Below, in pieces: positions 1-64,000 of a DNA stretch of 64,000 nucleotides (the first letter of the stretch is position 1; each line of letters starts with the position of its first letter). Below the pieces are notes generated by a model. That model did not search any database, had not been told where the DNA came from, and saw nothing but the letters and a program-made list of their open reading frames with translations. Origin of the DNA: an uncultured Gammaproteobacteria bacterium (GTDB taxonomy: Bacteria; Cyanobacteriota; Vampirovibrionia; LMEP-6097); NCBI GenBank assembly GCA_964517685.1, contig CAZFCF010000010.1, positions 6,624 through 70,623 on the forward strand, in the 5' to 3' direction. The translations under genes and the position numbers were made by a program.

Positions 1-681
1 GCATCTCATTCAGGTAATGAAGAAGCAAGGTTATTAGTTAGAGATTTACTTAATAAGTTTGCTAACGTCGAATCGAACTTAAAATGCGGAACCTTTGTAA
101 CTAAACACAAGAATCTAGAAAGCCGCATTCATCATAATTGCTCTGGTAAACACTCTTTGATGCTTGCTGCTTGTAAAAAGCAAAACTATTCAATAGATAA
201 CTATGATGATCTCAAACATCCTTTGCAACAAAAAATCCTTCAAGAGCTGCAACGTCTATCAGGCAAGGATTCTATAAGAACAGCTATTGATGGCTGTGGA
301 CTGCCAACTTTTTATTTAGCAATTAAAGATATGGCAAAAACTTTTTACAACTTAATTACTGATCCTGATTATCAAAGAATAATTTCTGCAATGAATCAAT
401 TTCCTTTTATCGTTGGTGGTGAAGAACAGTTTGATTCATTACTAATGAATAAGTATCCTAATAAATTTCTGGCTAAAGGCGGAGCAGAAGGTTTAATGGT
501 TGTTTGTAATCTTGAAAAACAAGAATCATTGCTTATCAAAATTATCGATGGTTCAAGTCGTGCCAAAGCATTTATCACAAATAAATTTCTAGAGGAATTA
601 AATTGGATAGAAAAAAAATCTATTCCTATCGATATCAATATTTACAATAGTAGAAAAGAAATTGTTGGCACTTATCAATAG
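1..681 (+). CDS. L-asparaginase II family protein (5' end outside window)
   Basis: Frame 1 is open from base 1 (ASHSGNEEARLL...IHHNCSGKHSLMLAAC) and runs into the listed 157..681 ORF. The HSG and NCSGKH motifs are typical of the asparaginase II family. Confidence 0.6.
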   Translation, partial: ASHSGNEEARLLVRDLLNKFANVESNLKCGTFVTKHKNLESRIHHNCSGKHSLMLAACKKQNYSIDNYDDLKHPLQQKILQELQRLSGKDSIRTAIDGCGLPTFYLAIKDMAKTFYNLITDPDYQRIISAMNQFPFIVGGEEQFDSLLMNKYPNKFLAKGGAEGLMVVCNLEKQESLLIKIIDGSSRAKAFITNKFLEELNWIEKKSIPIDINIYNSRKEIVGTYQ

Positions 682-2225
682 GACTCAATTGCTGAAGCCT
701 TGTCAATAACATCGCTTGAGTCGTCTTTGAAATATGAAACATTCCTATCTTGCAAAATAACTCGGAATGGTAAGCTGGCAAATTTCCACCAATTATCAAA
801 TTTACTACTTACCTCTTCAATATCTCTATTTGAAGCAATTTGCTGCAAATCTTGTTTTTGAGTGTGATGTAATATAAAGCGATTAAAGGAGAAGAATAAA
901 TAAAAGAAATTATCAAATTCACGATCACATTTATCTAATAGTGGTTTGATTTTAAAAGCTTTAAGAAGAGAGCTAAATATTGGCAAGACTTTAATTTTAT
1001 TCAACATACCAATCGCTCCAAAACCAGCACATAGTAAATTTCTAAAGTCAGAATGTTTTTTTGAATTCTGTTTTTTCCAGAACTCGTTTATATTAGCTGG
1101 CACTTCACCTGTTATATAGCTCAGCGAAATCAATCCCTGAGAGTAATTTGTAAGTTTAGTAGCAATCTTTTGCGAAGATTCATGATTAAAAACATTACCC
1201 AAAACACTTGCTACCATACCACCATAATTTAAAGCAGCACTAACAATGCCAACTGGCAAACTAATAATTTGACTGAAAAGTTTAGAACGAATATAAAGCC
1301 AATGATTTTCTGGTTCTTCTTGTCCAACTTTTTTAATGACAAAAGCTCCTGAAGGTTTATGAACTGTATATTCAGTAGACAAGAAAGTTTTTATTTTTTC
1401 TGAATAGCCCTTGAATAAATTAGAAACCAGTCGCTTTATTCTTTGGTTCTCTTGCTCATAAATAATATTGCTATAAGTATGATTCCTATCAGCTTTTACA
1501 AACACATTCCATAAATCACTTAAGCTAGAACGAATGCGATTATTTACAAACGTATAAATATCTTTTACATGATTTTGTTTTTCATAAAGATTTTTGGATA
1601 GAACCGGTCCGTCATAAGGTACTAAGCTCCAAACGATTTTTCTAAAATTCCAAAAAGTATTAGTGGTGATGGTATTTAAATCATCGAAGGTTTGAGCTAA
1701 CCTAGTTGGCAAGCCAAGCAAACCTTTCGTTGAATAAGGGAAAAATGCTTTGAAGAGTCCAACCCAAGGAGAAACAAAAGCATTCAGATTATATACCTTC
1801 CTGCCAAGAACCGTAGAATCAATATCGTCCACATAGTCCATTGCCACATCATCTGGCTTTGATATATTTTCACCAGGCTGAGCATAGATAGAATACTGAC
1901 AAACTTCTCGCAAACGGTGACAGAAATCTCCTAAACGTTTCAGTCCACTGGTTTTAGAATTATCCTTCAAGACATCATCTTTTATAAAAAAACTTATAAA
2001 TGATTTGAATGCCATAAGGGCAGTACCAGTTGCCGCAAAAGTAAAATTCAAATTTGATTTTTTAAGCAAACTTTTCTTACCTTGCTTCCTAAGAGCTTCT
2101 TGCATTTTATGAAAATTGAATTCTTCTTCGCTTATGTTTGATTCTTCTTTTTTAGAAAGCTCCTCAGCTAACTCAGGTTTACGTGCCATGGCAGCAGCAT
2201 CCGAAGACGCACGCAAATGAGCCAT
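675..2225 (-). CDS. hypothetical protein (516 aa, no domain recognised)
   Basis: Long uninterrupted ORF with no competing gene. Several hydrophobic stretches. The start may be the internal ATG (MARKPEL). Confidence 0.5.
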   Translation of the reverse strand: MAHLRASSDAAAMARKPELAEELSKKEESNISEEEFNFHKMQEALRKQGKKSLLKKSNLNFTFAATGTALMAFKSFISFFIKDDVLKDNSKTSGLKRLGDFCHRLREVCQYSIYAQPGENISKPDDVAMDYVDDIDSTVLGRKVYNLNAFVSPWVGLFKAFFPYSTKGLLGLPTRLAQTFDDLNTITTNTFWNFRKIVWSLVPYDGPVLSKNLYEKQNHVKDIYTFVNNRIRSSLSDLWNVFVKADRNHTYSNIIYEQENQRIKRLVSNLFKGYSEKIKTFLSTEYTVHKPSGAFVIKKVGQEEPENHWLYIRSKLFSQIISLPVGIVSAALNYGGMVASVLGNVFNHESSQKIATKLTNYSQGLISLSYITGEVPANINEFWKKQNSKKHSDFRNLLCAGFGAIGMLNKIKVLPIFSSLLKAFKIKPLLDKCDREFDNFFYLFFSFNRFILHHTQKQDLQQIASNRDIEEVSSKFDNWWKFASLPFRVILQDRNVSYFKDDSSDVIDKASAIESY

Positions 2226-2472
2226 CTGGCTAAAGCTATTAGAATTTAGCGCTGTTGGATTTATATTTATTCCTTAATTGGCTCTCTACTCACCTCAATT
2301 CGTATAGAGCTATATATATTATAGGGTTTTGTATATATGGATTACAAGGGTATTTTTCACCTTGCCTTAACTTTTGAGGCAAATTAAGGCTAAAAGCAGA
2401 TATCTTCAATATTTCTTAAAGAAATTTGTGATTACATTATTAGTCGCGGTTTGCTAGAATAAGCCAATTGTT

Positions 2473-2685
2473 ATGCCAAAACAGAAAACTAATAAATCAG
2501 CAAAAAAACGTTTCAAACTAAGTGCGAACGGTAAATTAATGTTCAAAAAATCTGGTAAGAAGCACATTAATACTCACATGTCTGCTAAACGCAAACGTAG
2601 ATTGAGAAACCCAGAAGGCGGCATTAGTAAAGATCATTACGATAAAACAATGTTGATGTTCCCTTACGCTAAGTACGCAAGATAG
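2473..2685 (+). CDS. rpmI: 50S ribosomal protein L35
   Basis: MPKQKTNKSAKKRFKLSANGK is the typical L35 N-terminus. Very basic 70 aa protein directly upstream of rplT. Confidence 0.9.
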   Translation: MPKQKTNKSAKKRFKLSANGKLMFKKSGKKHINTHMSAKRKRRLRNPEGGISKDHYDKTMLMFPYAKYAR

Positions 2686-2712
2686 TTTTTGTTTTATATA
2701 TAAGGAAATTTT

Positions 2713-3075
2713 ATGAGAGTCACAAGAGGCAATGTAAATAGAAAAAAACACAAGAAAGTTTTAAAACTGACTAAAGGCTTTGCCGGCAGTAGAGGTAAGA
2801 CATTCAGAGCTGCGATGCAAGCGATGATGCTAGCTCTTAAGCGCGCATACAAAGATCGCAAGAATAAGAAAAGAGAATTCAGAGGTCTTTGGATTCAAAG
2901 GATCAATGCTGCAGTTCAACAGTACGATCTTTCTTACAGCAGATTTATCAATGGCCTATCAAGAGCTAATGTAATCATCAATAGAAAATTACTTGCTGAA
3001 ATGGCAGTAGAAGATGAAACAGCATTTGCTGAGTTAGCTAAACTTGCTAAGCAGTCTCAAGCTGTAGCAGCGTAG
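2713..3075 (+). CDS. rplT: 50S ribosomal protein L20
   Basis: MRVTRGNVNRKKHKKVLKLTKGF...RAYKDRKNKKREFRGLWIQRINAA is the canonical L20 sequence. Confidence 0.95.
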   Translation: MRVTRGNVNRKKHKKVLKLTKGFAGSRGKTFRAAMQAMMLALKRAYKDRKNKKREFRGLWIQRINAAVQQYDLSYSRFINGLSRANVIINRKLLAEMAVEDETAFAELAKLAKQSQAVAA

Positions 3076-3085
3076 TTCATTCTGT

Positions 3086-3162
3086 GTCATTGCGAGCGAA
3101 GCGAAGCAATCCCCTTGCGTAGTAGAATGGATTGCTTCGTCGTTACACTCCTCGCAATGACG
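3086..3162. repeat. GC-rich palindromic element, full hairpin copy (GTCATTGCGAG..GCAATCC / GGATTGC..CTCGCAATGAC)
   Basis: GTCATTGCGAGCGAAGCGAAGCAATCC, a loop, then GGATTGCTTCGTCG..CTCGCAATGACG. Lies between the convergent rplT and murT-like genes. Confidence 0.85.
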
Positions 3163-4530
3163 CTAGAACTTTTGGTTTAACTCAAGTAACACCGTATAAG
3201 TTGGCAACATATAAAGATCTTCACCTGCCTTGGCATTAGCAACAAACTCATCCAAAGCCTCTTCTAGATTTGGCTTCACTTTGATATTCTTTTCTGCAAT
3301 TCCTGCATATTTAAGCCTAGTAGCCATGTCATAAGCTCTATGACCACTACAGAGAAATTCTCTTTCTGGGTTAGCTTGATGAATCAAAGCCATTTTCTCA
3401 AAGTCAGCATCCCATAACCAAGATACATCTCTACCATCAGCATAATTATCATTAATCGCGATGAGAAACTTTGCATTAGGATTTTTACACAAGTGCCTTA
3501 CTACTTCACTACAGCCCGTAGGGTTCTTAATCAAAAACACTTGATACTCTTTATCCTTATAAGTTCTTTTCTCAGATCTACCGAAAACAGTTTGGTAAGC
3601 TTCAACACCTTCTTTAATCTGCTTAAAACCAATACCAGAAGCAAATGCAGCCGCTGCTGCAGAGCTAGCATTATAGGTATTATAAAGTCCAGGTAAATGC
3701 AGGGTCACTGGCTCAGAGCTAGTATTGTTTGCAGTAAATTTCAATATTGAATAATCTGATTTCTCTTCTTGGATTTCACAACTGAAATCTACTGGAATAT
3801 TCTTACCATGGGTATCCTGCTCTAGATTTAAAATCTCTCCATCTACTGAAGTTCCAGCATTTTTAGAATACTTCATATTGAATAGAAAAATCTTTACTTG
3901 GGAATTGTTGCAAAAAGATTCTTGAATCTCTAGAACCTTGTTATCATCAGCATTTAAGACGAGTGTAATTTGCCCATTATTTATAAGTGCATTTTTGATA
4001 CCTTCGATAATTAATTTCTGCGTGCTATCTACCTCACCAAATCTATCTAATTGATCACGATAAATATTAGTTACAGCTATAACTTTAGGTTTTAAATTCT
4101 GCGCAACTTTAACAAAGGCTGCTTCATCAAGTTCAAGTGAGTAATCTGTAGTTTTTAATTTACCAAAATAATTAGTTGAGAGAACTAGTTCAGCAACAAT
4201 TCCATAATAGAGGTTCGCGCCCATATCGTTACAGATCACTGAGCCCGTCTTGTCATTGCGAGCCTTTGAAGAAGGCGTGGCAATCCAGTCTGCATGATTA
4301 GCAGCTAATATAATCTGTTTCAGAATCCCCGTACTAGTCGTTTTCCCATTAGTACCAGTAACAAAGAAAGCATAATTACCATCTTTTAGATCCTGCGCAA
4401 AGTCTTGTAAAATTTTAGGATTAACCGCCAAGGCAACTCTACCAGGAAGCGCTGAACCTTGACCTAATTTTAGAAATCTAATTAACTCTGCTACTCGCTT
4501 TGCTGCATTAGTAGCAATAAAATTCAACAT
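3163..4530 (-). CDS. murT: Mur ligase family protein, MurT-like (lipid II isoglutaminyl synthase subunit)
   Basis: GTNGKTT P-loop of Mur ligases. C-terminal ADGRDVSWLWDADFE block is typical of the MurT DUF1727 domain. Confidence 0.7.
   Translation of the reverse strand: MLNFIATNAAKRVAELIRFLKLGQGSALPGRVALAVNPKILQDFAQDLKDGNYAFFVTGTNGKTTSTGILKQIILAANHADWIATPSSKARNDKTGSVICNDMGANLYYGIVAELVLSTNYFGKLKTTDYSLELDEAAFVKVAQNLKPKVIAVTNIYRDQLDRFGEVDSTQKLIIEGIKNALINNGQITLVLNADDNKVLEIQESFCNNSQVKIFLFNMKYSKNAGTSVDGEILNLEQDTHGKNIPVDFSCEIQEEKSDYSILKFTANNTSSEPVTLHLPGLYNTYNASSAAAAAFASGIGFKQIKEGVEAYQTVFGRSEKRTYKDKEYQVFLIKNPTGCSEVVRHLCKNPNAKFLIAINDNYADGRDVSWLWDADFEKMALIHQANPEREFLCSGHRAYDMATRLKYAGIAEKNIKVKPNLEEALDEFVANAKAGEDLYMLPTYTVLLELNQKF
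4252..4290. repeat. half copy of the palindromic element inside the murT-like CDS
   Basis: GTCATTGCGAGCCTTTGAAGAAGGCGTGGCAATCCAGTC on the + strand. Read in frame on the - strand as DWIATPSSKARNDKT. Confidence 0.65.
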
Positions 4531-4533
4531 AAA

Positions 4534-4884
4534 TTACCCTGGAGGCCACTGATATCTACGACCCGCAAGAACATGAAGATGTACATGGCTAACGGTCTGC
4601 CCACCATCATCACCAACGTTATTAACTACACGATAGCCACTTTCCGCAAAGCCTTCTTGTGAAGCAATTTTACTTGCAGTGATCAAAAGTTTACCTAAAA
4701 TTTCTACATCAGAATCCTTGAAATCGTTTAAGGATTCTTTGTGAATTTTAGGAATCACTAGAATATGGTGCGGACTTGCAGGATTGATATCTCTAAATGC
4801 AAGTATCTCATCATTCTCCCAAACCTTATTTGCAGGAATTTCACCTTTGATAATTTTGCAGAAAATACATGCGTCGTTAGACAT
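4534..4884 (-). CDS. HIT family protein (histidine triad nucleotide hydrolase)
   Basis: C-terminal HVHLHVLAGR histidine-triad motif. N-terminal CIFCKII. Confidence 0.9.
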   Translation of the reverse strand: MSNDACIFCKIIKGEIPANKVWENDEILAFRDINPASPHHILVIPKIHKESLNDFKDSDVEILGKLLITASKIASQEGFAESGYRVVNNVGDDGGQTVSHVHLHVLAGRRYQWPPG

Positions 4885-4912
4885 TAATCACATTATATTA
4901 CTGATTAATGAT

Positions 4913-5464
4913 TTAATAAAATTTTTGGTAATAACCTAACGCTATTATTGCAGAATAAACTGTAACCCCTACAAAAATTTTCATTCCCAGTTCTGATGAT
5001 TTAATTTTTTCTGCAATATAAATTTTAAATGTTTCAAATTCACTTTTAAGTAATAGAACTGTTGTATTTAGGTCTTTCATTTCAGATCGGATTGCAGCTT
5101 CCATATCTTTCATATCAGATCTTATTGCAGCTTCAGTATCCTTAGCTTCAGATCTAATTAATGCTCCCATTTCTTGCATATCAGCTCTAATCGCTGCTTC
5201 AGTATCCTTCATATCAGACCTTATTGAAACCTCTATTGCTTTCATATCTGACCGTATAGAAGCTTCCGTATCTTTTACTTCTGAACGAATCAATGCTCCC
5301 ATTTCCTGCATATCAGCTCTAAGTTCCTTGATATCACCTTTTGTTGCCAAATGACTTTCAGTAAAGTCAGCTAAGACCTGAGCATGAGCATTGGCCTGCT
5401 TCTCAGGAATCCCAAGTCGTTTAAGTTTTCTTGCATAGTTTAAGCTATCGTAAGCCATATTCAT
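4913..5464 (-). CDS. DUF1640-like coiled-coil protein with C-terminal TM anchor and 11-residue repeats
   Basis: About eight tandem 11-aa units (IRSDMKDTEAA-like) and a C-terminal hydrophobic helix IFVGVTVYSAIIALGYY. N-terminus LATKGDIKEL is DUF1640-like. Confidence 0.6.
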   Translation of the reverse strand: MNMAYDSLNYARKLKRLGIPEKQANAHAQVLADFTESHLATKGDIKELRADMQEMGALIRSEVKDTEASIRSDMKAIEVSIRSDMKDTEAAIRADMQEMGALIRSEAKDTEAAIRSDMKDMEAAIRSEMKDLNTTVLLLKSEFETFKIYIAEKIKSSELGMKIFVGVTVYSAIIALGYYQKFY

Positions 5465-5612
5465 TTAATTTTATCCCCCTAATGGTTAAATTTATACCAA
5501 GAGTTAACTTAAAAATCAATATAGTGAAATCACGTAGAACCCAGTATTAATAAGGCTTAAGGTTGGACTAAGTGCAAGCACGTAACTGACAGTAAAAACA
5601 ATTCAATGACGA

Positions 5613-6839
5613 TTACAACAAATGTCCCAATTTATCTTTCTTAGTATGTAGATACTTCGAGTTATGCTTCTGCACCATACCTTTAATTGAAACTCTATCT
5701 ACAACTTCAAGTCCATAGCCTTCGATACCATAAATCTTCTTAGGGTTATTAGTAATGATTTTGATTTTCTTCAATCCAAGATCCGTAAGAATCTGCGCGC
5801 CCACACCAAAGGTTCTGAGATCAGCAGGGAAACCTAATTTATGATTGGCTTCTACAGTATCATGTCCTTGATCTTGCAATTCATAAGCTTTAAGTTTATT
5901 GAGTAAACCAATGCCTCTACCTTCTTGTCTTAAATAAACCAAAACTCCAAGACCGGCATCTTTAATCTGTTCTAGAGAATGTTGTAATTGCTCACCACAA
6001 TCACAACGTAAACTTCCAAACAAATCTCCAGTCAAACATTCACTATGCATACGCACTAGTACCGGCTCATCATTATTAATTGCTTGTTCCAAGTCTCCTA
6101 GAACCAAGGCTACATGCTCTTTCCCAGAGAGAAAATCTTTATAACCATAAATCTTAAAATGCTCTTCAAACTTAGTTGGCAAATTCACACCAACCACACG
6201 ATGAACGAATCTTTCATTCTTCAATCTATATGCAACTAAATCTGCAACAGTAATAAATTTGAGACCATGTTCTTTAGCAAAATGAAAGAGATCATCTCTT
6301 CTTGCCATTTCACCATTCTCTTTTAGAATTTCACAGATTACACCACAGGGCTTCATACCAGCTAAGCGCGCTAAATCTACCGCAGCTTCAGTATGACCAA
6401 CTCTCTTGAGCACTCCACCTTCAACTGCTCTTAAAGGAAAAATATGTCCCGGTCTGCGTAAATCTTCTGGCTTAGTCTCATCAGCAATGGCAACTTGAAT
6501 AGTTTTCGCTCTATCAAAAGTACTAATACCAGTAGTCACTCCAAATCTAGTATCCGCATCGATACTAATAGTGAAAGCAGTTTTCATGGTGTCATTATTG
6601 GCATCAACCATTTCACCAAGCTGTAAATATTCTGTGCGCTCTTTCGTCAAAGCTAAGCAAATCAAACCACGACCATACTTGGTCATAAAATTGACCATAT
6701 GGTGATCAATCATTTCTGCAGCACAAATTAAATCGCCTTCGTTTTCTCTGTCGCTATCATCTGCAACTACGACTAATTTGCCAGCTCGGATGTCTTCCAA
6801 AGCCTCATCAATAGTATTAAAGGTAATTTTGTTGTCCAT
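5613..6839 (-). CDS. ribBA: bifunctional 3,4-dihydroxy-2-butanone-4-phosphate synthase / GTP cyclohydrolase II
   Basis: DDSDRENEGDL and GHTEA motifs (DHBP synthase). HSECLTGD...CDCG zinc motif (GTP cyclohydrolase II). Confidence 0.95.
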   Translation of the reverse strand: MDNKITFNTIDEALEDIRAGKLVVVADDSDRENEGDLICAAEMIDHHMVNFMTKYGRGLICLALTKERTEYLQLGEMVDANNDTMKTAFTISIDADTRFGVTTGISTFDRAKTIQVAIADETKPEDLRRPGHIFPLRAVEGGVLKRVGHTEAAVDLARLAGMKPCGVICEILKENGEMARRDDLFHFAKEHGLKFITVADLVAYRLKNERFVHRVVGVNLPTKFEEHFKIYGYKDFLSGKEHVALVLGDLEQAINNDEPVLVRMHSECLTGDLFGSLRCDCGEQLQHSLEQIKDAGLGVLVYLRQEGRGIGLLNKLKAYELQDQGHDTVEANHKLGFPADLRTFGVGAQILTDLGLKKIKIITNNPKKIYGIEGYGLEVVDRVSIKGMVQKHNSKYLHTKKDKLGHLL

Positions 6840-6995
6840 TAGTAAACTCTATATATTTAAAGTATGCCACACGGTGGCGTTCCTTCATTCGGCTAATCAG
6901 GAGCAAGCTCCTGTTCGCCTTCATTCAGTATAACTCTTAAATAGCTTCGTAGCCTTTACCAAAACTTAACCTAATTTTGTTTTTCTTTTATTACT

Positions 6996-7229
6996 ATGGG
7001 AATGTCATCAGCACAAGGTCTTAGTCCAAATACAGCGCCTCCAGCTCCACTTGCACCAAATACATCTCAACCAACGCAACCAGATTCAACAATGCAAAAC
7101 GTTAGGGATCTTAATAAAAAGCGCGAGACTCCAAAAGGCTTTGGACCAGGTGAAGAAGGTAGATCTAATGCTGCTGCTTTTACTAGACCTGGATCTAGTT
7201 TTGGCAAGAATCCTAAAGATTCTGACTAA
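6996..7229 (+). CDS. small Pro/Gly-rich hypothetical protein
   Basis: ORF only, low complexity. Overlapped by two alternative-frame ORFs. No Shine-Dalgarno. Confidence 0.25.
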   Translation: MGMSSAQGLSPNTAPPAPLAPNTSQPTQPDSTMQNVRDLNKKRETPKGFGPGEEGRSNAAAFTRPGSSFGKNPKDSD

Positions 7230-7290
7230 ACTAAAAATTTTTAATTTAGATCTTAACCAAACTTTAAAACAAAATTGATTTCTTAAAAAC

Positions 7291-7602
7291 ATGGAATTCT
7301 TCGACGACACAGTAAATACTTCAAGTTTCAAAAGTGAAGCAGGCAACCAAGCTGAGTTGGTTACTTCATTCTTTAATAGCTACACCGACGACAAAGAACT
7401 TGGGTTCTATCAGGCGATGATAGTTGATCTTTACCGAGCAATCACTTGCTACAGAATGTACGATAGCCTTGAAGAATTCATGGCAATTAATCCAGAACTT
7501 AATGACTGCAAAGAAGATATTGAAGAGCTTTGGAAAGAATTCGACAAGCTTACTGAACCAGAATTGGCTGACGTGGCGCTTGAGTTATTGAAAGACCTTT
7601 AA
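7291..7602 (+). CDS. hypothetical acidic protein (103 aa)
   Basis: Clean ORF filling the gap before lysA. No recognisable domain. Confidence 0.45.
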   Translation: MEFFDDTVNTSSFKSEAGNQAELVTSFFNSYTDDKELGFYQAMIVDLYRAITCYRMYDSLEEFMAINPELNDCKEDIEELWKEFDKLTEPELADVALELLKDL

Positions 7603-7626
7603 GCAAATGCCGTATGGCTTGCTCAT

Positions 7627-7655
7627 GGGGATTGCTTCGCTGCGCTCGCAATGAC
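7627..7655. repeat. half copy (right arm) of the palindromic element
   Basis: GGGGATTGCTTCGCTGCGCTCGCAATGAC directly after the lysA stop codon. Confidence 0.65.
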
Positions 7656-7660
7656 GATTA

Positions 7661-8986
7661 TTACATCCACTCCGGTAGTGAATCCTTCGCAACCAAATCC
7701 TCATTCGTCTCTCTTTGAATGATTACAGAACTTTTACCATTATTAACCATCACCATTGCTGGTCTTGGAACACGATTATAGTTAGAAGACATACTATAGT
7801 TATATGCTCCTGTAGAATAGACTACTAAACGATCACCAGGATTAGCTTCTGGCAATTCTACATCTTTAATTAGAACATCTCCAGATTCACAGTATCTACC
7901 AGCAATAGTTACTGTTTCTTTTTTACTTTGTTTAGTTTTAGCATCCAGCTCTGTTAAATATTTAGCTTGGTACATGATAGGACGAGTATTGTCTGCCATA
8001 CCACCATCTACTGCAACATACTTTCTGATGCCTTCGATATTCTTGATATTGCCCACAGTATAGACCGTAGCTCCAGCGGGACCAACTAAACTTCTACCAG
8101 GCTCAATCATAATCACTGGCTGCTTTAGAGAGAACTCTTGAGCATATTTTTTAATCGCTTCACAAATCACTCCAACCCAAGCTTCGATCTCAGGCGGATC
8201 ATCACTCTCTAGATATTTAATACCAAGACCACCACCAACATTAATAAGTTCAAACTCAAGATCATATTTATCTTTGATTTGTTTATAGCGCTCAAGTAAA
8301 ACTCTGCAAACATCTTTATGTGGAATTGTTTCGAATATTTGTGAACCGATGTGAGCATGTAAACCACGGATAGTAATAGACTTTAAAGCTAATAAAGCTT
8401 GGATAACTTTATCCACATCTTCTAAATTAAAACCAAATTTACTATCAATCTTGCCGGTCTTAATGTACTCATGAGTATGGCATTCAATCCCTGGTGTAAT
8501 TCTGATCAGGACTTTAACATCACAATTTTTGGTTTTAAGATACTGGCTAATTAAATCAATATCTCTAAAGCTATCTACAACAATAGTTACTTGATTTTCT
8601 ATAGACATAGAAATTTCTTCGTAGCTTTTATTATTGCCATGGAAAATAATTTTACTTGCAGGGAATTTCACTGAAAGCGCAGTGTACAACTCGCCACCAC
8701 TGACAACATCAAGCCCAATGTTTTCTGATTGCATTAATTTACAAACTGCTTGGCAATTCAAAGCCTTGCTTGCATAAACTATTTCATAAGCTGTATTGGT
8801 TTTCTCAAAACCACGCTTGTAAGCTTTGATACGCTCTCTAATAGTCTGCTCACAGAGTACATATAAAGGAGTGCCATATTTCTTTGCCAGATCTTCAACA
8901 AAAATCCCTCCTAGGGAGATTTTGTTTTCAGGATTTACAGTATATGAAACTGGTTTGACTTGGTTAATAGTAAGCTCTTCGATCAC
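7661..8986 (-). CDS. lysA: diaminopimelate decarboxylase
   Basis: PLP-dependent Orn/DAP/Arg decarboxylase blocks: YASKA, HAHIGSQ, NVGGGLGI, CESGD. Confidence 0.95.
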   Translation of the reverse strand: MIEELTINQVKPVSYTVNPENKISLGGIFVEDLAKKYGTPLYVLCEQTIRERIKAYKRGFEKTNTAYEIVYASKALNCQAVCKLMQSENIGLDVVSGGELYTALSVKFPASKIIFHGNNKSYEEISMSIENQVTIVVDSFRDIDLISQYLKTKNCDVKVLIRITPGIECHTHEYIKTGKIDSKFGFNLEDVDKVIQALLALKSITIRGLHAHIGSQIFETIPHKDVCRVLLERYKQIKDKYDLEFELINVGGGLGIKYLESDDPPEIEAWVGVICEAIKKYAQEFSLKQPVIMIEPGRSLVGPAGATVYTVGNIKNIEGIRKYVAVDGGMADNTRPIMYQAKYLTELDAKTKQSKKETVTIAGRYCESGDVLIKDVELPEANPGDRLVVYSTGAYNYSMSSNYNRVPRPAMVMVNNGKSSVIIQRETNEDLVAKDSLPEWM

Positions 8987-9021
8987 AGAAAAGTATTGTA
9001 GCAGGCTATTATAGAAGAGAG

Positions 9022-10686
9022 ATGAAGATTTTCCTCGGACAAATCAATCCAAAAATTGGTGATATCAATGGCAATTCCAAAAAGATTTTGGAATTCTGCT
9101 TTACAGCAAAAGCACAAGGCGCAAACCTAGCTGTTTTCCCGGAAATGAGCCTTATTGGCTATCCACCAAAAGATCTCATCCTCAAACCTGAATTATACGA
9201 AAAACAGAATCAAGCTTTAGAAATAATTGCCAAAGAAAGCACAGCAAACTTTGGAATAATTCTTGGTGGTATCTCTCCAAATCCTAAATATGGCAAAAGA
9301 CTTTTTAATTCAATTTTTTGTTTGGCTAATGGGAAGCTAGAATCCACTGCTCATAAAACCCTGCTTCCAAGTTATGACGTCTTTGATGAGACTAGATATT
9401 TTGAAGCTGCTAAGGAAAGTTCTGTTTGGGATTTTATGGGGTATAAAATTGGACTTTCAATCTGTGAAGATATTTGGATAGAAGAATTAGATAATCTCTA
9501 CAGTAAAGATCCAATCACTGAGCTGATTTCAAAAGATGCAGATTTTATCATCAATTGCTCTGCTTCGCCATATAGCTTTCATAAACCATTGATTCGCAAA
9601 GATATGATTGCGAAAATTTCTAAGAAATTTTCGCTGCCAATAATTTATGTAAACCAAGTAGGAGCCAATGATGAATTAATTTTTGATGGTGCCTCTCTGG
9701 TGTTTAATAAACAAGCAAACCTAGTTAGCAAGCTCAAATCATTTGCTGAAGACCATGCAACTATTGATTTAAATGAAATTGAGAATCTTCCTGCAATAGC
9801 GACAACAGAGCGTGGCAAAGAAAATATTTTCAGCATTATTGATGATATAAATTCAAGTAGTGCAGCAGAACTTGAATCTGCTTTAGTACTGGGATTGCAG
9901 GACTATATTTATAAATGTGGTTTTTCTAAAATAGTCTTGGGACTATCTGGCGGTGTAGACTCCGCTCTAGTAGCTTATTTTGCAGCCAAAGCCCTAGGTA
10001 AAGAAAATGTTTATGCTTATATGCTGCCTTCAGAATTTACCTCTAAAGAAAGCTTTGATGATGCAGAAGCTCTTGCTAAAAATCTAGGTATTAATTATCA
10101 AATAGTTAGTATCGCCAAACTGCACAATGAATTACGGACCGTGATCCCAGATTTAAATAATTTGGTTGATGAAAATTTACAACCAAGAATCAGAGCAAGC
10201 ATATTAATGGCTTTCGCCAACTCTTTACATGCTCTACTACTTTCTACTAGTAATAAATCAGAAATTGCCGTAGGTTACTCGACACTTTATGGCGATAGCT
10301 GTGGGGCACTTGCAGTAATTGGCGATCTACTGAAAACCACTATTTATAAGCTTTGTGACTATATCAATCGAGACAGCGAAATTATTCCTGTTAATATTCT
10401 CAAAAAAGCTCCTAGTGCCGAACTGAGACACGGTCAAAAAGATAGTGACTCACTTCCAGATTATGAAATCTTAGATAAAATAATTCTTCTTTATGTTCAA
10501 GAGTTAAAATCTTTGGAAGAAATAGTAGCTTATGGCTTTGAGGAATCGGTTGTTATGAAAGTTCTTAATATGATCGATAGAGCAGAATATAAACGCCAAC
10601 AAGCACCGCCTATACTCAAAGTAGCCAGCAAAGCCTTCGGTATAGGACGTCGCATGCCAATCGCTCAAGGATTCAAGAATGGATAA
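9022..10686 (+). CDS. nadE: glutamine-dependent NAD+ synthetase
   Basis: N-terminal CN-hydrolase domain (FPEMSLIGYPP, CED). C-terminal NAD synthetase SGGVDS P-loop. Confidence 0.95.
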   Translation: MKIFLGQINPKIGDINGNSKKILEFCFTAKAQGANLAVFPEMSLIGYPPKDLILKPELYEKQNQALEIIAKESTANFGIILGGISPNPKYGKRLFNSIFCLANGKLESTAHKTLLPSYDVFDETRYFEAAKESSVWDFMGYKIGLSICEDIWIEELDNLYSKDPITELISKDADFIINCSASPYSFHKPLIRKDMIAKISKKFSLPIIYVNQVGANDELIFDGASLVFNKQANLVSKLKSFAEDHATIDLNEIENLPAIATTERGKENIFSIIDDINSSSAAELESALVLGLQDYIYKCGFSKIVLGLSGGVDSALVAYFAAKALGKENVYAYMLPSEFTSKESFDDAEALAKNLGINYQIVSIAKLHNELRTVIPDLNNLVDENLQPRIRASILMAFANSLHALLLSTSNKSEIAVGYSTLYGDSCGALAVIGDLLKTTIYKLCDYINRDSEIIPVNILKKAPSAELRHGQKDSDSLPDYEILDKIILLYVQELKSLEEIVAYGFEESVVMKVLNMIDRAEYKRQQAPPILKVASKAFGIGRRMPIAQGFKNG

Positions 10687-11464
10687 AGTCAAACTCGGAC
10701 AAATTAATTTTATAAATTGCTTGCCAATCAATTTACCATTTGCAGACGAAGGGAATGAGGTCTTTGAAATCATTCAAGGTCACCCCACCCAAATCAATGA
10801 ACTCCTACGCAAAGGAGAAATCGACCTAGCTCCAATCTCCTCATATGAATATCTTTCAAACCCTGATCAATACGAGATCTTAGAAGGAATCTCAATTAGC
10901 AGCAAAACTCAAGCAGATAGTGTTTTAGTTTTTGCAAACAGCGAAGAAGAAATTCAAAACACCAAAGAAATTTTTATCACTGATAAAAGTGCGACATCGG
11001 TAAATTTATTGAAAATTATTCTTGAGAAAAAATTCAAGCGTGATCTAACTACAATCAAATTTACTAGCTTTACTAAGAATTCTTCTGAATACTCTGTCAA
11101 ACTATTAATTGGTGATGAGGCTCTCAAAGAAGCTCAGCAAAACAATTACAAATATATTCTGGACTTAGGTACAGCTTGGTATGAACTAACTAATTTACCA
11201 ATGATTTTTGCTCTCTGGTGTTTCAATAAGGATTCAACTGCCATTGAACACTATGATGAAATCCAAACTCTTATACTTGCAGCTCGTGATCTAGGATTAA
11301 GTGAAATGTTACCCGATGTAATTGTCGAAGCTTATAAACAAACTGGCTTACCAAAAGCAACTTTAGCCAAATATTTTCAAAATCTTGATTATGATTTCAC
11401 GGACAAACATGAAGAAAGCTTAGAACTATTTTCAAGCTATCTTAAATTCCCATTGAAGCTATAA
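10679..11464 (+). CDS. mqnA: chorismate dehydratase (futalosine pathway MqnA)
   Basis: KLGQINFINCLP N-terminus and an overall MqnA/MqnD-like periplasmic-binding-protein pattern. Overlaps the nadE stop by 8 nt. Confidence 0.65.
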   Translation: MDKVKLGQINFINCLPINLPFADEGNEVFEIIQGHPTQINELLRKGEIDLAPISSYEYLSNPDQYEILEGISISSKTQADSVLVFANSEEEIQNTKEIFITDKSATSVNLLKIILEKKFKRDLTTIKFTSFTKNSSEYSVKLLIGDEALKEAQQNNYKYILDLGTAWYELTNLPMIFALWCFNKDSTAIEHYDEIQTLILAARDLGLSEMLPDVIVEAYKQTGLPKATLAKYFQNLDYDFTDKHEESLELFSSYLKFPLKL

Positions 11465-11476
11465 ATCCAATTTACC

Positions 11477-11524
11477 TATGATTTTTGCCAAATTTGGCAA
11501 AATTATGGTATGATTTTTGCCAAA
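11477..11524 (+). promoter_or_regulatory. operator-like repeats upstream of the DUF4143 ATPase gene
   Basis: Direct repeat TATGATTTTTGCCAAA at 11477-11492 and 11509-11524. Perfect 18-nt palindrome TTTGCCAAATTTGGCAAA at 11484-11501. Confidence 0.4.
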
Positions 11525-11545
11525 AGGGTATAAAAATCAAAGGTA

Positions 11546-12940
11546 ATGTATCGTTTTATAGAGAAATCCCTCAAAAACTGGCAGGAAAGTAAAAAGCCAA
11601 ATCCAATACTTTTAAGAGGCGCACGCCAAGTTGGCAAAACCTACATTATAGAAAAATTTGCCAAAGAAAATTTTTCTAACTACATTTATATAAATTTTGA
11701 ATTTGAAGCTCATCTCAAAAATATTTTTATAGATTTAGATCCTGAAAAAATTAGCACAAGAATATTTCAAGAATTAAAACAAAAACTTATACCAGGACAG
11801 ACTTTAGTTTTCCTTGATGAAATTCAAGAATGTCCAGAAGCAATTTTGGCAATGAGATATTTTTACGAGAGAATGCCTGGCTTGCATATCATCGGAGCAG
11901 GCTCACTTCTAGAATTTCTTTTAAACTCAGGCAAAATTTCAATCCCTGTAGGAAGAATTGATTTTTTATTTCTGGGACCAATGTCTTTTTGTGAATTCTT
12001 ACTTGCTAACTACAGTAACGACCCAACAATACTCAATCAAATCAAATCCTTATCACTATTAGCTAAGCATGATGAATTTTTTCACAATAATCTACTTAAA
12101 CAAGTCAAAAAATATTTTTACGTAGGCGGTATGCCAGCAGTAGTAGATAAATATTTAAATACTCAGTCAGGATTAGTCGATCAAGCAGAATTAATTAACC
12201 AAGAATTAGCCAAAATCATCTATTCATATAGAAAAGATTTTGGTAAATATGCAAACCTTGCTAAACAAAAATACCTGGAAGCAGTTTTCATAAAAGCTTC
12301 CAAACAAATAGCAGAGAAATTTGTTTACAGTCAAATTGATAAAGAACTTAGTTCTAAAGAATTAAAAGTTGCATATGAATTATTACTAGAAGCTTTGGTA
12401 ATGCACAAAGTGTCAAGAACTAGCGCTGCTGGCTTACCTTTAGAAGCATATGCTTCAGCTAAACATTTCAAAAATATCTATTTAGATATCGGTATAGCAG
12501 CAAAGATTTTAGGAACTGATCAAAATATTCTTGATACAGCACTTAAAGAAGATGATTTTCATTCTATTGCACAAGGTCCATTAACAGAACAATTTGTGGG
12601 ACAAGAACTTTTAGTAAGGCAGCCATTTTATGAAGAAGCCAAAATCTATTATTGGGCAAGAGATGTAATAAATAGTTCTGCAGAAGTAGACTACGTGATA
12701 AACCATAATTTACAAATCTATCCTATAGAAGTTAAAGCAGGAGTCAGTGGCAAACTTAAAAGCTTACGTATGTTTTTAGAAGAATACAAAGCACCTTTTG
12801 GCATAAGAATTTCAACACGAAGACTTGCATATAGTGATGGGATTCTAGACGTACCACTTTATGCGATTCAAGAAATACCAAGATTTATTGACGAACTATT
12901 TCTTAATATTCACGATTTTTCACCCAAAAACCGTGAATAA
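11546..12940 (+). CDS. AAA-family ATPase with DUF4143-type C-terminal domain
   Basis: LLRGARQVGKT Walker A and VFLDEIQ Walker B. Same architecture as the paralog at 53074-54474. Confidence 0.8.
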   Translation: MYRFIEKSLKNWQESKKPNPILLRGARQVGKTYIIEKFAKENFSNYIYINFEFEAHLKNIFIDLDPEKISTRIFQELKQKLIPGQTLVFLDEIQECPEAILAMRYFYERMPGLHIIGAGSLLEFLLNSGKISIPVGRIDFLFLGPMSFCEFLLANYSNDPTILNQIKSLSLLAKHDEFFHNNLLKQVKKYFYVGGMPAVVDKYLNTQSGLVDQAELINQELAKIIYSYRKDFGKYANLAKQKYLEAVFIKASKQIAEKFVYSQIDKELSSKELKVAYELLLEALVMHKVSRTSAAGLPLEAYASAKHFKNIYLDIGIAAKILGTDQNILDTALKEDDFHSIAQGPLTEQFVGQELLVRQPFYEEAKIYYWARDVINSSAEVDYVINHNLQIYPIEVKAGVSGKLKSLRMFLEEYKAPFGIRISTRRLAYSDGILDVPLYAIQEIPRFIDELFLNIHDFSPKNRE

Positions 12941-12992
12941 ACCCCTAAAGTTACCCTTTATTCACGTTTTTTCAGCAAAAAACCGTGAATAA
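12907..12992 (+). promoter_or_regulatory. two tandem homologous hairpins / inverted repeats (TATTCACG-T5-6...A5-6-CGTGAATA)
   Basis: Hairpin 1 at 12907-12939 lies inside the last codons of the ATPase gene. Hairpin 2 at 12958-12992 ends 23 nt before the Fic start. No T-run follows either. Confidence 0.45.
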
Positions 12993-13014
12993 TATTTATA
13001 ATAGTAATTAAAGG

Positions 13015-13902
13015 ATGAGTATCAATCAGAGTCGAAAAAATTATATTCAGGAATTAAAATCCAAATTTGATAGCTTACGCCCAGGCAAAGAATCTTTACT
13101 AAGCATGATTGATGAAGCAGAAATTGCTGAAGCAGTTTATAACTCGAATGCCATAGAAAACTCAACTCTAACTCTTAAAGAGACAGAAAAAATTCTTCTT
13201 GAAATGGAAATTGAAAGAGATCTTTCTCTTAGAGAGGTTTATGAAGCAAAAAACCTTGCACGTGTAGTTAATTACATTCGCAATAAATCTCAAGACAAAG
13301 AATTAGATCAAGAAACTATTTTACTTTTACATCAGATGCTAATTGGTGGCATTGATGACAAAATTTCAGGGAGATTTCGCAAGAAGGGTGAGTATGTGCG
13401 TGTTGGCAGCTATATCGCTCCAGCACCAGAACTCATTGAAACAATGATGCAAGAAGCCATAGAAGAGTATAGAAATAGTTTTGATAAATATTTCATTGAT
13501 AAAATTGCTAAATTCCATCTTAGTTTTGAGCATATACATCCTTTCTGTGATGGGAATGGCAGAATGGGTAGAGCAATCATTAATTATCAATTTCAGCGTA
13601 TTGGTTTTCCGGGAATAATAATTCGCGACAAAGAGAAAGCTGATTACTATAGTTCCTTCCATGACTTTGATCAAAAAGGCAAAACCGAAAGACTAGAAAA
13701 AATCATTGCTCTTGCACTTATTGAATCATTTCATAAACGGCTTGCTTATTTAGAGAGCATGAAAATTATCACACTGAAAGATTATGCAAAGAAACATAAA
13801 AGTTCTGTCTCCGCAATTAGTAATGCTGCTAAAAGGCAGACAATACCTGCATTTCGTGAGAGAGGAGCTTGGAAGATAGGATATAGTGAAAAAACAAGAT
13901 GA
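13015..13902 (+). CDS. Fic family protein (class II, with intramolecular inhibitory motif)
   Basis: HPFCDGNGRMGR matches the Fic motif HxFx(D/E)GNGRxxR. N-terminal SNAIEN matches the (S/T)xxxE(G/N) inhibitory helix. Confidence 0.9.
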   Translation: MSINQSRKNYIQELKSKFDSLRPGKESLLSMIDEAEIAEAVYNSNAIENSTLTLKETEKILLEMEIERDLSLREVYEAKNLARVVNYIRNKSQDKELDQETILLLHQMLIGGIDDKISGRFRKKGEYVRVGSYIAPAPELIETMMQEAIEEYRNSFDKYFIDKIAKFHLSFEHIHPFCDGNGRMGRAIINYQFQRIGFPGIIIRDKEKADYYSSFHDFDQKGKTERLEKIIALALIESFHKRLAYLESMKIITLKDYAKKHKSSVSAISNAAKRQTIPAFRERGAWKIGYSEKTR

Positions 13903-15296
13903 GTAATATTGGCAAACATTTTATAGTAGGATTCCCAGATTCAGAAATGAATTCAGAGCTTGCTCATAAACTCAAGCAAATTAATCCAGCAGGAATAATT
14001 CTCTACGATATAAATTTCAAATCGCGCGAGCAAATTAAAAAACTTACAACCGACCTTAGAAATTTACTAGGGGCTGATCTAATCATTAGTACAGATGAAG
14101 AAGGCGGTAAAGTACAAAGGCTAAGAAGATTTGTTGATCCTTTGCCGAGTTTCAGAGCACTAGGTCGTCATTGCGAGTCATCGCGAGGAGCCGAAGGCAA
14201 CGTGGCGATCCAGTCCTTCACCCAAACCCTAAGCACCAACTTAGAAGACCTCGGCTTCAACCTTGCTTACAGCCCTTGTGCTGACTTGAATACAGAGCCT
14301 CTAAATCCAATCATTGGACCACGGAGTTTTGGTAGCAATCCTCAAGAAGTATCTCAGCAAGTAAAATCTTTTACCACTGAACTCAACAAGACTTCAATTA
14401 TCAGCTGTGCCAAACATTTCCCAGGACACGGAGCTAGTATCAGCGATTCCCATTTAGGTCTACCTAAAATTACTTACAAAAATTACCAAGAATTTGAAAA
14501 ACATCTTGAACCATTCAAAGCTGCTATAGAAGCGAAAGTAGATATGATAATGATCGCTCACTTAGCAATAGAAATTCTTGGTAATGATAGATTCGATTCA
14601 GAGAAGGACCTACCAACAAGCCTCTCTAAGAAATTCATTCAAGGTTTACTGCGCGAAGAGTTAGGTTTCCAAGGCTTGGTTGTCAGTGATGAAGTAACCA
14701 TGAAAGCTTTAGATCGTTTTGGTGATTGTACCGAAAGAGCAAAGCTTATGCTTGAAGCCGGCAACGATCTGATTACTTGGCATACGAATATTGATGCGGC
14801 ATTGGAAGCGGCAACGTCATTGCGAAATGATTTTACCGTCATTGCGAGCGAAGCGAAGCAATCCCCCTGCGCAAGGAGATTGCTTCGTCACTACGTTCCT
14901 CGCAATGACGCCGAGTCACTACTCCACATCGCCACCAACGCTATCGAAATAATTAATCCAATTCAAAAACTCAATCTAGAAAAAACTATTCTTCTTTATA
15001 ACAAACATCCCAAACTAGAAAGAGACATTATCGACAGAGTTTTTACCATGCCAAAAATGGAATTTAGCGCAGAAAAAAATTCTTGTGAATTTGCCTTAGA
15101 TAAATTTGAAAATATTTTAGTACTGGAATTTCAAACTGCACTCAACACACAACTTAACGATTACTTAGCTAAATTAAAATCTCAAAAATCAAACTGCACA
15201 ATAATCTCATGTGATATTCTCAGTCCTCATGTAGACATTAACCTTAATGGCTGTGGGGAACTGCATTTCACAGCCCTAAATTCAAAATTAAGCTAA
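13899..15296 (+). CDS. nagZ: beta-N-acetylhexosaminidase (GH3, NagZ-like)
   Basis: STDEEGGKVQR, KHFPGHG and VSDE blocks of GH3 NagZ. The start overlaps the Fic stop (ATGA). Confidence 0.85.
   Translation: MSNIGKHFIVGFPDSEMNSELAHKLKQINPAGIILYDINFKSREQIKKLTTDLRNLLGADLIISTDEEGGKVQRLRRFVDPLPSFRALGRHCESSRGAEGNVAIQSFTQTLSTNLEDLGFNLAYSPCADLNTEPLNPIIGPRSFGSNPQEVSQQVKSFTTELNKTSIISCAKHFPGHGASISDSHLGLPKITYKNYQEFEKHLEPFKAAIEAKVDMIMIAHLAIEILGNDRFDSEKDLPTSLSKKFIQGLLREELGFQGLVVSDEVTMKALDRFGDCTERAKLMLEAGNDLITWHTNIDAALEAATSLRNDFTVIASEAKQSPCARRLLRHYVPRNDAESLLHIATNAIEIINPIQKLNLEKTILLYNKHPKLERDIIDRVFTMPKMEFSAEKNSCEFALDKFENILVLEFQTALNTQLNDYLAKLKSQKSNCTIISCDILSPHVDINLNGCGELHFTALNSKLS
14164..14216. repeat. palindromic-element fragment inserted in frame in nagZ
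   Basis: GTCGTCATTGCGAGTCATCGCGAGGAGCCGAAGGCAACGTGGCGATCCAGTCC, translated as GRHCESSRGAEGNVAIQS. Confidence 0.7.
14838..14910. repeat. full palindromic element inserted in frame in nagZ
   Basis: GTCATTGCGAGCGAAGCGAAGCAATCC...GATTGCTTCGTC...CCTCGCAATGACG, translated as VIASEAKQSPCARRLLRHYVPRND. Confidence 0.85.
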
Positions 15297-15808
15297 TTGA
15301 CCTCAACAAGAGAAGGTTTTTCTGAAGGCATATCAGAGAACATTGGAATTCCAGCATGTGTCCCTCTAGATTTTTGTCCTGTTATTATCGCAGTAAAACT
15401 TTGCGAATAATTATTAGCAATAGTAAACATCCAATTACTAAAAGTATTAAGTATAGATCTTGTTTTTCTAAACTTCTCCAAAGCATTTGGATCTAATTTT
15501 GCAAGACTTTTTAAAATATTTTCTGAGATTGAAGCAAAGATACCACTTCTATTTAATATCTCTTGTGCTGCACTTATAAAACCATGACCATCTTTAGTAT
15601 CAACAATGGTAGCCACATTATCTTCACTAGAATATAGTACTTCTTTGGTACCAGGATTTACAGCTTCATTTATTGCCACCGCAAATCTTCTTGCATCTTT
15701 AAGAATAGGCTGAACATTTTCCCAATTTGTTTGATTATCAGCCAGGTTAATTTCATTAAATTCTCTAATCCTAGCTTGTAAATTTAATAATGCATCCGAT
15801 AACTTCAT
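15293..15808 (-). CDS. hypothetical protein
   Basis: ORF 15293..15835. The internal ATG at 15808 (MKLSDALL) is the likelier start. No domain recognised. Confidence 0.45.
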   Translation of the reverse strand: MKLSDALLNLQARIREFNEINLADNQTNWENVQPILKDARRFAVAINEAVNPGTKEVLYSSEDNVATIVDTKDGHGFISAAQEILNRSGIFASISENILKSLAKLDPNALEKFRKTRSILNTFSNWMFTIANNYSQSFTAIITGQKSRGTHAGIPMFSDMPSEKPSLVEVN

Positions 15809-15862
15809 ATGTAAAAAGATATAACACAATAACAAGAGATTCTGGGTTAAGAATTATTCCTA

Positions 15863-16987
15863 CTAACTATATCTCTTCATCGCATAATAAGTCTGCGCGC
15901 TTTGTATAAAGCCTGAAACTATCATGTAGAGCAGTGCTCCAGCTGGTAACGGAATAAAGAACATCATGATTGTCATCATCATTGGCATCATCGTTGACAT
16001 GCTTTTTTGCATAGCCATTTGTGGATCTTCTACTTCACCCGGCTTCAATTCTGCATGCTTAGGCGCGTTCAATGTCGTAGATAACCAAATACTAAAACCA
16101 AATAGAAGTACCAAAATCAAAATATCGAAATGGAAGGTTCCAGTATTTTTATCGAAGATTCCAGTAGCACCAAAATCTTTGATAAAGAAGAATGAATCAT
16201 CTTTCAGAGTCTGCGGTAAATTAGCTTCTACTTTTGCCGTAGCACCAGCCTTAGCAGCAACAATAGTCGCGGTACCATCTTCATGCACATCAAGCTTTGC
16301 AGCAGCATGCTCTTTAGCACCACCAAAGAATCCCCATTGAATATCCTTAGGATCAAAACTAGCTTCTCCCATAGTTCGTGAAGCTTTAAGAGTAAAATCT
16401 TCACCTTCAACTAAAGTAACTTTCTTCGCATTCAATGCGATACGCGCGCGCTTACCATCTTTATCTACAAAAATTTCACCATTGCTTGCAGGTTTAATTT
16501 GTTTTTTGTGTGATTCAGCTGCAGATACCACTTTCACCTCTACATAAATTGGCTTGGCTTGAAACGGTGGCCCTGAGAAGGTCCAAAAGAGTCCAAGTAA
16601 AATTGGCATCTGCACGAGAAGAGGCAAACAACCACCCAATGGATTAATTCCATTCTCTTTATAGAAGCCCATCATTTTTTGTTGGAATTCTAAACGAACT
16701 TGATTTTGCTTCGCTGGATCGTTTTTTAATTTCTCTTCAGTCTTTTTAAAATCTTCTTGTAATTTTTTTAATTTAGGTTGCACTACCATCATCTTTCTAG
16801 TGCTCTTCACTTGCTTAAAAGTAAGTGGAGTCATGACGATCTTTACAAAAGCAGTGAGAATGATAATTGACCAACCAAAACTATCTAAACCAAAGCTTCT
16901 AGTGAATTCGTGAATTGAATTCAATAAAGGAATAAAAATCGAATAAGTAATAGCAGATATATCCATAGGCAGCCTATAGTTTATCAA
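15863..16987 (-). CDS. yidC: membrane protein insertase YidC/Oxa1 family
   Basis: Conserved TM1 region with TPLTFKQ, plus KLQEDFK, NPLGGCLPLLVQMPI and a C-terminal TM bundle. Carries a long extra soluble loop. Confidence 0.85.
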   Translation of the reverse strand: MINYRLPMDISAITYSIFIPLLNSIHEFTRSFGLDSFGWSIIILTAFVKIVMTPLTFKQVKSTRKMMVVQPKLKKLQEDFKKTEEKLKNDPAKQNQVRLEFQQKMMGFYKENGINPLGGCLPLLVQMPILLGLFWTFSGPPFQAKPIYVEVKVVSAAESHKKQIKPASNGEIFVDKDGKRARIALNAKKVTLVEGEDFTLKASRTMGEASFDPKDIQWGFFGGAKEHAAAKLDVHEDGTATIVAAKAGATAKVEANLPQTLKDDSFFFIKDFGATGIFDKNTGTFHFDILILVLLFGFSIWLSTTLNAPKHAELKPGEVEDPQMAMQKSMSTMMPMMMTIMMFFIPLPAGALLYMIVSGFIQSAQTYYAMKRYS

Positions 16988-17017
16988 ACTTATAAAGAGA
17001 CGATCTTAAAACTCCAA

Positions 17018-17599
17018 CTAATTTAACGAGCGCACAACATCATTCAAAGCCTTTCTCTCTGAGGGAAATTCCTTCTCTTGAAAAGACTGCGGCAAATCTT
17101 CTGTATTACCATGATAGCCAACAGCAATCACACACATTGGTGTGAACTCATCAGGAGATAGCCCTGTTATGGCATAGGCTTTATCATCATAGAAACCACC
17201 CATGGCATGAGCAATCAATCCCATAGAATGTGCTTGTAATGCAAGTGACATCCAGGCAGAGCCCGAATCAAACTGGGCTTTAGTATTGTCCTTACCATTA
17301 AACTCTAATTTCTTTCTGGCAAAAACCAAAATCAACAATGGCGCTTTATTAGCCCACGCTTGATTTTGTTCTACCATTACAGGTCTTAGCTTATTTAAAG
17401 CCTCATCAGTAGAAGCATACACAAAGTACCAAGGTTGCGCATTATAACTAGAAGGTGCCCAATGAGCCGCTTCAAACAAAGTATCGATTTGCTCTTGGCT
17501 TAATTTATCTTCTTTAAAAGCTCGTGGCGACCAGCGTTCTATAAAAACTTTATTCAAAGCAGAATGCTTTGCTTCACGCTTGTTAATTGTTTTTTGCAT
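17018..17599 (-). CDS. nitroreductase family protein
   Basis: RWSPRAF, APSSYNAQPW and a GG..D C-terminal block typical of NfsB/FRase-like nitroreductases. Confidence 0.85.
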   Translation of the reverse strand: MQKTINKREAKHSALNKVFIERWSPRAFKEDKLSQEQIDTLFEAAHWAPSSYNAQPWYFVYASTDEALNKLRPVMVEQNQAWANKAPLLILVFARKKLEFNGKDNTKAQFDSGSAWMSLALQAHSMGLIAHAMGGFYDDKAYAITGLSPDEFTPMCVIAVGYHGNTEDLPQSFQEKEFPSERKALNDVVRSLN

Positions 17600-17877
17600 A
17601 AGTAAAATTCTATCGTAAAATTTACTTAGCTCGCCCAGATTTCAAAGGATTTTCAAATCCAATTTCACAAAAGGCAATCAATATCGAAAAATTAAATCTA
17701 CGACTCAACTATATTGACTTCAAAGAATTTCTCTACACTTTCTTTGATTTAGATTTCGAACCACTGAGTATTGCAAGTGTACTTTTACAATTAGCTTTCA
17801 TTTGTTGGATTCTTTATCAAGGTTATAAAAGATTTCGCGGCACGCAAGCAGAGAGAGTTTTACGCGGTCTCTTTTTA

Positions 17878-18627
17878 TTGAGCCCGGTAATTTTACTTTG
17901 CTATGCACTCAAACTCAGTCTCATTACTAAGTTGATCGAAACTTTTTCACCAACGATTTTAGTTGGTTTGATTGTGATCTTCGCTCCAGAATTTAGAAGA
18001 GTCTTAATGCAGCTTGGTGGCAATGTTTCACTCAATAGCTATTTGCAATTAACTGAATCAAAAAAATCAATTAGTGATATGGCAAAAGAACTTGCAATAG
18101 CATTAGAGTTACTACAAAAAAATCGCACTGGTACTTTAATTGCAATCGAACAAACTTATGTCGATCGTTATTACATCAATCCTGGTTACACTATCAATGC
18201 AAATTTCAGTAAAGAATTATTACTCACCATTCTCAATCCCAAATCACCATTGCATGATGGAGCTGTGATTATGCGCGGCTTCACGATTGTCTCTGCTGCC
18301 GTGATTTTGCCCATGACTGAAAATCCAAAATTAGATTGGCAGTATGGAACCCGCCACAGAGCAGCGATTGGCTTTAGTGAAATTTCGGATTCACTTTGTA
18401 TAGTGGTTTCAGAGGAAACTGGAAACATCTCAATTGCGCATCACGGGAGGATAACCCGCTGTCCTAATACGGCTTTCGTTAAGGAGCAAATTGAAAAATA
18501 CTACAATTCTATAATCAAAACTCATAAACGCAAGAGCTCTATAAGAAGATTCATCAGTGGACTCTTCTCAGCAAAAACCAAGGCCGAACTTGAAGAATCC
18601 GATTTAGAGCCCATAAAAGAATCTTAA
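17878..18627 (+). CDS. cdaA: diadenylate cyclase CdaA (c-di-AMP synthase); true start probably upstream
   Basis: DAC domain motifs LHDGAVIMRG, GTRHRAAIG, VVSEETGNISIA. The frame stays open upstream to 17620 and encodes CdaA-like TM/GTQAERVLRGL sequence without ATG/GTG/TTG. Confidence 0.85.
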   Translation: MSPVILLCYALKLSLITKLIETFSPTILVGLIVIFAPEFRRVLMQLGGNVSLNSYLQLTESKKSISDMAKELAIALELLQKNRTGTLIAIEQTYVDRYYINPGYTINANFSKELLLTILNPKSPLHDGAVIMRGFTIVSAAVILPMTENPKLDWQYGTRHRAAIGFSEISDSLCIVVSEETGNISIAHHGRITRCPNTAFVKEQIEKYYNSIIKTHKRKSSIRRFISGLFSAKTKAELEESDLEPIKES

Positions 18628-18703
18628 TATTTTATAAATATCGCTGAAATATTAAAAAGCGTATTGCATATTTAGTTTCTCTTTATGTATAATATTAAAC
18701 GCT

Positions 18704-19441
18704 ATGACAGAAAACCAACAAAAGATATTCGTAATTGACGATGATCCCGCAATTTTAGAACTTGTAAGTTCAAACATAGAAATGCAAGGGTATACCGTAG
18801 AATCATGCGACAATGCCATCGACGGACTTGCTCGTATTATCCAGAACCCACCAAATCTAATTATTCTTGACTTGATGATGCCTAATTTAGACGGTTTCAC
18901 AGCTTGCCAAAGACTTAGACAGAACGACAAAACTAAGGATATTCCTGTTTTGATGTTAACTGCTTTAAGCAGAACTGAAGACAAAGTAACTGGCTTTGAT
19001 TCAGGAGCTGATGACTATTTAACTAAGCCATTCGAGCTTTCAGAGTTATACGTTAGAGTTAGAGCGCTTCTTAGAAGATCTGGTTCAATCACTCTTTCTC
19101 AATCAATTCCAGAAATTCTTCACTCTGGCGAAATCACTTTAATGCCTGAATCTAGAGAAATCAAGATTGACAACCGCATTATAAGACTTACGCCAATTGA
19201 GTTTGAAGTTCTTCATTGCTTAATGCAAAACCACGGTCAAACAGTTTCTCCAGGAACTTTACTTAAAGAAGTTTGGGGTTACTCACCTGAAGATGATGTA
19301 GACACAATCAGAGTTCACATCAGACATTTAAGATCTCGTATCGAAATCGGTGAGAAAAAATACATCAAAACCGTTTACGGTGGTGGTTACCAATTAATCC
19401 CTGATGGTTTCGTTAAACACGGAACTCCAGTGGAAGCGTAG
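18704..19441 (+). CDS. OmpR-family response regulator (RpaB-like)
   Basis: Receiver domain (DDD...DLMMP...LTA...KPF) plus a winged-helix output (LTPIEFEVL...VWGY...VHIRHLRSRI). Confidence 0.9.
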   Translation: MTENQQKIFVIDDDPAILELVSSNIEMQGYTVESCDNAIDGLARIIQNPPNLIILDLMMPNLDGFTACQRLRQNDKTKDIPVLMLTALSRTEDKVTGFDSGADDYLTKPFELSELYVRVRALLRRSGSITLSQSIPEILHSGEITLMPESREIKIDNRIIRLTPIEFEVLHCLMQNHGQTVSPGTLLKEVWGYSPEDDVDTIRVHIRHLRSRIEIGEKKYIKTVYGGGYQLIPDGFVKHGTPVEA

Positions 19442-19483
19442 TTCAAAAAAACTCTCATACCAAAACCAAATCAACAAATTAAA

Positions 19484-19510
19484 ACAGCTCCTTATGGGAG
19501 CTGTTTTTTT
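19484..19510 (+). terminator. rho-independent terminator
   Basis: ACAGCTCC-TTAT-GGGAGCTGT stem-loop followed by T7. Confidence 0.8.
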
Positions 19511-19516
19511 ATAGAT

Positions 19517-19560
19517 GTCATTGTGAGGAGGAGCAAAGCGACGACGTCACAATCCAGTCC
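19517..19560. repeat. diverged half copy of the palindromic element
   Basis: GTCATTGTGAGGAGGAGCAAAGCGACGACGTCACAATCCAGTCC. Confidence 0.6.
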
Positions 19561-19575
19561 TGCACAGGGTTTCAA

Positions 19576-20541
19576 TCAAAACTTTATACCGTATGCTTTA
19601 TTAAACTCTTTAAGCTTAGTTGTAATTAAATTTTCTGCAGCATCACCAAGGTCTTCTTCTAAACCAATATCAAAATCAGAATGATGTTTAAATTTTTCGC
19701 CTTTAGGACCAGTTATTTCAAGAACACAGGCAATGTCATAAGGCTTGTCTAGAGTATGTCCAGTATATTGCACTGTAAAATAATGTACCCTACCATTATG
19801 TTTTAAGTAAAGTCCTACATTATCAATAAGAGTATCATCCGCTGGCGATGTTTTTCTTAGAAGTAAATCAGCATTAACAATAGATCCTTGTTCAAATATT
19901 GTTTTGACGTCTTGCAATGAAAGATTTCTTGGGTTACTCTCCGGTGGTATCCGATTAACGGCATTAAAATCTTCCAATTGCCCAAACAAATGTCTGTCGT
20001 CAGAATTAGAAACTACTGCTTTAAAATCTTCACCACCAATAGAAGCTGAGATCTTATAATTTGCATGCTCAGTACCAATTGCTCCTGGACCAATAATTGT
20101 AATCTTTTCATTACCAGCCATAGCTTCTATAAGAATATCTTCTCGACGAATAAATGCAGGATGACAACTTTTCCTAAAAGCCGCTCCTAGAGTAGCTTTC
20201 AACCTTGTAGCTTGATCTTCTTTTATCCAAGCTTGACCTTCTTGTGTTTCTGCAAAAGCTTCAGTAAGTTCTTTAGTAAGGATGTGCTTAGGAGTTAATT
20301 TTTCAATCAGTGCTGCACAAGCATTACGTAAGTATGTTAGGATAGACATACTTTTTAGACTAACAGGCTCTTGCCCTAAAGCTTGTTTTTTACCAGATCC
20401 TACTGCCGCTAAAAGTTGAGGATACAATCTTCTCTCACTGTCATTCGGATCACCTGTAAAAATACTCCTATTTATTGCTTGATAAAAATTCTGACCATCT
20501 ATTATAGAAGGAGAAGTTTGCTCTATTGATCCAACTGACAT
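19576..20541 (-). CDS. unknown-function paralog 1
   Basis: Homologous to 20625-21611 and 21792-22622 (blocks ETQEGQAW, FKISAS, LFGQLEDF, GSIVNADL, KLKEFN). Start set at ATG 20541 from the conserved promoter geometry. The ORF track starts at 20565. Confidence 0.6.
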   Translation of the reverse strand: MSVGSIEQTSPSIIDGQNFYQAINRSIFTGDPNDSERRLYPQLLAAVGSGKKQALGQEPVSLKSMSILTYLRNACAALIEKLTPKHILTKELTEAFAETQEGQAWIKEDQATRLKATLGAAFRKSCHPAFIRREDILIEAMAGNEKITIIGPGAIGTEHANYKISASIGGEDFKAVVSNSDDRHLFGQLEDFNAVNRIPPESNPRNLSLQDVKTIFEQGSIVNADLLLRKTSPADDTLIDNVGLYLKHNGRVHYFTVQYTGHTLDKPYDIACVLEITGPKGEKFKHHSDFDIGLEEDLGDAAENLITTKLKEFNKAYGIKF

Positions 20542-20548
20542 AGAGCTT

Positions 20549-20578
20549 ATCTTACAACCCAACATTATCTTATGTCAA
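20549..20578 (-). promoter_or_regulatory. sigma70-like promoter, leaderless geometry (paralog 1)
   Basis: Minus strand reads TTGACA(20578-20573)-N18-TAAGAT(20554-20549)-N7-ATG(20541). Confidence 0.45.
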
Positions 20579-20583
20579 CAAAA

Positions 20584-20606
20584 GAAAACCCCGGGCAATG
20601 CCCAGT
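20584..20606 (-). terminator. degenerate hairpin element after paralog 2
   Basis: AAAACCCCGGGCAATGCC shared with 22642-22659. On the - strand it reads CTGGGCATTGCCCGGGGTTTT (stem plus T-run). Confidence 0.4.
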
Positions 20607-20624
20607 GAAATGAAGTTTGGTCTA

Positions 20625-21611
20625 TTACCACTCTATCAAATAATCGTCATTAAATTCTTTGAGCTTAGTCAACATGTAGTCTTCTGCTATATCGCAGAGC
20701 TTTCTTGCTGGAGTATCATTATCATCATTCTTAAACTCTCTATTCCTGTCATCTGTTATTTCATAAATATGACCAGTATAAGGATCATTTTCTGGATGTT
20801 TATACCTCAAATTAAAATAATGTAATTGATCATTATATTCTAAACAAAGTTCTATATGGTCTATAGGATTGCCGTATTCATCAGGATTTCCTTTAATTAA
20901 ATCAGCGTTAACGATAGTTCCCCACTGAAATATTGTTTGGAGTCCTTTTAATGAGGGGGAGGCTAATTCCTGAGTTTCTAATGTTTCTATTGCATCATCT
21001 TGCTTAAAAAAATTTTCTAATTGCTCAAACAAAGGCTGATCTTTTCCTGCATTAGAAATTACTGCTTTGACATCTGTACCATTAACCAAACCATGAACTG
21101 AAGCTGAGATTTTAAAATTTCTATTTTGACCTGTACCTGCCATCGGACGAGTAATCGTAATAATTTTATTGCCAACATCAACATACCTTATAAGATCACC
21201 ATACCTATTAAAAATGCTAGGGCTTGGACCATTCTTGAAAGCTGCTTTCAGAGCACCTTTCAATTTATTAGCTTGATTTTGTTTTATCCAAGTTTGACCT
21301 TCTTGTGTCTGAGCAAGAGCAGTTTTTAGTTCTGTAGGTAGTGGCTTAGTCGGATTAAACTGAAGCGTAAGCTTTTCAAGTAAAGAGTCAAATCCATATT
21401 TTAATCGCTGTAGGAAACTAATCTTTTCAGTACTAACAGTCTGTCCTAAAAATTCTTTTTCACCAATTCCAGCAAGAGCCATAATTGCAGCTGACTCTCT
21501 TGCATCAGTTTTCTTTCCATCTTTGGCATCCTCTGTTAAATCTTGGTATGCTTGATGAGCTTTATAAAAAGGATTTAAAGATGGAAATTCTTTTGCTTTT
21601 GTTATTAACAT
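20625..21611 (-). CDS. unknown-function paralog 2
   Basis: Paralog of 19576-20541 and 21792-22622 (QTQEGQTW, FKISAS, LFEQLENF, GTIVNADL, KLKEFN). Confidence 0.6.
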   Translation of the reverse strand: MLITKAKEFPSLNPFYKAHQAYQDLTEDAKDGKKTDARESAAIMALAGIGEKEFLGQTVSTEKISFLQRLKYGFDSLLEKLTLQFNPTKPLPTELKTALAQTQEGQTWIKQNQANKLKGALKAAFKNGPSPSIFNRYGDLIRYVDVGNKIITITRPMAGTGQNRNFKISASVHGLVNGTDVKAVISNAGKDQPLFEQLENFFKQDDAIETLETQELASPSLKGLQTIFQWGTIVNADLIKGNPDEYGNPIDHIELCLEYNDQLHYFNLRYKHPENDPYTGHIYEITDDRNREFKNDDNDTPARKLCDIAEDYMLTKLKEFNDDYLIEW

Positions 21612-21618
21612 TCAATAA

Positions 21619-21648
21619 ATTCTACAACTCCGCATTATCTTATGTCAA
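21619..21648 (-). promoter_or_regulatory. sigma70-like promoter, leaderless geometry (paralog 2)
   Basis: Minus strand reads TTGACA(21648-21643)-N18-TAGAAT(21624-21619)-N7-ATG(21611). Confidence 0.45.
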
Positions 21649-21689
21649 CAAAAACCCAATTAAAGCGGTTTCGCTGAATTTTTATTTTG

Positions 21690-21719
21690 TTGACTTAAAA
21701 TCCTGCCAAATTGTAAGAT
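21690..21719 (+). promoter_or_regulatory. sigma70-like promoter, leaderless geometry (paralog 3)
   Basis: TTGACT(21690-21695)-N18-TAAGAT(21714-21719)-N7-ATG(21727). Confidence 0.45.
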
Positions 21720-21791
21720 GTGAAGCATGGTAAACATAGGACCTTTAAATTTAGAACATACTTATGCATTCCATGATGATCATTAAGTCCA

Positions 21792-22622
21792 ATGAGTGAA
21801 AAGAGAACTACAAATTCTCTTTTTAGTGATAGAGATTTGGCAGTTGGCTTAGCGCTAGGAGGAATAGGCAAAGCAGAATTTTTAAGAGGACCTGTAAATG
21901 AAGAGCATGTCAATGCACTAAGTACGCTAAGAGACCTTGCTGAAAATATACTTGGTAGAATCCAGCCTAATAGTCCATTACCGAAAGAATTAAGAAGAGC
22001 TTTTCGTGAAACTCAAGAAGGAAGATCATGGACAATACCTGAGCGATATAAAATATTAGGAGCTGCTCTAGAAGAGGCTTTCGCCAATGGTACGCAACCA
22101 GAAATTATTCGTCAAGAAGGCAATATTATTAGAGTTATAAACAGTGATGATATAGAAATTACCATTGCAGGTAGTGGAGGAAAGGAGTTTCAAGTTTCAG
22201 CAACTGTGGGTGGTCATGATATTGGATTAAATATTGGGAAAGATAAACTATTGTTTAATCAATTAAATAATTTTGTAAAAAATAGTTTTCAAGAAGAAGA
22301 AGTAAAATTTGAGAATTCAGTAAACGTCAATAACCTTATCGAGAAAGGAACTATTGTTTGTTCAGAGTTTTTAAAGCTTGATATGGACAAAGAAACTGTG
22401 AATGGGCTACAGAAAGATATATTTAAAGAACAGACGAAAGTTTGGATAAGATATCAGGACACTATACATCCTGTTATAGTGCGATATTGTTACTATCCAT
22501 ATGAGATGGACTCCTGTAAGCGTATTATGGAAATAAACGGTTCAAAAGTGAATACATCAGACAGCTCTTTAATAAACTTTCTAAGCCAGCTCGGTAAATT
22601 TGACCATAAATATAAGTTTTAA
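21792..22622 (+). CDS. unknown-function paralog 3 (N-terminally disrupted or re-initiated copy)
   Basis: Blocks ETQEGRSW, FQVSAT, LFNQLNNF, GTIVCSEF. The promoter-proximal ATG at 21727 opens only a 19-codon ORF in another frame. Confidence 0.55.
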   Translation: MSEKRTTNSLFSDRDLAVGLALGGIGKAEFLRGPVNEEHVNALSTLRDLAENILGRIQPNSPLPKELRRAFRETQEGRSWTIPERYKILGAALEEAFANGTQPEIIRQEGNIIRVINSDDIEITIAGSGGKEFQVSATVGGHDIGLNIGKDKLLFNQLNNFVKNSFQEEEVKFENSVNVNNLIEKGTIVCSEFLKLDMDKETVNGLQKDIFKEQTKVWIRYQDTIHPVIVRYCYYPYEMDSCKRIMEINGSKVNTSDSSLINFLSQLGKFDHKYKF

Positions 22623-22635
22623 ATAGTTACAAGAT

Positions 22636-22666
22636 CCAAAAAAAACCCCGGGCAATGCCGGGGTTA
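22636..22666. terminator. bidirectional hairpin terminator
   Basis: A8 run, then AACCCCGG-GCAATG-CCGGGGTT, between convergent paralog 3 and the DUF378 gene. Confidence 0.6.
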
Positions 22667-22718
22667 AATGAATTTTGTATTTTGATTCTTCGTTGAATCG
22701 TTTTTTATTTTTTGATTA

Positions 22719-22919
22719 CTAGCCGTTAGTACCAAACAGTTTACCATCCAAAATAAATAGGATTGCTGATAAACCAATTAGTCCATAGACTACAGTTGCG
22801 ATTATTCCTAATCCACCAAATAGAACTTGTACTAAGTCTACGTGTAGGATTCCGTAAAGTCCCCAGTTTAATCCACCAATCACTAGCAGAATTGAAGACA
22901 ACATTTTAACTAAATGCAT
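22719..22919 (-). CDS. DUF378 family small membrane protein
   Basis: GGLNWGLYG motif. Two TM helices in 66 aa. Confidence 0.8.
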   Translation of the reverse strand: MHLVKMLSSILLVIGGLNWGLYGILHVDLVQVLFGGLGIIATVVYGLIGLSAILFILDGKLFGTNG

Positions 22920-23174
22920 AATAAGTTACCTCCTTGTAACCTTTCTTCTAAAACACTTATATTACTAAGATCCGCTCTATAAGTACTTTTGAAGCTAAAT
23001 AACTAAGAACCATCAACTGATCTCTCAATCAGCTTCTGAATATTAGTTACTTTTAATCTACTTATACCCAATAGAGGTTAATTTTATGTAAAAAGTTCCA
23101 AAATATCCTCAGAATTCCAAGGGTTATCCCAGAAAACTCGCAATGACGGCATTTATCCTACAATAAAGATTCTG

Positions 23175-24476
23175 ATGTCTAAGTCAACTATCAAAATTGG
23201 AATTTTAGGGTGTGGAACTGTTGGTTCAGGTTTAGTCACAATTACCCAAAGATACAATCAAGCTGGCAGAATTCCAAAAATCGAGATTGCCAAAATTTTT
23301 GTGCGCAATGAAAAACGCGCTAAAGAAATTTCACAAAAGCATGGCATAGATCTCAAACTCTTTACTTGGAATGTAGATGAAGTTATATCCAATTCAGAAA
23401 TCAATATCGTCGTCGAGCTTATGGGTGGAGTTACAGAAACCAAAACTCATTTACTGAAAGCCATAGCTAATGGCAAAAATATTGTCACTGCTAACAAAGA
23501 CTTACTTGCAATAGAAGGTGAGGCACTTTTTGAAAGCGCAAAGCAGCATGGCAAGACGATTCTCTACGAAGCTGCAGTAGCTGGCGGCATACCGATCATC
23601 TCTACTCTCAAACAAAGTTTGCAAGGAAATAAAATTGAGAAAATTTTCGGGATCATTAATGGCACTACTAACTATATTCTTGATGTAATGAAAAACGAAA
23701 ATAAGAGCTTCGATGAAGTTCTCAAACGTGCTCAAGAACTGGGCTTTGCTGAAGCAGATCCAGTTAATGATGTTGATGGTCACGATGCTGCATACAAAAT
23801 TGCAATTCTTGCTTCTATCATTTCTAACAAGCGTGTTGATGTGAAAAAAGTTTATCGTGATGGTATTCGTAAGATTAGCCAAGCTGATATTAAATCAGCA
23901 GATAAAAGAGGCTTTGAAATCAAGCTCCTGGGCTTGATTGACAATACTGGCACTGAACTTGATGTTAGAGTGCATCCAGTTTTCGTCCCGAAATTAAATC
24001 CACTTGCTAGTGTGAAAATGGAAAACAATGCCATTCTCATTCAAGGAGATGCGATCAAAGAATTAACTATCATTGGTAAAGGTGCTGGCTCACTTCCAAC
24101 CGCAAGCTCAGTCTTTGGCGATATTTTAATCCTGGCTTCTCAATTCGAGCAAGGAGCAGATAAACCAAATCCACAATTTGCTTGCCTGCATACGCACTAT
24201 GCAGAGATTAAAGACTTCGACGAAGTCAAAAATAGTTTCTATGTCAGAGTTTCAATGCACGATAAAATCGGCGTCTTGAAAGATATTGGAGAAATCATGG
24301 CGCGCAATGAAGCTAATGTGAAATTCATTGACCAGTACGATGTCAGTGGTGCTTCAGCGCATGCTGACTTCATCATAGACCCAGTTCTGGAAAAATCAAT
24401 GAAGAAAATTATCAGCGAAATAAAAGCTTTAGATTCTATTAAAGCTGTAGAGAGCGTCATTAGAGTGCTAGTATGA
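23175..24476 (+). CDS. hom: homoserine dehydrogenase
   Basis: GILGCGTVGSG NAD-binding site, catalytic-domain blocks (TANK, GIINGTTNYIL, GFAEADP) and a C-terminal ACT domain. Confidence 0.9.
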   Translation: MSKSTIKIGILGCGTVGSGLVTITQRYNQAGRIPKIEIAKIFVRNEKRAKEISQKHGIDLKLFTWNVDEVISNSEINIVVELMGGVTETKTHLLKAIANGKNIVTANKDLLAIEGEALFESAKQHGKTILYEAAVAGGIPIISTLKQSLQGNKIEKIFGIINGTTNYILDVMKNENKSFDEVLKRAQELGFAEADPVNDVDGHDAAYKIAILASIISNKRVDVKKVYRDGIRKISQADIKSADKRGFEIKLLGLIDNTGTELDVRVHPVFVPKLNPLASVKMENNAILIQGDAIKELTIIGKGAGSLPTASSVFGDILILASQFEQGADKPNPQFACLHTHYAEIKDFDEVKNSFYVRVSMHDKIGVLKDIGEIMARNEANVKFIDQYDVSGASAHADFIIDPVLEKSMKKIISEIKALDSIKAVESVIRVLV

Positions 24477-24538
24477 TTGCGCGACCTGTTTCTGCTCAAG
24501 CTTTGCTTTCGCAACAGGTCTAGTGTAAAATTAAAGTC

Positions 24539-26365
24539 GTGAAATTAGCCGAAGGTAAAGTTGTATCAAGCTCAATGAGATTAAGAAGGACCCATCTTTC
24601 TAGCTCACTTAATCAGTCTTGTGTTGGTCAAGAAGTAATAGTTGCAGGTTGGGTAGATACCTCTAGAGATCTTGGCGGGATCATATTCATCGAACTTAGA
24701 GATCATAAAGGTACTGTGCAATTAGTTGCCGATCCTAACAAAAATCCTGAAGTACATAAAGTCTTCGAAAAATTAAAATCAGAGTATGTAATTTCATGTA
24801 AAGGTTTAGTAACCATTAGACCTGCAGGTTCTGAAAACACTTCTATCAAATCTGGTGCTATAGAAATTTATCCAAATGATGTTGAGATTCTCAACACTAG
24901 TAAAGTTCTACCTTTCCAAATCGATCAAGCTGCCAATGTCAACGAAGATCTACGTTTGAAATATCGTTACTTAGAATTACGCAACTCAGATAAACGCAAG
25001 CATTTAGTAAATCGTCACAAAATCGTACATGCAATCAGAAGCTATCTTAACGATGAAAACTTCATGGAGATTGAGACTCCGATACTTTGTAAATCTACAC
25101 CAGAAGGTGCGCGCGATTACTTAGTTCCAAGCAGAGTTCATCCTAATAATTTTTATGCGTTACCACAATCACCACAACTTTACAAACAGTTGCTAATGAT
25201 GAGCGGCTTCAATCGTTATTACCAAGTAGCTAGATGTTTTCGTGATGAAGATTTACGTGCTGATCGTCAACCTGAATTTACTCAGATCGACTTGGAGTTG
25301 AGTTTTATCGATCAGGAAGAAGTGATGACTACTACTGAAGGTCTTGTTGTTGCTGCATTTGCTGCAGTTGGTATTGAAGTATCAGCACCTTTCCCAAGAA
25401 TTACTCATGACGATGCTATGAATTTCTATGGTTGTGATAGACCAGACATTCGCTTCGATATGAAATTAGTTGACCTAAGTGAAATCATGGCAGGAAGCGG
25501 TTTCCAAGCCTTCGCGGGTGTAGCGCAATCAGGCGGTAAAGTAAAAGCTATCAACTATAAAGGTGGAGCAAAACTTAGTCGTAAAGATTTAGATGATCTT
25601 AGAGACCTCGCGATGTCTAGTGAATATGGTGCTAAAGGTTTAGCTTGGATTTCTTACCGCGCTACAGAAAATGGCGGCATGGAAATCAATTCACCAATTA
25701 CTAAATTCTTTACTGAAGCAGAACTTAAACAAATCGAAAAAGCTGCAGGAGTTGAGCCTGGTGACGTACTCTTGTTCGTTGCAGATAAAGCAGCCCTAGT
25801 ACACCATGTACTAGGCAAACTTAGATTGCATATCGCAAAGAAAGAAGAGATGCTTGATCACAAAAACATCAAACTTATATGGGTAGTAGATTTCCCGATG
25901 TTTGAATATGATGAAAAATCAAAACGTTATAAAGCTAATCACCATCCATTTACTATGCCAAGAGCAGAAGATTTGGATAAATTAGAAACAGACCCAGCAG
26001 CGGTGAAGACTTATGCTTACGATGTAGTGTTTAACGGCATCGAGCTTGGCGGCGGATCTATTCGTGTTCATGACACTAAGATCCAAAGTAGAATTTTCAA
26101 AGCATTAGGCATTGATGATGAAACTGCTCAAGAGCGTTTTGGTTTCTTACTAGAAGCATTAGAACTAGGCGCGCCTCCACACGGTGGTATTGCGCTTGGT
26201 TTAGATCGTTTCGTCATGCTACTTTCAGGCACTGAAAGTATTAGAGATGTTATTGCCTTCCCTAAAAACCAAGCAGCTGTTTGCCCACTGACTTCAGCAC
26301 CATCTAATGTTGATGAGGATCAATTGGAAGAGCTCTTTCTTAAGTTGGTTGAGCCGACTGAATAG
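24539..26365 (+). CDS. aspS: aspartate--tRNA ligase
   Basis: Class II motifs FRDEDLRADRQPEFTQID, GGGSIR, GLDR. GTG start in the ORF track; ATG at 24575 is an alternative. Confidence 0.95.
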   Translation: MKLAEGKVVSSSMRLRRTHLSSSLNQSCVGQEVIVAGWVDTSRDLGGIIFIELRDHKGTVQLVADPNKNPEVHKVFEKLKSEYVISCKGLVTIRPAGSENTSIKSGAIEIYPNDVEILNTSKVLPFQIDQAANVNEDLRLKYRYLELRNSDKRKHLVNRHKIVHAIRSYLNDENFMEIETPILCKSTPEGARDYLVPSRVHPNNFYALPQSPQLYKQLLMMSGFNRYYQVARCFRDEDLRADRQPEFTQIDLELSFIDQEEVMTTTEGLVVAAFAAVGIEVSAPFPRITHDDAMNFYGCDRPDIRFDMKLVDLSEIMAGSGFQAFAGVAQSGGKVKAINYKGGAKLSRKDLDDLRDLAMSSEYGAKGLAWISYRATENGGMEINSPITKFFTEAELKQIEKAAGVEPGDVLLFVADKAALVHHVLGKLRLHIAKKEEMLDHKNIKLIWVVDFPMFEYDEKSKRYKANHHPFTMPRAEDLDKLETDPAAVKTYAYDVVFNGIELGGGSIRVHDTKIQSRIFKALGIDDETAQERFGFLLEALELGAPPHGGIALGLDRFVMLLSGTESIRDVIAFPKNQAAVCPLTSAPSNVDEDQLEELFLKLVEPTE

Positions 26366-26367
26366 CT

Positions 26368-26415
26368 GTCATTGCGAGGAAGGCAAAGCCTGACGAAGCA
26401 ATCCCATTGTGGTGA
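26368..26415. repeat. half copy of the palindromic element
   Basis: GTCATTGCGAGGAAGGCAAAGCCTGACGAAGCAATCCCATTGTGG directly after the aspS stop. Same module as 28672 and 31985. Confidence 0.75.
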
Positions 26416-26596
26416 CTAGTATATGGATGGCTTTAAACACTCCCCCCCCCAATTAAAGATAATTTTAATTATTTAGCCGCTCTTCGAAATCTACCAAGCA
26501 ATCTTAGGAAAAACTTTATTTTAAACTAAAGGTTAAGAAGGGCTTTTTTGCTAGGATTAGCCTTTGTCCTACGGCTTTTTGCCGCAAAAGGTTATT

Positions 26597-27070
26597 ATGT
26601 CACAAGAAATTATCAGATCAGTAGAATCTAGCCACCTTAAATCAGAACTTCCACAGTTCCAGGTTGGCGATATTGTTAAAGTTAAAGTTTTAATCCGTGA
26701 AGGTAAGAAAGAACGTACTCAAGCTTTTGAAGGCATGGTTATTGCAATTAGAGGCGGTAGCGTAAATCAAAGTTTTATCGTTAGAAGAATTTTCCAAGGT
26801 GTTGCTATTGAAAGAACTTTCTTGATGCATTCACCAAAAGTAACTGAAGTAAAAGTAATGCGTAAAGGCAAAACTAGAAGATCTAAATTATTTTATATGC
26901 GTAAACTTGTTGGTACTAAAGCAACAAGACTTAAAGAAGATTCAACTAGAATCGCTAAAGACCTTCAAACTGCAGCAACAGTAAAAGCTGACACTAAAGC
27001 AGCAAATGCAGCTAACAAAAAAGCGGCTGAAGCAGAAAGTTCTGCAAGTGCAGAACAAGCAGCTGAATAG
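26597..27070 (+). CDS. rplS: 50S ribosomal protein L19 with Ala/Lys-rich C-terminal extension
   Basis: FQVGDIVKVKV...EGKKERTQAFEGMVIA is the L19 core. Start set at ATG 26597; the track uses TTG at 26564. Confidence 0.9.
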   Translation: MSQEIIRSVESSHLKSELPQFQVGDIVKVKVLIREGKKERTQAFEGMVIAIRGGSVNQSFIVRRIFQGVAIERTFLMHSPKVTEVKVMRKGKTRRSKLFYMRKLVGTKATRLKEDSTRIAKDLQTAATVKADTKAANAANKKAAEAESSASAEQAAE

Positions 27071-27085
27071 TTCGTCTATAAATTT

Positions 27086-27961
27086 ATGACTAAAAAAAAT
27101 GGTTTTAGAAAGCTCACAATAAATATGTTGGCTTTGTCTTTGCTTTTACCTATTGGTAATGGTATACAAGCAGCGACACAAAGCTCAACAACCGTTAAAA
27201 ATAGTTCTATACAAACAAGCCCAACTGGCAGCACGACTCAAATTAAAACTTTAACTGTTACCGAGCAAAGCGGTTCAAAAATTGCCCCTATCAAAGATAA
27301 AGCAGATCTTGTTTTAGAAACTGCAAAAACTAAATTAAATGAGATTCAAAAGACTTTGATTCCTACAAACACGACAACTACAACGACGACGACAACAGAA
27401 AAAACTACAACAGAAACTAAAGGAGCAATAGTGTCACAACCAGAAGAGAAAAAAGAAACCATAGTATTGATGGATACAGAAAAAGGTCCTATCAAAATCA
27501 AACTCTTTATGGAAGAAGCTCCTATTACTGCTGGCAATTTTAAAGATTTAGTAGAGAGAGGTTTCTATAATGGACTTACTTTCCACAGACTTATAAGAGG
27601 ATTTGTAATCCAAGGTGGTTGCCCACTAGGTAATGGCATGGGTGGTTTTACCGATCCAGCTACTGGCAAACAACGTACTATCAAACACGAGAAAAATAAT
27701 TTGAGACATGATAAAGCTGGAATGCTTGCGATGGCAAGAACTAACGATCCTGATTCCGCTAGCTCACAATTCTTTATAGACTTAGCTCCATTACCAGCAT
27801 TGAATCCTGGTGGTGTTGATCCTTATGGCTATGTTGTATTTGCCCAAGTTATTGAAGGTATGGATGTTGTTAACAAGATCATGAATGAGAACGTGCCTCC
27901 ATCTCCTGGTTCTGATGGCACATCAAATCCAGTTCATATCAAAACTGCCAAACTTATATAA
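27086..27961 (+). CDS. secreted peptidyl-prolyl cis-trans isomerase (cyclophilin type)
   Basis: Signal peptide, Thr-rich linker, and a cyclophilin core (FHRLIRGFVIQGG, MARTNDPDSASSQFFI). Confidence 0.9.
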   Translation: MTKKNGFRKLTINMLALSLLLPIGNGIQAATQSSTTVKNSSIQTSPTGSTTQIKTLTVTEQSGSKIAPIKDKADLVLETAKTKLNEIQKTLIPTNTTTTTTTTTEKTTTETKGAIVSQPEEKKETIVLMDTEKGPIKIKLFMEEAPITAGNFKDLVERGFYNGLTFHRLIRGFVIQGGCPLGNGMGGFTDPATGKQRTIKHEKNNLRHDKAGMLAMARTNDPDSASSQFFIDLAPLPALNPGGVDPYGYVVFAQVIEGMDVVNKIMNENVPPSPGSDGTSNPVHIKTAKLI

Positions 27962-28669
27962 ATGTTCACAGGTCTAATTGAAGAACTTGGCACTATAAAA
28001 AATCTTAGTCGTGAAGGTTCTAATCTTCATATAGAAGTAGAGTGCCAAATTGTTTTGGATGATCTCAAGCTTGGAGACAGTATTGCTCTTGATGGCGTAT
28101 GTCAGACTGTAGTAAAACTTAGCGCTACAAGCTTCACAGTAACTGCAATTGAAGAGACTCTTAGGCTTACTAATTTCAATGATTACAAACTTGGCACGCG
28201 CATTAATCTAGAACGTTGCTTGCGACTCAGCGATAGACTCGGTGGTCATATTGTTCAAGGACATGTTGATGGAGTGGGTGAAGTAGTCTCTATAGAGAAT
28301 AGAGATGGTAGCTATGGAGTTAGAATTTCATTTCCTCCTGAGCTTAGCAAATATATAATTCACAAAGGTTCGATTACGATTAATGGAATTAGTTTAACTG
28401 TGGCTTCTATTAAAAACCTGCTTGAAAAGCTCCCAGATGCTAGGCTTGCGAGGAATGTGAAGGCTGAGTTGACTGATGCGTCAATGATGACTTCATATGA
28501 CGAGCGTAACGACGCAGATGGGACTTTGCAAGTAGGTTTTCTGACTGTATGTATTATTCCGACAACCTGGGAAATGACCAATATAAGTAGCTTTCAGCCG
28601 GGTACTAAGGTAAATTTAGAAGTGGATGTATTGGCTAAGTATATTGAAAAGATGCAAGCTTGTCATTAG
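27962..28669 (+). CDS. ribE: riboflavin synthase
   Basis: MFTGLIEELG N-terminus and duplicated barrel (GDSIALDGVCQTV / GSITINGISLTV). About 35 extra residues in the second barrel. Confidence 0.9.
   Translation: MFTGLIEELGTIKNLSREGSNLHIEVECQIVLDDLKLGDSIALDGVCQTVVKLSATSFTVTAIEETLRLTNFNDYKLGTRINLERCLRLSDRLGGHIVQGHVDGVGEVVSIENRDGSYGVRISFPPELSKYIIHKGSITINGISLTVASIKNLLEKLPDARLARNVKAELTDASMMTSYDERNDADGTLQVGFLTVCIIPTTWEMTNISSFQPGTKVNLEVDVLAKYIEKMQACH
28444..28511. repeat. possible decayed palindromic element inside ribE
   Basis: GCTTGCGAGGAATGTGAAGGCTGA...GAGCGTAACGAC resembles CATTGCGAGGAAGGCAAAGCCTGA...CTCGCAATGAC. Coincides with the extra ribE residues. Confidence 0.35.
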
Positions 28670-28671
28670 TC

Positions 28672-28820
28672 GTCATTGCGAGGAAGGCAAAGCCTGACGA
28701 AGCAATCCATGTCATTGCGAGCATAGCGAAGCAATCCCCCTGCGCAGACTGGATTGCTTCGTCAGGCTTTGCCTTCCTCGCAATGACAGCCACGCCCTCT
28801 TCGAGGGCTCGCAATGACGA
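28672..28820. repeat. composite / nested cluster of palindromic elements
   Basis: Two left arms (28672, 28711) and two right arms (CTCGCAATGAC at ~28778-28797 and ~28808-28820), with complementary GGATTGCTTCGTCAGGCTTTGCCTTCC. Confidence 0.85.
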
Positions 28821-28830
28821 CATTTGAACG

Positions 28831-29775
28831 TTACCACTCCTGCTTCAATTCATCCGGCAAATAACTCTTGAGTAAATCTTCTGCCAACTCTTGATTGATT
28901 TGATTATCGCCATGCTTTGCAAACAAATTCCATAAATAAGTTGTAGCAGGACCAATAAATCCAGATTTAACTTTAACCACATCTAACTGTTTGATAAGAA
29001 CTGCTTTAGCTGATACAGGTACTAATAGCCCCTCTTCAAGCTCTCGCCGGATAAGCATCTTAGGCATAAAGCCCCAGCCTAAACCATTAACCAAGAGTTC
29101 TCGTTTAATCAAGAAATCAGTAACATGCCAAACATTTGCACTTTCCAGAACTGCTTCTGAAACTTTTTTCTCTAAAGTTTTTCTACCACCTACAACTAAA
29201 TTAGTAAGTGAATAGAGATCCTCTTCAGTAATACCTTCAAGCCCTGCTGGATGTTGCGGAGAAGTTACCGCAATAAAATCCATACTCAACCATTTGATTC
29301 TATCGAGACCATCGACATAAATTCTACTAGAACTGACTACTAAATCAGCCTCACGCTTCAATAGCAAATCCACAGGTTCTTCATAGGTAGTGTATTTCAG
29401 CTCTATTTGTGTTTGTGGAAATCTTTCATTAAACTCTCGCAAAACAGTTATTAAAACTGGAGTCGGAGTAGTTGCAGTAAGTACCAAATTAATTTTACTT
29501 TCTACACCTGTACTTGCTAATTCGCTAAATTCATAAATTTCACTATTGAGTTTTAAAATACTCAAAGCTTTGTTATAAACTACACGTCCGGCATCAGTTA
29601 ATGTGACCTTTTGGCTGGTTCGATAAAAGATTTGTGTTTTTAATTTCTTCTCTAAATTAGCAATTGAATAACTAATTGATGATTGTGACTTATGCACTTT
29701 CTTCGCCGCCGCTCTAAAGCTTTCCTGCTCCACAACTGCAACTAATGCTTCTAATTCTTCATAAGATAAACTCAT
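28831..29775 (-). CDS. LysR family transcriptional regulator
   Basis: N-terminal HTH (FRAAAKKVHKSQSSISYSIANLEKKL) plus a LysR substrate-binding domain of typical length. Confidence 0.9.
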   Translation of the reverse strand: MSLSYEELEALVAVVEQESFRAAAKKVHKSQSSISYSIANLEKKLKTQIFYRTSQKVTLTDAGRVVYNKALSILKLNSEIYEFSELASTGVESKINLVLTATTPTPVLITVLREFNERFPQTQIELKYTTYEEPVDLLLKREADLVVSSSRIYVDGLDRIKWLSMDFIAVTSPQHPAGLEGITEEDLYSLTNLVVGGRKTLEKKVSEAVLESANVWHVTDFLIKRELLVNGLGWGFMPKMLIRRELEEGLLVPVSAKAVLIKQLDVVKVKSGFIGPATTYLWNLFAKHGDNQINQELAEDLLKSYLPDELKQEW

Positions 29776-30028
29776 AAATATTCCTACTCTTCACTTTTTA
29801 TTTTTTTGATTCGATCTAGTTTAAGTTTTTTTAAGGTAAGAATATCGGAAATTATTATCTAAAATGAAAATCCCTGTATTTCATATACAAATACCTGTGA
29901 TTAAAAAAGTTGATCAGAGAATTCTAAACTCTAGTTAAGTAATACAGTAATTTTATTTTACCTATCTTCTTTCTATTAAAAGATTGATTTATTGATTGAG
30001 AAATTTGGGGATTTTCTTTGGAGGGAAA

Positions 30029-30679
30029 ATGCGCAACAAAAAAGTCGAAGAGAAAATAGTTTCTCTTCGAGATGAATTACTGGGTAATGTTAATCACAAA
30101 AAATTCAATGGCATATTAGAAACTTTAGACATACTAAAGTATTCTAGTATTTCAGAGAAATTTTTAAATAAGGGCGACCAGGCGCCTGACTTTGTTTTGC
30201 CAAATGCTTTTGGTAAATGGTTTTCGTTAAAAGAAGAAGTGAAAACCGGCAAAGTAATTTTAGTCTTTATTAGAGGCGGTTGGAGTCCTTACTGTTATTT
30301 ACAATTAAGGAATTTGCAAAAACAACTAAATGAAATAAAAGCACTTAGAGTGAAAGTTTTTGCAATCTCTTGCGAAAAGCCTGATTACTGCTTGAATACA
30401 ATGAAGCGCAATGGTCTACAATTCGAAGTTCTCAGCGATAGAGGCAATCGTGTTGCAGAGCATTACAACTTAGTCTACAAAAGTGAAAACAATAATTTAC
30501 TTATTGATTTAGGTTTAATGCCAGCAATGAAAAATGGCGATGTCTCTTATCAACTGCCATTACCAGCAACTTTCATTGTCGATGAGTGGATGACTCTGAG
30601 ATATGCTTTTGTGAATCCAGATTATAGATTGCGTCCCAGGACAGAAGAGCTGGTAGAGAAGTTGAAAGCAATGTATTAG
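30029..30679 (+). CDS. peroxiredoxin-like (AhpC/TSA, thioredoxin-fold) protein
   Basis: GDQAPDFVLPN...VILVFIRGGWSPYC redoxin motif. Start set at ATG 30029, preceded by GGAGGG. Confidence 0.7.
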   Translation: MRNKKVEEKIVSLRDELLGNVNHKKFNGILETLDILKYSSISEKFLNKGDQAPDFVLPNAFGKWFSLKEEVKTGKVILVFIRGGWSPYCYLQLRNLQKQLNEIKALRVKVFAISCEKPDYCLNTMKRNGLQFEVLSDRGNRVAEHYNLVYKSENNNLLIDLGLMPAMKNGDVSYQLPLPATFIVDEWMTLRYAFVNPDYRLRPRTEELVEKLKAMY

Positions 30680-30680
30680 A

Positions 30681-31061
30681 CTATTCTTGGTTCCAGTTAA
30701 GTGCGCCTTTGCTCCACGCGTATATAAGACCAAACATCAAAATACCAACAAAGACAAAAGCCTCAATAATAATAAATATGCGGCTTCCAGCTGGAGTTGC
30801 ATTGAATAAAGTTGCCCATGGCATTAGAAAAACAAATTCCACATCAAAAACTATAAAGATGATGGCAAATAAATAGTACTTAATATCAAACTGAACTTGA
30901 GCGTTCATTTCTGATTTCATACCGCACTCATAGCTTTCGTTTTTGACTCCACCGGGACTATAGATTCCAAAAAATCTTTGGACTACAGTACTTAGGCCAA
31001 GTAAAACTAAACCATTAACTAATGCAAGCGCTGATATTAAGCCAATCTGTCCAATTTCCAT
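30681..31061 (-). CDS. nuoA: NADH-quinone oxidoreductase subunit A / NdhC
   Basis: YECG and FDVEFVFLMPWA motifs. Three TM helices. Confidence 0.85.
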   Translation of the reverse strand: MEIGQIGLISALALVNGLVLLGLSTVVQRFFGIYSPGGVKNESYECGMKSEMNAQVQFDIKYYLFAIIFIVFDVEFVFLMPWATLFNATPAGSRIFIIIEAFVFVGILMFGLIYAWSKGALNWNQE

Positions 31062-31073
31062 ACTAAAACTAGA

Positions 31074-31952
31074 TTAACATGTAAGTCGTTTCTCATAAAG
31101 TTCTAAGGTATTCTTCATAAGCATAGCGACAGTCATTGGTCCGACACCGCCCGGAACTGGTGTTATATAGCCTGCATTTAAGGAAGCCCCATAGAGATCT
31201 ACATCGCCTAAAATTTTCTTTTCAGCCAAATCAGAAATCACAGTATTAATTCCTACATCTATCACAGTGGCTCCTGGCTTAATCCATTCACCTTTAATAA
31301 ATTCCGCTACGCCTATTGCAGCAAAAACCAAATCTGCTTCTTTAACTCTTTCAGCTAAATTTACAGTTTTACTATGAGCCATAGTAACAGTGGCATTAAG
31401 TGAATTAAGAATTATTGCAAGCGGTTTACCCACAAGAGTACTTCTACCAATTACGATTGCAGTTTTGCCTTGAATATCAATTTCAGTTCTTTTCAATAAT
31501 TCAATACAACCCTTAGGCGTGCAAGGCCAGGTAGCCTTCTCAGGATTAACTAATAGCTTTCCTAAATTTATTGTAGTTAAACCATCAACATCTTTAGTGG
31601 GATCTATAATATCTATTATTTCTTGCGTGAAAGGCTTCAAATGGTCTGGTAATGGCAGTTGTAGTAGGGTGCCATCAACTTCAGAATCATTATTATAATC
31701 TTGAATTACTTTAATTAATTCTTCTTTACTAATATCTATTGGCAGAAACGTTTTAAATGATTTAAAACCAATCTCTTTACATGTGGATTCTTTTTTATTG
31801 ACATAAAAAACACTTGCAGGATTATCACCAACTAAAATTACTGCTAAGCCAGGTATTCTTGCAGATTTATTTTTAAGCTCTGCGATATCTAGCTTTAAAT
31901 TCGCATTAATTTCTTGTGCAATTTTTTTGCCATCGATTAACTTTGCAGTCAT
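31074..31952 (-). CDS. folD: bifunctional methylenetetrahydrofolate dehydrogenase/cyclohydrolase
   Basis: LIDGKKIA, LQLPLP, GRSTLVGKP, PVPGGVGPMT blocks. Start set at ATG 31952. Confidence 0.9.
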   Translation of the reverse strand: MTAKLIDGKKIAQEINANLKLDIAELKNKSARIPGLAVILVGDNPASVFYVNKKESTCKEIGFKSFKTFLPIDISKEELIKVIQDYNNDSEVDGTLLQLPLPDHLKPFTQEIIDIIDPTKDVDGLTTINLGKLLVNPEKATWPCTPKGCIELLKRTEIDIQGKTAIVIGRSTLVGKPLAIILNSLNATVTMAHSKTVNLAERVKEADLVFAAIGVAEFIKGEWIKPGATVIDVGINTVISDLAEKKILGDVDLYGASLNAGYITPVPGGVGPMTVAMLMKNTLELYEKRLTC

Positions 31953-31984
31953 TCTTATATTATAGAACATGTCAATGAGTAGCT

Positions 31985-32068
31985 GTCATTGCGAGGAAGG
32001 CAATGCCTGACGAAGCAATCCCATTGTGGTTACTAGCAGGGGGATTGCTTCGCTACGCTCGCAATGAC
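31985..32068. repeat. full copy of the palindromic element
   Basis: GTCATTGCGAGGAAGGCAATGCCTGACGAAGCAATCC...GGGGGATTGCTTCGCTACGCTCGCAATGAC, between the flgK stop and the folD start. Confidence 0.85.
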
Positions 32069-32069
32069 A

Positions 32070-34265
32070 TTAACCAACAATACCAAGTATTGAATCAAAA
32101 ATTTCATTCCAAATGCTTATAACACGCGCATTCGCGCTAAAGCTATTTTGAAATTTAATCAAGTTTGCAGTTTCTTCTTCAATTGAAACTCCACTAATAC
32201 TTTGTCTACGATTGTCTAAAGACTCATAAAGAGCAATTGAACTTTCTTGTTTTGAATTTGCTACTGAACCTCTAGTACCAAAATCACCTACGATATCAGC
32301 AATCTTATTATTAAAGTTTGTACTTGAATCATCTTCAGTACCTTGAATTATAGAAACTCCAAAATGTCCTGAGTTATTAGTTAGATCGCTATCATTAAAA
32401 CTGCTATTCATTTTGAATCTAACAAAAGCTGCACCAGCAGGAACTGTTCCTGTATAAGTCACTCTATCAGTAGGAGCACCAGCAGACGCAGGGAAATCTA
32501 CAGCAGAACCAATAACAGTTCCAGCAGCATTCACAAATTCAATTTGCATCAAACTGCCACTACCAAAACCATTAGTACCTGCATTCACCGCACTACCATT
32601 ATCATCGGCAAGACCATCTGCGTGGATAGTAATAGTTTGACCAGGCACTATTGCAACTTTACTTGAAACATTAGCACTACTATCTGAGTCGATATATACT
32701 TTCTCAGACTTAGCAGAGTTACTAACAATATTATTAGTTCCGAAAAAAAGATCCGCAACTTCAGCTGCAATACTGCCATCACTAGGAGAGCCAGTTTGAC
32801 CTTGAGTCAATAAAGAATTATTAGAAATTACATTGGTATTCACTGCAAAACTACCTGCAGTTGTTCCAGTAAACAATGCAGCTCCAGCATTACCGGCAGC
32901 AGTTGTTCCAAGAGTAAGAATTTTATTTACTGAATTCTTTATACTCATTGCAAAGTCAGAAAGACTTTGTCTCATTTCAGGAATAGCCTTATTAGATGCT
33001 TCAAAAAGCCCACCAATAGAGCCACTGAAGGAATCAATATATCCAGATGCTGTTTGTAAACTATCATTAGTTCTAAGAATCAATTTACCAGGATTCGAAC
33101 CAACTGCATTAAATCCTGGTTCTGTATCAAAGGTATAATCCAAACCATGACTATCAAGTAAAGTTACTGTTTGTCCAGCAGTACCACTTACAGTACCTGA
33201 ACTTAAACCTAAAACAGTTAAAGCATTACTTGAAGCACCAATAGTAATTGCAGCGCTGGTTGTATTTTCAGCATTGTCTACCAATGCAGTTTGTAAAACA
33301 AGCTTACCTGAACTATCTATTGAAGCAACACTACCTCTGCCACCAGAAGCACTAAAAGTTTTATTTATTTTATCAACAATTTCTCTTGGCGTTGATCCAA
33401 CCTCAAAATTTACAGTAAAAGGACCCGTACTAGTTCCTGCGCCATTATTAACAGTAAGCACTAAAGTGTTTGCTGAACTGGTTATACCAGAAATTGCTGA
33501 ATCATAGTTAGGGAAGAAATTTGTACTTGAAACTTTAGCTTCTGAAGCATGTATGCTCATAGATAACTTATTAAATTGTCCACCACCGTCTCTTACTATA
33601 TTGACATCGAGCATAGTACTAATTTCATCTAGTAATAAATCACGTTGATCTTTTAATTGAGTAGTTTCGGCTTCTCGTGCATCAAGACTTAAAATCTTTT
33701 TATGTACACCCTCTAATAATTTCAATTTTTCATTTAATTCTCTTACTGAGGTATTAATCGTTCCAGAAGGAGCTGCATCTAAATTAGATTTAAGCAAATT
33801 AATAGATTGATCAATTTGATTAAAAGCACTTGTAAGTGTGTTTGCAGAATTAATAAATACTGTTCTTGCTGCCTCTAGCTCTGGGTTTGCTGCCCAATCA
33901 CTTGCAGCTTGGAAAAATTCATTTGCCTTAGCAGTTAATCCTGAATCACTTGGCTCACCAAGAATATCATTCATTGCCACCATAAGATCCGCAAGCTCTT
34001 TATCTCTACCAGCATTTGCACCTTGTTGTCTAACCTGTTGATCAAGAAATGAGTTTCTAATTCTATCTACGGTTTCAACAACAACACCCGTAAGCAAACG
34101 CATCTTGCTTTGACCAGTTTGTGATGCTCCACCTTCAACAAAACCAACCTGCTTTCTTGAATAACCTTTAGTATTGGCATTGGCAATGTTATTACTCGTA
34201 ACATCTAGCCCCACTTGTGAAGCTAACATTCCTGAAACACTTATATCTAATCCGCTGAATGACAT
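32070..34265 (-). CDS. flgK: flagellar hook-associated protein 1
   Basis: N-terminal SGMLASQ..L.VTSNNIANANTKGYSRKQ and C-terminal EETANLIKFQNSFSANARV. Confidence 0.9.
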   Translation of the reverse strand: MSFSGLDISVSGMLASQVGLDVTSNNIANANTKGYSRKQVGFVEGGASQTGQSKMRLLTGVVVETVDRIRNSFLDQQVRQQGANAGRDKELADLMVAMNDILGEPSDSGLTAKANEFFQAASDWAANPELEAARTVFINSANTLTSAFNQIDQSINLLKSNLDAAPSGTINTSVRELNEKLKLLEGVHKKILSLDAREAETTQLKDQRDLLLDEISTMLDVNIVRDGGGQFNKLSMSIHASEAKVSSTNFFPNYDSAISGITSSANTLVLTVNNGAGTSTGPFTVNFEVGSTPREIVDKINKTFSASGGRGSVASIDSSGKLVLQTALVDNAENTTSAAITIGASSNALTVLGLSSGTVSGTAGQTVTLLDSHGLDYTFDTEPGFNAVGSNPGKLILRTNDSLQTASGYIDSFSGSIGGLFEASNKAIPEMRQSLSDFAMSIKNSVNKILTLGTTAAGNAGAALFTGTTAGSFAVNTNVISNNSLLTQGQTGSPSDGSIAAEVADLFFGTNNIVSNSAKSEKVYIDSDSSANVSSKVAIVPGQTITIHADGLADDNGSAVNAGTNGFGSGSLMQIEFVNAAGTVIGSAVDFPASAGAPTDRVTYTGTVPAGAAFVRFKMNSSFNDSDLTNNSGHFGVSIIQGTEDDSSTNFNNKIADIVGDFGTRGSVANSKQESSIALYESLDNRRQSISGVSIEEETANLIKFQNSFSANARVISIWNEIFDSILGIVG

Positions 34266-34276
34266 TGTTTAATTAC

Positions 34277-35524
34277 CTAACCTAAAAAATCACCTAAAGA
34301 CTTGGAGAAAAAATTCGACGTTGTTTTAATTGCAGTCTGTAAAGCTGCTTGAGCATTGGCAAGCTGCATATTTGCATCAACCATATCAATATCCTGAATA
34401 GTTGAAAGGTCACTTTGCAATTTAATATCCAAATCATCGCCTGCAGAATTCAAACGTTCCGCTTGAGCAATCAAAAGACCAACCTGACTTTGTACTGCAT
34501 TAATTTGCTTAGAGTTAGATTTTATATTGTTTAATAAGCCTCTTATGGCACTATCATCATTAGAAGACAAAGCTGATACTAACGAAGCGATAGTATTCAT
34601 CAACCCCATATCCTTACCGAAATTGTCTCTAGTACTTACGCCAAGCTCTTTAACTAAAGCAGTTGTAGAAGTATTTTTAAGACTGATTCTGGCATCACTG
34701 TTTGCAGTGTTTCCAGTTATATTTGCTGTGTCTAATTTCAAATATCCCGCAGGACTTTCTTGAGCTAGAGAACCAAGACCACCAGCACCTGTAAAAGCTG
34801 TATTAATTTTAGAAATAATTGTTGATAAATCATCTCCAGAAGCAATCGCTGCAGTAAAGTTCACTATAGTTCCATTGCCATCATCAGTTTCAAAAACTAA
34901 ATTACCTGCCGCTGTAGCAATAGGATTAATTACATTATTACGACAAAATGCTCCCTGAGCAGCACTCACCAAGGCATCTTTAACTGATACGCTTGAAGTC
35001 AAACCACCACTAGCTCTTTCTTTACTATTGTCCTGATTGTGCTTATAAATTACTTGATCAAAAGTAGAGCCTTCTTGAAGTCTCAATGTTTGCAAATCAC
35101 TTTGCTCACCTGAAAAAATAAATTTGCTGCCATTCTTTGAGTTTGATAGTTGAATTATAGTATCTGCAAGAGAACTAAGTTCATCTTTAAGAATTAACCT
35201 TTCATCAGTAGATACTGAACCAGTTCCACCCTTAATTGCAATTTCATTGATCTTGTCAATAATGTCATTCATAGATCTTAAAGAAATTTCTTGTGCTTCA
35301 AGATCAGAAGTAGCAGTATTTCTATCTCTTATGCCTTGATCATTTTTACTAATTCTTCCTTGAGTATCGATACTACCTATAATTGAAACAGGATCATCAT
35401 ATGCTGCAGTAAATTTTTTACCAAGGTTAATTTGCTTAGATAGTTTATAAATATCACTTTGGTTGTCAGTAACATTTCTACTGAGCAGGCTATAAATTAA
35501 ACTTGTACTTAAACGATCAACCAT
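34277..35524 (-). CDS. flgL: flagellin-fold hook-associated protein 3 (FlgL-like), copy B
   Basis: FlgL-type N-terminus and a GSKFIFSGEQSD block. C-terminal flagellin helix (DMVDANMQLANAQAALQ). Confidence 0.7.
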   Translation of the reverse strand: MVDRLSTSLIYSLLSRNVTDNQSDIYKLSKQINLGKKFTAAYDDPVSIIGSIDTQGRISKNDQGIRDRNTATSDLEAQEISLRSMNDIIDKINEIAIKGGTGSVSTDERLILKDELSSLADTIIQLSNSKNGSKFIFSGEQSDLQTLRLQEGSTFDQVIYKHNQDNSKERASGGLTSSVSVKDALVSAAQGAFCRNNVINPIATAAGNLVFETDDGNGTIVNFTAAIASGDDLSTIISKINTAFTGAGGLGSLAQESPAGYLKLDTANITGNTANSDARISLKNTSTTALVKELGVSTRDNFGKDMGLMNTIASLVSALSSNDDSAIRGLLNNIKSNSKQINAVQSQVGLLIAQAERLNSAGDDLDIKLQSDLSTIQDIDMVDANMQLANAQAALQTAIKTTSNFFSKSLGDFLG

Positions 35525-35534
35525 TACCTATCCT

Positions 35535-36785
35535 TTATATTGAAATAAAATCAAAAATATTCATTTTTAATATGGCAGCACTAGCTTGTAAACTAGAGTT
35601 TAAGACTGTTTGCGCCACGCTAACTTTTTGTATTGCATCGACAACTGGAATTTTTGCAATATTAGCTTGATCTGTTTTTAATGCATCAACATTATCCAAA
35701 TTTTTCTTTTCACTATCATTGAATTTCCTTACCAAGTCACCAAGCTTGGCTTGAGCATTAATCAACCTATCTAAATTTTCTTGGATATCAATAATAGTAC
35801 TTCTAATAGCTGCACTGTCATTGGTGTTGTAAGCTGTATCGAGCCTAGCTAAGGCTTCTCTAATATCTCCACTGACACCTTTCTCTGTAGTTGCCCTTAA
35901 GCCAAGGCTTGATAAACTATTTGGCAAAGTGTTTCCAGGATTAACAATGATTGCTGCACTGGCATTATCGATGCTATTTGTTATAGTGCTAGTCGTAAAC
36001 GCTAGCTTACCAGCATTATTACTAACGATAGTTCCAGCGCCACCTGCAGTAGTAAATGCTGTATTAATTTTATTGATGATATCAGTAATAGTATCGCCAC
36101 TAGCAAAAGCAATATCACCAAGATTGATATCGTTCTTACCATCATTGACAACCAAATTTAATTCGGCATTGGCAGCAAGAGGTGATGTAAAAGCTGTACC
36201 TGTATAACTTGCTGCTTGAGAAGCTTTAGAAAAAATATTTTGCAAACTAATACTTGATTGAATACCTTCTACAGATCTTTCGCCAAGATCTGTTTGTGCT
36301 TCTTTGTAATCAGCATTGTTGAACAAACCATTTGGTACATAATCAACTACAGTGATATCACTTTGTTTACCACCAAAAATAAATTTGTTACCCAGCTTAG
36401 TATTTGCAAGCTGATATAAATTTTCTCCAAGATTTCTTAACTGAACACCTAAAATTTCAAGATCGTCTCTAGCTGTAGTATCTGAACCACCTTGAATAGC
36501 ATCAGTTTTAATTTGATCCAAAATATCTTTCATGTTGCCTAGTGCAGATTCTGCAAGCTCTAATTCAGTAGCAGCTTTACTATGGTTCTCTGAAAGTTTT
36601 TTTGCATGTTCAATAAGACCTGTAACTTGAATTAAATCTTTTGAACCACCCATTTCATCGTAATTATTTAATAATCGCTGGCCTGTATTCAATCTCATCG
36701 TATGCCCAGCAAACTGACTTTGATTAAGAACTATATGGTCCCTACCGTCGTTGAATCTTTGAAGTGAGCTGAGTCTTCCTAACAT
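35535..36785 (-). CDS. flgL: flagellin-fold hook-associated protein 3 (FlgL-like), copy A
   Basis: GNKFIFGGKQSD block and a C-terminal flagellin helix (VVDAIQKVSVAQTVLNSSLQ). Paralog of 34277-35524. Confidence 0.7.
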   Translation of the reverse strand: MLGRLSSLQRFNDGRDHIVLNQSQFAGHTMRLNTGQRLLNNYDEMGGSKDLIQVTGLIEHAKKLSENHSKAATELELAESALGNMKDILDQIKTDAIQGGSDTTARDDLEILGVQLRNLGENLYQLANTKLGNKFIFGGKQSDITVVDYVPNGLFNNADYKEAQTDLGERSVEGIQSSISLQNIFSKASQAASYTGTAFTSPLAANAELNLVVNDGKNDINLGDIAFASGDTITDIINKINTAFTTAGGAGTIVSNNAGKLAFTTSTITNSIDNASAAIIVNPGNTLPNSLSSLGLRATTEKGVSGDIREALARLDTAYNTNDSAAIRSTIIDIQENLDRLINAQAKLGDLVRKFNDSEKKNLDNVDALKTDQANIAKIPVVDAIQKVSVAQTVLNSSLQASAAILKMNIFDFISI

Positions 36786-36919
36786 AAGTAAAAGCCTTAA
36801 ATCCTAAATAAGGCACTTATAGGGTATAGACCCACAAAAATGCGCTAAAACCTAGATATAATGTATTATTTTGTTTTATCATTAGTACTGTTCGATGGAT
36901 AAATCGATAAATTTTTGTA

Positions 36920-38188
36920 ATGAATGCGCTAAAAACTAATTTAAATAAACTAGGTCATTTAGCTGAAGCTAATTTAAATACAAATTCTTACTTATTAAAA
37001 AGGCAAGCAGAAACTACTATCAAAAATTTTCTGCCTGACCCTAAAAGTAGCAAAATTGCAGTAGCAATGAGTGGAGGAGTGGACAGTTCTGTAGCACTAT
37101 TCCTACTTAAAGAAGCAGGTTATAACGTAGTTGGTATCACTGCTTGGCTGGTAGCTGGTGCGGGAAGATGTTGCGACAATGGGGTAGTCGATGCTGTAAA
37201 AGTCTGTGATGAGCTAGGTGTAGAGCACCATGCCATAGACCTTAGAGAAGAATTTGCAACAGGCATTATTAAAGACTTTCATGAATCTTATGCGCGCGGT
37301 GAAACGCCTATTCCTTGTATCAGTTGTAACAACGATATTAAGTGGGGCACGCTTATGGCTTACTCCATCTCTAAACTTGGAGCTACTCATATAGCTTCAG
37401 GACATTACGGCAAATTAGTAAGTGATAACGGACCTGTTGCGAAAGTGGAACTTGAGCAAAAACAGGTCTCTAATAATATTTTCAAACTTTACAAAGCAAG
37501 AGAAACTAAAAAAGATCAAAGCTATATGCTCTGGGGCTTAAGCCAGGAGCAGCTTTCAAAGACTGTATTCCCTCTGGCTGATTTCGATAAAGAAGAAATT
37601 AGAGAAATTGCTGCAAGTGGAAATCTTTGCGTTGCTGATAAACCAGAATCTCAGGATATTTGTTTTGTAACCAATGGCATGACCAACTCTGATTACCTAA
37701 CCAGAATACTTGGAGAGAAGCCGGGCAACATTATTGAAATCGATAGTGGCAAAATTATCGGTGAGCACACAGGCAGCTACAACTTCACTTATGGTCAACG
37801 CAAAGGCATTGGCATTGCACACAGCGAACCTTTATATGTAGTAGAAATTGATTCCAAATCAAATACTATTTATGTGGGCACTAAAGAAAAACTATTTGGA
37901 CAAAAAGCTACTGGTAAAAACATCAACATGATCTCTAATCCCGGAGAAGAGTTCGAAGCTTTAGTGAAGATTCGTTATAACTCTGCGCCGAGCTTAGGGA
38001 AAATAAAAGTTTCTAATAATGAGATCGATGGCGCTCGAGTAGAGGTGGATTTCTTGGAGCCCGTAACTGCAATCACACCAGGTCAAGCAATGGTGTTCTA
38101 TGATAAAGATGGCAGCGGTGAAGTAATCGGTGGCGCTTGGATAGATTCATATGACGATGGTAATAGATCAAAATCGCAAAAAAATTAG
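36920..38188 (+). CDS. mnmA: tRNA 2-thiouridine(34) synthase
   Basis: VAMSGGVDSSVA PP-loop, CISCNNDIKW and KDQSYMLW blocks. Confidence 0.9.
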   Translation: MNALKTNLNKLGHLAEANLNTNSYLLKRQAETTIKNFLPDPKSSKIAVAMSGGVDSSVALFLLKEAGYNVVGITAWLVAGAGRCCDNGVVDAVKVCDELGVEHHAIDLREEFATGIIKDFHESYARGETPIPCISCNNDIKWGTLMAYSISKLGATHIASGHYGKLVSDNGPVAKVELEQKQVSNNIFKLYKARETKKDQSYMLWGLSQEQLSKTVFPLADFDKEEIREIAASGNLCVADKPESQDICFVTNGMTNSDYLTRILGEKPGNIIEIDSGKIIGEHTGSYNFTYGQRKGIGIAHSEPLYVVEIDSKSNTIYVGTKEKLFGQKATGKNINMISNPGEEFEALVKIRYNSAPSLGKIKVSNNEIDGARVEVDFLEPVTAITPGQAMVFYDKDGSGEVIGGAWIDSYDDGNRSKSQKN

Positions 38189-39089
38189 AAAAGATCTTAT
38201 TTCTCTTAAAGATCTAGATATTCATGAGATAAATCAAATCCTTGATAGAGGTGAATACTGGTCTGACAAACTCAACTCACGCATTACTAATAATCCTAGA
38301 GCTGTGGACAATCCTGTTGTCTGTAATTTATTTTTTGAATCAAGCACCAGAACTAGGTTTTCATTTGAAGTAGCTGCCAAAAAACTCGGCTATCATGTTT
38401 TAAATTTTTATCCAACAGCATCAAGCACACAAAAAGGTGAAAGCCTTTATGACACGCTTAAAACTCTTGAAGCCATGGGTGTCAATGCTGCAATCATCCG
38501 AACCTCCGAAGAAAATATACTTCAAGAAGTTGCTTCTAAATTGGACCTAGCAGTAATCAATGCTGGTGCAGGTTCTAACGAACATCCCACTCAAGGTCTC
38601 TTAGACTTACTTACTATGCGCCAACACTTCAATAAAATCGAAGGACTTAAAGTAGCAATTATTGGTGATGTTAGACATTCAAGAGTAGCTAATTCAAATC
38701 TAGTAGCCTTAAATAAATTCAACGCTGAAGTTTTTATCGCAGGTCCTGAAGAATTGCTACCGACAAAAGACTCTCCCTTACTTACTCCTAATGTAAAGAT
38801 TCTCTCTATCGATGAGGCTATGCAAAAAGCAGATGTAGTAATGATGTTAAGGATGCAAGTAGAGAGACATCATCTATCTAAGCTTTGTGAAAACTATTTA
38901 GAACTTTATGGTCTCAACAAAAAAAGATTTGCAGCCCTGCAAAGTCATGCAGTAATCATGCATCCTGCACCTTTTAATAGAGGCATTGAGATTGATGGAG
39001 ATTTAGTTGAAGATCCAAGATCATTGATCTACAAACAAGTTGCAAACGGCGTCGGTGTAAGAATGGCGGTACTAGAAAGAGCATTATAG
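38151..39089 (+). CDS. pyrB: aspartate carbamoyltransferase catalytic subunit
   Basis: ESSTRTR, HPTQ and HPAPFNRG motifs. Overlaps the mnmA 3' end. Confidence 0.9.
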   Translation: MTMVIDQNRKKIRKDLISLKDLDIHEINQILDRGEYWSDKLNSRITNNPRAVDNPVVCNLFFESSTRTRFSFEVAAKKLGYHVLNFYPTASSTQKGESLYDTLKTLEAMGVNAAIIRTSEENILQEVASKLDLAVINAGAGSNEHPTQGLLDLLTMRQHFNKIEGLKVAIIGDVRHSRVANSNLVALNKFNAEVFIAGPEELLPTKDSPLLTPNVKILSIDEAMQKADVVMMLRMQVERHHLSKLCENYLELYGLNKKRFAALQSHAVIMHPAPFNRGIEIDGDLVEDPRSLIYKQVANGVGVRMAVLERAL

Positions 39090-39101
39090 TATTTCAATAT
39101 C

Positions 39102-39884
39102 GTGAGAAAACATTTCCTAAAAGTAAAGAGCAACAAAGAAATCGCTGATAAAATTTTTGAAATTCAACTAGAGAGTGATTCTAGACTTGAAGATTTCATG
39201 CCTGGGAATTTCCTACATATCAAGTGTAATGATGGTTATGATCCACTACTCCGAAGACCAATGAGTATCTGTGATATCAGCGATGATAAAAAATTACTTA
39301 CTATACTTTATAGAGCTGATGGTAGAGGCACAGTATTTCTCAGTCATAAAGAAGCAGGAGAAATTATCGATGTCCTTGCACCTCTAGGAAACTTCTTTCC
39401 TTTTGATAAATTAAATAGCAGTCAAACTATTGCCTTAGTAGGCGGCGGCATTGGCGTGCCCCCGCTATATTACTTAGGTAAAACTTTGCAAAAAGCTTTC
39501 GGCGTGAAAATCAAATCCTATCTAGGTTTCAATAGTAAGAAAGATGTTTTTTATGAAAAGGAATTTTCTAAACTAGGAGATACCATCATCACCACTATGG
39601 ATGGTAGCCATGGCAAGAAAGGTTTAGTACCTGATTTTATCGACAATGGCTGGGACTTTATTTATAGCTGTGGTCCGAATCTCATGTTCAAAAGTTTGCA
39701 GAAAAAATTCCCAACTATAAACGACAACGTTTTTATTTCCGTTGAAGAGCGCATGGGCTGTGGCGTTGGTGCCTGCCTGGCTTGTGTTTGCAAAACTAAT
39801 CCAGATGCTGGCTTTGAAAAGAGTTGGGTGCGTTCTTGTACTGAGGGTCCAATCTTTAAATTACACGATCTTGAGTTTAGTTGA
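39102..39884 (+). CDS. pyrK: dihydroorotate dehydrogenase electron-transfer subunit
   Basis: RRPMSI FAD-binding motif, GGGIGVPP, and a C-terminal CGVGACLAC...C 2Fe-2S cluster. GTG start. Confidence 0.85.
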   Translation: MRKHFLKVKSNKEIADKIFEIQLESDSRLEDFMPGNFLHIKCNDGYDPLLRRPMSICDISDDKKLLTILYRADGRGTVFLSHKEAGEIIDVLAPLGNFFPFDKLNSSQTIALVGGGIGVPPLYYLGKTLQKAFGVKIKSYLGFNSKKDVFYEKEFSKLGDTIITTMDGSHGKKGLVPDFIDNGWDFIYSCGPNLMFKSLQKKFPTINDNVFISVEERMGCGVGACLACVCKTNPDAGFEKSWVRSCTEGPIFKLHDLEFS

Positions 39885-39902
39885 TACATAAGTACGAAAC
39901 TA

Positions 39903-40130
39903 TATATTCAATAAAGCCTTAGTAAGCATAATAATTGATATGAATATGAGATGAGGCAAGTGAAGCTTGATAGCAAATCAGTGCAGCCGCGAAGTTCTAG
40001 AATATAAAAATTTCAATAAGGTTTTTCGGTCGCGGAGCGTGTTTCAAGGCAAGCTAGATTTGCTTCAAGCGGAAGGAAGCTGAATCCATATGAAATATCA
40101 CTATTATGCGATAAGACTTTATTGAATATA
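39903..40130 (+). ncRNA. candidate structured RNA (rod-like hairpin with central bubble, 6S-like) or MITE-like inverted repeat
   Basis: A perfect 14-bp closing stem (39903-39916 with 40117-40130) and further stems (39926-33/40102-09, 39936-41/40095-100, 39965-79/40057-70). They flank a ~16x16-nt internal loop and an apical hairpin. Strand not determinable. Confidence 0.3.
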
Positions 40131-40173
40131 GTATAAAAATTTTCCAACTTTAAATTAGCTATAATGTAGAGAT

Positions 40174-40749
40174 ATGACCGGTGATACAGCAGATATTAAT
40201 AACCTACACAAGACAACTGAGACTAGTGGAGAAAACTGGGAAAACCAAGAGAACGTTAAACCTCTAGGAGCAGATGCTACATCCAAAGATGAATTCAACA
40301 GCCTTTATGATGAACTTAAAGCCAAATATGATGATCTCGATGATCAATACAAAAGACTCTGGGCAGACCAACAAAACATGGTGAGCCGTTTTGCCAGAGA
40401 GAAAGCAGATGTAATGAAATATGCTGCAGCTAATACTGTTGAAGCGATTCTTCCAGCCTTAGATAACTTTGATTTTGCTAAGAAAAGTCTCAATGAAAAT
40501 ACCAACTTCCAAGACATAATCAAAAGTATAAATATGCTTCAAGAGCAATTAATCATGAGCCTTAGAGCAGTAGGGCTTGAAGAAGTGCAAACTGACTGTA
40601 TCTATAATCCTCAAATACATGAAGCCATTAGCAATGTAACTGATGCAGAGAAAGCTGAAGGTACTATTGTTGAAGTACTTAAAAAAGGTTTCAAAATTAA
40701 AGACAGAGTAATTAGACCAGCCTTAGTTGTTGTTACTACTAAAGGCTAA
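40174..40749 (+). CDS. grpE: nucleotide exchange factor GrpE
   Basis: Coiled-coil region and a C-terminal beta domain (GTIVEVLKKGFKIKDRVIRPALVVV). Confidence 0.9.
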   Translation: MTGDTADINNLHKTTETSGENWENQENVKPLGADATSKDEFNSLYDELKAKYDDLDDQYKRLWADQQNMVSRFAREKADVMKYAAANTVEAILPALDNFDFAKKSLNENTNFQDIIKSINMLQEQLIMSLRAVGLEEVQTDCIYNPQIHEAISNVTDAEKAEGTIVEVLKKGFKIKDRVIRPALVVVTTKG

Positions 40750-40755
40750 TTTATA

Positions 40756-41502
40756 ATGCCTTTCAATTACAAACTAGTTATTGAATACAATGGCAGTAAC
40801 TTTGCTGGTTCGCAAATTCAAAATCACAACCAGGCAAACTCTTCTCAACGAACAGTTCAAGCAGAAACAGAAAAAGCTTTTACAAATTACTTTCAAACCC
40901 CTATTAATACTAACTTTGCAGGCAGGACCGATGCAGGTGTCCATGCGATTGGACAAGTAATTAATTTTCAAACTTCCCAAAAGCTAGATGTAGATACAGA
41001 GCTTAAAGAAGGTAAAGTTCTACTTTCACTAAATTCATATTTGCCTGAAGATATTTCAGTAACTAAAATTGAAGAAGTTAATGAAGATTTTCATGCCAGA
41101 TTCTCAGCCAATGCTAGAGAGTATATGTATAAGATCTTCGTTAGAAGATTCAGACCGGTACTCAGATTAGACTCACTGGCTTGGGTTAGAGAGCCATTAG
41201 ATTTTCAGCGCATGCAAGAGCACGCCAAAACTTACATCGGCACCCATGATTTTTCTAGATTTGCAAAGGACGATGAAGATCCTGATGCTAATTATGTTTG
41301 TGAGGTCATGGAGTCGGAATTAATAATCGAATCAAAGATTTGCGTTAAGTATAGAGTCAAAGCTAATCGCTTTCTAAGGCACATGGTAAGAAGGCTTGTA
41401 GGTGAACTTGTAGAAGTTGCTAAAGGTGAAAGCCCAAGTGAGAAGACTAGTAATATTACAATGCCTGCAGAGGGTCTCACACTAATGAAAGTTTATTACT
41501 AA
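40756..41502 (+). CDS. truA: tRNA pseudouridine(38-40) synthase
   Basis: GRTDAGVHA catalytic motif. GTHDFS and FLRHMVR blocks. Confidence 0.9.
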   Translation: MPFNYKLVIEYNGSNFAGSQIQNHNQANSSQRTVQAETEKAFTNYFQTPINTNFAGRTDAGVHAIGQVINFQTSQKLDVDTELKEGKVLLSLNSYLPEDISVTKIEEVNEDFHARFSANAREYMYKIFVRRFRPVLRLDSLAWVREPLDFQRMQEHAKTYIGTHDFSRFAKDDEDPDANYVCEVMESELIIESKICVKYRVKANRFLRHMVRRLVGELVEVAKGESPSEKTSNITMPAEGLTLMKVYY

Positions 41503-41507
41503 GCACC

Positions 41508-41538
41508 GTCATTGCGAGCGTAGCGAAGCAATCCCCCT
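41508..41538. repeat. half copy of the palindromic element
   Basis: GTCATTGCGAGCGTAGCGAAGCAATCCCCC after the truA stop. Confidence 0.65.
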
Positions 41539-41546
41539 GAAGATGA

Positions 41547-42008
41547 CTAGCTAATCGGGCTAATATAATTTTCAATCTTTTCTAAGATCTTGTAACCACC
41601 ATCTTCATTGGTTCTTTGAAAGGTTTTGATATTGAGTTTTAATTTTCTGTTATAGAATCTTCCTGTTGATTTTGGCATTTCAATATTGAACTCAACATAG
41701 TTAGAACCTGCATTCTTACTAATGAGTAGATTACTTGGTCCAAGTATATGTGCTCCAGAATAATGAGTATCATGTGCCAAGCTCACTTGCACGGCATCTG
41801 CTTCAAAAGGCACAGAGTGCAAACGCACTGTAGCCTTAGATCCAGAAGGTACTTCTATGGTAGAGCTGTTTCTATAATCAAGCTCATAGATCTTTTCTAA
41901 GGGCTTAGCTAAAACTGAATGAGCAGTATTAAGAACTAAAAATGCAATTGCAAGCTTAGTAAATTTCAGAAATGAATTAAATAATTTAGAAAGAATAATC
42001 ACTCTCAA
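41547..42008 (-). CDS. hypothetical secreted protein
   Basis: N-terminal hydrophobic signal-like segment (LAIAFLVLNTAHSVLA). No domain recognised. Confidence 0.5.
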   Translation of the reverse strand: MRVIILSKLFNSFLKFTKLAIAFLVLNTAHSVLAKPLEKIYELDYRNSSTIEVPSGSKATVRLHSVPFEADAVQVSLAHDTHYSGAHILGPSNLLISKNAGSNYVEFNIEMPKSTGRFYNRKLKLNIKTFQRTNEDGGYKILEKIENYISPIS

Positions 42009-42102
42009 ATTCCATTCCCTAGAATGGAGTATTACTAATTATAATTCGCTTAGAACCATATAACTAGCCTAGATTTTTATAACTTCCTTAAGACTGAGAT
42101 TT

Positions 42103-42594
42103 CTAGAGCAGAACCTCATATTGCTTATCAAGCATGGAGTTTTCTAGAGCCTTCAATTCCTCTATAAAGTCCCCAATAGAGTGCATTTTTTTAAAAATAG
42201 ATGCATACCTTACATACGACATAGGGTCAATCATTTTCAGCTCATCCATAACGATCTCACCTAAAAAATTTGCTGAGATCTCACGACTATAGCTTTGATA
42301 AATTTGTGATTCTACTTTATCAATAATAGTTTCAATGGTCAGAGCATTGATTTGCCCTTTACTACAGGATCTCACGATACTGGCAAATAATTTTTCTCGT
42401 GAATAGAATTCTTTAGAACCGCTTTTTTTAATCACTAAAAGAGGAGCAACCTCAACTCTTTCGTAAGTGGTAAATCTTTCATCACATTTAAGACATTCAC
42501 GACGACGTCTAACACTTCTACCATCATCAGCTGAACGGCTTTCCAGTACTTTGGAATCTTCAGATTTACAAAAAGGGCACTCCACTAAGAGCAC
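42103..42594 (-). CDS. nrdR: transcriptional repressor NrdR
   Basis: CPFC...VRRRRECLKCDERFTTYE zinc ribbon plus an ATP-cone. Confidence 0.9.
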   Translation of the reverse strand: MLLVECPFCKSEDSKVLESRSADDGRSVRRRRECLKCDERFTTYERVEVAPLLVIKKSGSKEFYSREKLFASIVRSCSKGQINALTIETIIDKVESQIYQSYSREISANFLGEIVMDELKMIDPMSYVRYASIFKKMHSIGDFIEELKALENSMLDKQYEVLL

Positions 42595-42606
42595 TGACGT
42601 AATTTA

Positions 42607-43380
42607 TTAGACACGGTTCCGGTAGGACCATTCTTCTTCTTTTTGTTCTACCATCGTATCAACTTGTTTCTTAAGATCAAATATCTCTCTTTGATACTTG
42701 AGAGCAACTTCTTTCTCTTTTTTCTTCAGCAAAGCAGGGATATCAATAGCACTTCTCTTCGGCAAGTCTGTATCTTGACTAGAGTAGTAATCAAGCTCTG
42801 CTCTTAATTTTTCGATCTCATCTTTATATTGAGTAAGAGTAAAATCTGCTTCTTGCAAACCAATATCTAATTCATGGGTTTTTAATTTAAGTTGATTAAG
42901 CTCTTGATCTCTGAATTCAATTTCATTCAATAGAGTTTCTTTTTCAGTTTGCAATAAAGCAAGATGCTCTTGGCTATAAGCGTTCTTTTCAAGCTCAACT
43001 TGAACTTCACTAATGTAAGTTTCAAGCTCTTGAATACGCCCTTGATAATGAACTTCTCTTTCACTTAATTCACCAATTAGTCCATTGTAGTAATTGACCA
43101 ATTCTTTGAGGTGATACTGTGGCGACAATTCTTTAAAGCTATTTAAGGCTGGTACTAAATCTGAAAATCTTTCAGCACAGAGACTTAGATATTTGATATC
43201 AGCATAGTTATAACCTGACTGAATCATTTCATGTACTTTAACGATTAGCTTTGCAGTATTAACATCGTAACTATCACCATCAGGCGATGGCAATTCAAGA
43301 AAGCCTTCATACTCTCTTAAAACATAATCATTGATTTGCAATTCTTGGCAAATCTCTCTTCTGGTAATGCATTCAATCAT
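42607..43380 (-). CDS. MerR-like HTH / long coiled-coil protein
   Basis: The N-terminus ITRREICQELQINDYVLREYE resembles a MerR-type HTH. The rest is heptad-rich. Confidence 0.45.
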   Translation of the reverse strand: MIECITRREICQELQINDYVLREYEGFLELPSPDGDSYDVNTAKLIVKVHEMIQSGYNYADIKYLSLCAERFSDLVPALNSFKELSPQYHLKELVNYYNGLIGELSEREVHYQGRIQELETYISEVQVELEKNAYSQEHLALLQTEKETLLNEIEFRDQELNQLKLKTHELDIGLQEADFTLTQYKDEIEKLRAELDYYSSQDTDLPKRSAIDIPALLKKKEKEVALKYQREIFDLKKQVDTMVEQKEEEWSYRNRV

Positions 43381-44216
43381 TATTCGGTAACCTCTTCAAG
43401 AACTTCTGTACTAGGAGCATAAGTATTAGCTGGAGCTGGTTTCGCCATAGTTGCTGGCTTGCTATCAACCTTAGCTTGTACTTTTGTTTGTGGCGGAATT
43501 GAAGTAGGAGCTGGAGCCACCGGAGCAGTTATAGCTTCTAAGCCCTCTTGTTCTTTTTGCTCTCTTTTCAATCTATCTCTAAATCTTTGTTTGTTAATGC
43601 TATCAACCATTTTGTCTGTAGCCTTACCAAGCTTTTTAAAATCGTTTACAGTACCTTTAACCAAAGTATCTATAATTAGACCTTTGTTTTTTAATCTACC
43701 TACTTCTGTTTCCATGTAAGCTAATCTATCTTCAAAATTTCTCTTAGCTTCAGAGTTAATCCCTGACTGGCTTGCATTGCCATAACCGATTTTGGCATAT
43801 TCATCTCCAAGAGCAACAACTAACTCATTTAATTCATCAACAATCTCATCTTGCGATTTAATTTGATCATTCAAACTAGTTGTCTTACCTTCAAGTGCTT
43901 TCAATTCATTTTGGAATACTTCCATAACTGAAACAGTAGCTTCAAGATCTTTTTTATTCTGATCAATTTCAGCGTTATAATGCTCTGCCATTTTTGACAT
44001 TGCCTTAGCAAATTCATATCTAGTTAAAGGTCTATTACCAGCGAATCTTCCACTAGGATCACCTGCCATAAAACCCTGATCCACTACAGTCTGCACAGAC
44101 TCATAAGCCCAATGTGTTTTTGGCACATCTTTAAGTTTTGCCGCAGCACTTGCAGGTAATGTAAGAAAAAGACCTGCTATAGGAATAAGAAATAATATTT
44201 TTGATGCTTTGTTCAT
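43380..44216 (-). CDS. SLH-domain coiled-coil envelope protein
   Basis: Signal peptide, then an SLH motif (DVPKTHWAYESVQTVVDQGFMAG...RPLTRYEFA), a coiled coil and a Pro/Ala-rich tail. Its stop overlaps the next start (TAATG). Confidence 0.75.
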   Translation of the reverse strand: MNKASKILFLIPIAGLFLTLPASAAAKLKDVPKTHWAYESVQTVVDQGFMAGDPSGRFAGNRPLTRYEFAKAMSKMAEHYNAEIDQNKKDLEATVSVMEVFQNELKALEGKTTSLNDQIKSQDEIVDELNELVVALGDEYAKIGYGNASQSGINSEAKRNFEDRLAYMETEVGRLKNKGLIIDTLVKGTVNDFKKLGKATDKMVDSINKQRFRDRLKREQKEQEGLEAITAPVAPAPTSIPPQTKVQAKVDSKPATMAKPAPANTYAPSTEVLEEVTE

Positions 44217-44316
44217 GGTTTTCAGTCGTAATTACCAAACTATAGTCTAAACCAGTTTTTCGATTAGGACTAGGGGGATCTGGTATTATGGCAAAAGGTT
44301 ATGGAAAGCCCTTTTT

Positions 44317-44826
44317 ATGCGTATAGGTCACGGTTACGATGTCCATAAATTAGTAAGTAGAGCAAAATATTTGGAGGTTTATCCAAATAGGAAAAGTCCC
44401 GAGCTAATTTTAGGAGGAATGATAATTCCTCACAATAAAGTCTTGCTTGGACATTCAGATGCCGACGTAGTTTTACATGCCTTGATGGATGCATTATTAG
44501 GAGCCGCAGCTCTGGAAGATATTGGATATCACTTCTCTGATAAAGATGAGAAGTTCGCTCAAATTTCAAGTATCGAATTATTGAAACAAGTAAAAAATCT
44601 TTTAGCAGAAAAAAAATATTCTATTTCCAATATCGACATTACTATAATCGCCGAGAAACCAAAAATCAGACCTTATATTCCTGAAATGAAAGAGGAAATT
44701 TCTAAGGTGCTGGGAATTTCTTTAGATCAATTAAATATCAAAGCTACTACTACCGAGGGGCTTGGGTTTATTGGTAGAGAAGAGGGGATTGCGGCTGAGG
44801 CTGTTGTGTCATTGCAAGGAGCATAG
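44317..44826 (+). CDS. ispF: 2-C-methyl-D-erythritol 2,4-cyclodiphosphate synthase
   Basis: [10 protein letters not shown] and [19 protein letters not shown] motifs. Confidence 0.9.
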
Positions 44827-44835
44827 CTATTAGCC

Positions 44836-44923
44836 GTCATTGCGAGACCTCGAAGAGGTCGTGGCAATCCCATTGTGATTAACCGCAGGGGGATTGCTTC
44901 ATCCCTTCGGGATTCGCAATGAC
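44836..44923. repeat. full copy of the palindromic element
   Basis: GTCATTGCGAGACCTCGAAGAGGTCGTGGCAATCC...GGGGGATTGCTTCATCCCTTCGGGATTCGCAATGAC, between convergent ispF and wecB. Confidence 0.8.
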
Positions 44924-44945
44924 ACGCTACATGCAACCCTCCTTG

Positions 44946-46217
44946 TTATACGAATTCCTCAAACTGCTGCAAATACAACAATGATATATCGACAATGCGT
45001 GCTGCTGCAAGCCCGTCACCATAAGGCTGCAAGCCGACTTTGATCATAGAATTATAGGCTTCTTTATCACTAATAAGTTCAAGCATAGAAGCATGAATTA
45101 AATGTTCATCAGTACCAACTAATTTACTAAAACCAAAATCAATACCTTCAGTTCGTTCAGTTTCATTACGCGCTACTAAGACTGGCTTATTAAGATAGGG
45201 AGCCTCTTCTTGAATGCCGCCACTATCACTGACAATAAAATAACTCTTCAGCATCAATTCCAGAAAAAGTGGATAGTTTAAAGCTTCCATAAAAGCTATA
45301 TTATCGAGTTTTTCTTTTTGAACTTTTTCGAAGAGTTCTCTGAAAGCAAATCTAGCATTGGGATTCTTATGCAAACAAATTATAAATTCAACTTCCTCAG
45401 TACCATTGAATCTTTCAGCGATTCGATGAATCGCATTACAAAGATTCTCAATCCCAAATTCATGACTTTCTCTTCTATGCGCTGTTACCAAGATTCTTTT
45501 TCTAACATTGGGTTCTTGCAAATATTTATAGAGATTGAAATCTTCCTCTTCAAAACCGAGCTTGGCGCTAGCAAATTTAGACCAATCAAAATCGGGAGCC
45601 TCAATTTTTTTACAAGCTAAATCCAAAGTATCAACCACAGTATTGCCTGTATAAAAGTTATAAGAATTTTTCTTAAAGAGAATTTTCTCTGCTTCTAACG
45701 TTGTAAGGGAACGCTGTCCTGGAGCGAAGTTCAAATCAGCAACCTGACTGATAATTCTTCTTGCAAGCTCTTCCGGGAAAGGCGCATTAATATTATTAGT
45801 ACGGATACCTGCTTCAATATGGGCAATAGGAATTTTTTCGTAGAATGCTGCCAAAGCACATTGTTGTGAAGTGAGAGTATCTCCTTGAATAAAAATTAGA
45901 TCTGGTCTTTCTTGCACAAAAAGTTTAGTAGCTTCCTCAAGAATTTTGGCTGAAAGATTACCCAATCTTCTATCTGCTGAATTATGAAAAGATTCAAGTG
46001 AAAAATAGTAATCGGGTTTGACTTTAAAAAAATCTTCTAGATCCTGCAACATATCATTATGCTGCGCGCTAGAAATCCACTTAACTTCAATAGCTCTGGC
46101 ATTGGTGCTTAATGCAGCCCTTTCCCAGAGCAGCTTATAAACAGGGAACATCTTGATGAACTCAGGTCTAGTTCCAACAATACAATGAATTATAAAATTA
46201 TTTTCTTGTTGCTTCAA
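44946..46217 (-). CDS. wecB: UDP-N-acetylglucosamine 2-epimerase (non-hydrolysing)
   Basis: GTRPEFIKM, HIEAGIRT, TAHRRES and SDSGGIQEEAP blocks. Confidence 0.85.
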   Translation of the reverse strand: MKQQENNFIIHCIVGTRPEFIKMFPVYKLLWERAALSTNARAIEVKWISSAQHNDMLQDLEDFFKVKPDYYFSLESFHNSADRRLGNLSAKILEEATKLFVQERPDLIFIQGDTLTSQQCALAAFYEKIPIAHIEAGIRTNNINAPFPEELARRIISQVADLNFAPGQRSLTTLEAEKILFKKNSYNFYTGNTVVDTLDLACKKIEAPDFDWSKFASAKLGFEEEDFNLYKYLQEPNVRKRILVTAHRRESHEFGIENLCNAIHRIAERFNGTEEVEFIICLHKNPNARFAFRELFEKVQKEKLDNIAFMEALNYPLFLELMLKSYFIVSDSGGIQEEAPYLNKPVLVARNETERTEGIDFGFSKLVGTDEHLIHASMLELISDKEAYNSMIKVGLQPYGDGLAAARIVDISLLYLQQFEEFV

Positions 46218-47334
46218 AAGTTCTAACCAGTTCTTCTACTTTAGTTTTTAGTTTTCTAAACTCATCTTGCAATTTAGGCAATCTAACCATAGCCCTTTGG
46301 CGTTTCATAAATTCACCATAAGGAACTGCAGGCGCACCCAGCACAGGCAAGAATGGATCTACATCAGAATTAACCGCACTAAATGCTCCAACTACTACGT
46401 CATTGCCAATTTCAACTCCATCACCACAACCAGAAGCTCCAGCCATAGTTACTCGATCACCAATCTTGGCACTGCCAGCAATCCCGGTCCCCGCAATGAT
46501 TAAACAGTCTTTGCCAATTTGGACATTATGCGCAATCTGACAGAGATTATCGATCTTAGTACCTTGCTCAATTCTAGTAGCTCCAATAGAGCCTCTATCA
46601 ACACAAGTCGAAGAACCAATTTCTACATCATCTTCAAGGATTACATTGCCAGCAGAAATAATTTTGTTTTGGATTTGCCTTTCAAAACTAAAGTTGAAAT
46701 CACCTTTTTGTAACTTCTCAAGATTCGTTGGATCTTTAGTAATATAGCTATAACCATCACCACCAATTACAGCATTAGATTGAATAATCACTCGCGAACC
46801 AAGCACAGAATAATCTTCAATCACTGCTCCTGGGCGGATTTCACAGTCCTCTCCAATAGTTACATTAGCTCCAATATAAACACGTGGATAAATTACTGTG
46901 CCTTTGGCAATTCTAGATCCCGGACCTACAAACGACAATGCATCAATTCTTACATCAGCTGCAATTTCAGCACTTGAATCAATCACAGCTGTAGCATGGA
47001 CTTTAGTACTAGGCTGGTATCTGGCTTTCGTAAAATTACCTATAAGCTTCATCAAAGCATATTTCGGTCTTGCAACTATTAGCAAGTTAACTGAAGGATT
47101 TTCCTCCAAGTACTTTTGGAATTCAGTATCTTTATTTAACTCTTGCGAGATCAACAAAGTCTTAGCTTTAGAAGCTTTGATTAACTTTGATGCTTTAGAA
47201 AACTTTCCAGGAAATATCAAAGCTAATTGATTTTCTTCAGCAGTTTCTGGTATCGCAGCCAGCGACTCTATTTCAAAGGAAGAATCTCCCTTAAGCTCAG
47301 CTTCAGTTATTTTAGCTATTTCACCAAGTTTCAA
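46198..47334 (-). CDS. lpxD: UDP-3-O-acylglucosamine N-acyltransferase
   Basis: Long run of hexapeptide repeats, an LpxD-type N-terminal domain, and conserved position downstream of skp. Confidence 0.85.
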   Translation of the reverse strand: MKLGEIAKITEAELKGDSSFEIESLAAIPETAEENQLALIFPGKFSKASKLIKASKAKTLLISQELNKDTEFQKYLEENPSVNLLIVARPKYALMKLIGNFTKARYQPSTKVHATAVIDSSAEIAADVRIDALSFVGPGSRIAKGTVIYPRVYIGANVTIGEDCEIRPGAVIEDYSVLGSRVIIQSNAVIGGDGYSYITKDPTNLEKLQKGDFNFSFERQIQNKIISAGNVILEDDVEIGSSTCVDRGSIGATRIEQGTKIDNLCQIAHNVQIGKDCLIIAGTGIAGSAKIGDRVTMAGASGCGDGVEIGNDVVVGAFSAVNSDVDPFLPVLGAPAVPYGEFMKRQRAMVRLPKLQDEFRKLKTKVEELVRTFEATRK

Positions 47335-47342
47335 ATTAGTAA

Positions 47343-47849
47343 CTATTTAGTAGATTCTTTAGCTTCTTTTTTTGGCTTAGGAGCTTTCTCCAATTGAGTC
47401 AAGAAAGTATCTGTCATATCAGCACTATCGGTAATAGGATAAATTATGAAACCCTTATCTAAAATGATTTCATAACCTTTCTCTTTAGCCACTTGATCTA
47501 AAGTATTTTGGAAATTACGATTGATCGTCGTATTGTACAAATCTTTCTCTTCTTGCACTTCTACAACTTGCTCATCAATAGTTTCTTGAATAGCGTTCTT
47601 TTTCTTTTCAACTTCTTCAGGCTTTGCCGTTTTTTCTAATTCAGTTAACTCAGCTTCAGCAGTAGTTAGAATACGCTTGAAGCTTTGTTCTTTTCCATCA
47701 AGAATAGTATTAGCTTCCTGAACTAAAGAATATTGTTTATAGACCTTCATTATGTCTATTGAAGCTACATTGCCTGCACTTGCAGATAATGTGTTCAATG
47801 AAAAAATAGCAACTAAAGAAATTTTAGTTAAGTTTTTTAATGACTTCAT
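47343..47849 (-). CDS. skp: OmpH/Skp-like periplasmic chaperone, copy 2
   Basis: Signal peptide and a Lys/Glu-rich coiled coil of ~165 aa, immediately upstream of lpxD. Confidence 0.65.
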   Translation of the reverse strand: MKSLKNLTKISLVAIFSLNTLSASAGNVASIDIMKVYKQYSLVQEANTILDGKEQSFKRILTTAEAELTELEKTAKPEEVEKKKNAIQETIDEQVVEVQEEKDLYNTTINRNFQNTLDQVAKEKGYEIILDKGFIIYPITDSADMTDTFLTQLEKAPKPKKEAKESTK

Positions 47850-48327
47850 CAGTTATATCTGTTCCTCCGTATAAAACTGCATCTTTGATAAGAACGTAAT
47901 CATACTTACCTTGCTGAGCAATAACTTTAATGGTATCCATTAGCTTAGTTTCAAGAGCACCGGTCTTTTGAGCAGCATCTTCTTGAATCTTTTTAGCTTC
48001 AGGCTCTAATTCAATTTTCATTTTCTCAGCCAACATTTGCAATTCTGTTTCTGATTTTTTCGCTTCTTGAGCTTTTTTCATCTCTTCACGTTTAACTTGA
48101 ATTTTTTTATTTAAATCAGCTTCTGATTTTTGGATCTCTTGAAGAACCTTTTGAGCAGCTGGGCTTTCTTGTAGAACTCTAGGTGAGTTAATATACGCAA
48201 TCTTTATACCAGATGCATTAACTGGCTTCACTTCTGCTTTTTTATCAGCGGCAAAGACAGGAACCGATAATAATGTAATAGCAGCCAGACTTAAAAATGT
48301 ATGAACTTTAAATTTTAATTTTGACAT
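47824..48327 (-). CDS. skp: OmpH/Skp-like periplasmic chaperone, copy 1
   Basis: Same architecture as the adjacent copy. Confidence 0.65.
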   Translation of the reverse strand: MSKLKFKVHTFLSLAAITLLSVPVFAADKKAEVKPVNASGIKIAYINSPRVLQESPAAQKVLQEIQKSEADLNKKIQVKREEMKKAQEAKKSETELQMLAEKMKIELEPEAKKIQEDAAQKTGALETKLMDTIKVIAQQGKYDYVLIKDAVLYGGTDITDEVIKKLN

Positions 48328-48367
48328 AGCCCCATTATACTATGCAGCTGGGCTAAAATATCAAATA

Positions 48368-48889
48368 ATGAAGATCAAGCTAGGAAAAATATTTTTTCTC
48401 TTTTTAATTTCGTCTCTACTACTAAATTCTTGTTCAAAGAAAATCCAGAGCACAGAGAATAATTCTAGAAATCAAAAGAATGCAAAAGTTACTGTTTATT
48501 TCACAAAGCCTAGTAAAGAACTTGGTGTTGTTTTAATACCTGTTGTAAGAAAAATTTCCAAAGGTTCATCTGCTTATCAAACAGCAATTAAAGAGCTGTT
48601 CTTAGGCCCAACTCTTGAAGAAAGAGAGAAACTCGAACTCAACAGCGAAATCCCTGAAGGTTCTCGTCTCATCAAAATTATCGAAGAAAATGATTCTGTA
48701 AAAATCGATATCAGCAGCCAGTTCATGTATGGTGGTGGTTCTGAATCGATGCAAGTTAGATTTAGACAATTTAGAGAGACTGCCCTTACTCTTGCTAAAG
48801 GCAGACCTGTCTACTTATATATAGATGGAACTCTTGCTACAAAGATTGGTGGCGAAGGTCTTGAAATACCACAACCACTCAAAAAATAA
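48368..48889 (+). CDS. GerMN-domain lipoprotein
   Basis: Lipobox LLNSC. VTVYF...IKELFLGPT...IPEGSRL...ISSQF pattern of GerMN domains. Confidence 0.6.
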   Translation: MKIKLGKIFFLFLISSLLLNSCSKKIQSTENNSRNQKNAKVTVYFTKPSKELGVVLIPVVRKISKGSSAYQTAIKELFLGPTLEEREKLELNSEIPEGSRLIKIIEENDSVKIDISSQFMYGGGSESMQVRFRQFRETALTLAKGRPVYLYIDGTLATKIGGEGLEIPQPLKK

Positions 48890-48898
48890 TTTTAGTTA

Positions 48899-49414
48899 AT
48901 GGAAGTTAAACTTAAAAATCTCCAAGCGACTAAAGATTTTGCAAAGGGTTTGGTGGCTGTCATTGCGAGCCGTCATTGCGAGGAGCCGAAGGCGACGTGG
49001 CAATCTCCCCAACACGTCATTGCCAGCGAAGCGAAGCAATCCCCCGACGCAGGCTGGATACTATTACTTGATGGCAAAATGGGCTCTGGCAAAACCACGT
49101 TCATTAGAGAGCTTGGTGCTGCTCTAGGCATCAAAGAAAATATTACTAGCCCAACCTTTGTGGGCATGCATGAATATCATATAGATGGGTTAGGCTTCTA
49201 TCATTTTGATCTTTATCAAGTGAGTCCTGGTATTGAAGACCTTGCAGAATTAGTTGGGTCTGGGCTGCCTAAGATTTTAGTTTTTGAATGGGCAGAAAGA
49301 TTGAGCCCTGAGCAAAAAAAAATATTAGAAAGTTTGAATAATATGCAAATTAAAATCACTGTGCTGGATAATGAAGAGCGAATATTTGAGACAAATATTC
49401 CTTCTATACAATGA
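48899..49414 (+). CDS. tsaE: tRNA threonylcarbamoyladenosine biosynthesis ATPase TsaE
   Basis: GKMGSGKTTFIR Walker A followed by SPTF. Carries a ~30-aa insert derived from the repeat element. Confidence 0.85.
   Translation: MEVKLKNLQATKDFAKGLVAVIASRHCEEPKATWQSPQHVIASEAKQSPDAGWILLLDGKMGSGKTTFIRELGAALGIKENITSPTFVGMHEYHIDGLGFYHFDLYQVSPGIEDLAELVGSGLPKILVFEWAERLSPEQKKILESLNNMQIKITVLDNEERIFETNIPSIQ
48959..49045. repeat. three tandem left-arm modules of the palindromic element, in frame in tsaE
   Basis: GTCATTGCGAGCC-GTCATTGCGAGGAGCCGAAGGCGACGTGGCAATC...GTCATTGCCAGCGAAGCGAAGCAATCCCCC, translated as VIASRHCEEPKATWQSPQHVIASEAKQSP. Confidence 0.8.
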
Positions 49415-49449
49415 AAATTATTGGAAAATTTTCCTTTTATAGAAGGGAT

Positions 49450-49812
49450 TTATTCCAAGACAATCTCATCTGCCTCTTGCCAAGCTGGATCCACAATCGC
49501 AAGAAACTTAAGATCTGTAGTTCCAATGTTCTCGATGCATTGCTTGGCATGCGGAGCGATGTAGACAGTATCGTGCGCTTTGACTAAAGCAGTTTCATTA
49601 TCAATGTACATCTTGCCTTCACCTTCAAGAATGTAATAAACTTCAGAAGTTTTGAGAGCGTGTAAATAAGAAGTATCTCCAGGTTTGACAATTGCATGCG
49701 CAAGACTATATCTCAGTTCTAATTTTTCTTTATCAGGATGCAGAATTTCTCTGAGTATAGTATTGTCTCCAGCAATAAATTCTGTGCAGTCATTGAGCGG
49801 GCGAGCGAGCAT
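49450..49812 (-). CDS. cupin domain protein
   Basis: LH..K.SEVYYILEGEG...GDTVYIAPHAKQCIEN cupin_2 pattern. Confidence 0.7.
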   Translation of the reverse strand: MLARPLNDCTEFIAGDNTILREILHPDKEKLELRYSLAHAIVKPGDTSYLHALKTSEVYYILEGEGKMYIDNETALVKAHDTVYIAPHAKQCIENIGTTDLKFLAIVDPAWQEADEIVLE

Positions 49813-49906
49813 GGGATTATTGTAACCTACTCCGTTTTTCTTAAATTTAGAAATAAATAAAATACAATCATTTTAATCAATCAGAAAAACTAAAAAGGAG
49901 ATATTT

Positions 49907-50323
49907 ATGGAAACTAGAATCATTGAAACACTTACTAATAATTTTGAATCATTAGATCAACAAGGCGATGAAGCACTATTCAATAGTTCAATTCAAGCAA
50001 TGAAAGAGAAATGGAATGTACCAGCACCAAGAGCGCTTGCTGACTTTGCACCAACTATCATTTTAAAAGCCAAAGATTTTGCTAGCGAAATTACAATTTT
50101 CAACTCAAAATCTAAAGACATGCGGACTGAACAAGAAATATCTAATGAACATATTGCTAGCAATAAAAGTGTACGTAATACACTCATTGAGCATGGTATA
50201 GTACCAGAAGATTTATCTCCAGAAGAAGATATCAAAAAACTTGAAAGACGCTTAATGACTGAATCAAAGAAAGGACTTAAGAATCCTGAGAAATTAGAAA
50301 CTTCACTTGGTAAATCCGTCTAG
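49907..50323 (+). CDS. DinD-like (DNA-damage-inducible protein D C-terminal region) small protein
   Basis: EQEISNEHIASNKSVRNTLIEHGIVPEDLSPEEDIKKLE resembles the DinD C-terminus (ANQTHF.VG.KVR.TI.ELGGTMPE.LP). The N-terminal domain is absent. Confidence 0.4.
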   Translation: METRIIETLTNNFESLDQQGDEALFNSSIQAMKEKWNVPAPRALADFAPTIILKAKDFASEITIFNSKSKDMRTEQEISNEHIASNKSVRNTLIEHGIVPEDLSPEEDIKKLERRLMTESKKGLKNPEKLETSLGKSV

Positions 50324-51681
50324 GACTTTGTCTTTTTAAAAGCCACTAATGCTTCTTTACGTGCGAAATCATGATTAACTATTGGTTCTGGATAATGCTT
50401 ACCTAGTTCGATTCCTGCAGCAGCCAGAACCAAAGGTGGAGAAGCAAAGGGTTTATGAATCCAATCATTAGGTAATCTAGCTAGTTCTGGAATCCATTTC
50501 CGCACATATTCTCCATTAGGATCAAACTTTTCTCCTTGAGTAATCGGATTAAAAATTCTAAAAAATGGACTTGCATCTACACCAGAACCTGCAATCCATT
50601 GCCAACCCATAGAATTATTTGCTAGATCAGCATCAAAGAGAGTATCCCAAAACCACTGAGCACCATACTTCCAATGAACAAGCAAGTCTTTGACCAAAAA
50701 AGATCCAACTACCATACGCACACGATTATGCATCCAGCCAGTTTCCCAAAGCTCACGCATACCGGCATCGACAATCGGATAACCAGTCATACCTTCCTTC
50801 CAAGCTCTTAATTTAATTTCATTTGTGACCCAAGGAAACTTATTAAATTCTTTTCTAAGATTACTATTCGCACTATCCGGGAAATGATGCAAAACATAGT
50901 AAGCAAATTCGCGCCAAACTAGTTGTCTCAAATAAGGTTCATGACCTTTAGCTTCTTGCCAAATTCTAAAAGGACTAATTTGTCCAAAATGTAGATAAGG
51001 AGATAGTTTAGAAGTTCCTTCCTGATCTGGTCTATCACGAGAAACAGGGTAGTCTTCGGCATTTTCATTAGCAAAATTTTTGCAAAGCTCTAAAGCTCCA
51101 GCTTCACTAATCTGAAAATGCTTAAGCATTTTTTCTTGCCAGGCTTTATTCCATTTAGCTTCAGTACCTAATAAATTTAAATCATCGATATTAATTGACT
51201 TAATAGAACTTAAATCTATTTTAGTATTCAATTGAGCTAATTTATCTTTAGTATAAAGCTCTCCAGAATTAGCCTGCATCAAATGATCATCAATGCTACT
51301 CATCAAATGCTTATAGTAAGGAGTAAAAACTTTAAAAACTCCACCTTGTTTATTCCTAATTTTCTCTGGATCAAAAAGTAAAGTATTTTTATAAGGAGAG
51401 CTTAGAATATGAGTAGCTTTAGTATTAAGCTTTAATTCTTTTAAAACTTGCTCAGTATCACCATTACGGAGAAGTAGCCTAGATCCTAATTTACGCAAAG
51501 ATTCATCTAAATCTTTAAGTGCATGATGTAACCATAACTTAGAAGCAGAACCTCGCGTCCAATCACCACTATTATCAAATATATAAATAGGAACTATCGG
51601 CTCGCCCAATTTAATAGCTTCAAGAATATTTGGGTTATCCAATATCCTGAGATCATTTTGGAAATGTATTAGAGTTACCAT
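50320..51681 (-). CDS. phrB: deoxyribodipyrimidine photolyase / cryptochrome family
   Basis: TGYPIVDAGMRELWETGWMHNRVRM and DADLANNSMGWQW FAD-binding blocks. Confidence 0.9.
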   Translation of the reverse strand: MVTLIHFQNDLRILDNPNILEAIKLGEPIVPIYIFDNSGDWTRGSASKLWLHHALKDLDESLRKLGSRLLLRNGDTEQVLKELKLNTKATHILSSPYKNTLLFDPEKIRNKQGGVFKVFTPYYKHLMSSIDDHLMQANSGELYTKDKLAQLNTKIDLSSIKSINIDDLNLLGTEAKWNKAWQEKMLKHFQISEAGALELCKNFANENAEDYPVSRDRPDQEGTSKLSPYLHFGQISPFRIWQEAKGHEPYLRQLVWREFAYYVLHHFPDSANSNLRKEFNKFPWVTNEIKLRAWKEGMTGYPIVDAGMRELWETGWMHNRVRMVVGSFLVKDLLVHWKYGAQWFWDTLFDADLANNSMGWQWIAGSGVDASPFFRIFNPITQGEKFDPNGEYVRKWIPELARLPNDWIHKPFASPPLVLAAAGIELGKHYPEPIVNHDFARKEALVAFKKTKS

Positions 51682-51684
51682 AAA

Positions 51685-52950
51685 CTAACAAGCATTCCCA
51701 GCAAGGTAACCAGATGCCCAAGCCCACTGGAAGTTATAACCGCCAAGCCAACCAGTTACATCAACCACTTCGCCAATAAAATATAAACCAGAGATTTTTT
51801 TGCATTCCATAGTTTTAGAATCTAATTCTTTAGTATCAATTCCACCTAAAGTAACTTCAGCCTTAGCATAACCTTCATCATCACTAGGTTTCACTCGCCA
51901 TTTCTGGAGTTTCGTGACCAACTCATCAAAAACTTTATTAGATACTTCAGCCATAGTTTTCTCTAAATCAATTTCATCAGCGAGCAAATCCACAAATTTC
52001 TCCGGGAAAATATTTTCTCTTTGAATTTTTGTTTTCAATTGAGCCTGGTGATCTTCAGCGAATTTAATTTCCTTGAGAATGTTTTTTAGTTTTCTCTTTT
52101 CGCCACTCTGTTTAACTTCTATTAGATAATTTTTCAGATCAAGATCAGGACAAAGATTAATCTCAAAGCTGGAATGATTCTGCAAATAATTCGATATCTG
52201 TAAAATCGCTGGACCACTTAAACCATTATGCGTAAATAAAATATTTTCTCTGAATTTAGTTTTGCCGCTAGAGACTAGTGCATCAAAGCTAGTCCCTGCC
52301 AATAACTCCATGGAATTACTTGTCCTGCGTAGCTTTAGCGAAGCAGGATCGACTACTAATGGCACTAAGCCTGCTCTTGGCTGAATCACATTAAGATCAA
52401 ACTGCTTAGCAAGTCTATAACCAAAATCACTTGCTCCAGTTTGTGGAATAGAAAGACCACCTGTAGCAATAATCAAAGAATTAGCAGTGAAAATTTCTCC
52501 ATCACTGGCAATCAATCTGAATCTAGTTTGCGCTGAATCCTCTAAAAGAATTTTATCGATTAGAACCGGTGCAATGATCTTCACTCCATTAGCATCAGCT
52601 TCCTTAAACAACATATCAATAATGAGCTGAGAGCTTTCTTCACAGAAAAGTTGTCCAAGTTTTTTCTCGAAGAATTCAATGCGATGTTTCTCAACTAGCT
52701 TAATAAAATCCTGTGGACCATATTGAGCTAAAGCTGATTTACAGAAATGCGGATTGTTTGAAATATAATTCTCTGCCGCAGCTCCTAAATTAGTAAAATT
52801 ACAGCGTCCACCACCAGAGATCCTGATTTTCTCCCCGATCTTATTATTAGAATTTATAAGTGCGACCTTCTTGCCTGCCTTAGCAGCCTCTATAGCTGCC
52901 ATAAAACCTGCAGCTCCAGCACCTAAAATAATTGCATCGTAAAAAGACAC
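51685..52950 (-). CDS. HI0933/BaiN-family FAD-dependent oxidoreductase
   Basis: ILGAGAAG dinucleotide fold and the SGGGRCNFTN signature. Confidence 0.85.
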   Translation of the reverse strand: MSFYDAIILGAGAAGFMAAIEAAKAGKKVALINSNNKIGEKIRISGGGRCNFTNLGAAAENYISNNPHFCKSALAQYGPQDFIKLVEKHRIEFFEKKLGQLFCEESSQLIIDMLFKEADANGVKIIAPVLIDKILLEDSAQTRFRLIASDGEIFTANSLIIATGGLSIPQTGASDFGYRLAKQFDLNVIQPRAGLVPLVVDPASLKLRRTSNSMELLAGTSFDALVSSGKTKFRENILFTHNGLSGPAILQISNYLQNHSSFEINLCPDLDLKNYLIEVKQSGEKRKLKNILKEIKFAEDHQAQLKTKIQRENIFPEKFVDLLADEIDLEKTMAEVSNKVFDELVTKLQKWRVKPSDDEGYAKAEVTLGGIDTKELDSKTMECKKISGLYFIGEVVDVTGWLGGYNFQWAWASGYLAGNAC

Positions 52951-52987
52951 TCTAATCTATAATAGAATAATTGCCATTTTTCTGCTT

Positions 52988-53044
52988 TTATGCACAGAGT
53001 ATTATGCATGAAATAGTATTTTGTGCACAATACTCTGTGCATAA
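52988..53044. promoter_or_regulatory. perfect 16-bp inverted repeat upstream of the second DUF4143 ATPase gene
   Basis: TTATGCACAGAGTATT (52988-53003) and AATACTCTGTGCATAA (53029-53044), with extra TGCAC / AGTATT half-sites in the spacer. Confidence 0.4.
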
Positions 53045-53073
53045 AACTCAATTTTAGGGTAAAATAGTAAATA

Positions 53074-54474
53074 ATGAACGAAATTTTACTACAACGACTT
53101 ATTCGGGATAACCCCTGGTGGGTTAACAAGGATTATCGATCTGAATTTGCAGAATTTCCTAAACGGGAAATCTATGAAGATCTAGTTAAAGAGCTAGAGT
53201 ATCGAATGATCATTTCGTTAGTAGGTTTAAGAAGAACCGGTAAAAGCACTTTGCTATTTCAATTACTAAGTAAAATTCAAGATGATCTAATAGATCCAAA
53301 AAAAATTCTTTTCTTCAGCTTTGACGAAAAGCTTCAAGAAGCTAATCCAGACTCATTGGAGATGATTCTTAATTACTATTTCGATAGCATCATTAAAAGC
53401 AATCCAAGAATTCTAGAAAACACTGTTTATATATTCTTAGATGAAGTACAGTACGTAAAGCACTGGCAGTCAGTTCTCAAGAACTTCTATGATGCAAGCT
53501 CCAAGATCAAATTTATTATCTCCGGATCATTTTCACTAAAACTTATTAATCAAGATAGAGAATCTCTAGCAGGAAGAATTTTTGAAACTTATATAGCACC
53601 TCTAAATTTTTTTGAATATCTAAAACTAAAATATAAACTGGATGAGCTTAAGCAAAGAATCAGCCTTAAAAATACAACTGAAGATGAAATTAACGATTTC
53701 GATAAGAAACTTTTTACAGAAAAATATTTAGATGACTTTGATGATTTTATACTTCATGGTAATTTCCCTGAAACCCTGTCTTTTAATGACATTGAGAAGA
53801 AGTTTTCTTATATAGAAAATTCTGTCATCAATAAACTTATCGAAAACGATATTCCTAAAATCTATAAATTGAACAAAAAAGATGAACTTAAAACTCTTGC
53901 TAAATGTTTCATTCAAGATAGCTCATCAATTTTTGAAATCAAAAATTTAGTCGAAGCCACAGGTATAAAGCGCAACACCATGTCTAAATATATAAATGCA
54001 CTTGAGGCAAGTTTTTTCTTAGATATCGTTCCAAGTGCACATCGTTCTTTTCATAAAACTCACAAAACCAGGAAGAAAGCTTATGTGATCAGTCCTAATT
54101 TCTCAGCAGCTTTGCTTAATCTCAGAAAAGAAAATCCTCTTTTAAATCAACTCATGGGTAAACTTGTAGAAACCTATATACTGCAAAGAATAAAAGAGAA
54201 TAAAGACTTCAAAAATATTCATTTCTTTAGAAAAGGTCGAAACGAAATCGATTTTCTTGCTGGAGATTTTTTATTACAACAGAAAAGCGAACTAACTTAT
54301 ATAGAAGTAAAATATCAAAACAAAATCCAAGATGCAGATATAAAATTTCTGCTTAAATATCTTCAGGAAAATGAAATTAAAAAAGCTTATGTAATTAGCA
54401 AAAATAAACTTGAAGTTAAAACTTATGATAATGGGGTTAAGGTGTTCTTTATTCCAGCTTTGTTATTAGCCTAG
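53074..54474 (+). CDS. AAA-family ATPase with DUF4143-type C-terminal domain (paralog)
   Basis: GLRRTGKST Walker A and IFLDEVQ Walker B. Same architecture as 11546-12940. Confidence 0.8.
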   Translation: MNEILLQRLIRDNPWWVNKDYRSEFAEFPKREIYEDLVKELEYRMIISLVGLRRTGKSTLLFQLLSKIQDDLIDPKKILFFSFDEKLQEANPDSLEMILNYYFDSIIKSNPRILENTVYIFLDEVQYVKHWQSVLKNFYDASSKIKFIISGSFSLKLINQDRESLAGRIFETYIAPLNFFEYLKLKYKLDELKQRISLKNTTEDEINDFDKKLFTEKYLDDFDDFILHGNFPETLSFNDIEKKFSYIENSVINKLIENDIPKIYKLNKKDELKTLAKCFIQDSSSIFEIKNLVEATGIKRNTMSKYINALEASFFLDIVPSAHRSFHKTHKTRKKAYVISPNFSAALLNLRKENPLLNQLMGKLVETYILQRIKENKDFKNIHFFRKGRNEIDFLAGDFLLQQKSELTYIEVKYQNKIQDADIKFLLKYLQENEIKKAYVISKNKLEVKTYDNGVKVFFIPALLLA

Positions 54475-54495
54475 ATAGCTATATAAAATACCCCT

Positions 54496-54523
54496 ATAAA
54501 AAATAAAAGCCCCGAAGGACTTT
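54496..54523 (-). terminator. rho-independent terminator (UUCG loop), probably bidirectional
   Basis: Minus strand reads AAAGTCC-TTCG-GGGCTTT followed by TATTTTTT. Downstream of the OMP gene. Confidence 0.5.
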
Positions 54524-54644
54524 AATTTCTTTCTTGATTTGAATAAGGAATATTATAGCAAATTTTTTCCCGTCGCGCAAGGGGGTAAATATTAAACTGG
54601 GTATTTCTTATCTGGAAAAGTGAATTGTAAAGACGCGGCCCCAG

Positions 54645-55616
54645 TTAGAAGACATAATTCATAGAAAAGAAAAGCAACGCATTAGTATCTGGTTGCTTGC
54701 CATTGAGACTCTCTATGACTGGAATACCAACAGCGAAGCTAGTTACCAAATGATCATTAATACCTAAACGTAGACCGGGTGTTAGAAGAATAGTATTACC
54801 GCCATGCGAGTCGTCTTTTACTCCTTGGTATTCCACACGCTCTTTCCACATACCATTCATTTCCATACTCCAACCTAAAGTAAGTTTTTGTTTGAGAACT
54901 TCACGCGAACCCACAATACCTGAAACAGCAAGGTTATAACTTACACCATCACCAATAATTACTTCCTTAGTGCCAGGTGTAGACATTTTATAAATTCCAT
55001 TTAGATCTACAGAAAATTTATTGAATTTTTTATTCACGAGTAAACCCATAATCGGATCCCAAGAACCAGAGCCAGGTTGCTCATCTGGAGCGAGTTTAAA
55101 ACCAGACTCACCTCTTTCGTTAGTTTGCCCTGTAGGCATTCTTATACCAGCAAGCACCGCAGCAGAAATATTCTGCTCATGCATTTGCAAGAAACGATAC
55201 TTTGCAAGCAAAGTCATATCCCCCATACCAATTGAATCGAAGTCATTATAAGTTTGACCATCATAGGTATATTTGAGATTGTATTTTGCATTGTAAGGAT
55301 AGCTTGCAATCAAATTAAAATTTTCACTAACACCATAAACAAGATTCAAAGTGTTAATCATCTGTGAGTCATAGCTATGACCATGCTTACCTTGGCGATT
55401 TAATTTAGCATAATCAGCAGCATTAAATTGATCTACATCAAGATACTGCATAGTGTAACCAATGGCTACTCTGTTACGCGTTAAAGTATCAGGACTCATA
55501 GTTAGAATTGGCGAACCTGCATCTAAACCACCTAAAGATTGCGCGCAATAGGAGCAAGCCTGAGAGCGTGTTATAGTGCTAAGTAATAAAAAAATTACTG
55601 CTAAAAATCTTTTCAC
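54645..55616 (-). CDS. outer-membrane beta-barrel protein (transporter/MetA-like family)
   Basis: Signal peptide, alternating beta-strand pattern, C-terminal ...MNYVF. CSYC sits at the mature N-terminus. GTG start. Confidence 0.55.
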   Translation of the reverse strand: MKRFLAVIFLLLSTITRSQACSYCAQSLGGLDAGSPILTMSPDTLTRNRVAIGYTMQYLDVDQFNAADYAKLNRQGKHGHSYDSQMINTLNLVYGVSENFNLIASYPYNAKYNLKYTYDGQTYNDFDSIGMGDMTLLAKYRFLQMHEQNISAAVLAGIRMPTGQTNERGESGFKLAPDEQPGSGSWDPIMGLLVNKKFNKFSVDLNGIYKMSTPGTKEVIIGDGVSYNLAVSGIVGSREVLKQKLTLGWSMEMNGMWKERVEYQGVKDDSHGGNTILLTPGLRLGINDHLVTSFAVGIPVIESLNGKQPDTNALLFFSMNYVF

Positions 55617-55641
55617 GCTAAAATATCTTTGTTTCAGTGCA

Positions 55642-55666
55642 AACCTTATATCAATACTACAAGGTT
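55642..55666. promoter_or_regulatory. 25-bp palindromic MerR-type operator, copy 1
   Basis: AACCTTATATCAATACTACAAGGTT between the OMP gene and the MerR-family gene. Matches 60988-61012 at 22 of 25 positions. Confidence 0.5.
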
Positions 55667-55693
55667 CAGTATAAAATAAAGCAAACCCCGTTA

Positions 55694-56113
55694 ATGACTA
55701 AAACTCTAAAACAAAAAAATAATTTAACCATTGGCGATCTAGCCAAGAAAGCTGGAATTAATCTACAAACTATTAGATATTACGAACGCTTGGATTTACT
55801 ACCAGATCCAGAGCGCACTGACTCTGGCTATCGTATTTATGATGATAGTTACCTCAAACATATTAAGTTTGTAAAGAATGCCCAGGATCTAGGTTTTACT
55901 TTAGATGAAATCAAAGATCTAGTTTCTGTAAAACTCAACCCCAAAGCACATGGCAAAGATGTCAAAAAAATCATCGAAGCTAAAATTGAAGATATAGAAA
56001 ATCAAATTGAAGAATTGAAAGAAACCAAAAAATATTTGGAAGACTTAGATAAATCTTGCTCTGGTAAAATGCTTAGTTCTTGTTGTCCGATTATTGGGAC
56101 TTTGCATGAATAG
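55694..56113 (+). CDS. MerR-family metal-responsive regulator, CueR-like
   Basis: HTH IGDLAKKAGINLQTIRYYERLDLL. C-terminal CSGKMLSSCCPIIGTL resembles the CueR metal loop C-x7-C-PIIENL. Start set at ATG 55694. Confidence 0.7.
   Translation: MTKTLKQKNNLTIGDLAKKAGINLQTIRYYERLDLLPDPERTDSGYRIYDDSYLKHIKFVKNAQDLGFTLDEIKDLVSVKLNPKAHGKDVKKIIEAKIEDIENQIEELKETKKYLEDLDKSCSGKMLSSCCPIIGTLHE
56093..56112 (+). repeat. 20-bp direct repeat, left copy (3' end of the CueR-like gene)
   Basis: ATTGGGACTTTGCATGAATA, identical to 59825-59844. Confidence 0.9.
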
Positions 56114-56147
56114 AACTTACTAAGGCATTTCAATACAAACAAGATAA

Positions 56148-59100
56148 ATGCTACCATGTAATCTTGCTCAAATGTCTGTCATTAGTCCTAAATATTTATT
56201 GCAATCAGGCGCTAGTTTTAGAGAGATAAGGGCCAATATTGATCCTTCAACTGGACTTTTATTTCCTGTTGGTGTGAAAACTCCTCTTTATGACTTTGCT
56301 CATTTAAAGTCTTTACCTAGATCAACAAGAAAACAAAAATTTGCTGCAATAAAAGCAGGGAAAAAAACTCGACAACAATTCGAGCAATTAAAACAAGAAT
56401 CTGAAGTTAGGTTGGCTCCTGTTCAAAGGCAAATCAAATTATCCAAAGCAGAATTAAAAAATAAGCAAGATGAGCTAGCTGAAATTATTAATAGCTATCA
56501 AATTAGTGCAGAAGTTGATGATAGTGAATATGAAAATAGAATTGCACATACTATAAATGAAGCAAAGAAAATTTTTCAAGAACAACAGTCCCATGAATCT
56601 CAAGTAAGAGATTTGAAATCACAATATAAAGGAAAATTTCATGGCTTGGAACAAGAAAAACAAGCTAGAGATTTAACCTACCCTGCACCAGAACAAAAAC
56701 CTTTTGCACTCAGGGTTTTAGATGAAGAGTTTAATTTTACTAATGACGAAAAATCACTACTTGAGAGTAGAGTGGAAAACTTTACTTCAATCCCAATAGC
56801 CACTGAAGTTAAAGCAAAATTCTCCAGACTGAAAGATTATATATACGCAAAAAAAAATCTCAAGCCTTTCGAAGAAAATACTTTATTACTTGAAATAAAT
56901 AGTGATAATGCAGTTGTTTATCTACGCAATAAACTTGCTCAAATAAGTTCTCGTTATGATAGACAAACAAAATTAGAACAATGGATTCAAATCTATTTAA
57001 AATCCCCAACCTTCAATTCAGAGCAAGCTAAGGTTTTAAATTTCTTACTTAAAGAATATAAAGGTATTCCCAGTAGTCACTCGGAAAGCCTTTTTGCTAA
57101 GGCAAAAAATTATCCAGAATTAATTGATGTTTTAGTACATTTATTTAAGCAAACTCCAGACTACAGCCAAACTATGATTCTTGTTAAAGCTCTTAGAAGC
57201 AAAAATCACGAGCTTACAGAAAAATTGCTAGCTATATACAAAGATGAGTCGAAGATAGAAGATTTTCAAAAACATAAATTCTTGAATCTGCAACGCTATC
57301 CATATGATGAATATTTATGGACATATGCATTAGAAACGGACTCAAAAGGTTTTGAAATTTTAGCAAAACGCTATGGCAAAGATTTTATTGAAAGAATTTT
57401 TGACTTTAATAAAACTGAATATAATCAAAAAGAACTCGTTCAAAGTCAACCAGAATTACTTAGTTCTAATACTTATTTTTTCCTAACAGCAGTTAAGAAT
57501 GGTAATCTTCCTTTAATCAAACTTATTTGGGCAGGAATTCCTGAGCAGTCTAAAAAGTTATACTGCAAAAAAGATATTTATAAAGCTATTAGATCACAAG
57601 AAAAAAATTTCATTTCTTTTGTTTTAGATATTGCTGTAAAAAATGGCAATTTAGAAATGGTCCAAGGTATTTTAGATTTAATGCCAAATGAAACACTCAA
57701 ACATAAATTACTAGAATCTTCTTTATATCCATTTTCACCATATTCAGACCATCCCTTTTCATCACCTCTAAAATCCCGCCCTTTCCAAATTATTTATACA
57801 GCAATAGAAACAGGACAAGCAGCAATAGTATCAAATCTACTAAAGAATATTAGTCCAGTAGAGAAACAAACAATTTATACAAATTCTTGTCGTGAATTTT
57901 TACGACTAGTTGCTCATCTTTTTCGTAAAGAAAACATCTCAAATACAGAATTTGAAGCTGGCAAAAACTTGCTTAATGATTTTTTACAGAACAACAGTAA
58001 AAGCAAAATAAATTTCTTAGCCCAAGTTTTAGATTATTTAGTCCGCATGGATCCTCTTCATGATATTGATTATAGGAATCTCTACAAATGGTTAGAAGAA
58101 ACATCTCAAGAACAAAAAAATATAACTTGTTCTGAGGCTACAACAAAAATTAAAATGATAGATTCTTATCCAAATTTTTCAGAATACTTTGCTGATGAAA
58201 TAAATGTATCTAATCTAATACAGTCTATGACTGGGGAGCAGGACACACACATTATCAATCATGCAAGAGTAAGAATACCGTTAGCTCTATATGATTTTGT
58301 CATTAAAACCAATCCTACAATTATTGATAAAGTTTTAGATCACTATAAAAAAATTGATCAATCTTTAGTAAGTCATATTGTTAACAATATAGTCTCTAAA
58401 ATTCAATTTACTGCAAATGATTATGGGCAGGAGTCAAAAGAAAGAATAGAGAACAATATCAAATACATCTTTGATAAATACAAAGACTCAATTCCTTTAC
58501 AAAAAATTATTAGTAACAATAAATTTGCTTTCTTATGCAAGCTTACAAATTCTTTTTCGCCAAATTTGGTAAATTATTTTATTAATCAAATTGAAGATAT
58601 TGAAACAAAAAACAGCTTAGTAAAAATTTTCCCAACTTACATAAAACTTTCTCAAGCATTGAGTTTGAGTTTAATGATGGAAGATTATCCCAATTATTAT
58701 CGGGCACAAGATTTTGCTGCTACATATGCATTTGATTTAGCTAATCTTTTTGATGGTGATTATAAAGCAGCTTGCAATTTTATTTTCAATAAATTTCAAC
58801 TGTGGCAGGACAAATCCTTACATAATACTTTACTTAATATCAGAGGACCTAAAGAACTTAATGGCTGGGAAAAAAATAAATGGAAAGATTTAATAGAGAA
58901 ACAAATAGCAAGTCCGCAAGGAAAAAATGAACCGCAGATTAGTAATATGCTTGAACAGGCAATTAAAATTCAGGAAGCTTTATCCAAAATGCCTGGAAGA
59001 AATTTAAGAACTTTAAATCCTTATGAAGTTCAAGCATTAGTCTATAAAACTATGTTTGCAAATGCTGAAGCAGACAAAGATTTATTCAACATTTGTATAG

Positions 59101-59819
59101 ATCCCCATATCCTGGCTACTGAAGAGCAATTCAATAAAGCTTTCTTAGTAAGAGAAGGAATCAGAAAAAATTTAGAGCAATTAAAAGCCAACGATCAAAT
59201 TCCTGAACTCGGTACCAGATTAAGTCCGAACTTAAGTGTTTTACAACTTGCACAATATCCTGATTATTACATGATGAAAATGGATCGATTAGATCCTAGA
59301 ATTCTTTTCATCGGAGCTTATGTTGGTTGTTGTAATCGTATCGGTAAAGAAACTGAAGCTATGGCCATTGCTCAAGCCAGCTCTCCATATGGTGGCTGTT
59401 ATGTGCTGTTCAAGCGTAATGGGGAAAATATTGATCCAGTGCAAGATTCTATTATTGCTAAAACTTCAGTCTGGAAAAGCAAACAAAACAACATTGTTTT
59501 TAATTCCTGGGAATCAACAGAAGGAGAGACTCGAGAAGAAGATTTTCTTAAAGCCGCTGCTAAAGATGTATTAGAAAAAGATTCAAAAATCAATGCTGTC
59601 AAACTTGGCAAAAACCAATATAGATATAAATTTTCTCCAATTAAATCAGACCAAGCTATTGATCCCTCAACTGCATCTTATGATTCTGAAGATCAATATT
59701 TAGTTGCAACAAGAAAAGGATATTCAGAAGCCAAGACCATACCTGGAACTCAAAACAAACAAGAATCTACAACTCCAAGCTCTAAGAAAAAATTTAATTC
59801 TTTTTCATCTTCTTCGTGA
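56148..59819 (+). CDS. very large hypothetical protein (1223 aa) with coiled-coil N-terminus and ankyrin-like helical repeats
   Basis: Uninterrupted 3.7-kb ORF. Repeats of the type AVKNGNLPLIKLIW, AVKNGNLEMVQGILDL and AIETGQAAIVSNLLKN. The C-terminal region is unrecognised. Confidence 0.6.
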   Translation: MLPCNLAQMSVISPKYLLQSGASFREIRANIDPSTGLLFPVGVKTPLYDFAHLKSLPRSTRKQKFAAIKAGKKTRQQFEQLKQESEVRLAPVQRQIKLSKAELKNKQDELAEIINSYQISAEVDDSEYENRIAHTINEAKKIFQEQQSHESQVRDLKSQYKGKFHGLEQEKQARDLTYPAPEQKPFALRVLDEEFNFTNDEKSLLESRVENFTSIPIATEVKAKFSRLKDYIYAKKNLKPFEENTLLLEINSDNAVVYLRNKLAQISSRYDRQTKLEQWIQIYLKSPTFNSEQAKVLNFLLKEYKGIPSSHSESLFAKAKNYPELIDVLVHLFKQTPDYSQTMILVKALRSKNHELTEKLLAIYKDESKIEDFQKHKFLNLQRYPYDEYLWTYALETDSKGFEILAKRYGKDFIERIFDFNKTEYNQKELVQSQPELLSSNTYFFLTAVKNGNLPLIKLIWAGIPEQSKKLYCKKDIYKAIRSQEKNFISFVLDIAVKNGNLEMVQGILDLMPNETLKHKLLESSLYPFSPYSDHPFSSPLKSRPFQIIYTAIETGQAAIVSNLLKNISPVEKQTIYTNSCREFLRLVAHLFRKENISNTEFEAGKNLLNDFLQNNSKSKINFLAQVLDYLVRMDPLHDIDYRNLYKWLEETSQEQKNITCSEATTKIKMIDSYPNFSEYFADEINVSNLIQSMTGEQDTHIINHARVRIPLALYDFVIKTNPTIIDKVLDHYKKIDQSLVSHIVNNIVSKIQFTANDYGQESKERIENNIKYIFDKYKDSIPLQKIISNNKFAFLCKLTNSFSPNLVNYFINQIEDIETKNSLVKIFPTYIKLSQALSLSLMMEDYPNYYRAQDFAATYAFDLANLFDGDYKAACNFIFNKFQLWQDKSLHNTLLNIRGPKELNGWEKNKWKDLIEKQIASPQGKNEPQISNMLEQAIKIQEALSKMPGRNLRTLNPYEVQALVYKTMFANAEADKDLFNICIDPHILATEEQFNKAFLVREGIRKNLEQLKANDQIPELGTRLSPNLSVLQLAQYPDYYMMKMDRLDPRILFIGAYVGCCNRIGKETEAMAIAQASSPYGGCYVLFKRNGENIDPVQDSIIAKTSVWKSKQNNIVFNSWESTEGETREEDFLKAAAKDVLEKDSKINAVKLGKNQYRYKFSPIKSDQAIDPSTASYDSEDQYLVATRKGYSEAKTIPGTQNKQESTTPSSKKKFNSFSSSS

Positions 59820-59824
59820 GTATC

Positions 59825-59844
59825 ATTGGGACTTTGCATGAATA
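59825..59844 (+). repeat. 20-bp direct repeat, right copy
   Basis: ATTGGGACTTTGCATGAATA, 5 nt after the stop of the 1223-aa ORF. Confidence 0.9.
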
Positions 59845-59871
59845 AAAGCTAGTATTCTCGAAAAGATCTTG

Positions 59872-60315
59872 CTAACTTTTACTACCAGATAATTGGAGCT
59901 TTACATTACCCTGTTGAGCCTTATGCATTTCACGAATAAATACAGTAGTAGTAGGACCTTTACCTTCATTAAGTAAACATTTGGCTTTCCCTTGCTGTTC
60001 TAAGAAATCTGCAATTTTAAATCTATGCCAATCATAAGCTAAGTCCAAAGGCGAGGAACCTTGCAGCATCGGCTTATTTAAATCCAGCTTTAATTTCTTA
60101 AAATTATCTACAACACATTTCGATAATTCCAAATCATCATAGTAAATTGCTGCAACTAATAGATTCACCTTTAGAAATGTACCTTTAGGCTGGTGAATAT
60201 TTAAATCGTCATATTCTTTTAAAAGCTCAGGGATGCGACTTAGTAATTCAGCTTTATATTGTCGTTCATGAGTAGTATTTTTTTGTTGCCTTGCTTGCAA
60301 CCAATTATCAAACAA
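59872..60315 (-). CDS. ankyrin-like hypothetical protein (possibly 3' part of a TGA-interrupted gene starting at 60453)
   Basis: GSSPLDLAYDWHRFKIADFLEQQG is ANK-like. TTG start in the track. The same frame continues upstream through a single TGA to an ATG with a GGAGA SD. Confidence 0.5.
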   Translation of the reverse strand: MFDNWLQARQQKNTTHERQYKAELLSRIPELLKEYDDLNIHQPKGTFLKVNLLVAAIYYDDLELSKCVVDNFKKLKLDLNKPMLQGSSPLDLAYDWHRFKIADFLEQQGKAKCLLNEGKGPTTTVFIREMHKAQQGNVKLQLSGSKS

Positions 60316-60517
60316 TGGATTAACAATTTTCTCAGCGGCGGCTCTTCTTTCATTTTGTCATTTATTTTCTTTTTCTCTACGAACTCTAATTGCGTCCTCG
60401 GTGAAATGATAATTGCTTCTTCTCAATATATCCGATAACGTATTTCTACTCATATAATTTTCTCCAATAATAAGATTAATTCACTATATCAAAGATATTA
60501 CGGCAAGATAATTAAAC

Positions 60518-60967
60518 TTACAGAGTATGCCCATCATCATCGTTTCTAACAACAACTATATCCTCGCTCTGAAGCACTCTTCCTGTGAAGTCTTCAGGAT
60601 AGCTAATTCTAATCCCTGCATTATCACCTTCACTTAGATTTTGAAAATCAATCAGAATAGAATATTCTGTACCATCAAGATCAAACTTATAAGTCAAAAT
60701 CTTTTCATCTGTTACTAACGCATTTACTAATTTCTCAACGCCTTCTTGTTCAATTTTCAACTTGGCACCTTGAGAAGTAACTTTTGCTGATTTAATCGTA
60801 AATGATCCTGCATCTTCATCATCAACTAAGATTTTAAATTCAGCACCTTTTAAAGCTTTAACTTCCTCCAAATAGGTTGCTTCAAGCACATGTCCAGAAT
60901 GTGCTTGAATACCTGATCCTAGAAATATTACTGCAATCAATAAAACTAAAAAAGTTTTTTTTAACAT
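60518..60967 (-). CDS. small secreted protein (possible metal-binding; mature N-terminus HSGH)
   Basis: Signal peptide ending GIQA, then HSGH. Acidic, with a DDDGH C-terminus. Preceded by operator copy 2. Confidence 0.55.
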   Translation of the reverse strand: MLKKTFLVLLIAVIFLGSGIQAHSGHVLEATYLEEVKALKGAEFKILVDDEDAGSFTIKSAKVTSQGAKLKIEQEGVEKLVNALVTDEKILTYKFDLDGTEYSILIDFQNLSEGDNAGIRISYPEDFTGRVLQSEDIVVVRNDDDGHTL

Positions 60968-60987
60968 ATTTTTCTCCTAAAGGCTAA

Positions 60988-61012
60988 AACCCTATAGCAA
61001 TACTATAAGGTT
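60988..61012. promoter_or_regulatory. 25-bp palindromic MerR-type operator, copy 2
   Basis: AACCCTATAGCAATACTATAAGGTT between the 149-aa secreted-protein gene and mutM. Confidence 0.5.
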
Positions 61013-61039
61013 CTCGTTTTAAAATGTCAATAGATCTTA

Positions 61040-61882
61040 ATGCCAGAATTACCAGAAGTTGAAACCGTTTGTCGTGGGCTAAAGCCCAGATTGAAAAATC
61101 ATATCATTAGCGAAATAGAAATCATTAATCCTAAGCTGCGTATTCCAATTCCTAAAGAACTACCAAGTAAATTAAAAAACAAAAAAATTCTTGAAATAAA
61201 ACGCAAGGCTAAATATATTTTGATTGAGATGGAACAAGATCTAACACTTGTAATTCATTTAGGCATGAGCGGCAGAGTAATTCTTTCCACCACTGAGAAT
61301 GAAGAAAAAGCGAGTAAAAAAATAAACCCAAAACACACTCATCTAATAATTACTTTAGATGATGAGACTAAAGTAATTCATAATGACACCAGAAAATTTG
61401 GCTTAGTAACCTATATAGAAACAAGCAAACTCAATGAACATAGGCTTTTTAACAAGTTAGGGTTAGAACCCTTTTCTAAAGAATTTACTGCAAAAAAATT
61501 AGAAGAACTTTTTGCGCGCAGAAATAAATCTATTAAATCCGTTCTAATGGATTCGAGCATTATAGTTGGCATCGGTAACATATATGCATCAGAAATTTTA
61601 TTTAAAGCCAAAGTCCATCCCGAAAGGAATGCAAATACTCTGACCACTAATGATTGCAAATTAATTCACAAATATACTTTAGAAGTCCTAGATGCTGCAA
61701 TTAAAGACGGTGGTTCAAGTCTTAGAGATTACATCAAAAGTGATGGAGTGCTTGGGCGCTTTCAACATCATTTTTTGGTATATGGCAAAACTGGTAAACC
61801 TTGCTCTGTATGCAGCTCTACAATAAAAAGCACTAAGCAAGGTGGCAGGACTAGTTTTTATTGTCTGAGTTGTCAGAACTAA
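61040..61882 (+). CDS. mutM: formamidopyrimidine-DNA glycosylase
   Basis: MPELPEVE N-terminus, H2TH region and a C-terminal CxxC...CxxC zinc finger. Confidence 0.95.
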   Translation: MPELPEVETVCRGLKPRLKNHIISEIEIINPKLRIPIPKELPSKLKNKKILEIKRKAKYILIEMEQDLTLVIHLGMSGRVILSTTENEEKASKKINPKHTHLIITLDDETKVIHNDTRKFGLVTYIETSKLNEHRLFNKLGLEPFSKEFTAKKLEELFARRNKSIKSVLMDSSIIVGIGNIYASEILFKAKVHPERNANTLTTNDCKLIHKYTLEVLDAAIKDGGSSLRDYIKSDGVLGRFQHHFLVYGKTGKPCSVCSSTIKSTKQGGRTSFYCLSCQN

Positions 61883-62304
61883 GTAAGATCGGTATGTAAT
61901 CTACGTCTATCAGGATCACTTAATTGTGGATTCTCTGGGGAAGCACCTTGCATCTTTCTGTAGGTACTAAAATACAAAACTTTCATTCTAACAAAAAATT
62001 TGTCCCTAAGACTTAGTCGTCCACCATTAGAGTCTTGTCCCATTGTTGAATTAAAAATTTCACCAGCAAAGCTTGGTACTAAATCAACTAAAGTTCCATT
62101 TTTAAACTGTAACTGAAAGTCAACCGGAATGTTGCCCTCAAGTATAACTTGAGCATTATGAGTTTCAACATCTGGATTGTGTTGCAAAACATTGCTAGCA
62201 AGCTGATTCAAAGCTTCAAAAATTTTCTCACTTAACCCTTCACCTCTTGGCTCTTTAATATTTCCTAAATTAACTGAAAAAAGTGCTTGAGGGATAGAAG
62301 TCAT
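61879..62304 (-). CDS. hypothetical protein (candidate partner of the ParD-like antitoxin)
   Basis: ORF 35 nt downstream of the antitoxin gene on the same strand. No domain recognised. Confidence 0.45.
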   Translation of the reverse strand: MTSIPQALFSVNLGNIKEPRGEGLSEKIFEALNQLASNVLQHNPDVETHNAQVILEGNIPVDFQLQFKNGTLVDLVPSFAGEIFNSTMGQDSNGGRLSLRDKFFVRMKVLYFSTYRKMQGASPENPQLSDPDRRRLHTDLT

Positions 62305-62339
62305 CAGTAAATTATACTCTTCAATTCATTGCAATCAAT

Positions 62340-62564
62340 TCATCCAAACTTATATTCACTAAGCTTACCCTTAGCTTTTTCTTCTAAACCTAAAAGTATG
62401 CCTTTGATAAATTCATAATTTAAATATGGATTTTCTTCCATAATTTTGCCAATTTTGAACCAATACTCTATTTGACCTGAAATTGACCTGTTCTCAACTT
62501 TGGCATATTTTTTTGCCTCATTTACTAAGTCCTTTGAAAGTTTTATAAATTTAGCCATACTCAT
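62340..62564 (-). CDS. ParD-like type II antitoxin family protein
   Basis: KLSKDLVNEAKKYAKVENRSISGQIEYWFKIGKIMEENP matches my recollection of the ParD_like family (..RS...QIE.W.RIG...E.NP). Confidence 0.55.
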   Translation of the reverse strand: MSMAKFIKLSKDLVNEAKKYAKVENRSISGQIEYWFKIGKIMEENPYLNYEFIKGILLGLEEKAKGKLSEYKFG

Positions 62565-62604
62565 AATTATCTTATAAAAACCCTATTTGATAAACTAATT
62601 TCTT

Positions 62605-64000
62605 ATGTCCTCCAAATTCGACCTCTCTAAACTCCCAAGCAGATACATCACCAAAGTACATGGCTGCGAAGGCAGATTAACCATGCTCAAAAATCTCAAG
62701 ACCGATGCATACCCCGAAGGCATTGGTGAAGATGTTGAGAATAGACCTTTTGTTTGTGTAGCAGATTGCGGCAATGAATCAGCCCCCTGCAATATTGATT
62801 TACCAAGACAAGCGATCATTGTAAAAGACGGCGTGCGCGAAGCTGGTGGTATGCCTTTTGGCATTCACACTATCACTGTCACTGACGGCATTGCGATGGG
62901 TCACCAAGGTATGAAATCATCTTTGGTTTCTCGTGATCTAATTGCAGACTCTGTAGAACTCAGTGTGCGTGGGCATTGTTACGACGCGCTCGTTGGGCTT
63001 GCAGGTTGTGATAAATCTTTGCCAGGAATGATGATGGCAATGGTAAGGCTCAACATCCCTTCAGTATTTATGTACGGAGGCAGCATTATGCCTGGATCCT
63101 ACGAGGGTAAAGATGTCACTATCGTAGATGTTTTTGAAGCAGTGGGTAAATTCGATGCAGGTTTAATTACTGAAGCGGAACTCAAAGCCATTACCAAAGT
63201 CGCTTGCCCATCAGCGGGTGCTTGTGGCGGACAATACACAGCTAATACTATGGCTTGTGTTTCAGAAGCTATAGGACTTGCATTACCAGGATCTTCCAGC
63301 CCACCTACACCATATGCAGATCGTGATCTCTTTGCCAAACTCACCGGTCAAGCAGTGATGGAGACACTTGCAAAAAATATTCGTCCAAGAGATATAGTTA
63401 CACTTAAGGCGCTTGAGAATGCAGCGACTATAGTAGCTGCCACAGGAGGCTCTACCAATGCAGCTTTGCACTTACCTGCTCTAGCTAATGAAGCAGGAAT
63501 AGATTTTGATCTAGAAGCTGTTGGTAAAATTTTCAAACGCACTCCTTATATAGTAAGCCTGAAACCCGGTGGTAAATACGTTGCCAAAGATCTCTACGAG
63601 CATGGTGGTATTCAAGTGGTAATCAAAGAATTACTCGATGCTGGATTTATTCATGGTGATTGCATTACAGTGAATGGTCAAACCATCGCGCAGAATGCTG
63701 AGCAGTTTAGTTTCCCTTCAAAAATTCAAGACATAATTTTCAGAGCTGCAGATCCAATCTCAGCAACTGGTGGAGTAGTAACTTTGAAAGGTAATTTAGC
63801 ACCTGATGGCGCAATAGTAAAAGTTGCAGGCTTAACTTCTACAATTCACAAAGGACCAGCACGTGTTTTTGATACCGAAGAAGAAGCCTTCAAGGCTGTT
63901 GAGCGTAAGGATTACAAAGAAGGTGATGTTCTTGTAATTCGTTACGAAGGTCCTAAGGGTGGTCCTGGTATGCGTGAGATGCTAGCTACTACTGCAGCAA
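62605..64000 (+). CDS. ilvD: dihydroxy-acid dehydratase (3' end outside window)
   Basis: Not in the ORF track because no stop is reached. ATG at 62605 opens MSSKFDLSKLPSRYITK...TVTDGIAMGHQGMKSSLVSRDLIADSVE...GCDKSLPGMMMA...ACPSAGACGGQYTANTM. Confidence 0.95.
   Translation, partial: MSSKFDLSKLPSRYITKVHGCEGRLTMLKNLKTDAYPEGIGEDVENRPFVCVADCGNESAPCNIDLPRQAIIVKDGVREAGGMPFGIHTITVTDGIAMGHQGMKSSLVSRDLIADSVELSVRGHCYDALVGLAGCDKSLPGMMMAMVRLNIPSVFMYGGSIMPGSYEGKDVTIVDVFEAVGKFDAGLITEAELKAITKVACPSAGACGGQYTANTMACVSEAIGLALPGSSSPPTPYADRDLFAKLTGQAVMETLAKNIRPRDIVTLKALENAATIVAATGGSTNAALHLPALANEAGIDFDLEAVGKIFKRTPYIVSLKPGGKYVAKDLYEHGGIQVVIKELLDAGFIHGDCITVNGQTIAQNAEQFSFPSKIQDIIFRAADPISATGGVVTLKGNLAPDGAIVKVAGLTSTIHKGPARVFDTEEEAFKAVERKDYKEGDVLVIRYEGPKGGPGMREMLATTAA

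Follow-up and report, generated by a model that had tools for sequence, protein, structure and literature searches.

A hypervariable, lineage-restricted gene family on repeated hairpin-promoter-coding units with candidate leaderless starts in a Melainabacteria-type bacterium

Within a 64-kb stretch of DNA (the window) from an uncultured Melainabacteria-type bacterium (Cyanobacteriota, non-photosynthetic), three related genes, c1, c2 and c3, lie between a gene for an OmpR-family response regulator and one for a small DUF378 membrane protein (Table 1). Their coordinates and paralogy, proposed in an earlier sequence-only reading, are borne out by the open reading frame list and by BLASTP comparisons spanning 29-40% identity and E-values of 1e-23 to 7e-51, namely 39% between c1 and c2 (E 7e-51), 32% between c2 and c3 (E 1e-30) and 29% between c1 and c3 (E 1e-23). 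Alignment of c1-c3 displays the blocks ETQEG.xW, F(K/Q)(I/V)SA(S/T), LF.QL..F and G(S/T)IV claimed by that reading, along with a KLKEFN motif common to c1 and c2. Since the three-copy layout and an interruption of c3 recur identically in independent assemblies of six samples, neither is an artefact. The wider neighborhood codes for homoserine dehydrogenase, AspRS, CdaA, a nitroreductase and YidC in addition to the two flanking proteins.

Table 1. Features of the locus (positions in the window)
Feature	Position	Strand	Remarks
OmpR-family (RpaA/RpaB-like) response regulator gene	18704..19441	+	NCBIfam; conserved flank, convergent with c1
Hairpin AAAACAGCTCCCATAAGGAGCTGTTTT	19481..19507		Between convergent c1 and response regulator genes; terminator scan; probably a bidirectional terminator
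c1 CDS	19576..20541	-	321 aa; start 20541 also in independent gene calls
c1 promoter module	20539..20581	-	TTG-TTGACA -35 (20578-20573), TAAGATAATG box, TTG-TAAGAT -10 (20554-20549), N7, ATG (20541-20539)
Hairpin copy, left arm degenerate, then GGGGTTTTCTTTTG	20585..20605	-	Terminator-like for c2; ancestral junction to c1 promoter; terminator scan and pattern search
c2 CDS	20625..21611	-	328 aa; ORF list and paralogy
c2 promoter module	21609..21651	-	TTGACA (21648-21643), N18, TAGAAT (21624-21619), N7, ATG (21611-21609)
c3 promoter module	21687..21729	+	TTGACT (21690-21695), N18, TAAGAT (21714-21719), N7, ATG (21727-21729)
19-codon ORF MVNIGPLNLEHTYAFHDDH and stop	21727..21786	+	Begins at promoter-linked ATG; stop 5 nt before c3 ATG
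c3 CDS	21792..22622	+	276 aa; inverted relative to c1 and c2; without about 25 N-terminal residues
Hairpin AACCCCGGCATTGCCCGGGGTT then T-run	22644..22665	-	DUF378 gene terminator; 8 pairs, 6 GC, T8
DUF378 small membrane protein gene	22719..22919	-	Pfam E 6.7e-15; conserved flank; Shine-Dalgarno AAGGAGGT

The window contains exactly three matches to TTGAC-N19-TARRAT-N7-ATG, one for each copy (20539-20578(-), 21609-21648(-) and 21690-21729(+)), against an expectation of 0.00 from 100 shuffles, with the c3 promoter being divergent from that of c2. The c2 and c1 promoters, with 11 and 10 matches out of 12 respectively, are the top two sigma-70-like sites in the 8 kb scanned (17-25 kb), their 18-nt spacer being one nucleotide above the optimal length. 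Thus the earlier proposal of a near-consensus promoter for each copy, with a -10 box 7 nt from an ATG, holds for all three, and the geometry is kept in three more genomes considered below. The 19-nt identity reported between copies 1 and 2, TTGTTGACATAAGATAATG, was likewise found (20563-20581 and 21633-21651). Alignment of the upstream regions of all six known family genes reveals invariant TTGAC, TAA.AT..TG, TTGTA..AT and ATG elements, interspersed with spacers that vary without a 3-nt periodicity, and conservation collapses directly past the ATG. This strict conservation of the promoter elements and of the ATG position points to selection for expression. All six genes start with ATG; an in-frame TGA separates the box ATG of c2 from its real start, indicating that the upstream stretch is not coding. 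An extra in-frame ATG of c1, at 20565, was considered as a conserved start and ruled out, as c2 has the in-frame TGA there.

A Pribnow box 6-8 nt before the start codon is a recognised bacterial leaderless signature (PMC6028130). Here TA(A/G)(G/A)AT-N7-ATG is shared by c1, c2, the c3 remnant and the single genes of the three related genomes (L006, L008 and L009), and none of GGAG, GAGG and AGGA is found in the 15 nt before the ATG of c1 or of c2. The missing Shine-Dalgarno motif, which had been offered as a sign of leaderless expression, is thus real for these two genes, but such motifs are rare across the window and their absence is not special; leaderless-type geometry is itself about 3-fold enriched at first ATGs generally in this genome. 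Judging from the geometry, we infer that transcription would begin no more than 1 nt from the A of the ATG, and that c1 and c2 would be translated as leaderless mRNAs. The claim of leaderless mRNAs for every copy accordingly fits c1 and c2, but not c3, whose coding sequence does not start at the promoter-linked ATG. This ATG had been taken as the start of the 276-aa frame; it instead opens a 19-codon frame in another register, and the c3 ORF begins 65 nt past both it and the predicted transcription start. As the promoter-linked ATG opens only this short frame, the present copy 3 is not a leaderless coding sequence. The 19-codon frame is colinear with the N-termini of other members in the alignment (best match P0006), is identical in six independent assemblies, and probably represents the original N-terminus of c3, since severed. 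This terminus was cut off after duplication by a frameshift or a stop, and c3 may now either be decaying or be translated by re-initiation past the remnant. The interruption shows that copies of the family can decay.

The hairpin core CCCCGGGCAATGCC was recovered twice by pattern search, against 0.03 occurrences expected. The copy next to c3, 22 nt past its stop codon, is a direct repeat of that between c2 and the c1 promoter, where the first 18-mer sits at 20585-20602 rather than at the 20584-20601 given earlier. Both copies point the same way on the + strand, so that the hairpin took no part in the inversion of c3, contrary to the sequence-only reading. Nor is the duplicated unit a promoter-CDS-terminator cassette, as had been suggested: the unit is hairpin-promoter-CDS, with the hairpin upstream, where it serves as the DUF378 terminator in single-copy loci. 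The same hairpin precedes the promoter in L006, L008 and L009, and the junction between the c2-c1 hairpin and the c1 promoter is identical to that of L008 and L006.

Searched exhaustively with HMMER, 1.84 billion cluster representatives yielded six family members in total: c1-c3, plus a single gene at the matching locus of each of three closely related genomes, which are Melainabacteria by the labels of neighbouring genes. Each of these three carries a single copy with the promoter (in the form of the c1 module), hairpin and ATG position conserved, and c1, which adjoins the response regulator gene, occupies the slot of their lone copy. The copy-number comparison that had been suggested therefore gives one per genome in L006, L008 and L009 and three here, a range of 1 to 3. 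Between genomes the family proteins are just 30-46% identical, whereas the flanking proteins are 91-99% identical (response regulator 99% in all three relatives, DUF378 97% in L006 and L008, HSDH 95%, DAC 91-96%, nitroreductase 94%); in nucleotides, identity is mostly >90% in the response regulator gene, 73-92% in the promoter and mostly 35-65% inside the coding sequence. The cluster members of the response regulator are named Melainabacteria or Cyanobacteriota. The earlier suggestion of a variable accessory gene is thereby strengthened, the gene being hypervariable between strains with near-identical flanks. The four genome backgrounds known are all metagenomic and give a thin population view of alleles and copy number, and ancient paralogy with differential loss is not separable from fast divergence or allelic replacement.

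Regarding the protein itself, no copy has a credible Pfam domain, in agreement with the first reading. The only match to clear its gathering score, 33 residues of c2 on the eukaryotic AP5B1_barrel model (23.0 bits where 21.9 are required, E 8e-5; weak in c3), was treated as spurious. The maximum Kyte-Doolittle 19-residue mean is at most 1.29, which upholds the prior view that transmembrane segments and signal peptides are lacking. The invariant residues are G, P, L, W, Y, A, I and F together with one T and one R, none of them of catalytic type. A model of the C-terminal 235 aa of c1 is alpha/beta (pLDDT 85.2, pTM 0.80), and that of full-length c2 has a pLDDT of 68.7, most of residues 1-89 scoring below 50 (mean about 43). 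The product would be a soluble, acidic (pI 5.3-6.6), non-enzymatic protein with a poorly predicted helical N-terminal third and a two-lobed alpha/beta domain. The structural search that had been called for returned no significant match in the PDB (Foldseek) or among viral structures (best in BFVD: E 2.6e-3, TM 0.24), and a profile search of PDB sequences likewise gave no significant match; IMG/VR holds no relative. Known immunity families had no significant match in Pfam, PDB-sequence profiles or Foldseek against the PDB. In PADLOC no model matched the family as a whole: one of the six members matched PbeC (E 0.0011) and one a CARF_HEPN model (E 0.015), and neither these nor the best PHROGs match (E 0.009, one of six) were significant. 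Examination of the neighbors uncovered no toxin, secretion, phage, recombinase or defence gene beside the family genes, no toxin or delivery context of the T6SS, CDI, Rhs or Esx type, and no recombinase or invertase gene within +/-10 kb. The identity as effector, immunity or surface protein that had been floated for the family thus finds no support from its neighbors, PADLOC or PHROGs.

The reading we favor, with about even confidence, is that these are self-contained hairpin-promoter-CDS cassettes, probably translated without leaders, of a lineage-restricted, hypervariable gene for a fast-diversifying binding protein, whose function is proposed by inference only. The ancestral unit comprises the GC-rich hairpin as upstream DUF378 terminator, a near-consensus sigma-70-type promoter, an ATG 7 nt past the -10 box and a coding sequence of about 320 codons, placed between the DUF378 gene and the convergent RpaA/B-like response regulator gene. 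Of the three present units, c1 holds the ancestral position, c2 is a tandem copy with a duplicated hairpin, and c3 is an inverted copy. The hairpin-promoter repeats are a likely substrate of unequal recombination altering copy number, and loss of the DNA between the two direct hairpin copies would bring back the single-copy layout. A gene that differs drastically between strains with near-identical neighbors may take part in a biological conflict, and such divergence, coupled with invariant residues that are only structural, would fit diversifying selection on a protein for binding or recognition, for instance one conferring immunity to a competitor toxin or recognising a phage component. Of all the steps in the proposal, this one is the weakest.

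Alternatively, though we consider it unlikely, the family could be a young ORFan of this lineage that evolves rapidly under weak constraint and has no specific role in conflict, and whose copy number drifts by unequal recombination between the promoter and hairpin repeats while copies decay. The family has just six members anywhere and is missing from more distantly related Melainabacteria in which the DAC-response regulator synteny is kept; c3 is interrupted, functional partners are absent nearby, and the GC3 of the family genes (17-23%, against 28-33% in neighboring genes) could equally reflect relaxed constraint. Yet long intact reading frames are kept in all six genes in a genome of 36% GC, the motifs are conserved, a shared fold is confidently predicted, and the selection for expression evident in the promoter elements argues against mere drift. 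Some Melainabacteria, such as Vampirovibrio, are predatory, and the hypervariable product might instead be a secreted effector or antigen-like protein without a cleavable signal, exported for example by a flagellar type III or contact-dependent route and diversifying under prey, host or grazer pressure, which corresponds to the effector or variable-surface option of the earlier reading. Conservation is among the lowest in the first ~40 alignment columns, prediction is poor over the N-terminal ~90 residues, and the genome codes for the flagellar proteins FlgK and two copies of FlgL. We consider this decidedly improbable in light of the lack of a signal peptide or transmembrane segment, of repeats and adhesin-like features, and of any adjacent secretion-system or chaperone gene, the flagellar genes being unlinked and 10 kb off.

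A further alternative concerns expression rather than the protein: the conserved upstream block might be an operator or other DNA site that does not drive transcription, the genes being read from further upstream (by read-through from DUF378 or c2) as leadered mRNAs. The start site at the ATG is placed by geometry only, the conserved TAAGATAATG box beside the -35 hexamer has no assigned role, and many genes of the same genome do without a Shine-Dalgarno motif anyway. Nevertheless, a strong hairpin with a T-run parts each unit from the upstream gene, in six genes the hexamers match 10-11 of 12 positions and lie at a constant distance from the ATG, and neither a conserved RNA structure nor an Rfam match was found in the block, making this explanation very improbable. 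Least probable of all, the C-terminal domain might be a PUR/Whirly-like or tandem dsRBD-like nucleic-acid-binding module of a regulator or nucleic-acid chaperone, as the top-ranked PDB Foldseek matches (PUR-alpha repeats I-II, Whirly, tandem dsRBDs) and a predicted element order of beta5-alpha, then alpha-beta4/5-alpha, a sheet and helix twice as in two PUR repeats, would suggest, but all matches have E >= 0.013, TM <= 0.29 and rmsd 14-19 A (the best, 8chv_B: E 0.013, probability 0.60, TM 0.18/0.27, rmsd 18.7 A, not significant), sequence support is lacking, the proteins are acidic, hhalign between the two halves detects no significant repeat (E 0.17, aligning only LxxFN helix ends), and such extreme variability would be unusual in a nucleic-acid-binding housekeeping protein.

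Turning to known systems, the favored reading of a hypervariable binding protein recalls polymorphic-toxin immunity arrays, whose orphan immunity genes are likewise tandem, diverged, non-enzymatic paralogs varying by strain; weak Foldseek matches to TplEi and EagT6 (T6SS immunity/chaperone; E 0.2-0.6) are not significant. In contrast to such arrays, the present proteins (about 320 aa) exceed the usual size of immunity proteins, every copy comes with a promoter of its own, and no toxin, secretion gene or Rhs/CDI/T6SS context is found here. Replacement-type flexible genomic islands, such as the O-antigen and phage-receptor loci of marine bacteria, share the fixed locus with variable content, identity here falling at the gene borders from mostly >90% to mostly 35-65% in nucleotides; however, the slot holds a single soluble cytoplasmic-type protein rather than an envelope biosynthesis cluster, all its versions are homologous, and copy number varies by tandem and inverted duplication. 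Phase or antigenic variation by silent promoterless cassettes with one expression site, or by an invertible promoter with a recombinase close by, was also considered and rejected, as every copy has its own promoter and no recombinase or invertase gene lies within +/-10 kb. Leaderless expression is exemplified by lambda cI from PRM, by many genes of Mycobacterium, Streptomyces and Deinococcus, and by the 'group C' signature of GeneMarkS-2. The six genes resemble bacterial leaderless genes in their N7 spacing, within the 6-8 nt typical of these, and c1 and c2 also do so in lacking a Shine-Dalgarno motif (PMC6028130); the six differ in having a full consensus -35 and an extra conserved box along with the -10, start sites placed by geometry alone and a Melainabacteria-type host. 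Photosynthetic Cyanobacteria fall mostly in 'group X', with weak start signals (PMC6028130).

If correct, the favored reading would extend leaderless expression to the non-photosynthetic sister lineage of Cyanobacteria, for which a literature search found no report of leaderless mRNAs, and would define a fold and family for which neither about 15 billion predicted proteins nor the searched libraries of solved and viral structures show any detectable relative. It would also delineate a single-gene hypervariable slot whose alleles differ by >50% in genomes otherwise about 95% identical, a pattern usually tied to phage or competitor pressure. A bolder version, which we regard as rather improbable, would make the family a new class of hypervariable proteins with an intracellular recognition role in Melainabacteria, such as a sensor or immunity factor encoded by a single gene and directed at phage or competitor molecules, on a 'hairpin + leaderless promoter' cassette that would act as a recombination handle to swap, duplicate or delete alleles at one slot. 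Were the family merely a drifting ORFan, it would be a minor curiosity. The locus presents a defined target for strain-resolved metagenomics, and the leaderless reading predicts 5' ends at 20541 and 21611.

Each copy of this gene family is an autonomous hairpin-promoter-CDS cassette, occurring one to three times at a fixed chromosomal slot, in which the promoter and the position of the ATG are strictly conserved, while the CDS diverges to an extreme degree among genomes that are nearly identical in other respects. The three genes in the window (c1, c2 and c3; see table) lie where the sequence-only reading had placed them and are indeed paralogs, with BLASTP identities of 39% for c1/c2 (E 7e-51), 32% for c2/c3 (E 1e-30) and 29% for c1/c3 (E 1e-23). 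The shared blocks listed in that reading, ETQEG.xW, FK(I/V)SAS, LF.QL..F, G(S/T)IV and a C-terminal KLKEFN, are recovered in the alignment, and a local search with all filters off detected no further paralog in the window. The three-gene layout recurs in assemblies from six different samples, with positions 21680-21800 identical across all six and 19400-22700 identical wherever the contig spans the whole region (two of the six); this identity among independent assemblies rules out an assembly artefact as its source. The third codon positions of the family genes are more AT-rich than those of their neighbors (GC3 of 17-23% versus 28-33%). The earlier observations were largely right and their interpretation partly so, with both the definition of the cassette and the status of c3 needing correction.

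Coordinates of the family genes and other features
Feature	Coordinates	Strand	Remarks
c1 CDS	19576-20541	-	ORF list
c2 CDS	20625-21611	-	ORF list
c3 CDS	21792-22622	+	ORF list; 276 aa
First hairpin 18-mer	20585-20602		
Palindromic repeat, copy just downstream of c1	19517-19575		
Palindromic repeat, other sites	near 3148, 14177, 14896, 26368, 28672, 28711, 28774, 31985, 44808, 48959, 48972		
FlgK gene, then two tandem FlgL paralogs	32070-36785	-	FlgL paralogs of 415 and 416 aa
Divergent gene pair, first gene	47824-48327	-	TATAAT 6 nt before ATG
Divergent gene pair, second gene	48368-48889	+	TAAAAT 8 nt before ATG
Long ORF	56148-59819	+	1223 aa; no Pfam or NCBIfam match
Long ORF	675-2225	-	516 aa; no Pfam or NCBIfam match
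AAA_14/DUF4143 ATPase and Fic-domain genes	11546-13902	+	between MqnA-like and GH3 genes
ORF upstream of the module in related locus L009	3-461	+	152 aa; no Pfam match

The claim that the family is rare rests on an exhaustive HMMER run, in which a three-paralog profile was compared with every one of the 1.84 billion representatives of 50% identity clusters (~15 billion proteins) and matched six proteins in total, namely the three from the window and P0004, P0005 and P0006. Searches with the three-sequence alignment recovered no relatives from GTDB species representatives, IMG/VR or JGI metagenome contigs, and the promoter DNA pattern had no match in the JGI metagenomes. Word-indexed protein searches with c2, c1 and a six-sequence profile found just the queries and P0006, but as they also missed the in-window paralogs they are weak negatives. 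Each of the three outside proteins comes from a single-copy gene that occupies the corresponding chromosomal site in a related genome, in the layout (DUF378)-hairpin-promoter-gene, where DUF378 denotes a small membrane protein gene; the family gene is convergent with an OmpR-type response regulator gene, beyond which lies a diadenylate cyclase gene. In more distant Melainabacteria the cyclase-regulator pair persists, with an unrelated 137-aa gene after the regulator and no family member, indicating that the family is confined to a narrow clade. It is an undescribed family essentially unique to one clade, although the phenomena it displays (leaderless promoters on one side and, on the other, strain-specific hypervariable genes that occupy a fixed locus and undergo tandem or inverted duplication) are of known kinds. 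With respect to the host, the response regulator, whose best NCBIfam models are RpaB and PhoB, falls in a 90%-identity cluster with named members labeled 'Candidatus Melainabacteria bacterium' and 'Cyanobacteriota bacterium', and other genes in the window specify flagellar hook-associated proteins, MurT, a photolyase and a futalosine-pathway protein. The FlgK gene with its two FlgL paralogs points to flagellation and, from these labels and genes together, we conclude that the host is a flagellated Melainabacteria-type organism of 36% GC. The contig of locus L006/L011 (CAYQSL010000168.1, GCA_964420165.1; 3.9 kb), whose housekeeping proteins are 95-99% identical to those of the window, sits in an NCBI MAG labeled 'uncultured Gammaproteobacteria'; given the labels of the regulator cluster, this is probably a binning or labeling error.

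The divergence of the family is best seen against its surroundings. At the protein level, comparison of the window with the related loci L006, L008 and L009 gave 99% identity for the response regulator, 97% for DUF378, 95% for homoserine dehydrogenase, 94% for nitroreductase and 91-96% for diadenylate cyclase, versus 30-46% for the family proteins, a range that holds both between window copies and outside members and among the outside members, with no close pair in the six. Nucleotide identity, for the most part over 90% in the regulator gene and 73-92% in the promoter block, drops to largely 35-65% within the family CDS, and the change is abrupt at both its ATG and its stop codon. The variable accessory nature proposed from sequence is strengthened by this divergence between near-identical genomes. 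The promoter geometry was likewise upheld: TTGAC-N19-TARRAT-N7-ATG has exactly three matches in the 64-kb window, one at each copy and none elsewhere (0.00 in dinucleotide shuffles), and the top two sigma-70-like sites of the 17-25 kb interval are the promoters of c2 (11/12) and c1 (10/12). Across the six upstream regions TTGAC, TAA.AT..TG, TTGTA..AT and the ATG are invariant, the spacer and the 7-nt discriminator are free to vary, and conservation is lost straight after the ATG, the mark of a promoter held by purifying selection and attached to a fast-diverging gene. Coding sequence or structured RNA was rejected as an explanation of the upstream block, as RNAalifold detects just the hairpin and Rfam is empty; Rfam and tRNA scans of the window gave no match.

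The hairpin, a GC-rich terminator, was correctly recognized as shared (its 14-nt core occurs twice in the window versus 0.03 expected), with the first 18-mer lying one base off the position originally assigned. However, it was not inverted along with c3, as both sites have the same + strand orientation. Each copy is followed by a T-run on the - strand, which makes the hairpins terminators for DUF378 and c2, both of them - strand genes. Where the locus holds a single copy, this hairpin sits immediately upstream of the promoter; together with the shared orientation, this defines the repeated module as hairpin-promoter-CDS. The two copies are direct repeats flanking c2 plus c3, and the junction at c1, GGGGTTTTCTTTTGTTGAC, is the same as in L008 and L006, so that a deletion between the hairpins would exactly restore the single-copy layout. 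With moderate confidence, we propose that the conserved module could serve as a substrate for unequal recombination. Among GTDB representatives, the hairpin 22-mer was found just in the L006 contig and in two unrelated alphaproteobacterial chance matches. In L009 an unrelated ORF precedes the module in place of DUF378; therefore, either module and family gene move together or variability extends to the upstream flank.

The invariant ATG bears on how these genes are expressed. In c1 a further in-frame ATG is present at 20565, 24 nt upstream of the start, and its counterpart in P0004 was chosen by one gene caller; this longer ORF, and the matching P0004 call, were rejected because c2 has an in-frame TGA in the corresponding stretch and c3 has no ATG there, making the downstream ATG the conserved start. 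In c3, the ATG at 21727, N7 after the promoter, had been taken to open the 276-aa ORF; instead it begins a 19-codon ORF, MVNIGPLNLEHTYAFHDDH*, that is read in another frame, and the c3 CDS starts 5 nt past its stop. The 19-residue peptide is colinear with the N-termini of other members, best with P0006 (MGTIGDLSLSSGQNF versus MVNIGPLNLEHTYAF), and it thus appears that a frameshift or stop cut c3 off from its original, promoter-linked N-terminus. We propose, with moderate confidence, that c3 may be a decaying copy or one rescued by re-initiation; its severed N-terminus supports the idea that every copy originally started at the +1 ATG. Bacterial leaderless genes have as their accepted computational signature a Pribnow box 6-8 nt from the start codon (GeneMarkS-2, PMC6028130), and all six family genes display N7 followed by ATG. 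No Shine-Dalgarno (SD) motif precedes c1 or c2, while the neighboring DUF378 gene has a textbook AAGGAGGT. A purine is preferred at transcription +1, and transcripts of the six genes would be expected to begin with the A of the ATG or one position earlier. We accordingly favor, with moderate confidence, the prediction that c1 and c2 yield leaderless mRNAs; set beside this geometry, transcription from elsewhere with a leader appears very unlikely. A scan that required a -10 box 6-8 nt upstream of the first ATG and at least 8/12 combined -10/-35 matches picked out 7 of 60 long ORFs versus 3.4% of all ATGs (for example 48327(-), 62304(-), 4884(-), 17599(-), 53074(+) and 48899(+)). As SD motifs are also rare in the window, leaderless geometry probably characterizes this genome as a whole and is not peculiar to the cassette, and leaderless or SD-independent initiation may be widespread in the organism; what distinguishes the cassette is its near-consensus, strictly conserved -35 and -10. 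A literature search found no reports of leaderless mRNAs in Melainabacteria, nor any paper tied to the sample accessions. Elsewhere in the window, two divergent genes 40 nt apart, the second of which fell short of the scan threshold, may be a leaderless pair arranged back to back, resembling in layout the divergent promoters of c2 and c3.

Turning to the products, no credible Pfam domain was found in the six proteins; an AP5B1_barrel match in c2 (33 residues, a eukaryotic model, E 8e-5), the only one above its gathering score, was treated as spurious. PADLOC, PHROGs and a profile search of PDB sequences returned nothing significant. The proteins are hydrophilic and acidic (pI 5.3-6.6), and no TM-like segment or signal-peptide-like N-terminus was seen. 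AlphaFold2, run on the six-sequence alignment, yielded a helical, poorly defined N-terminal region of ~90 residues and a confident model of the C-terminal 235 residues (pLDDT 85.2, pTM 0.80), comprising a helix pair, five strands, a helix, a linker, a helix, four or five strands and a long C-terminal helix. Foldseek searches of the full-length and C-terminal models against PDB, and against BFVD with the C-terminal model, produced no match with E <= 1e-3, and a test for internal repeats was not significant. The 22 invariant positions are M1, G, P, L, W, Y, A, I and F plus one T and one R; as no D, E, H, C, S or K is invariant in the six sequences, a binding or scaffold protein is more likely than an enzyme. 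We tentatively suggest that the product might act in recognition or binding and be shaped by diversifying selection within a conflict (immunity, defense or competition). No toxin, secretion, recombinase, phage or defense gene occurs nearby, so this functional assignment is drawn wholly from the evolutionary pattern. A drifting ORFan family we consider unlikely though not negligible. A secreted effector or antigen would have to be one without a classical signal, and is less probable still. A PUR/Whirly-like nucleic-acid binder is most improbable: PUR-alpha repeats I-II, Whirly proteins, tandem dsRBDs and PsbP/Eag-like proteins are the top Foldseek matches, non-significant and with TM <= 0.3, and the acidic pI speaks against a classical nucleic-acid binder.

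Further features of the window include two long ORFs of 1223 and 516 aa (see table) and a dispersed short palindromic repeat, GTCATTGCGAGGA(A/G)...GACGAAGCAATCC, with 12 seed hits versus 0.43 expected; its copy just downstream of c1 is an insertion, not present at the orthologous positions in L006, L008 and L009. The MqnA-like and GH3 genes, which here enclose the ATPase and Fic-domain genes, adjoin each other in more distant Melainabacteria (L013-L018), suggesting that the enclosed genes may be an inserted accessory pair.
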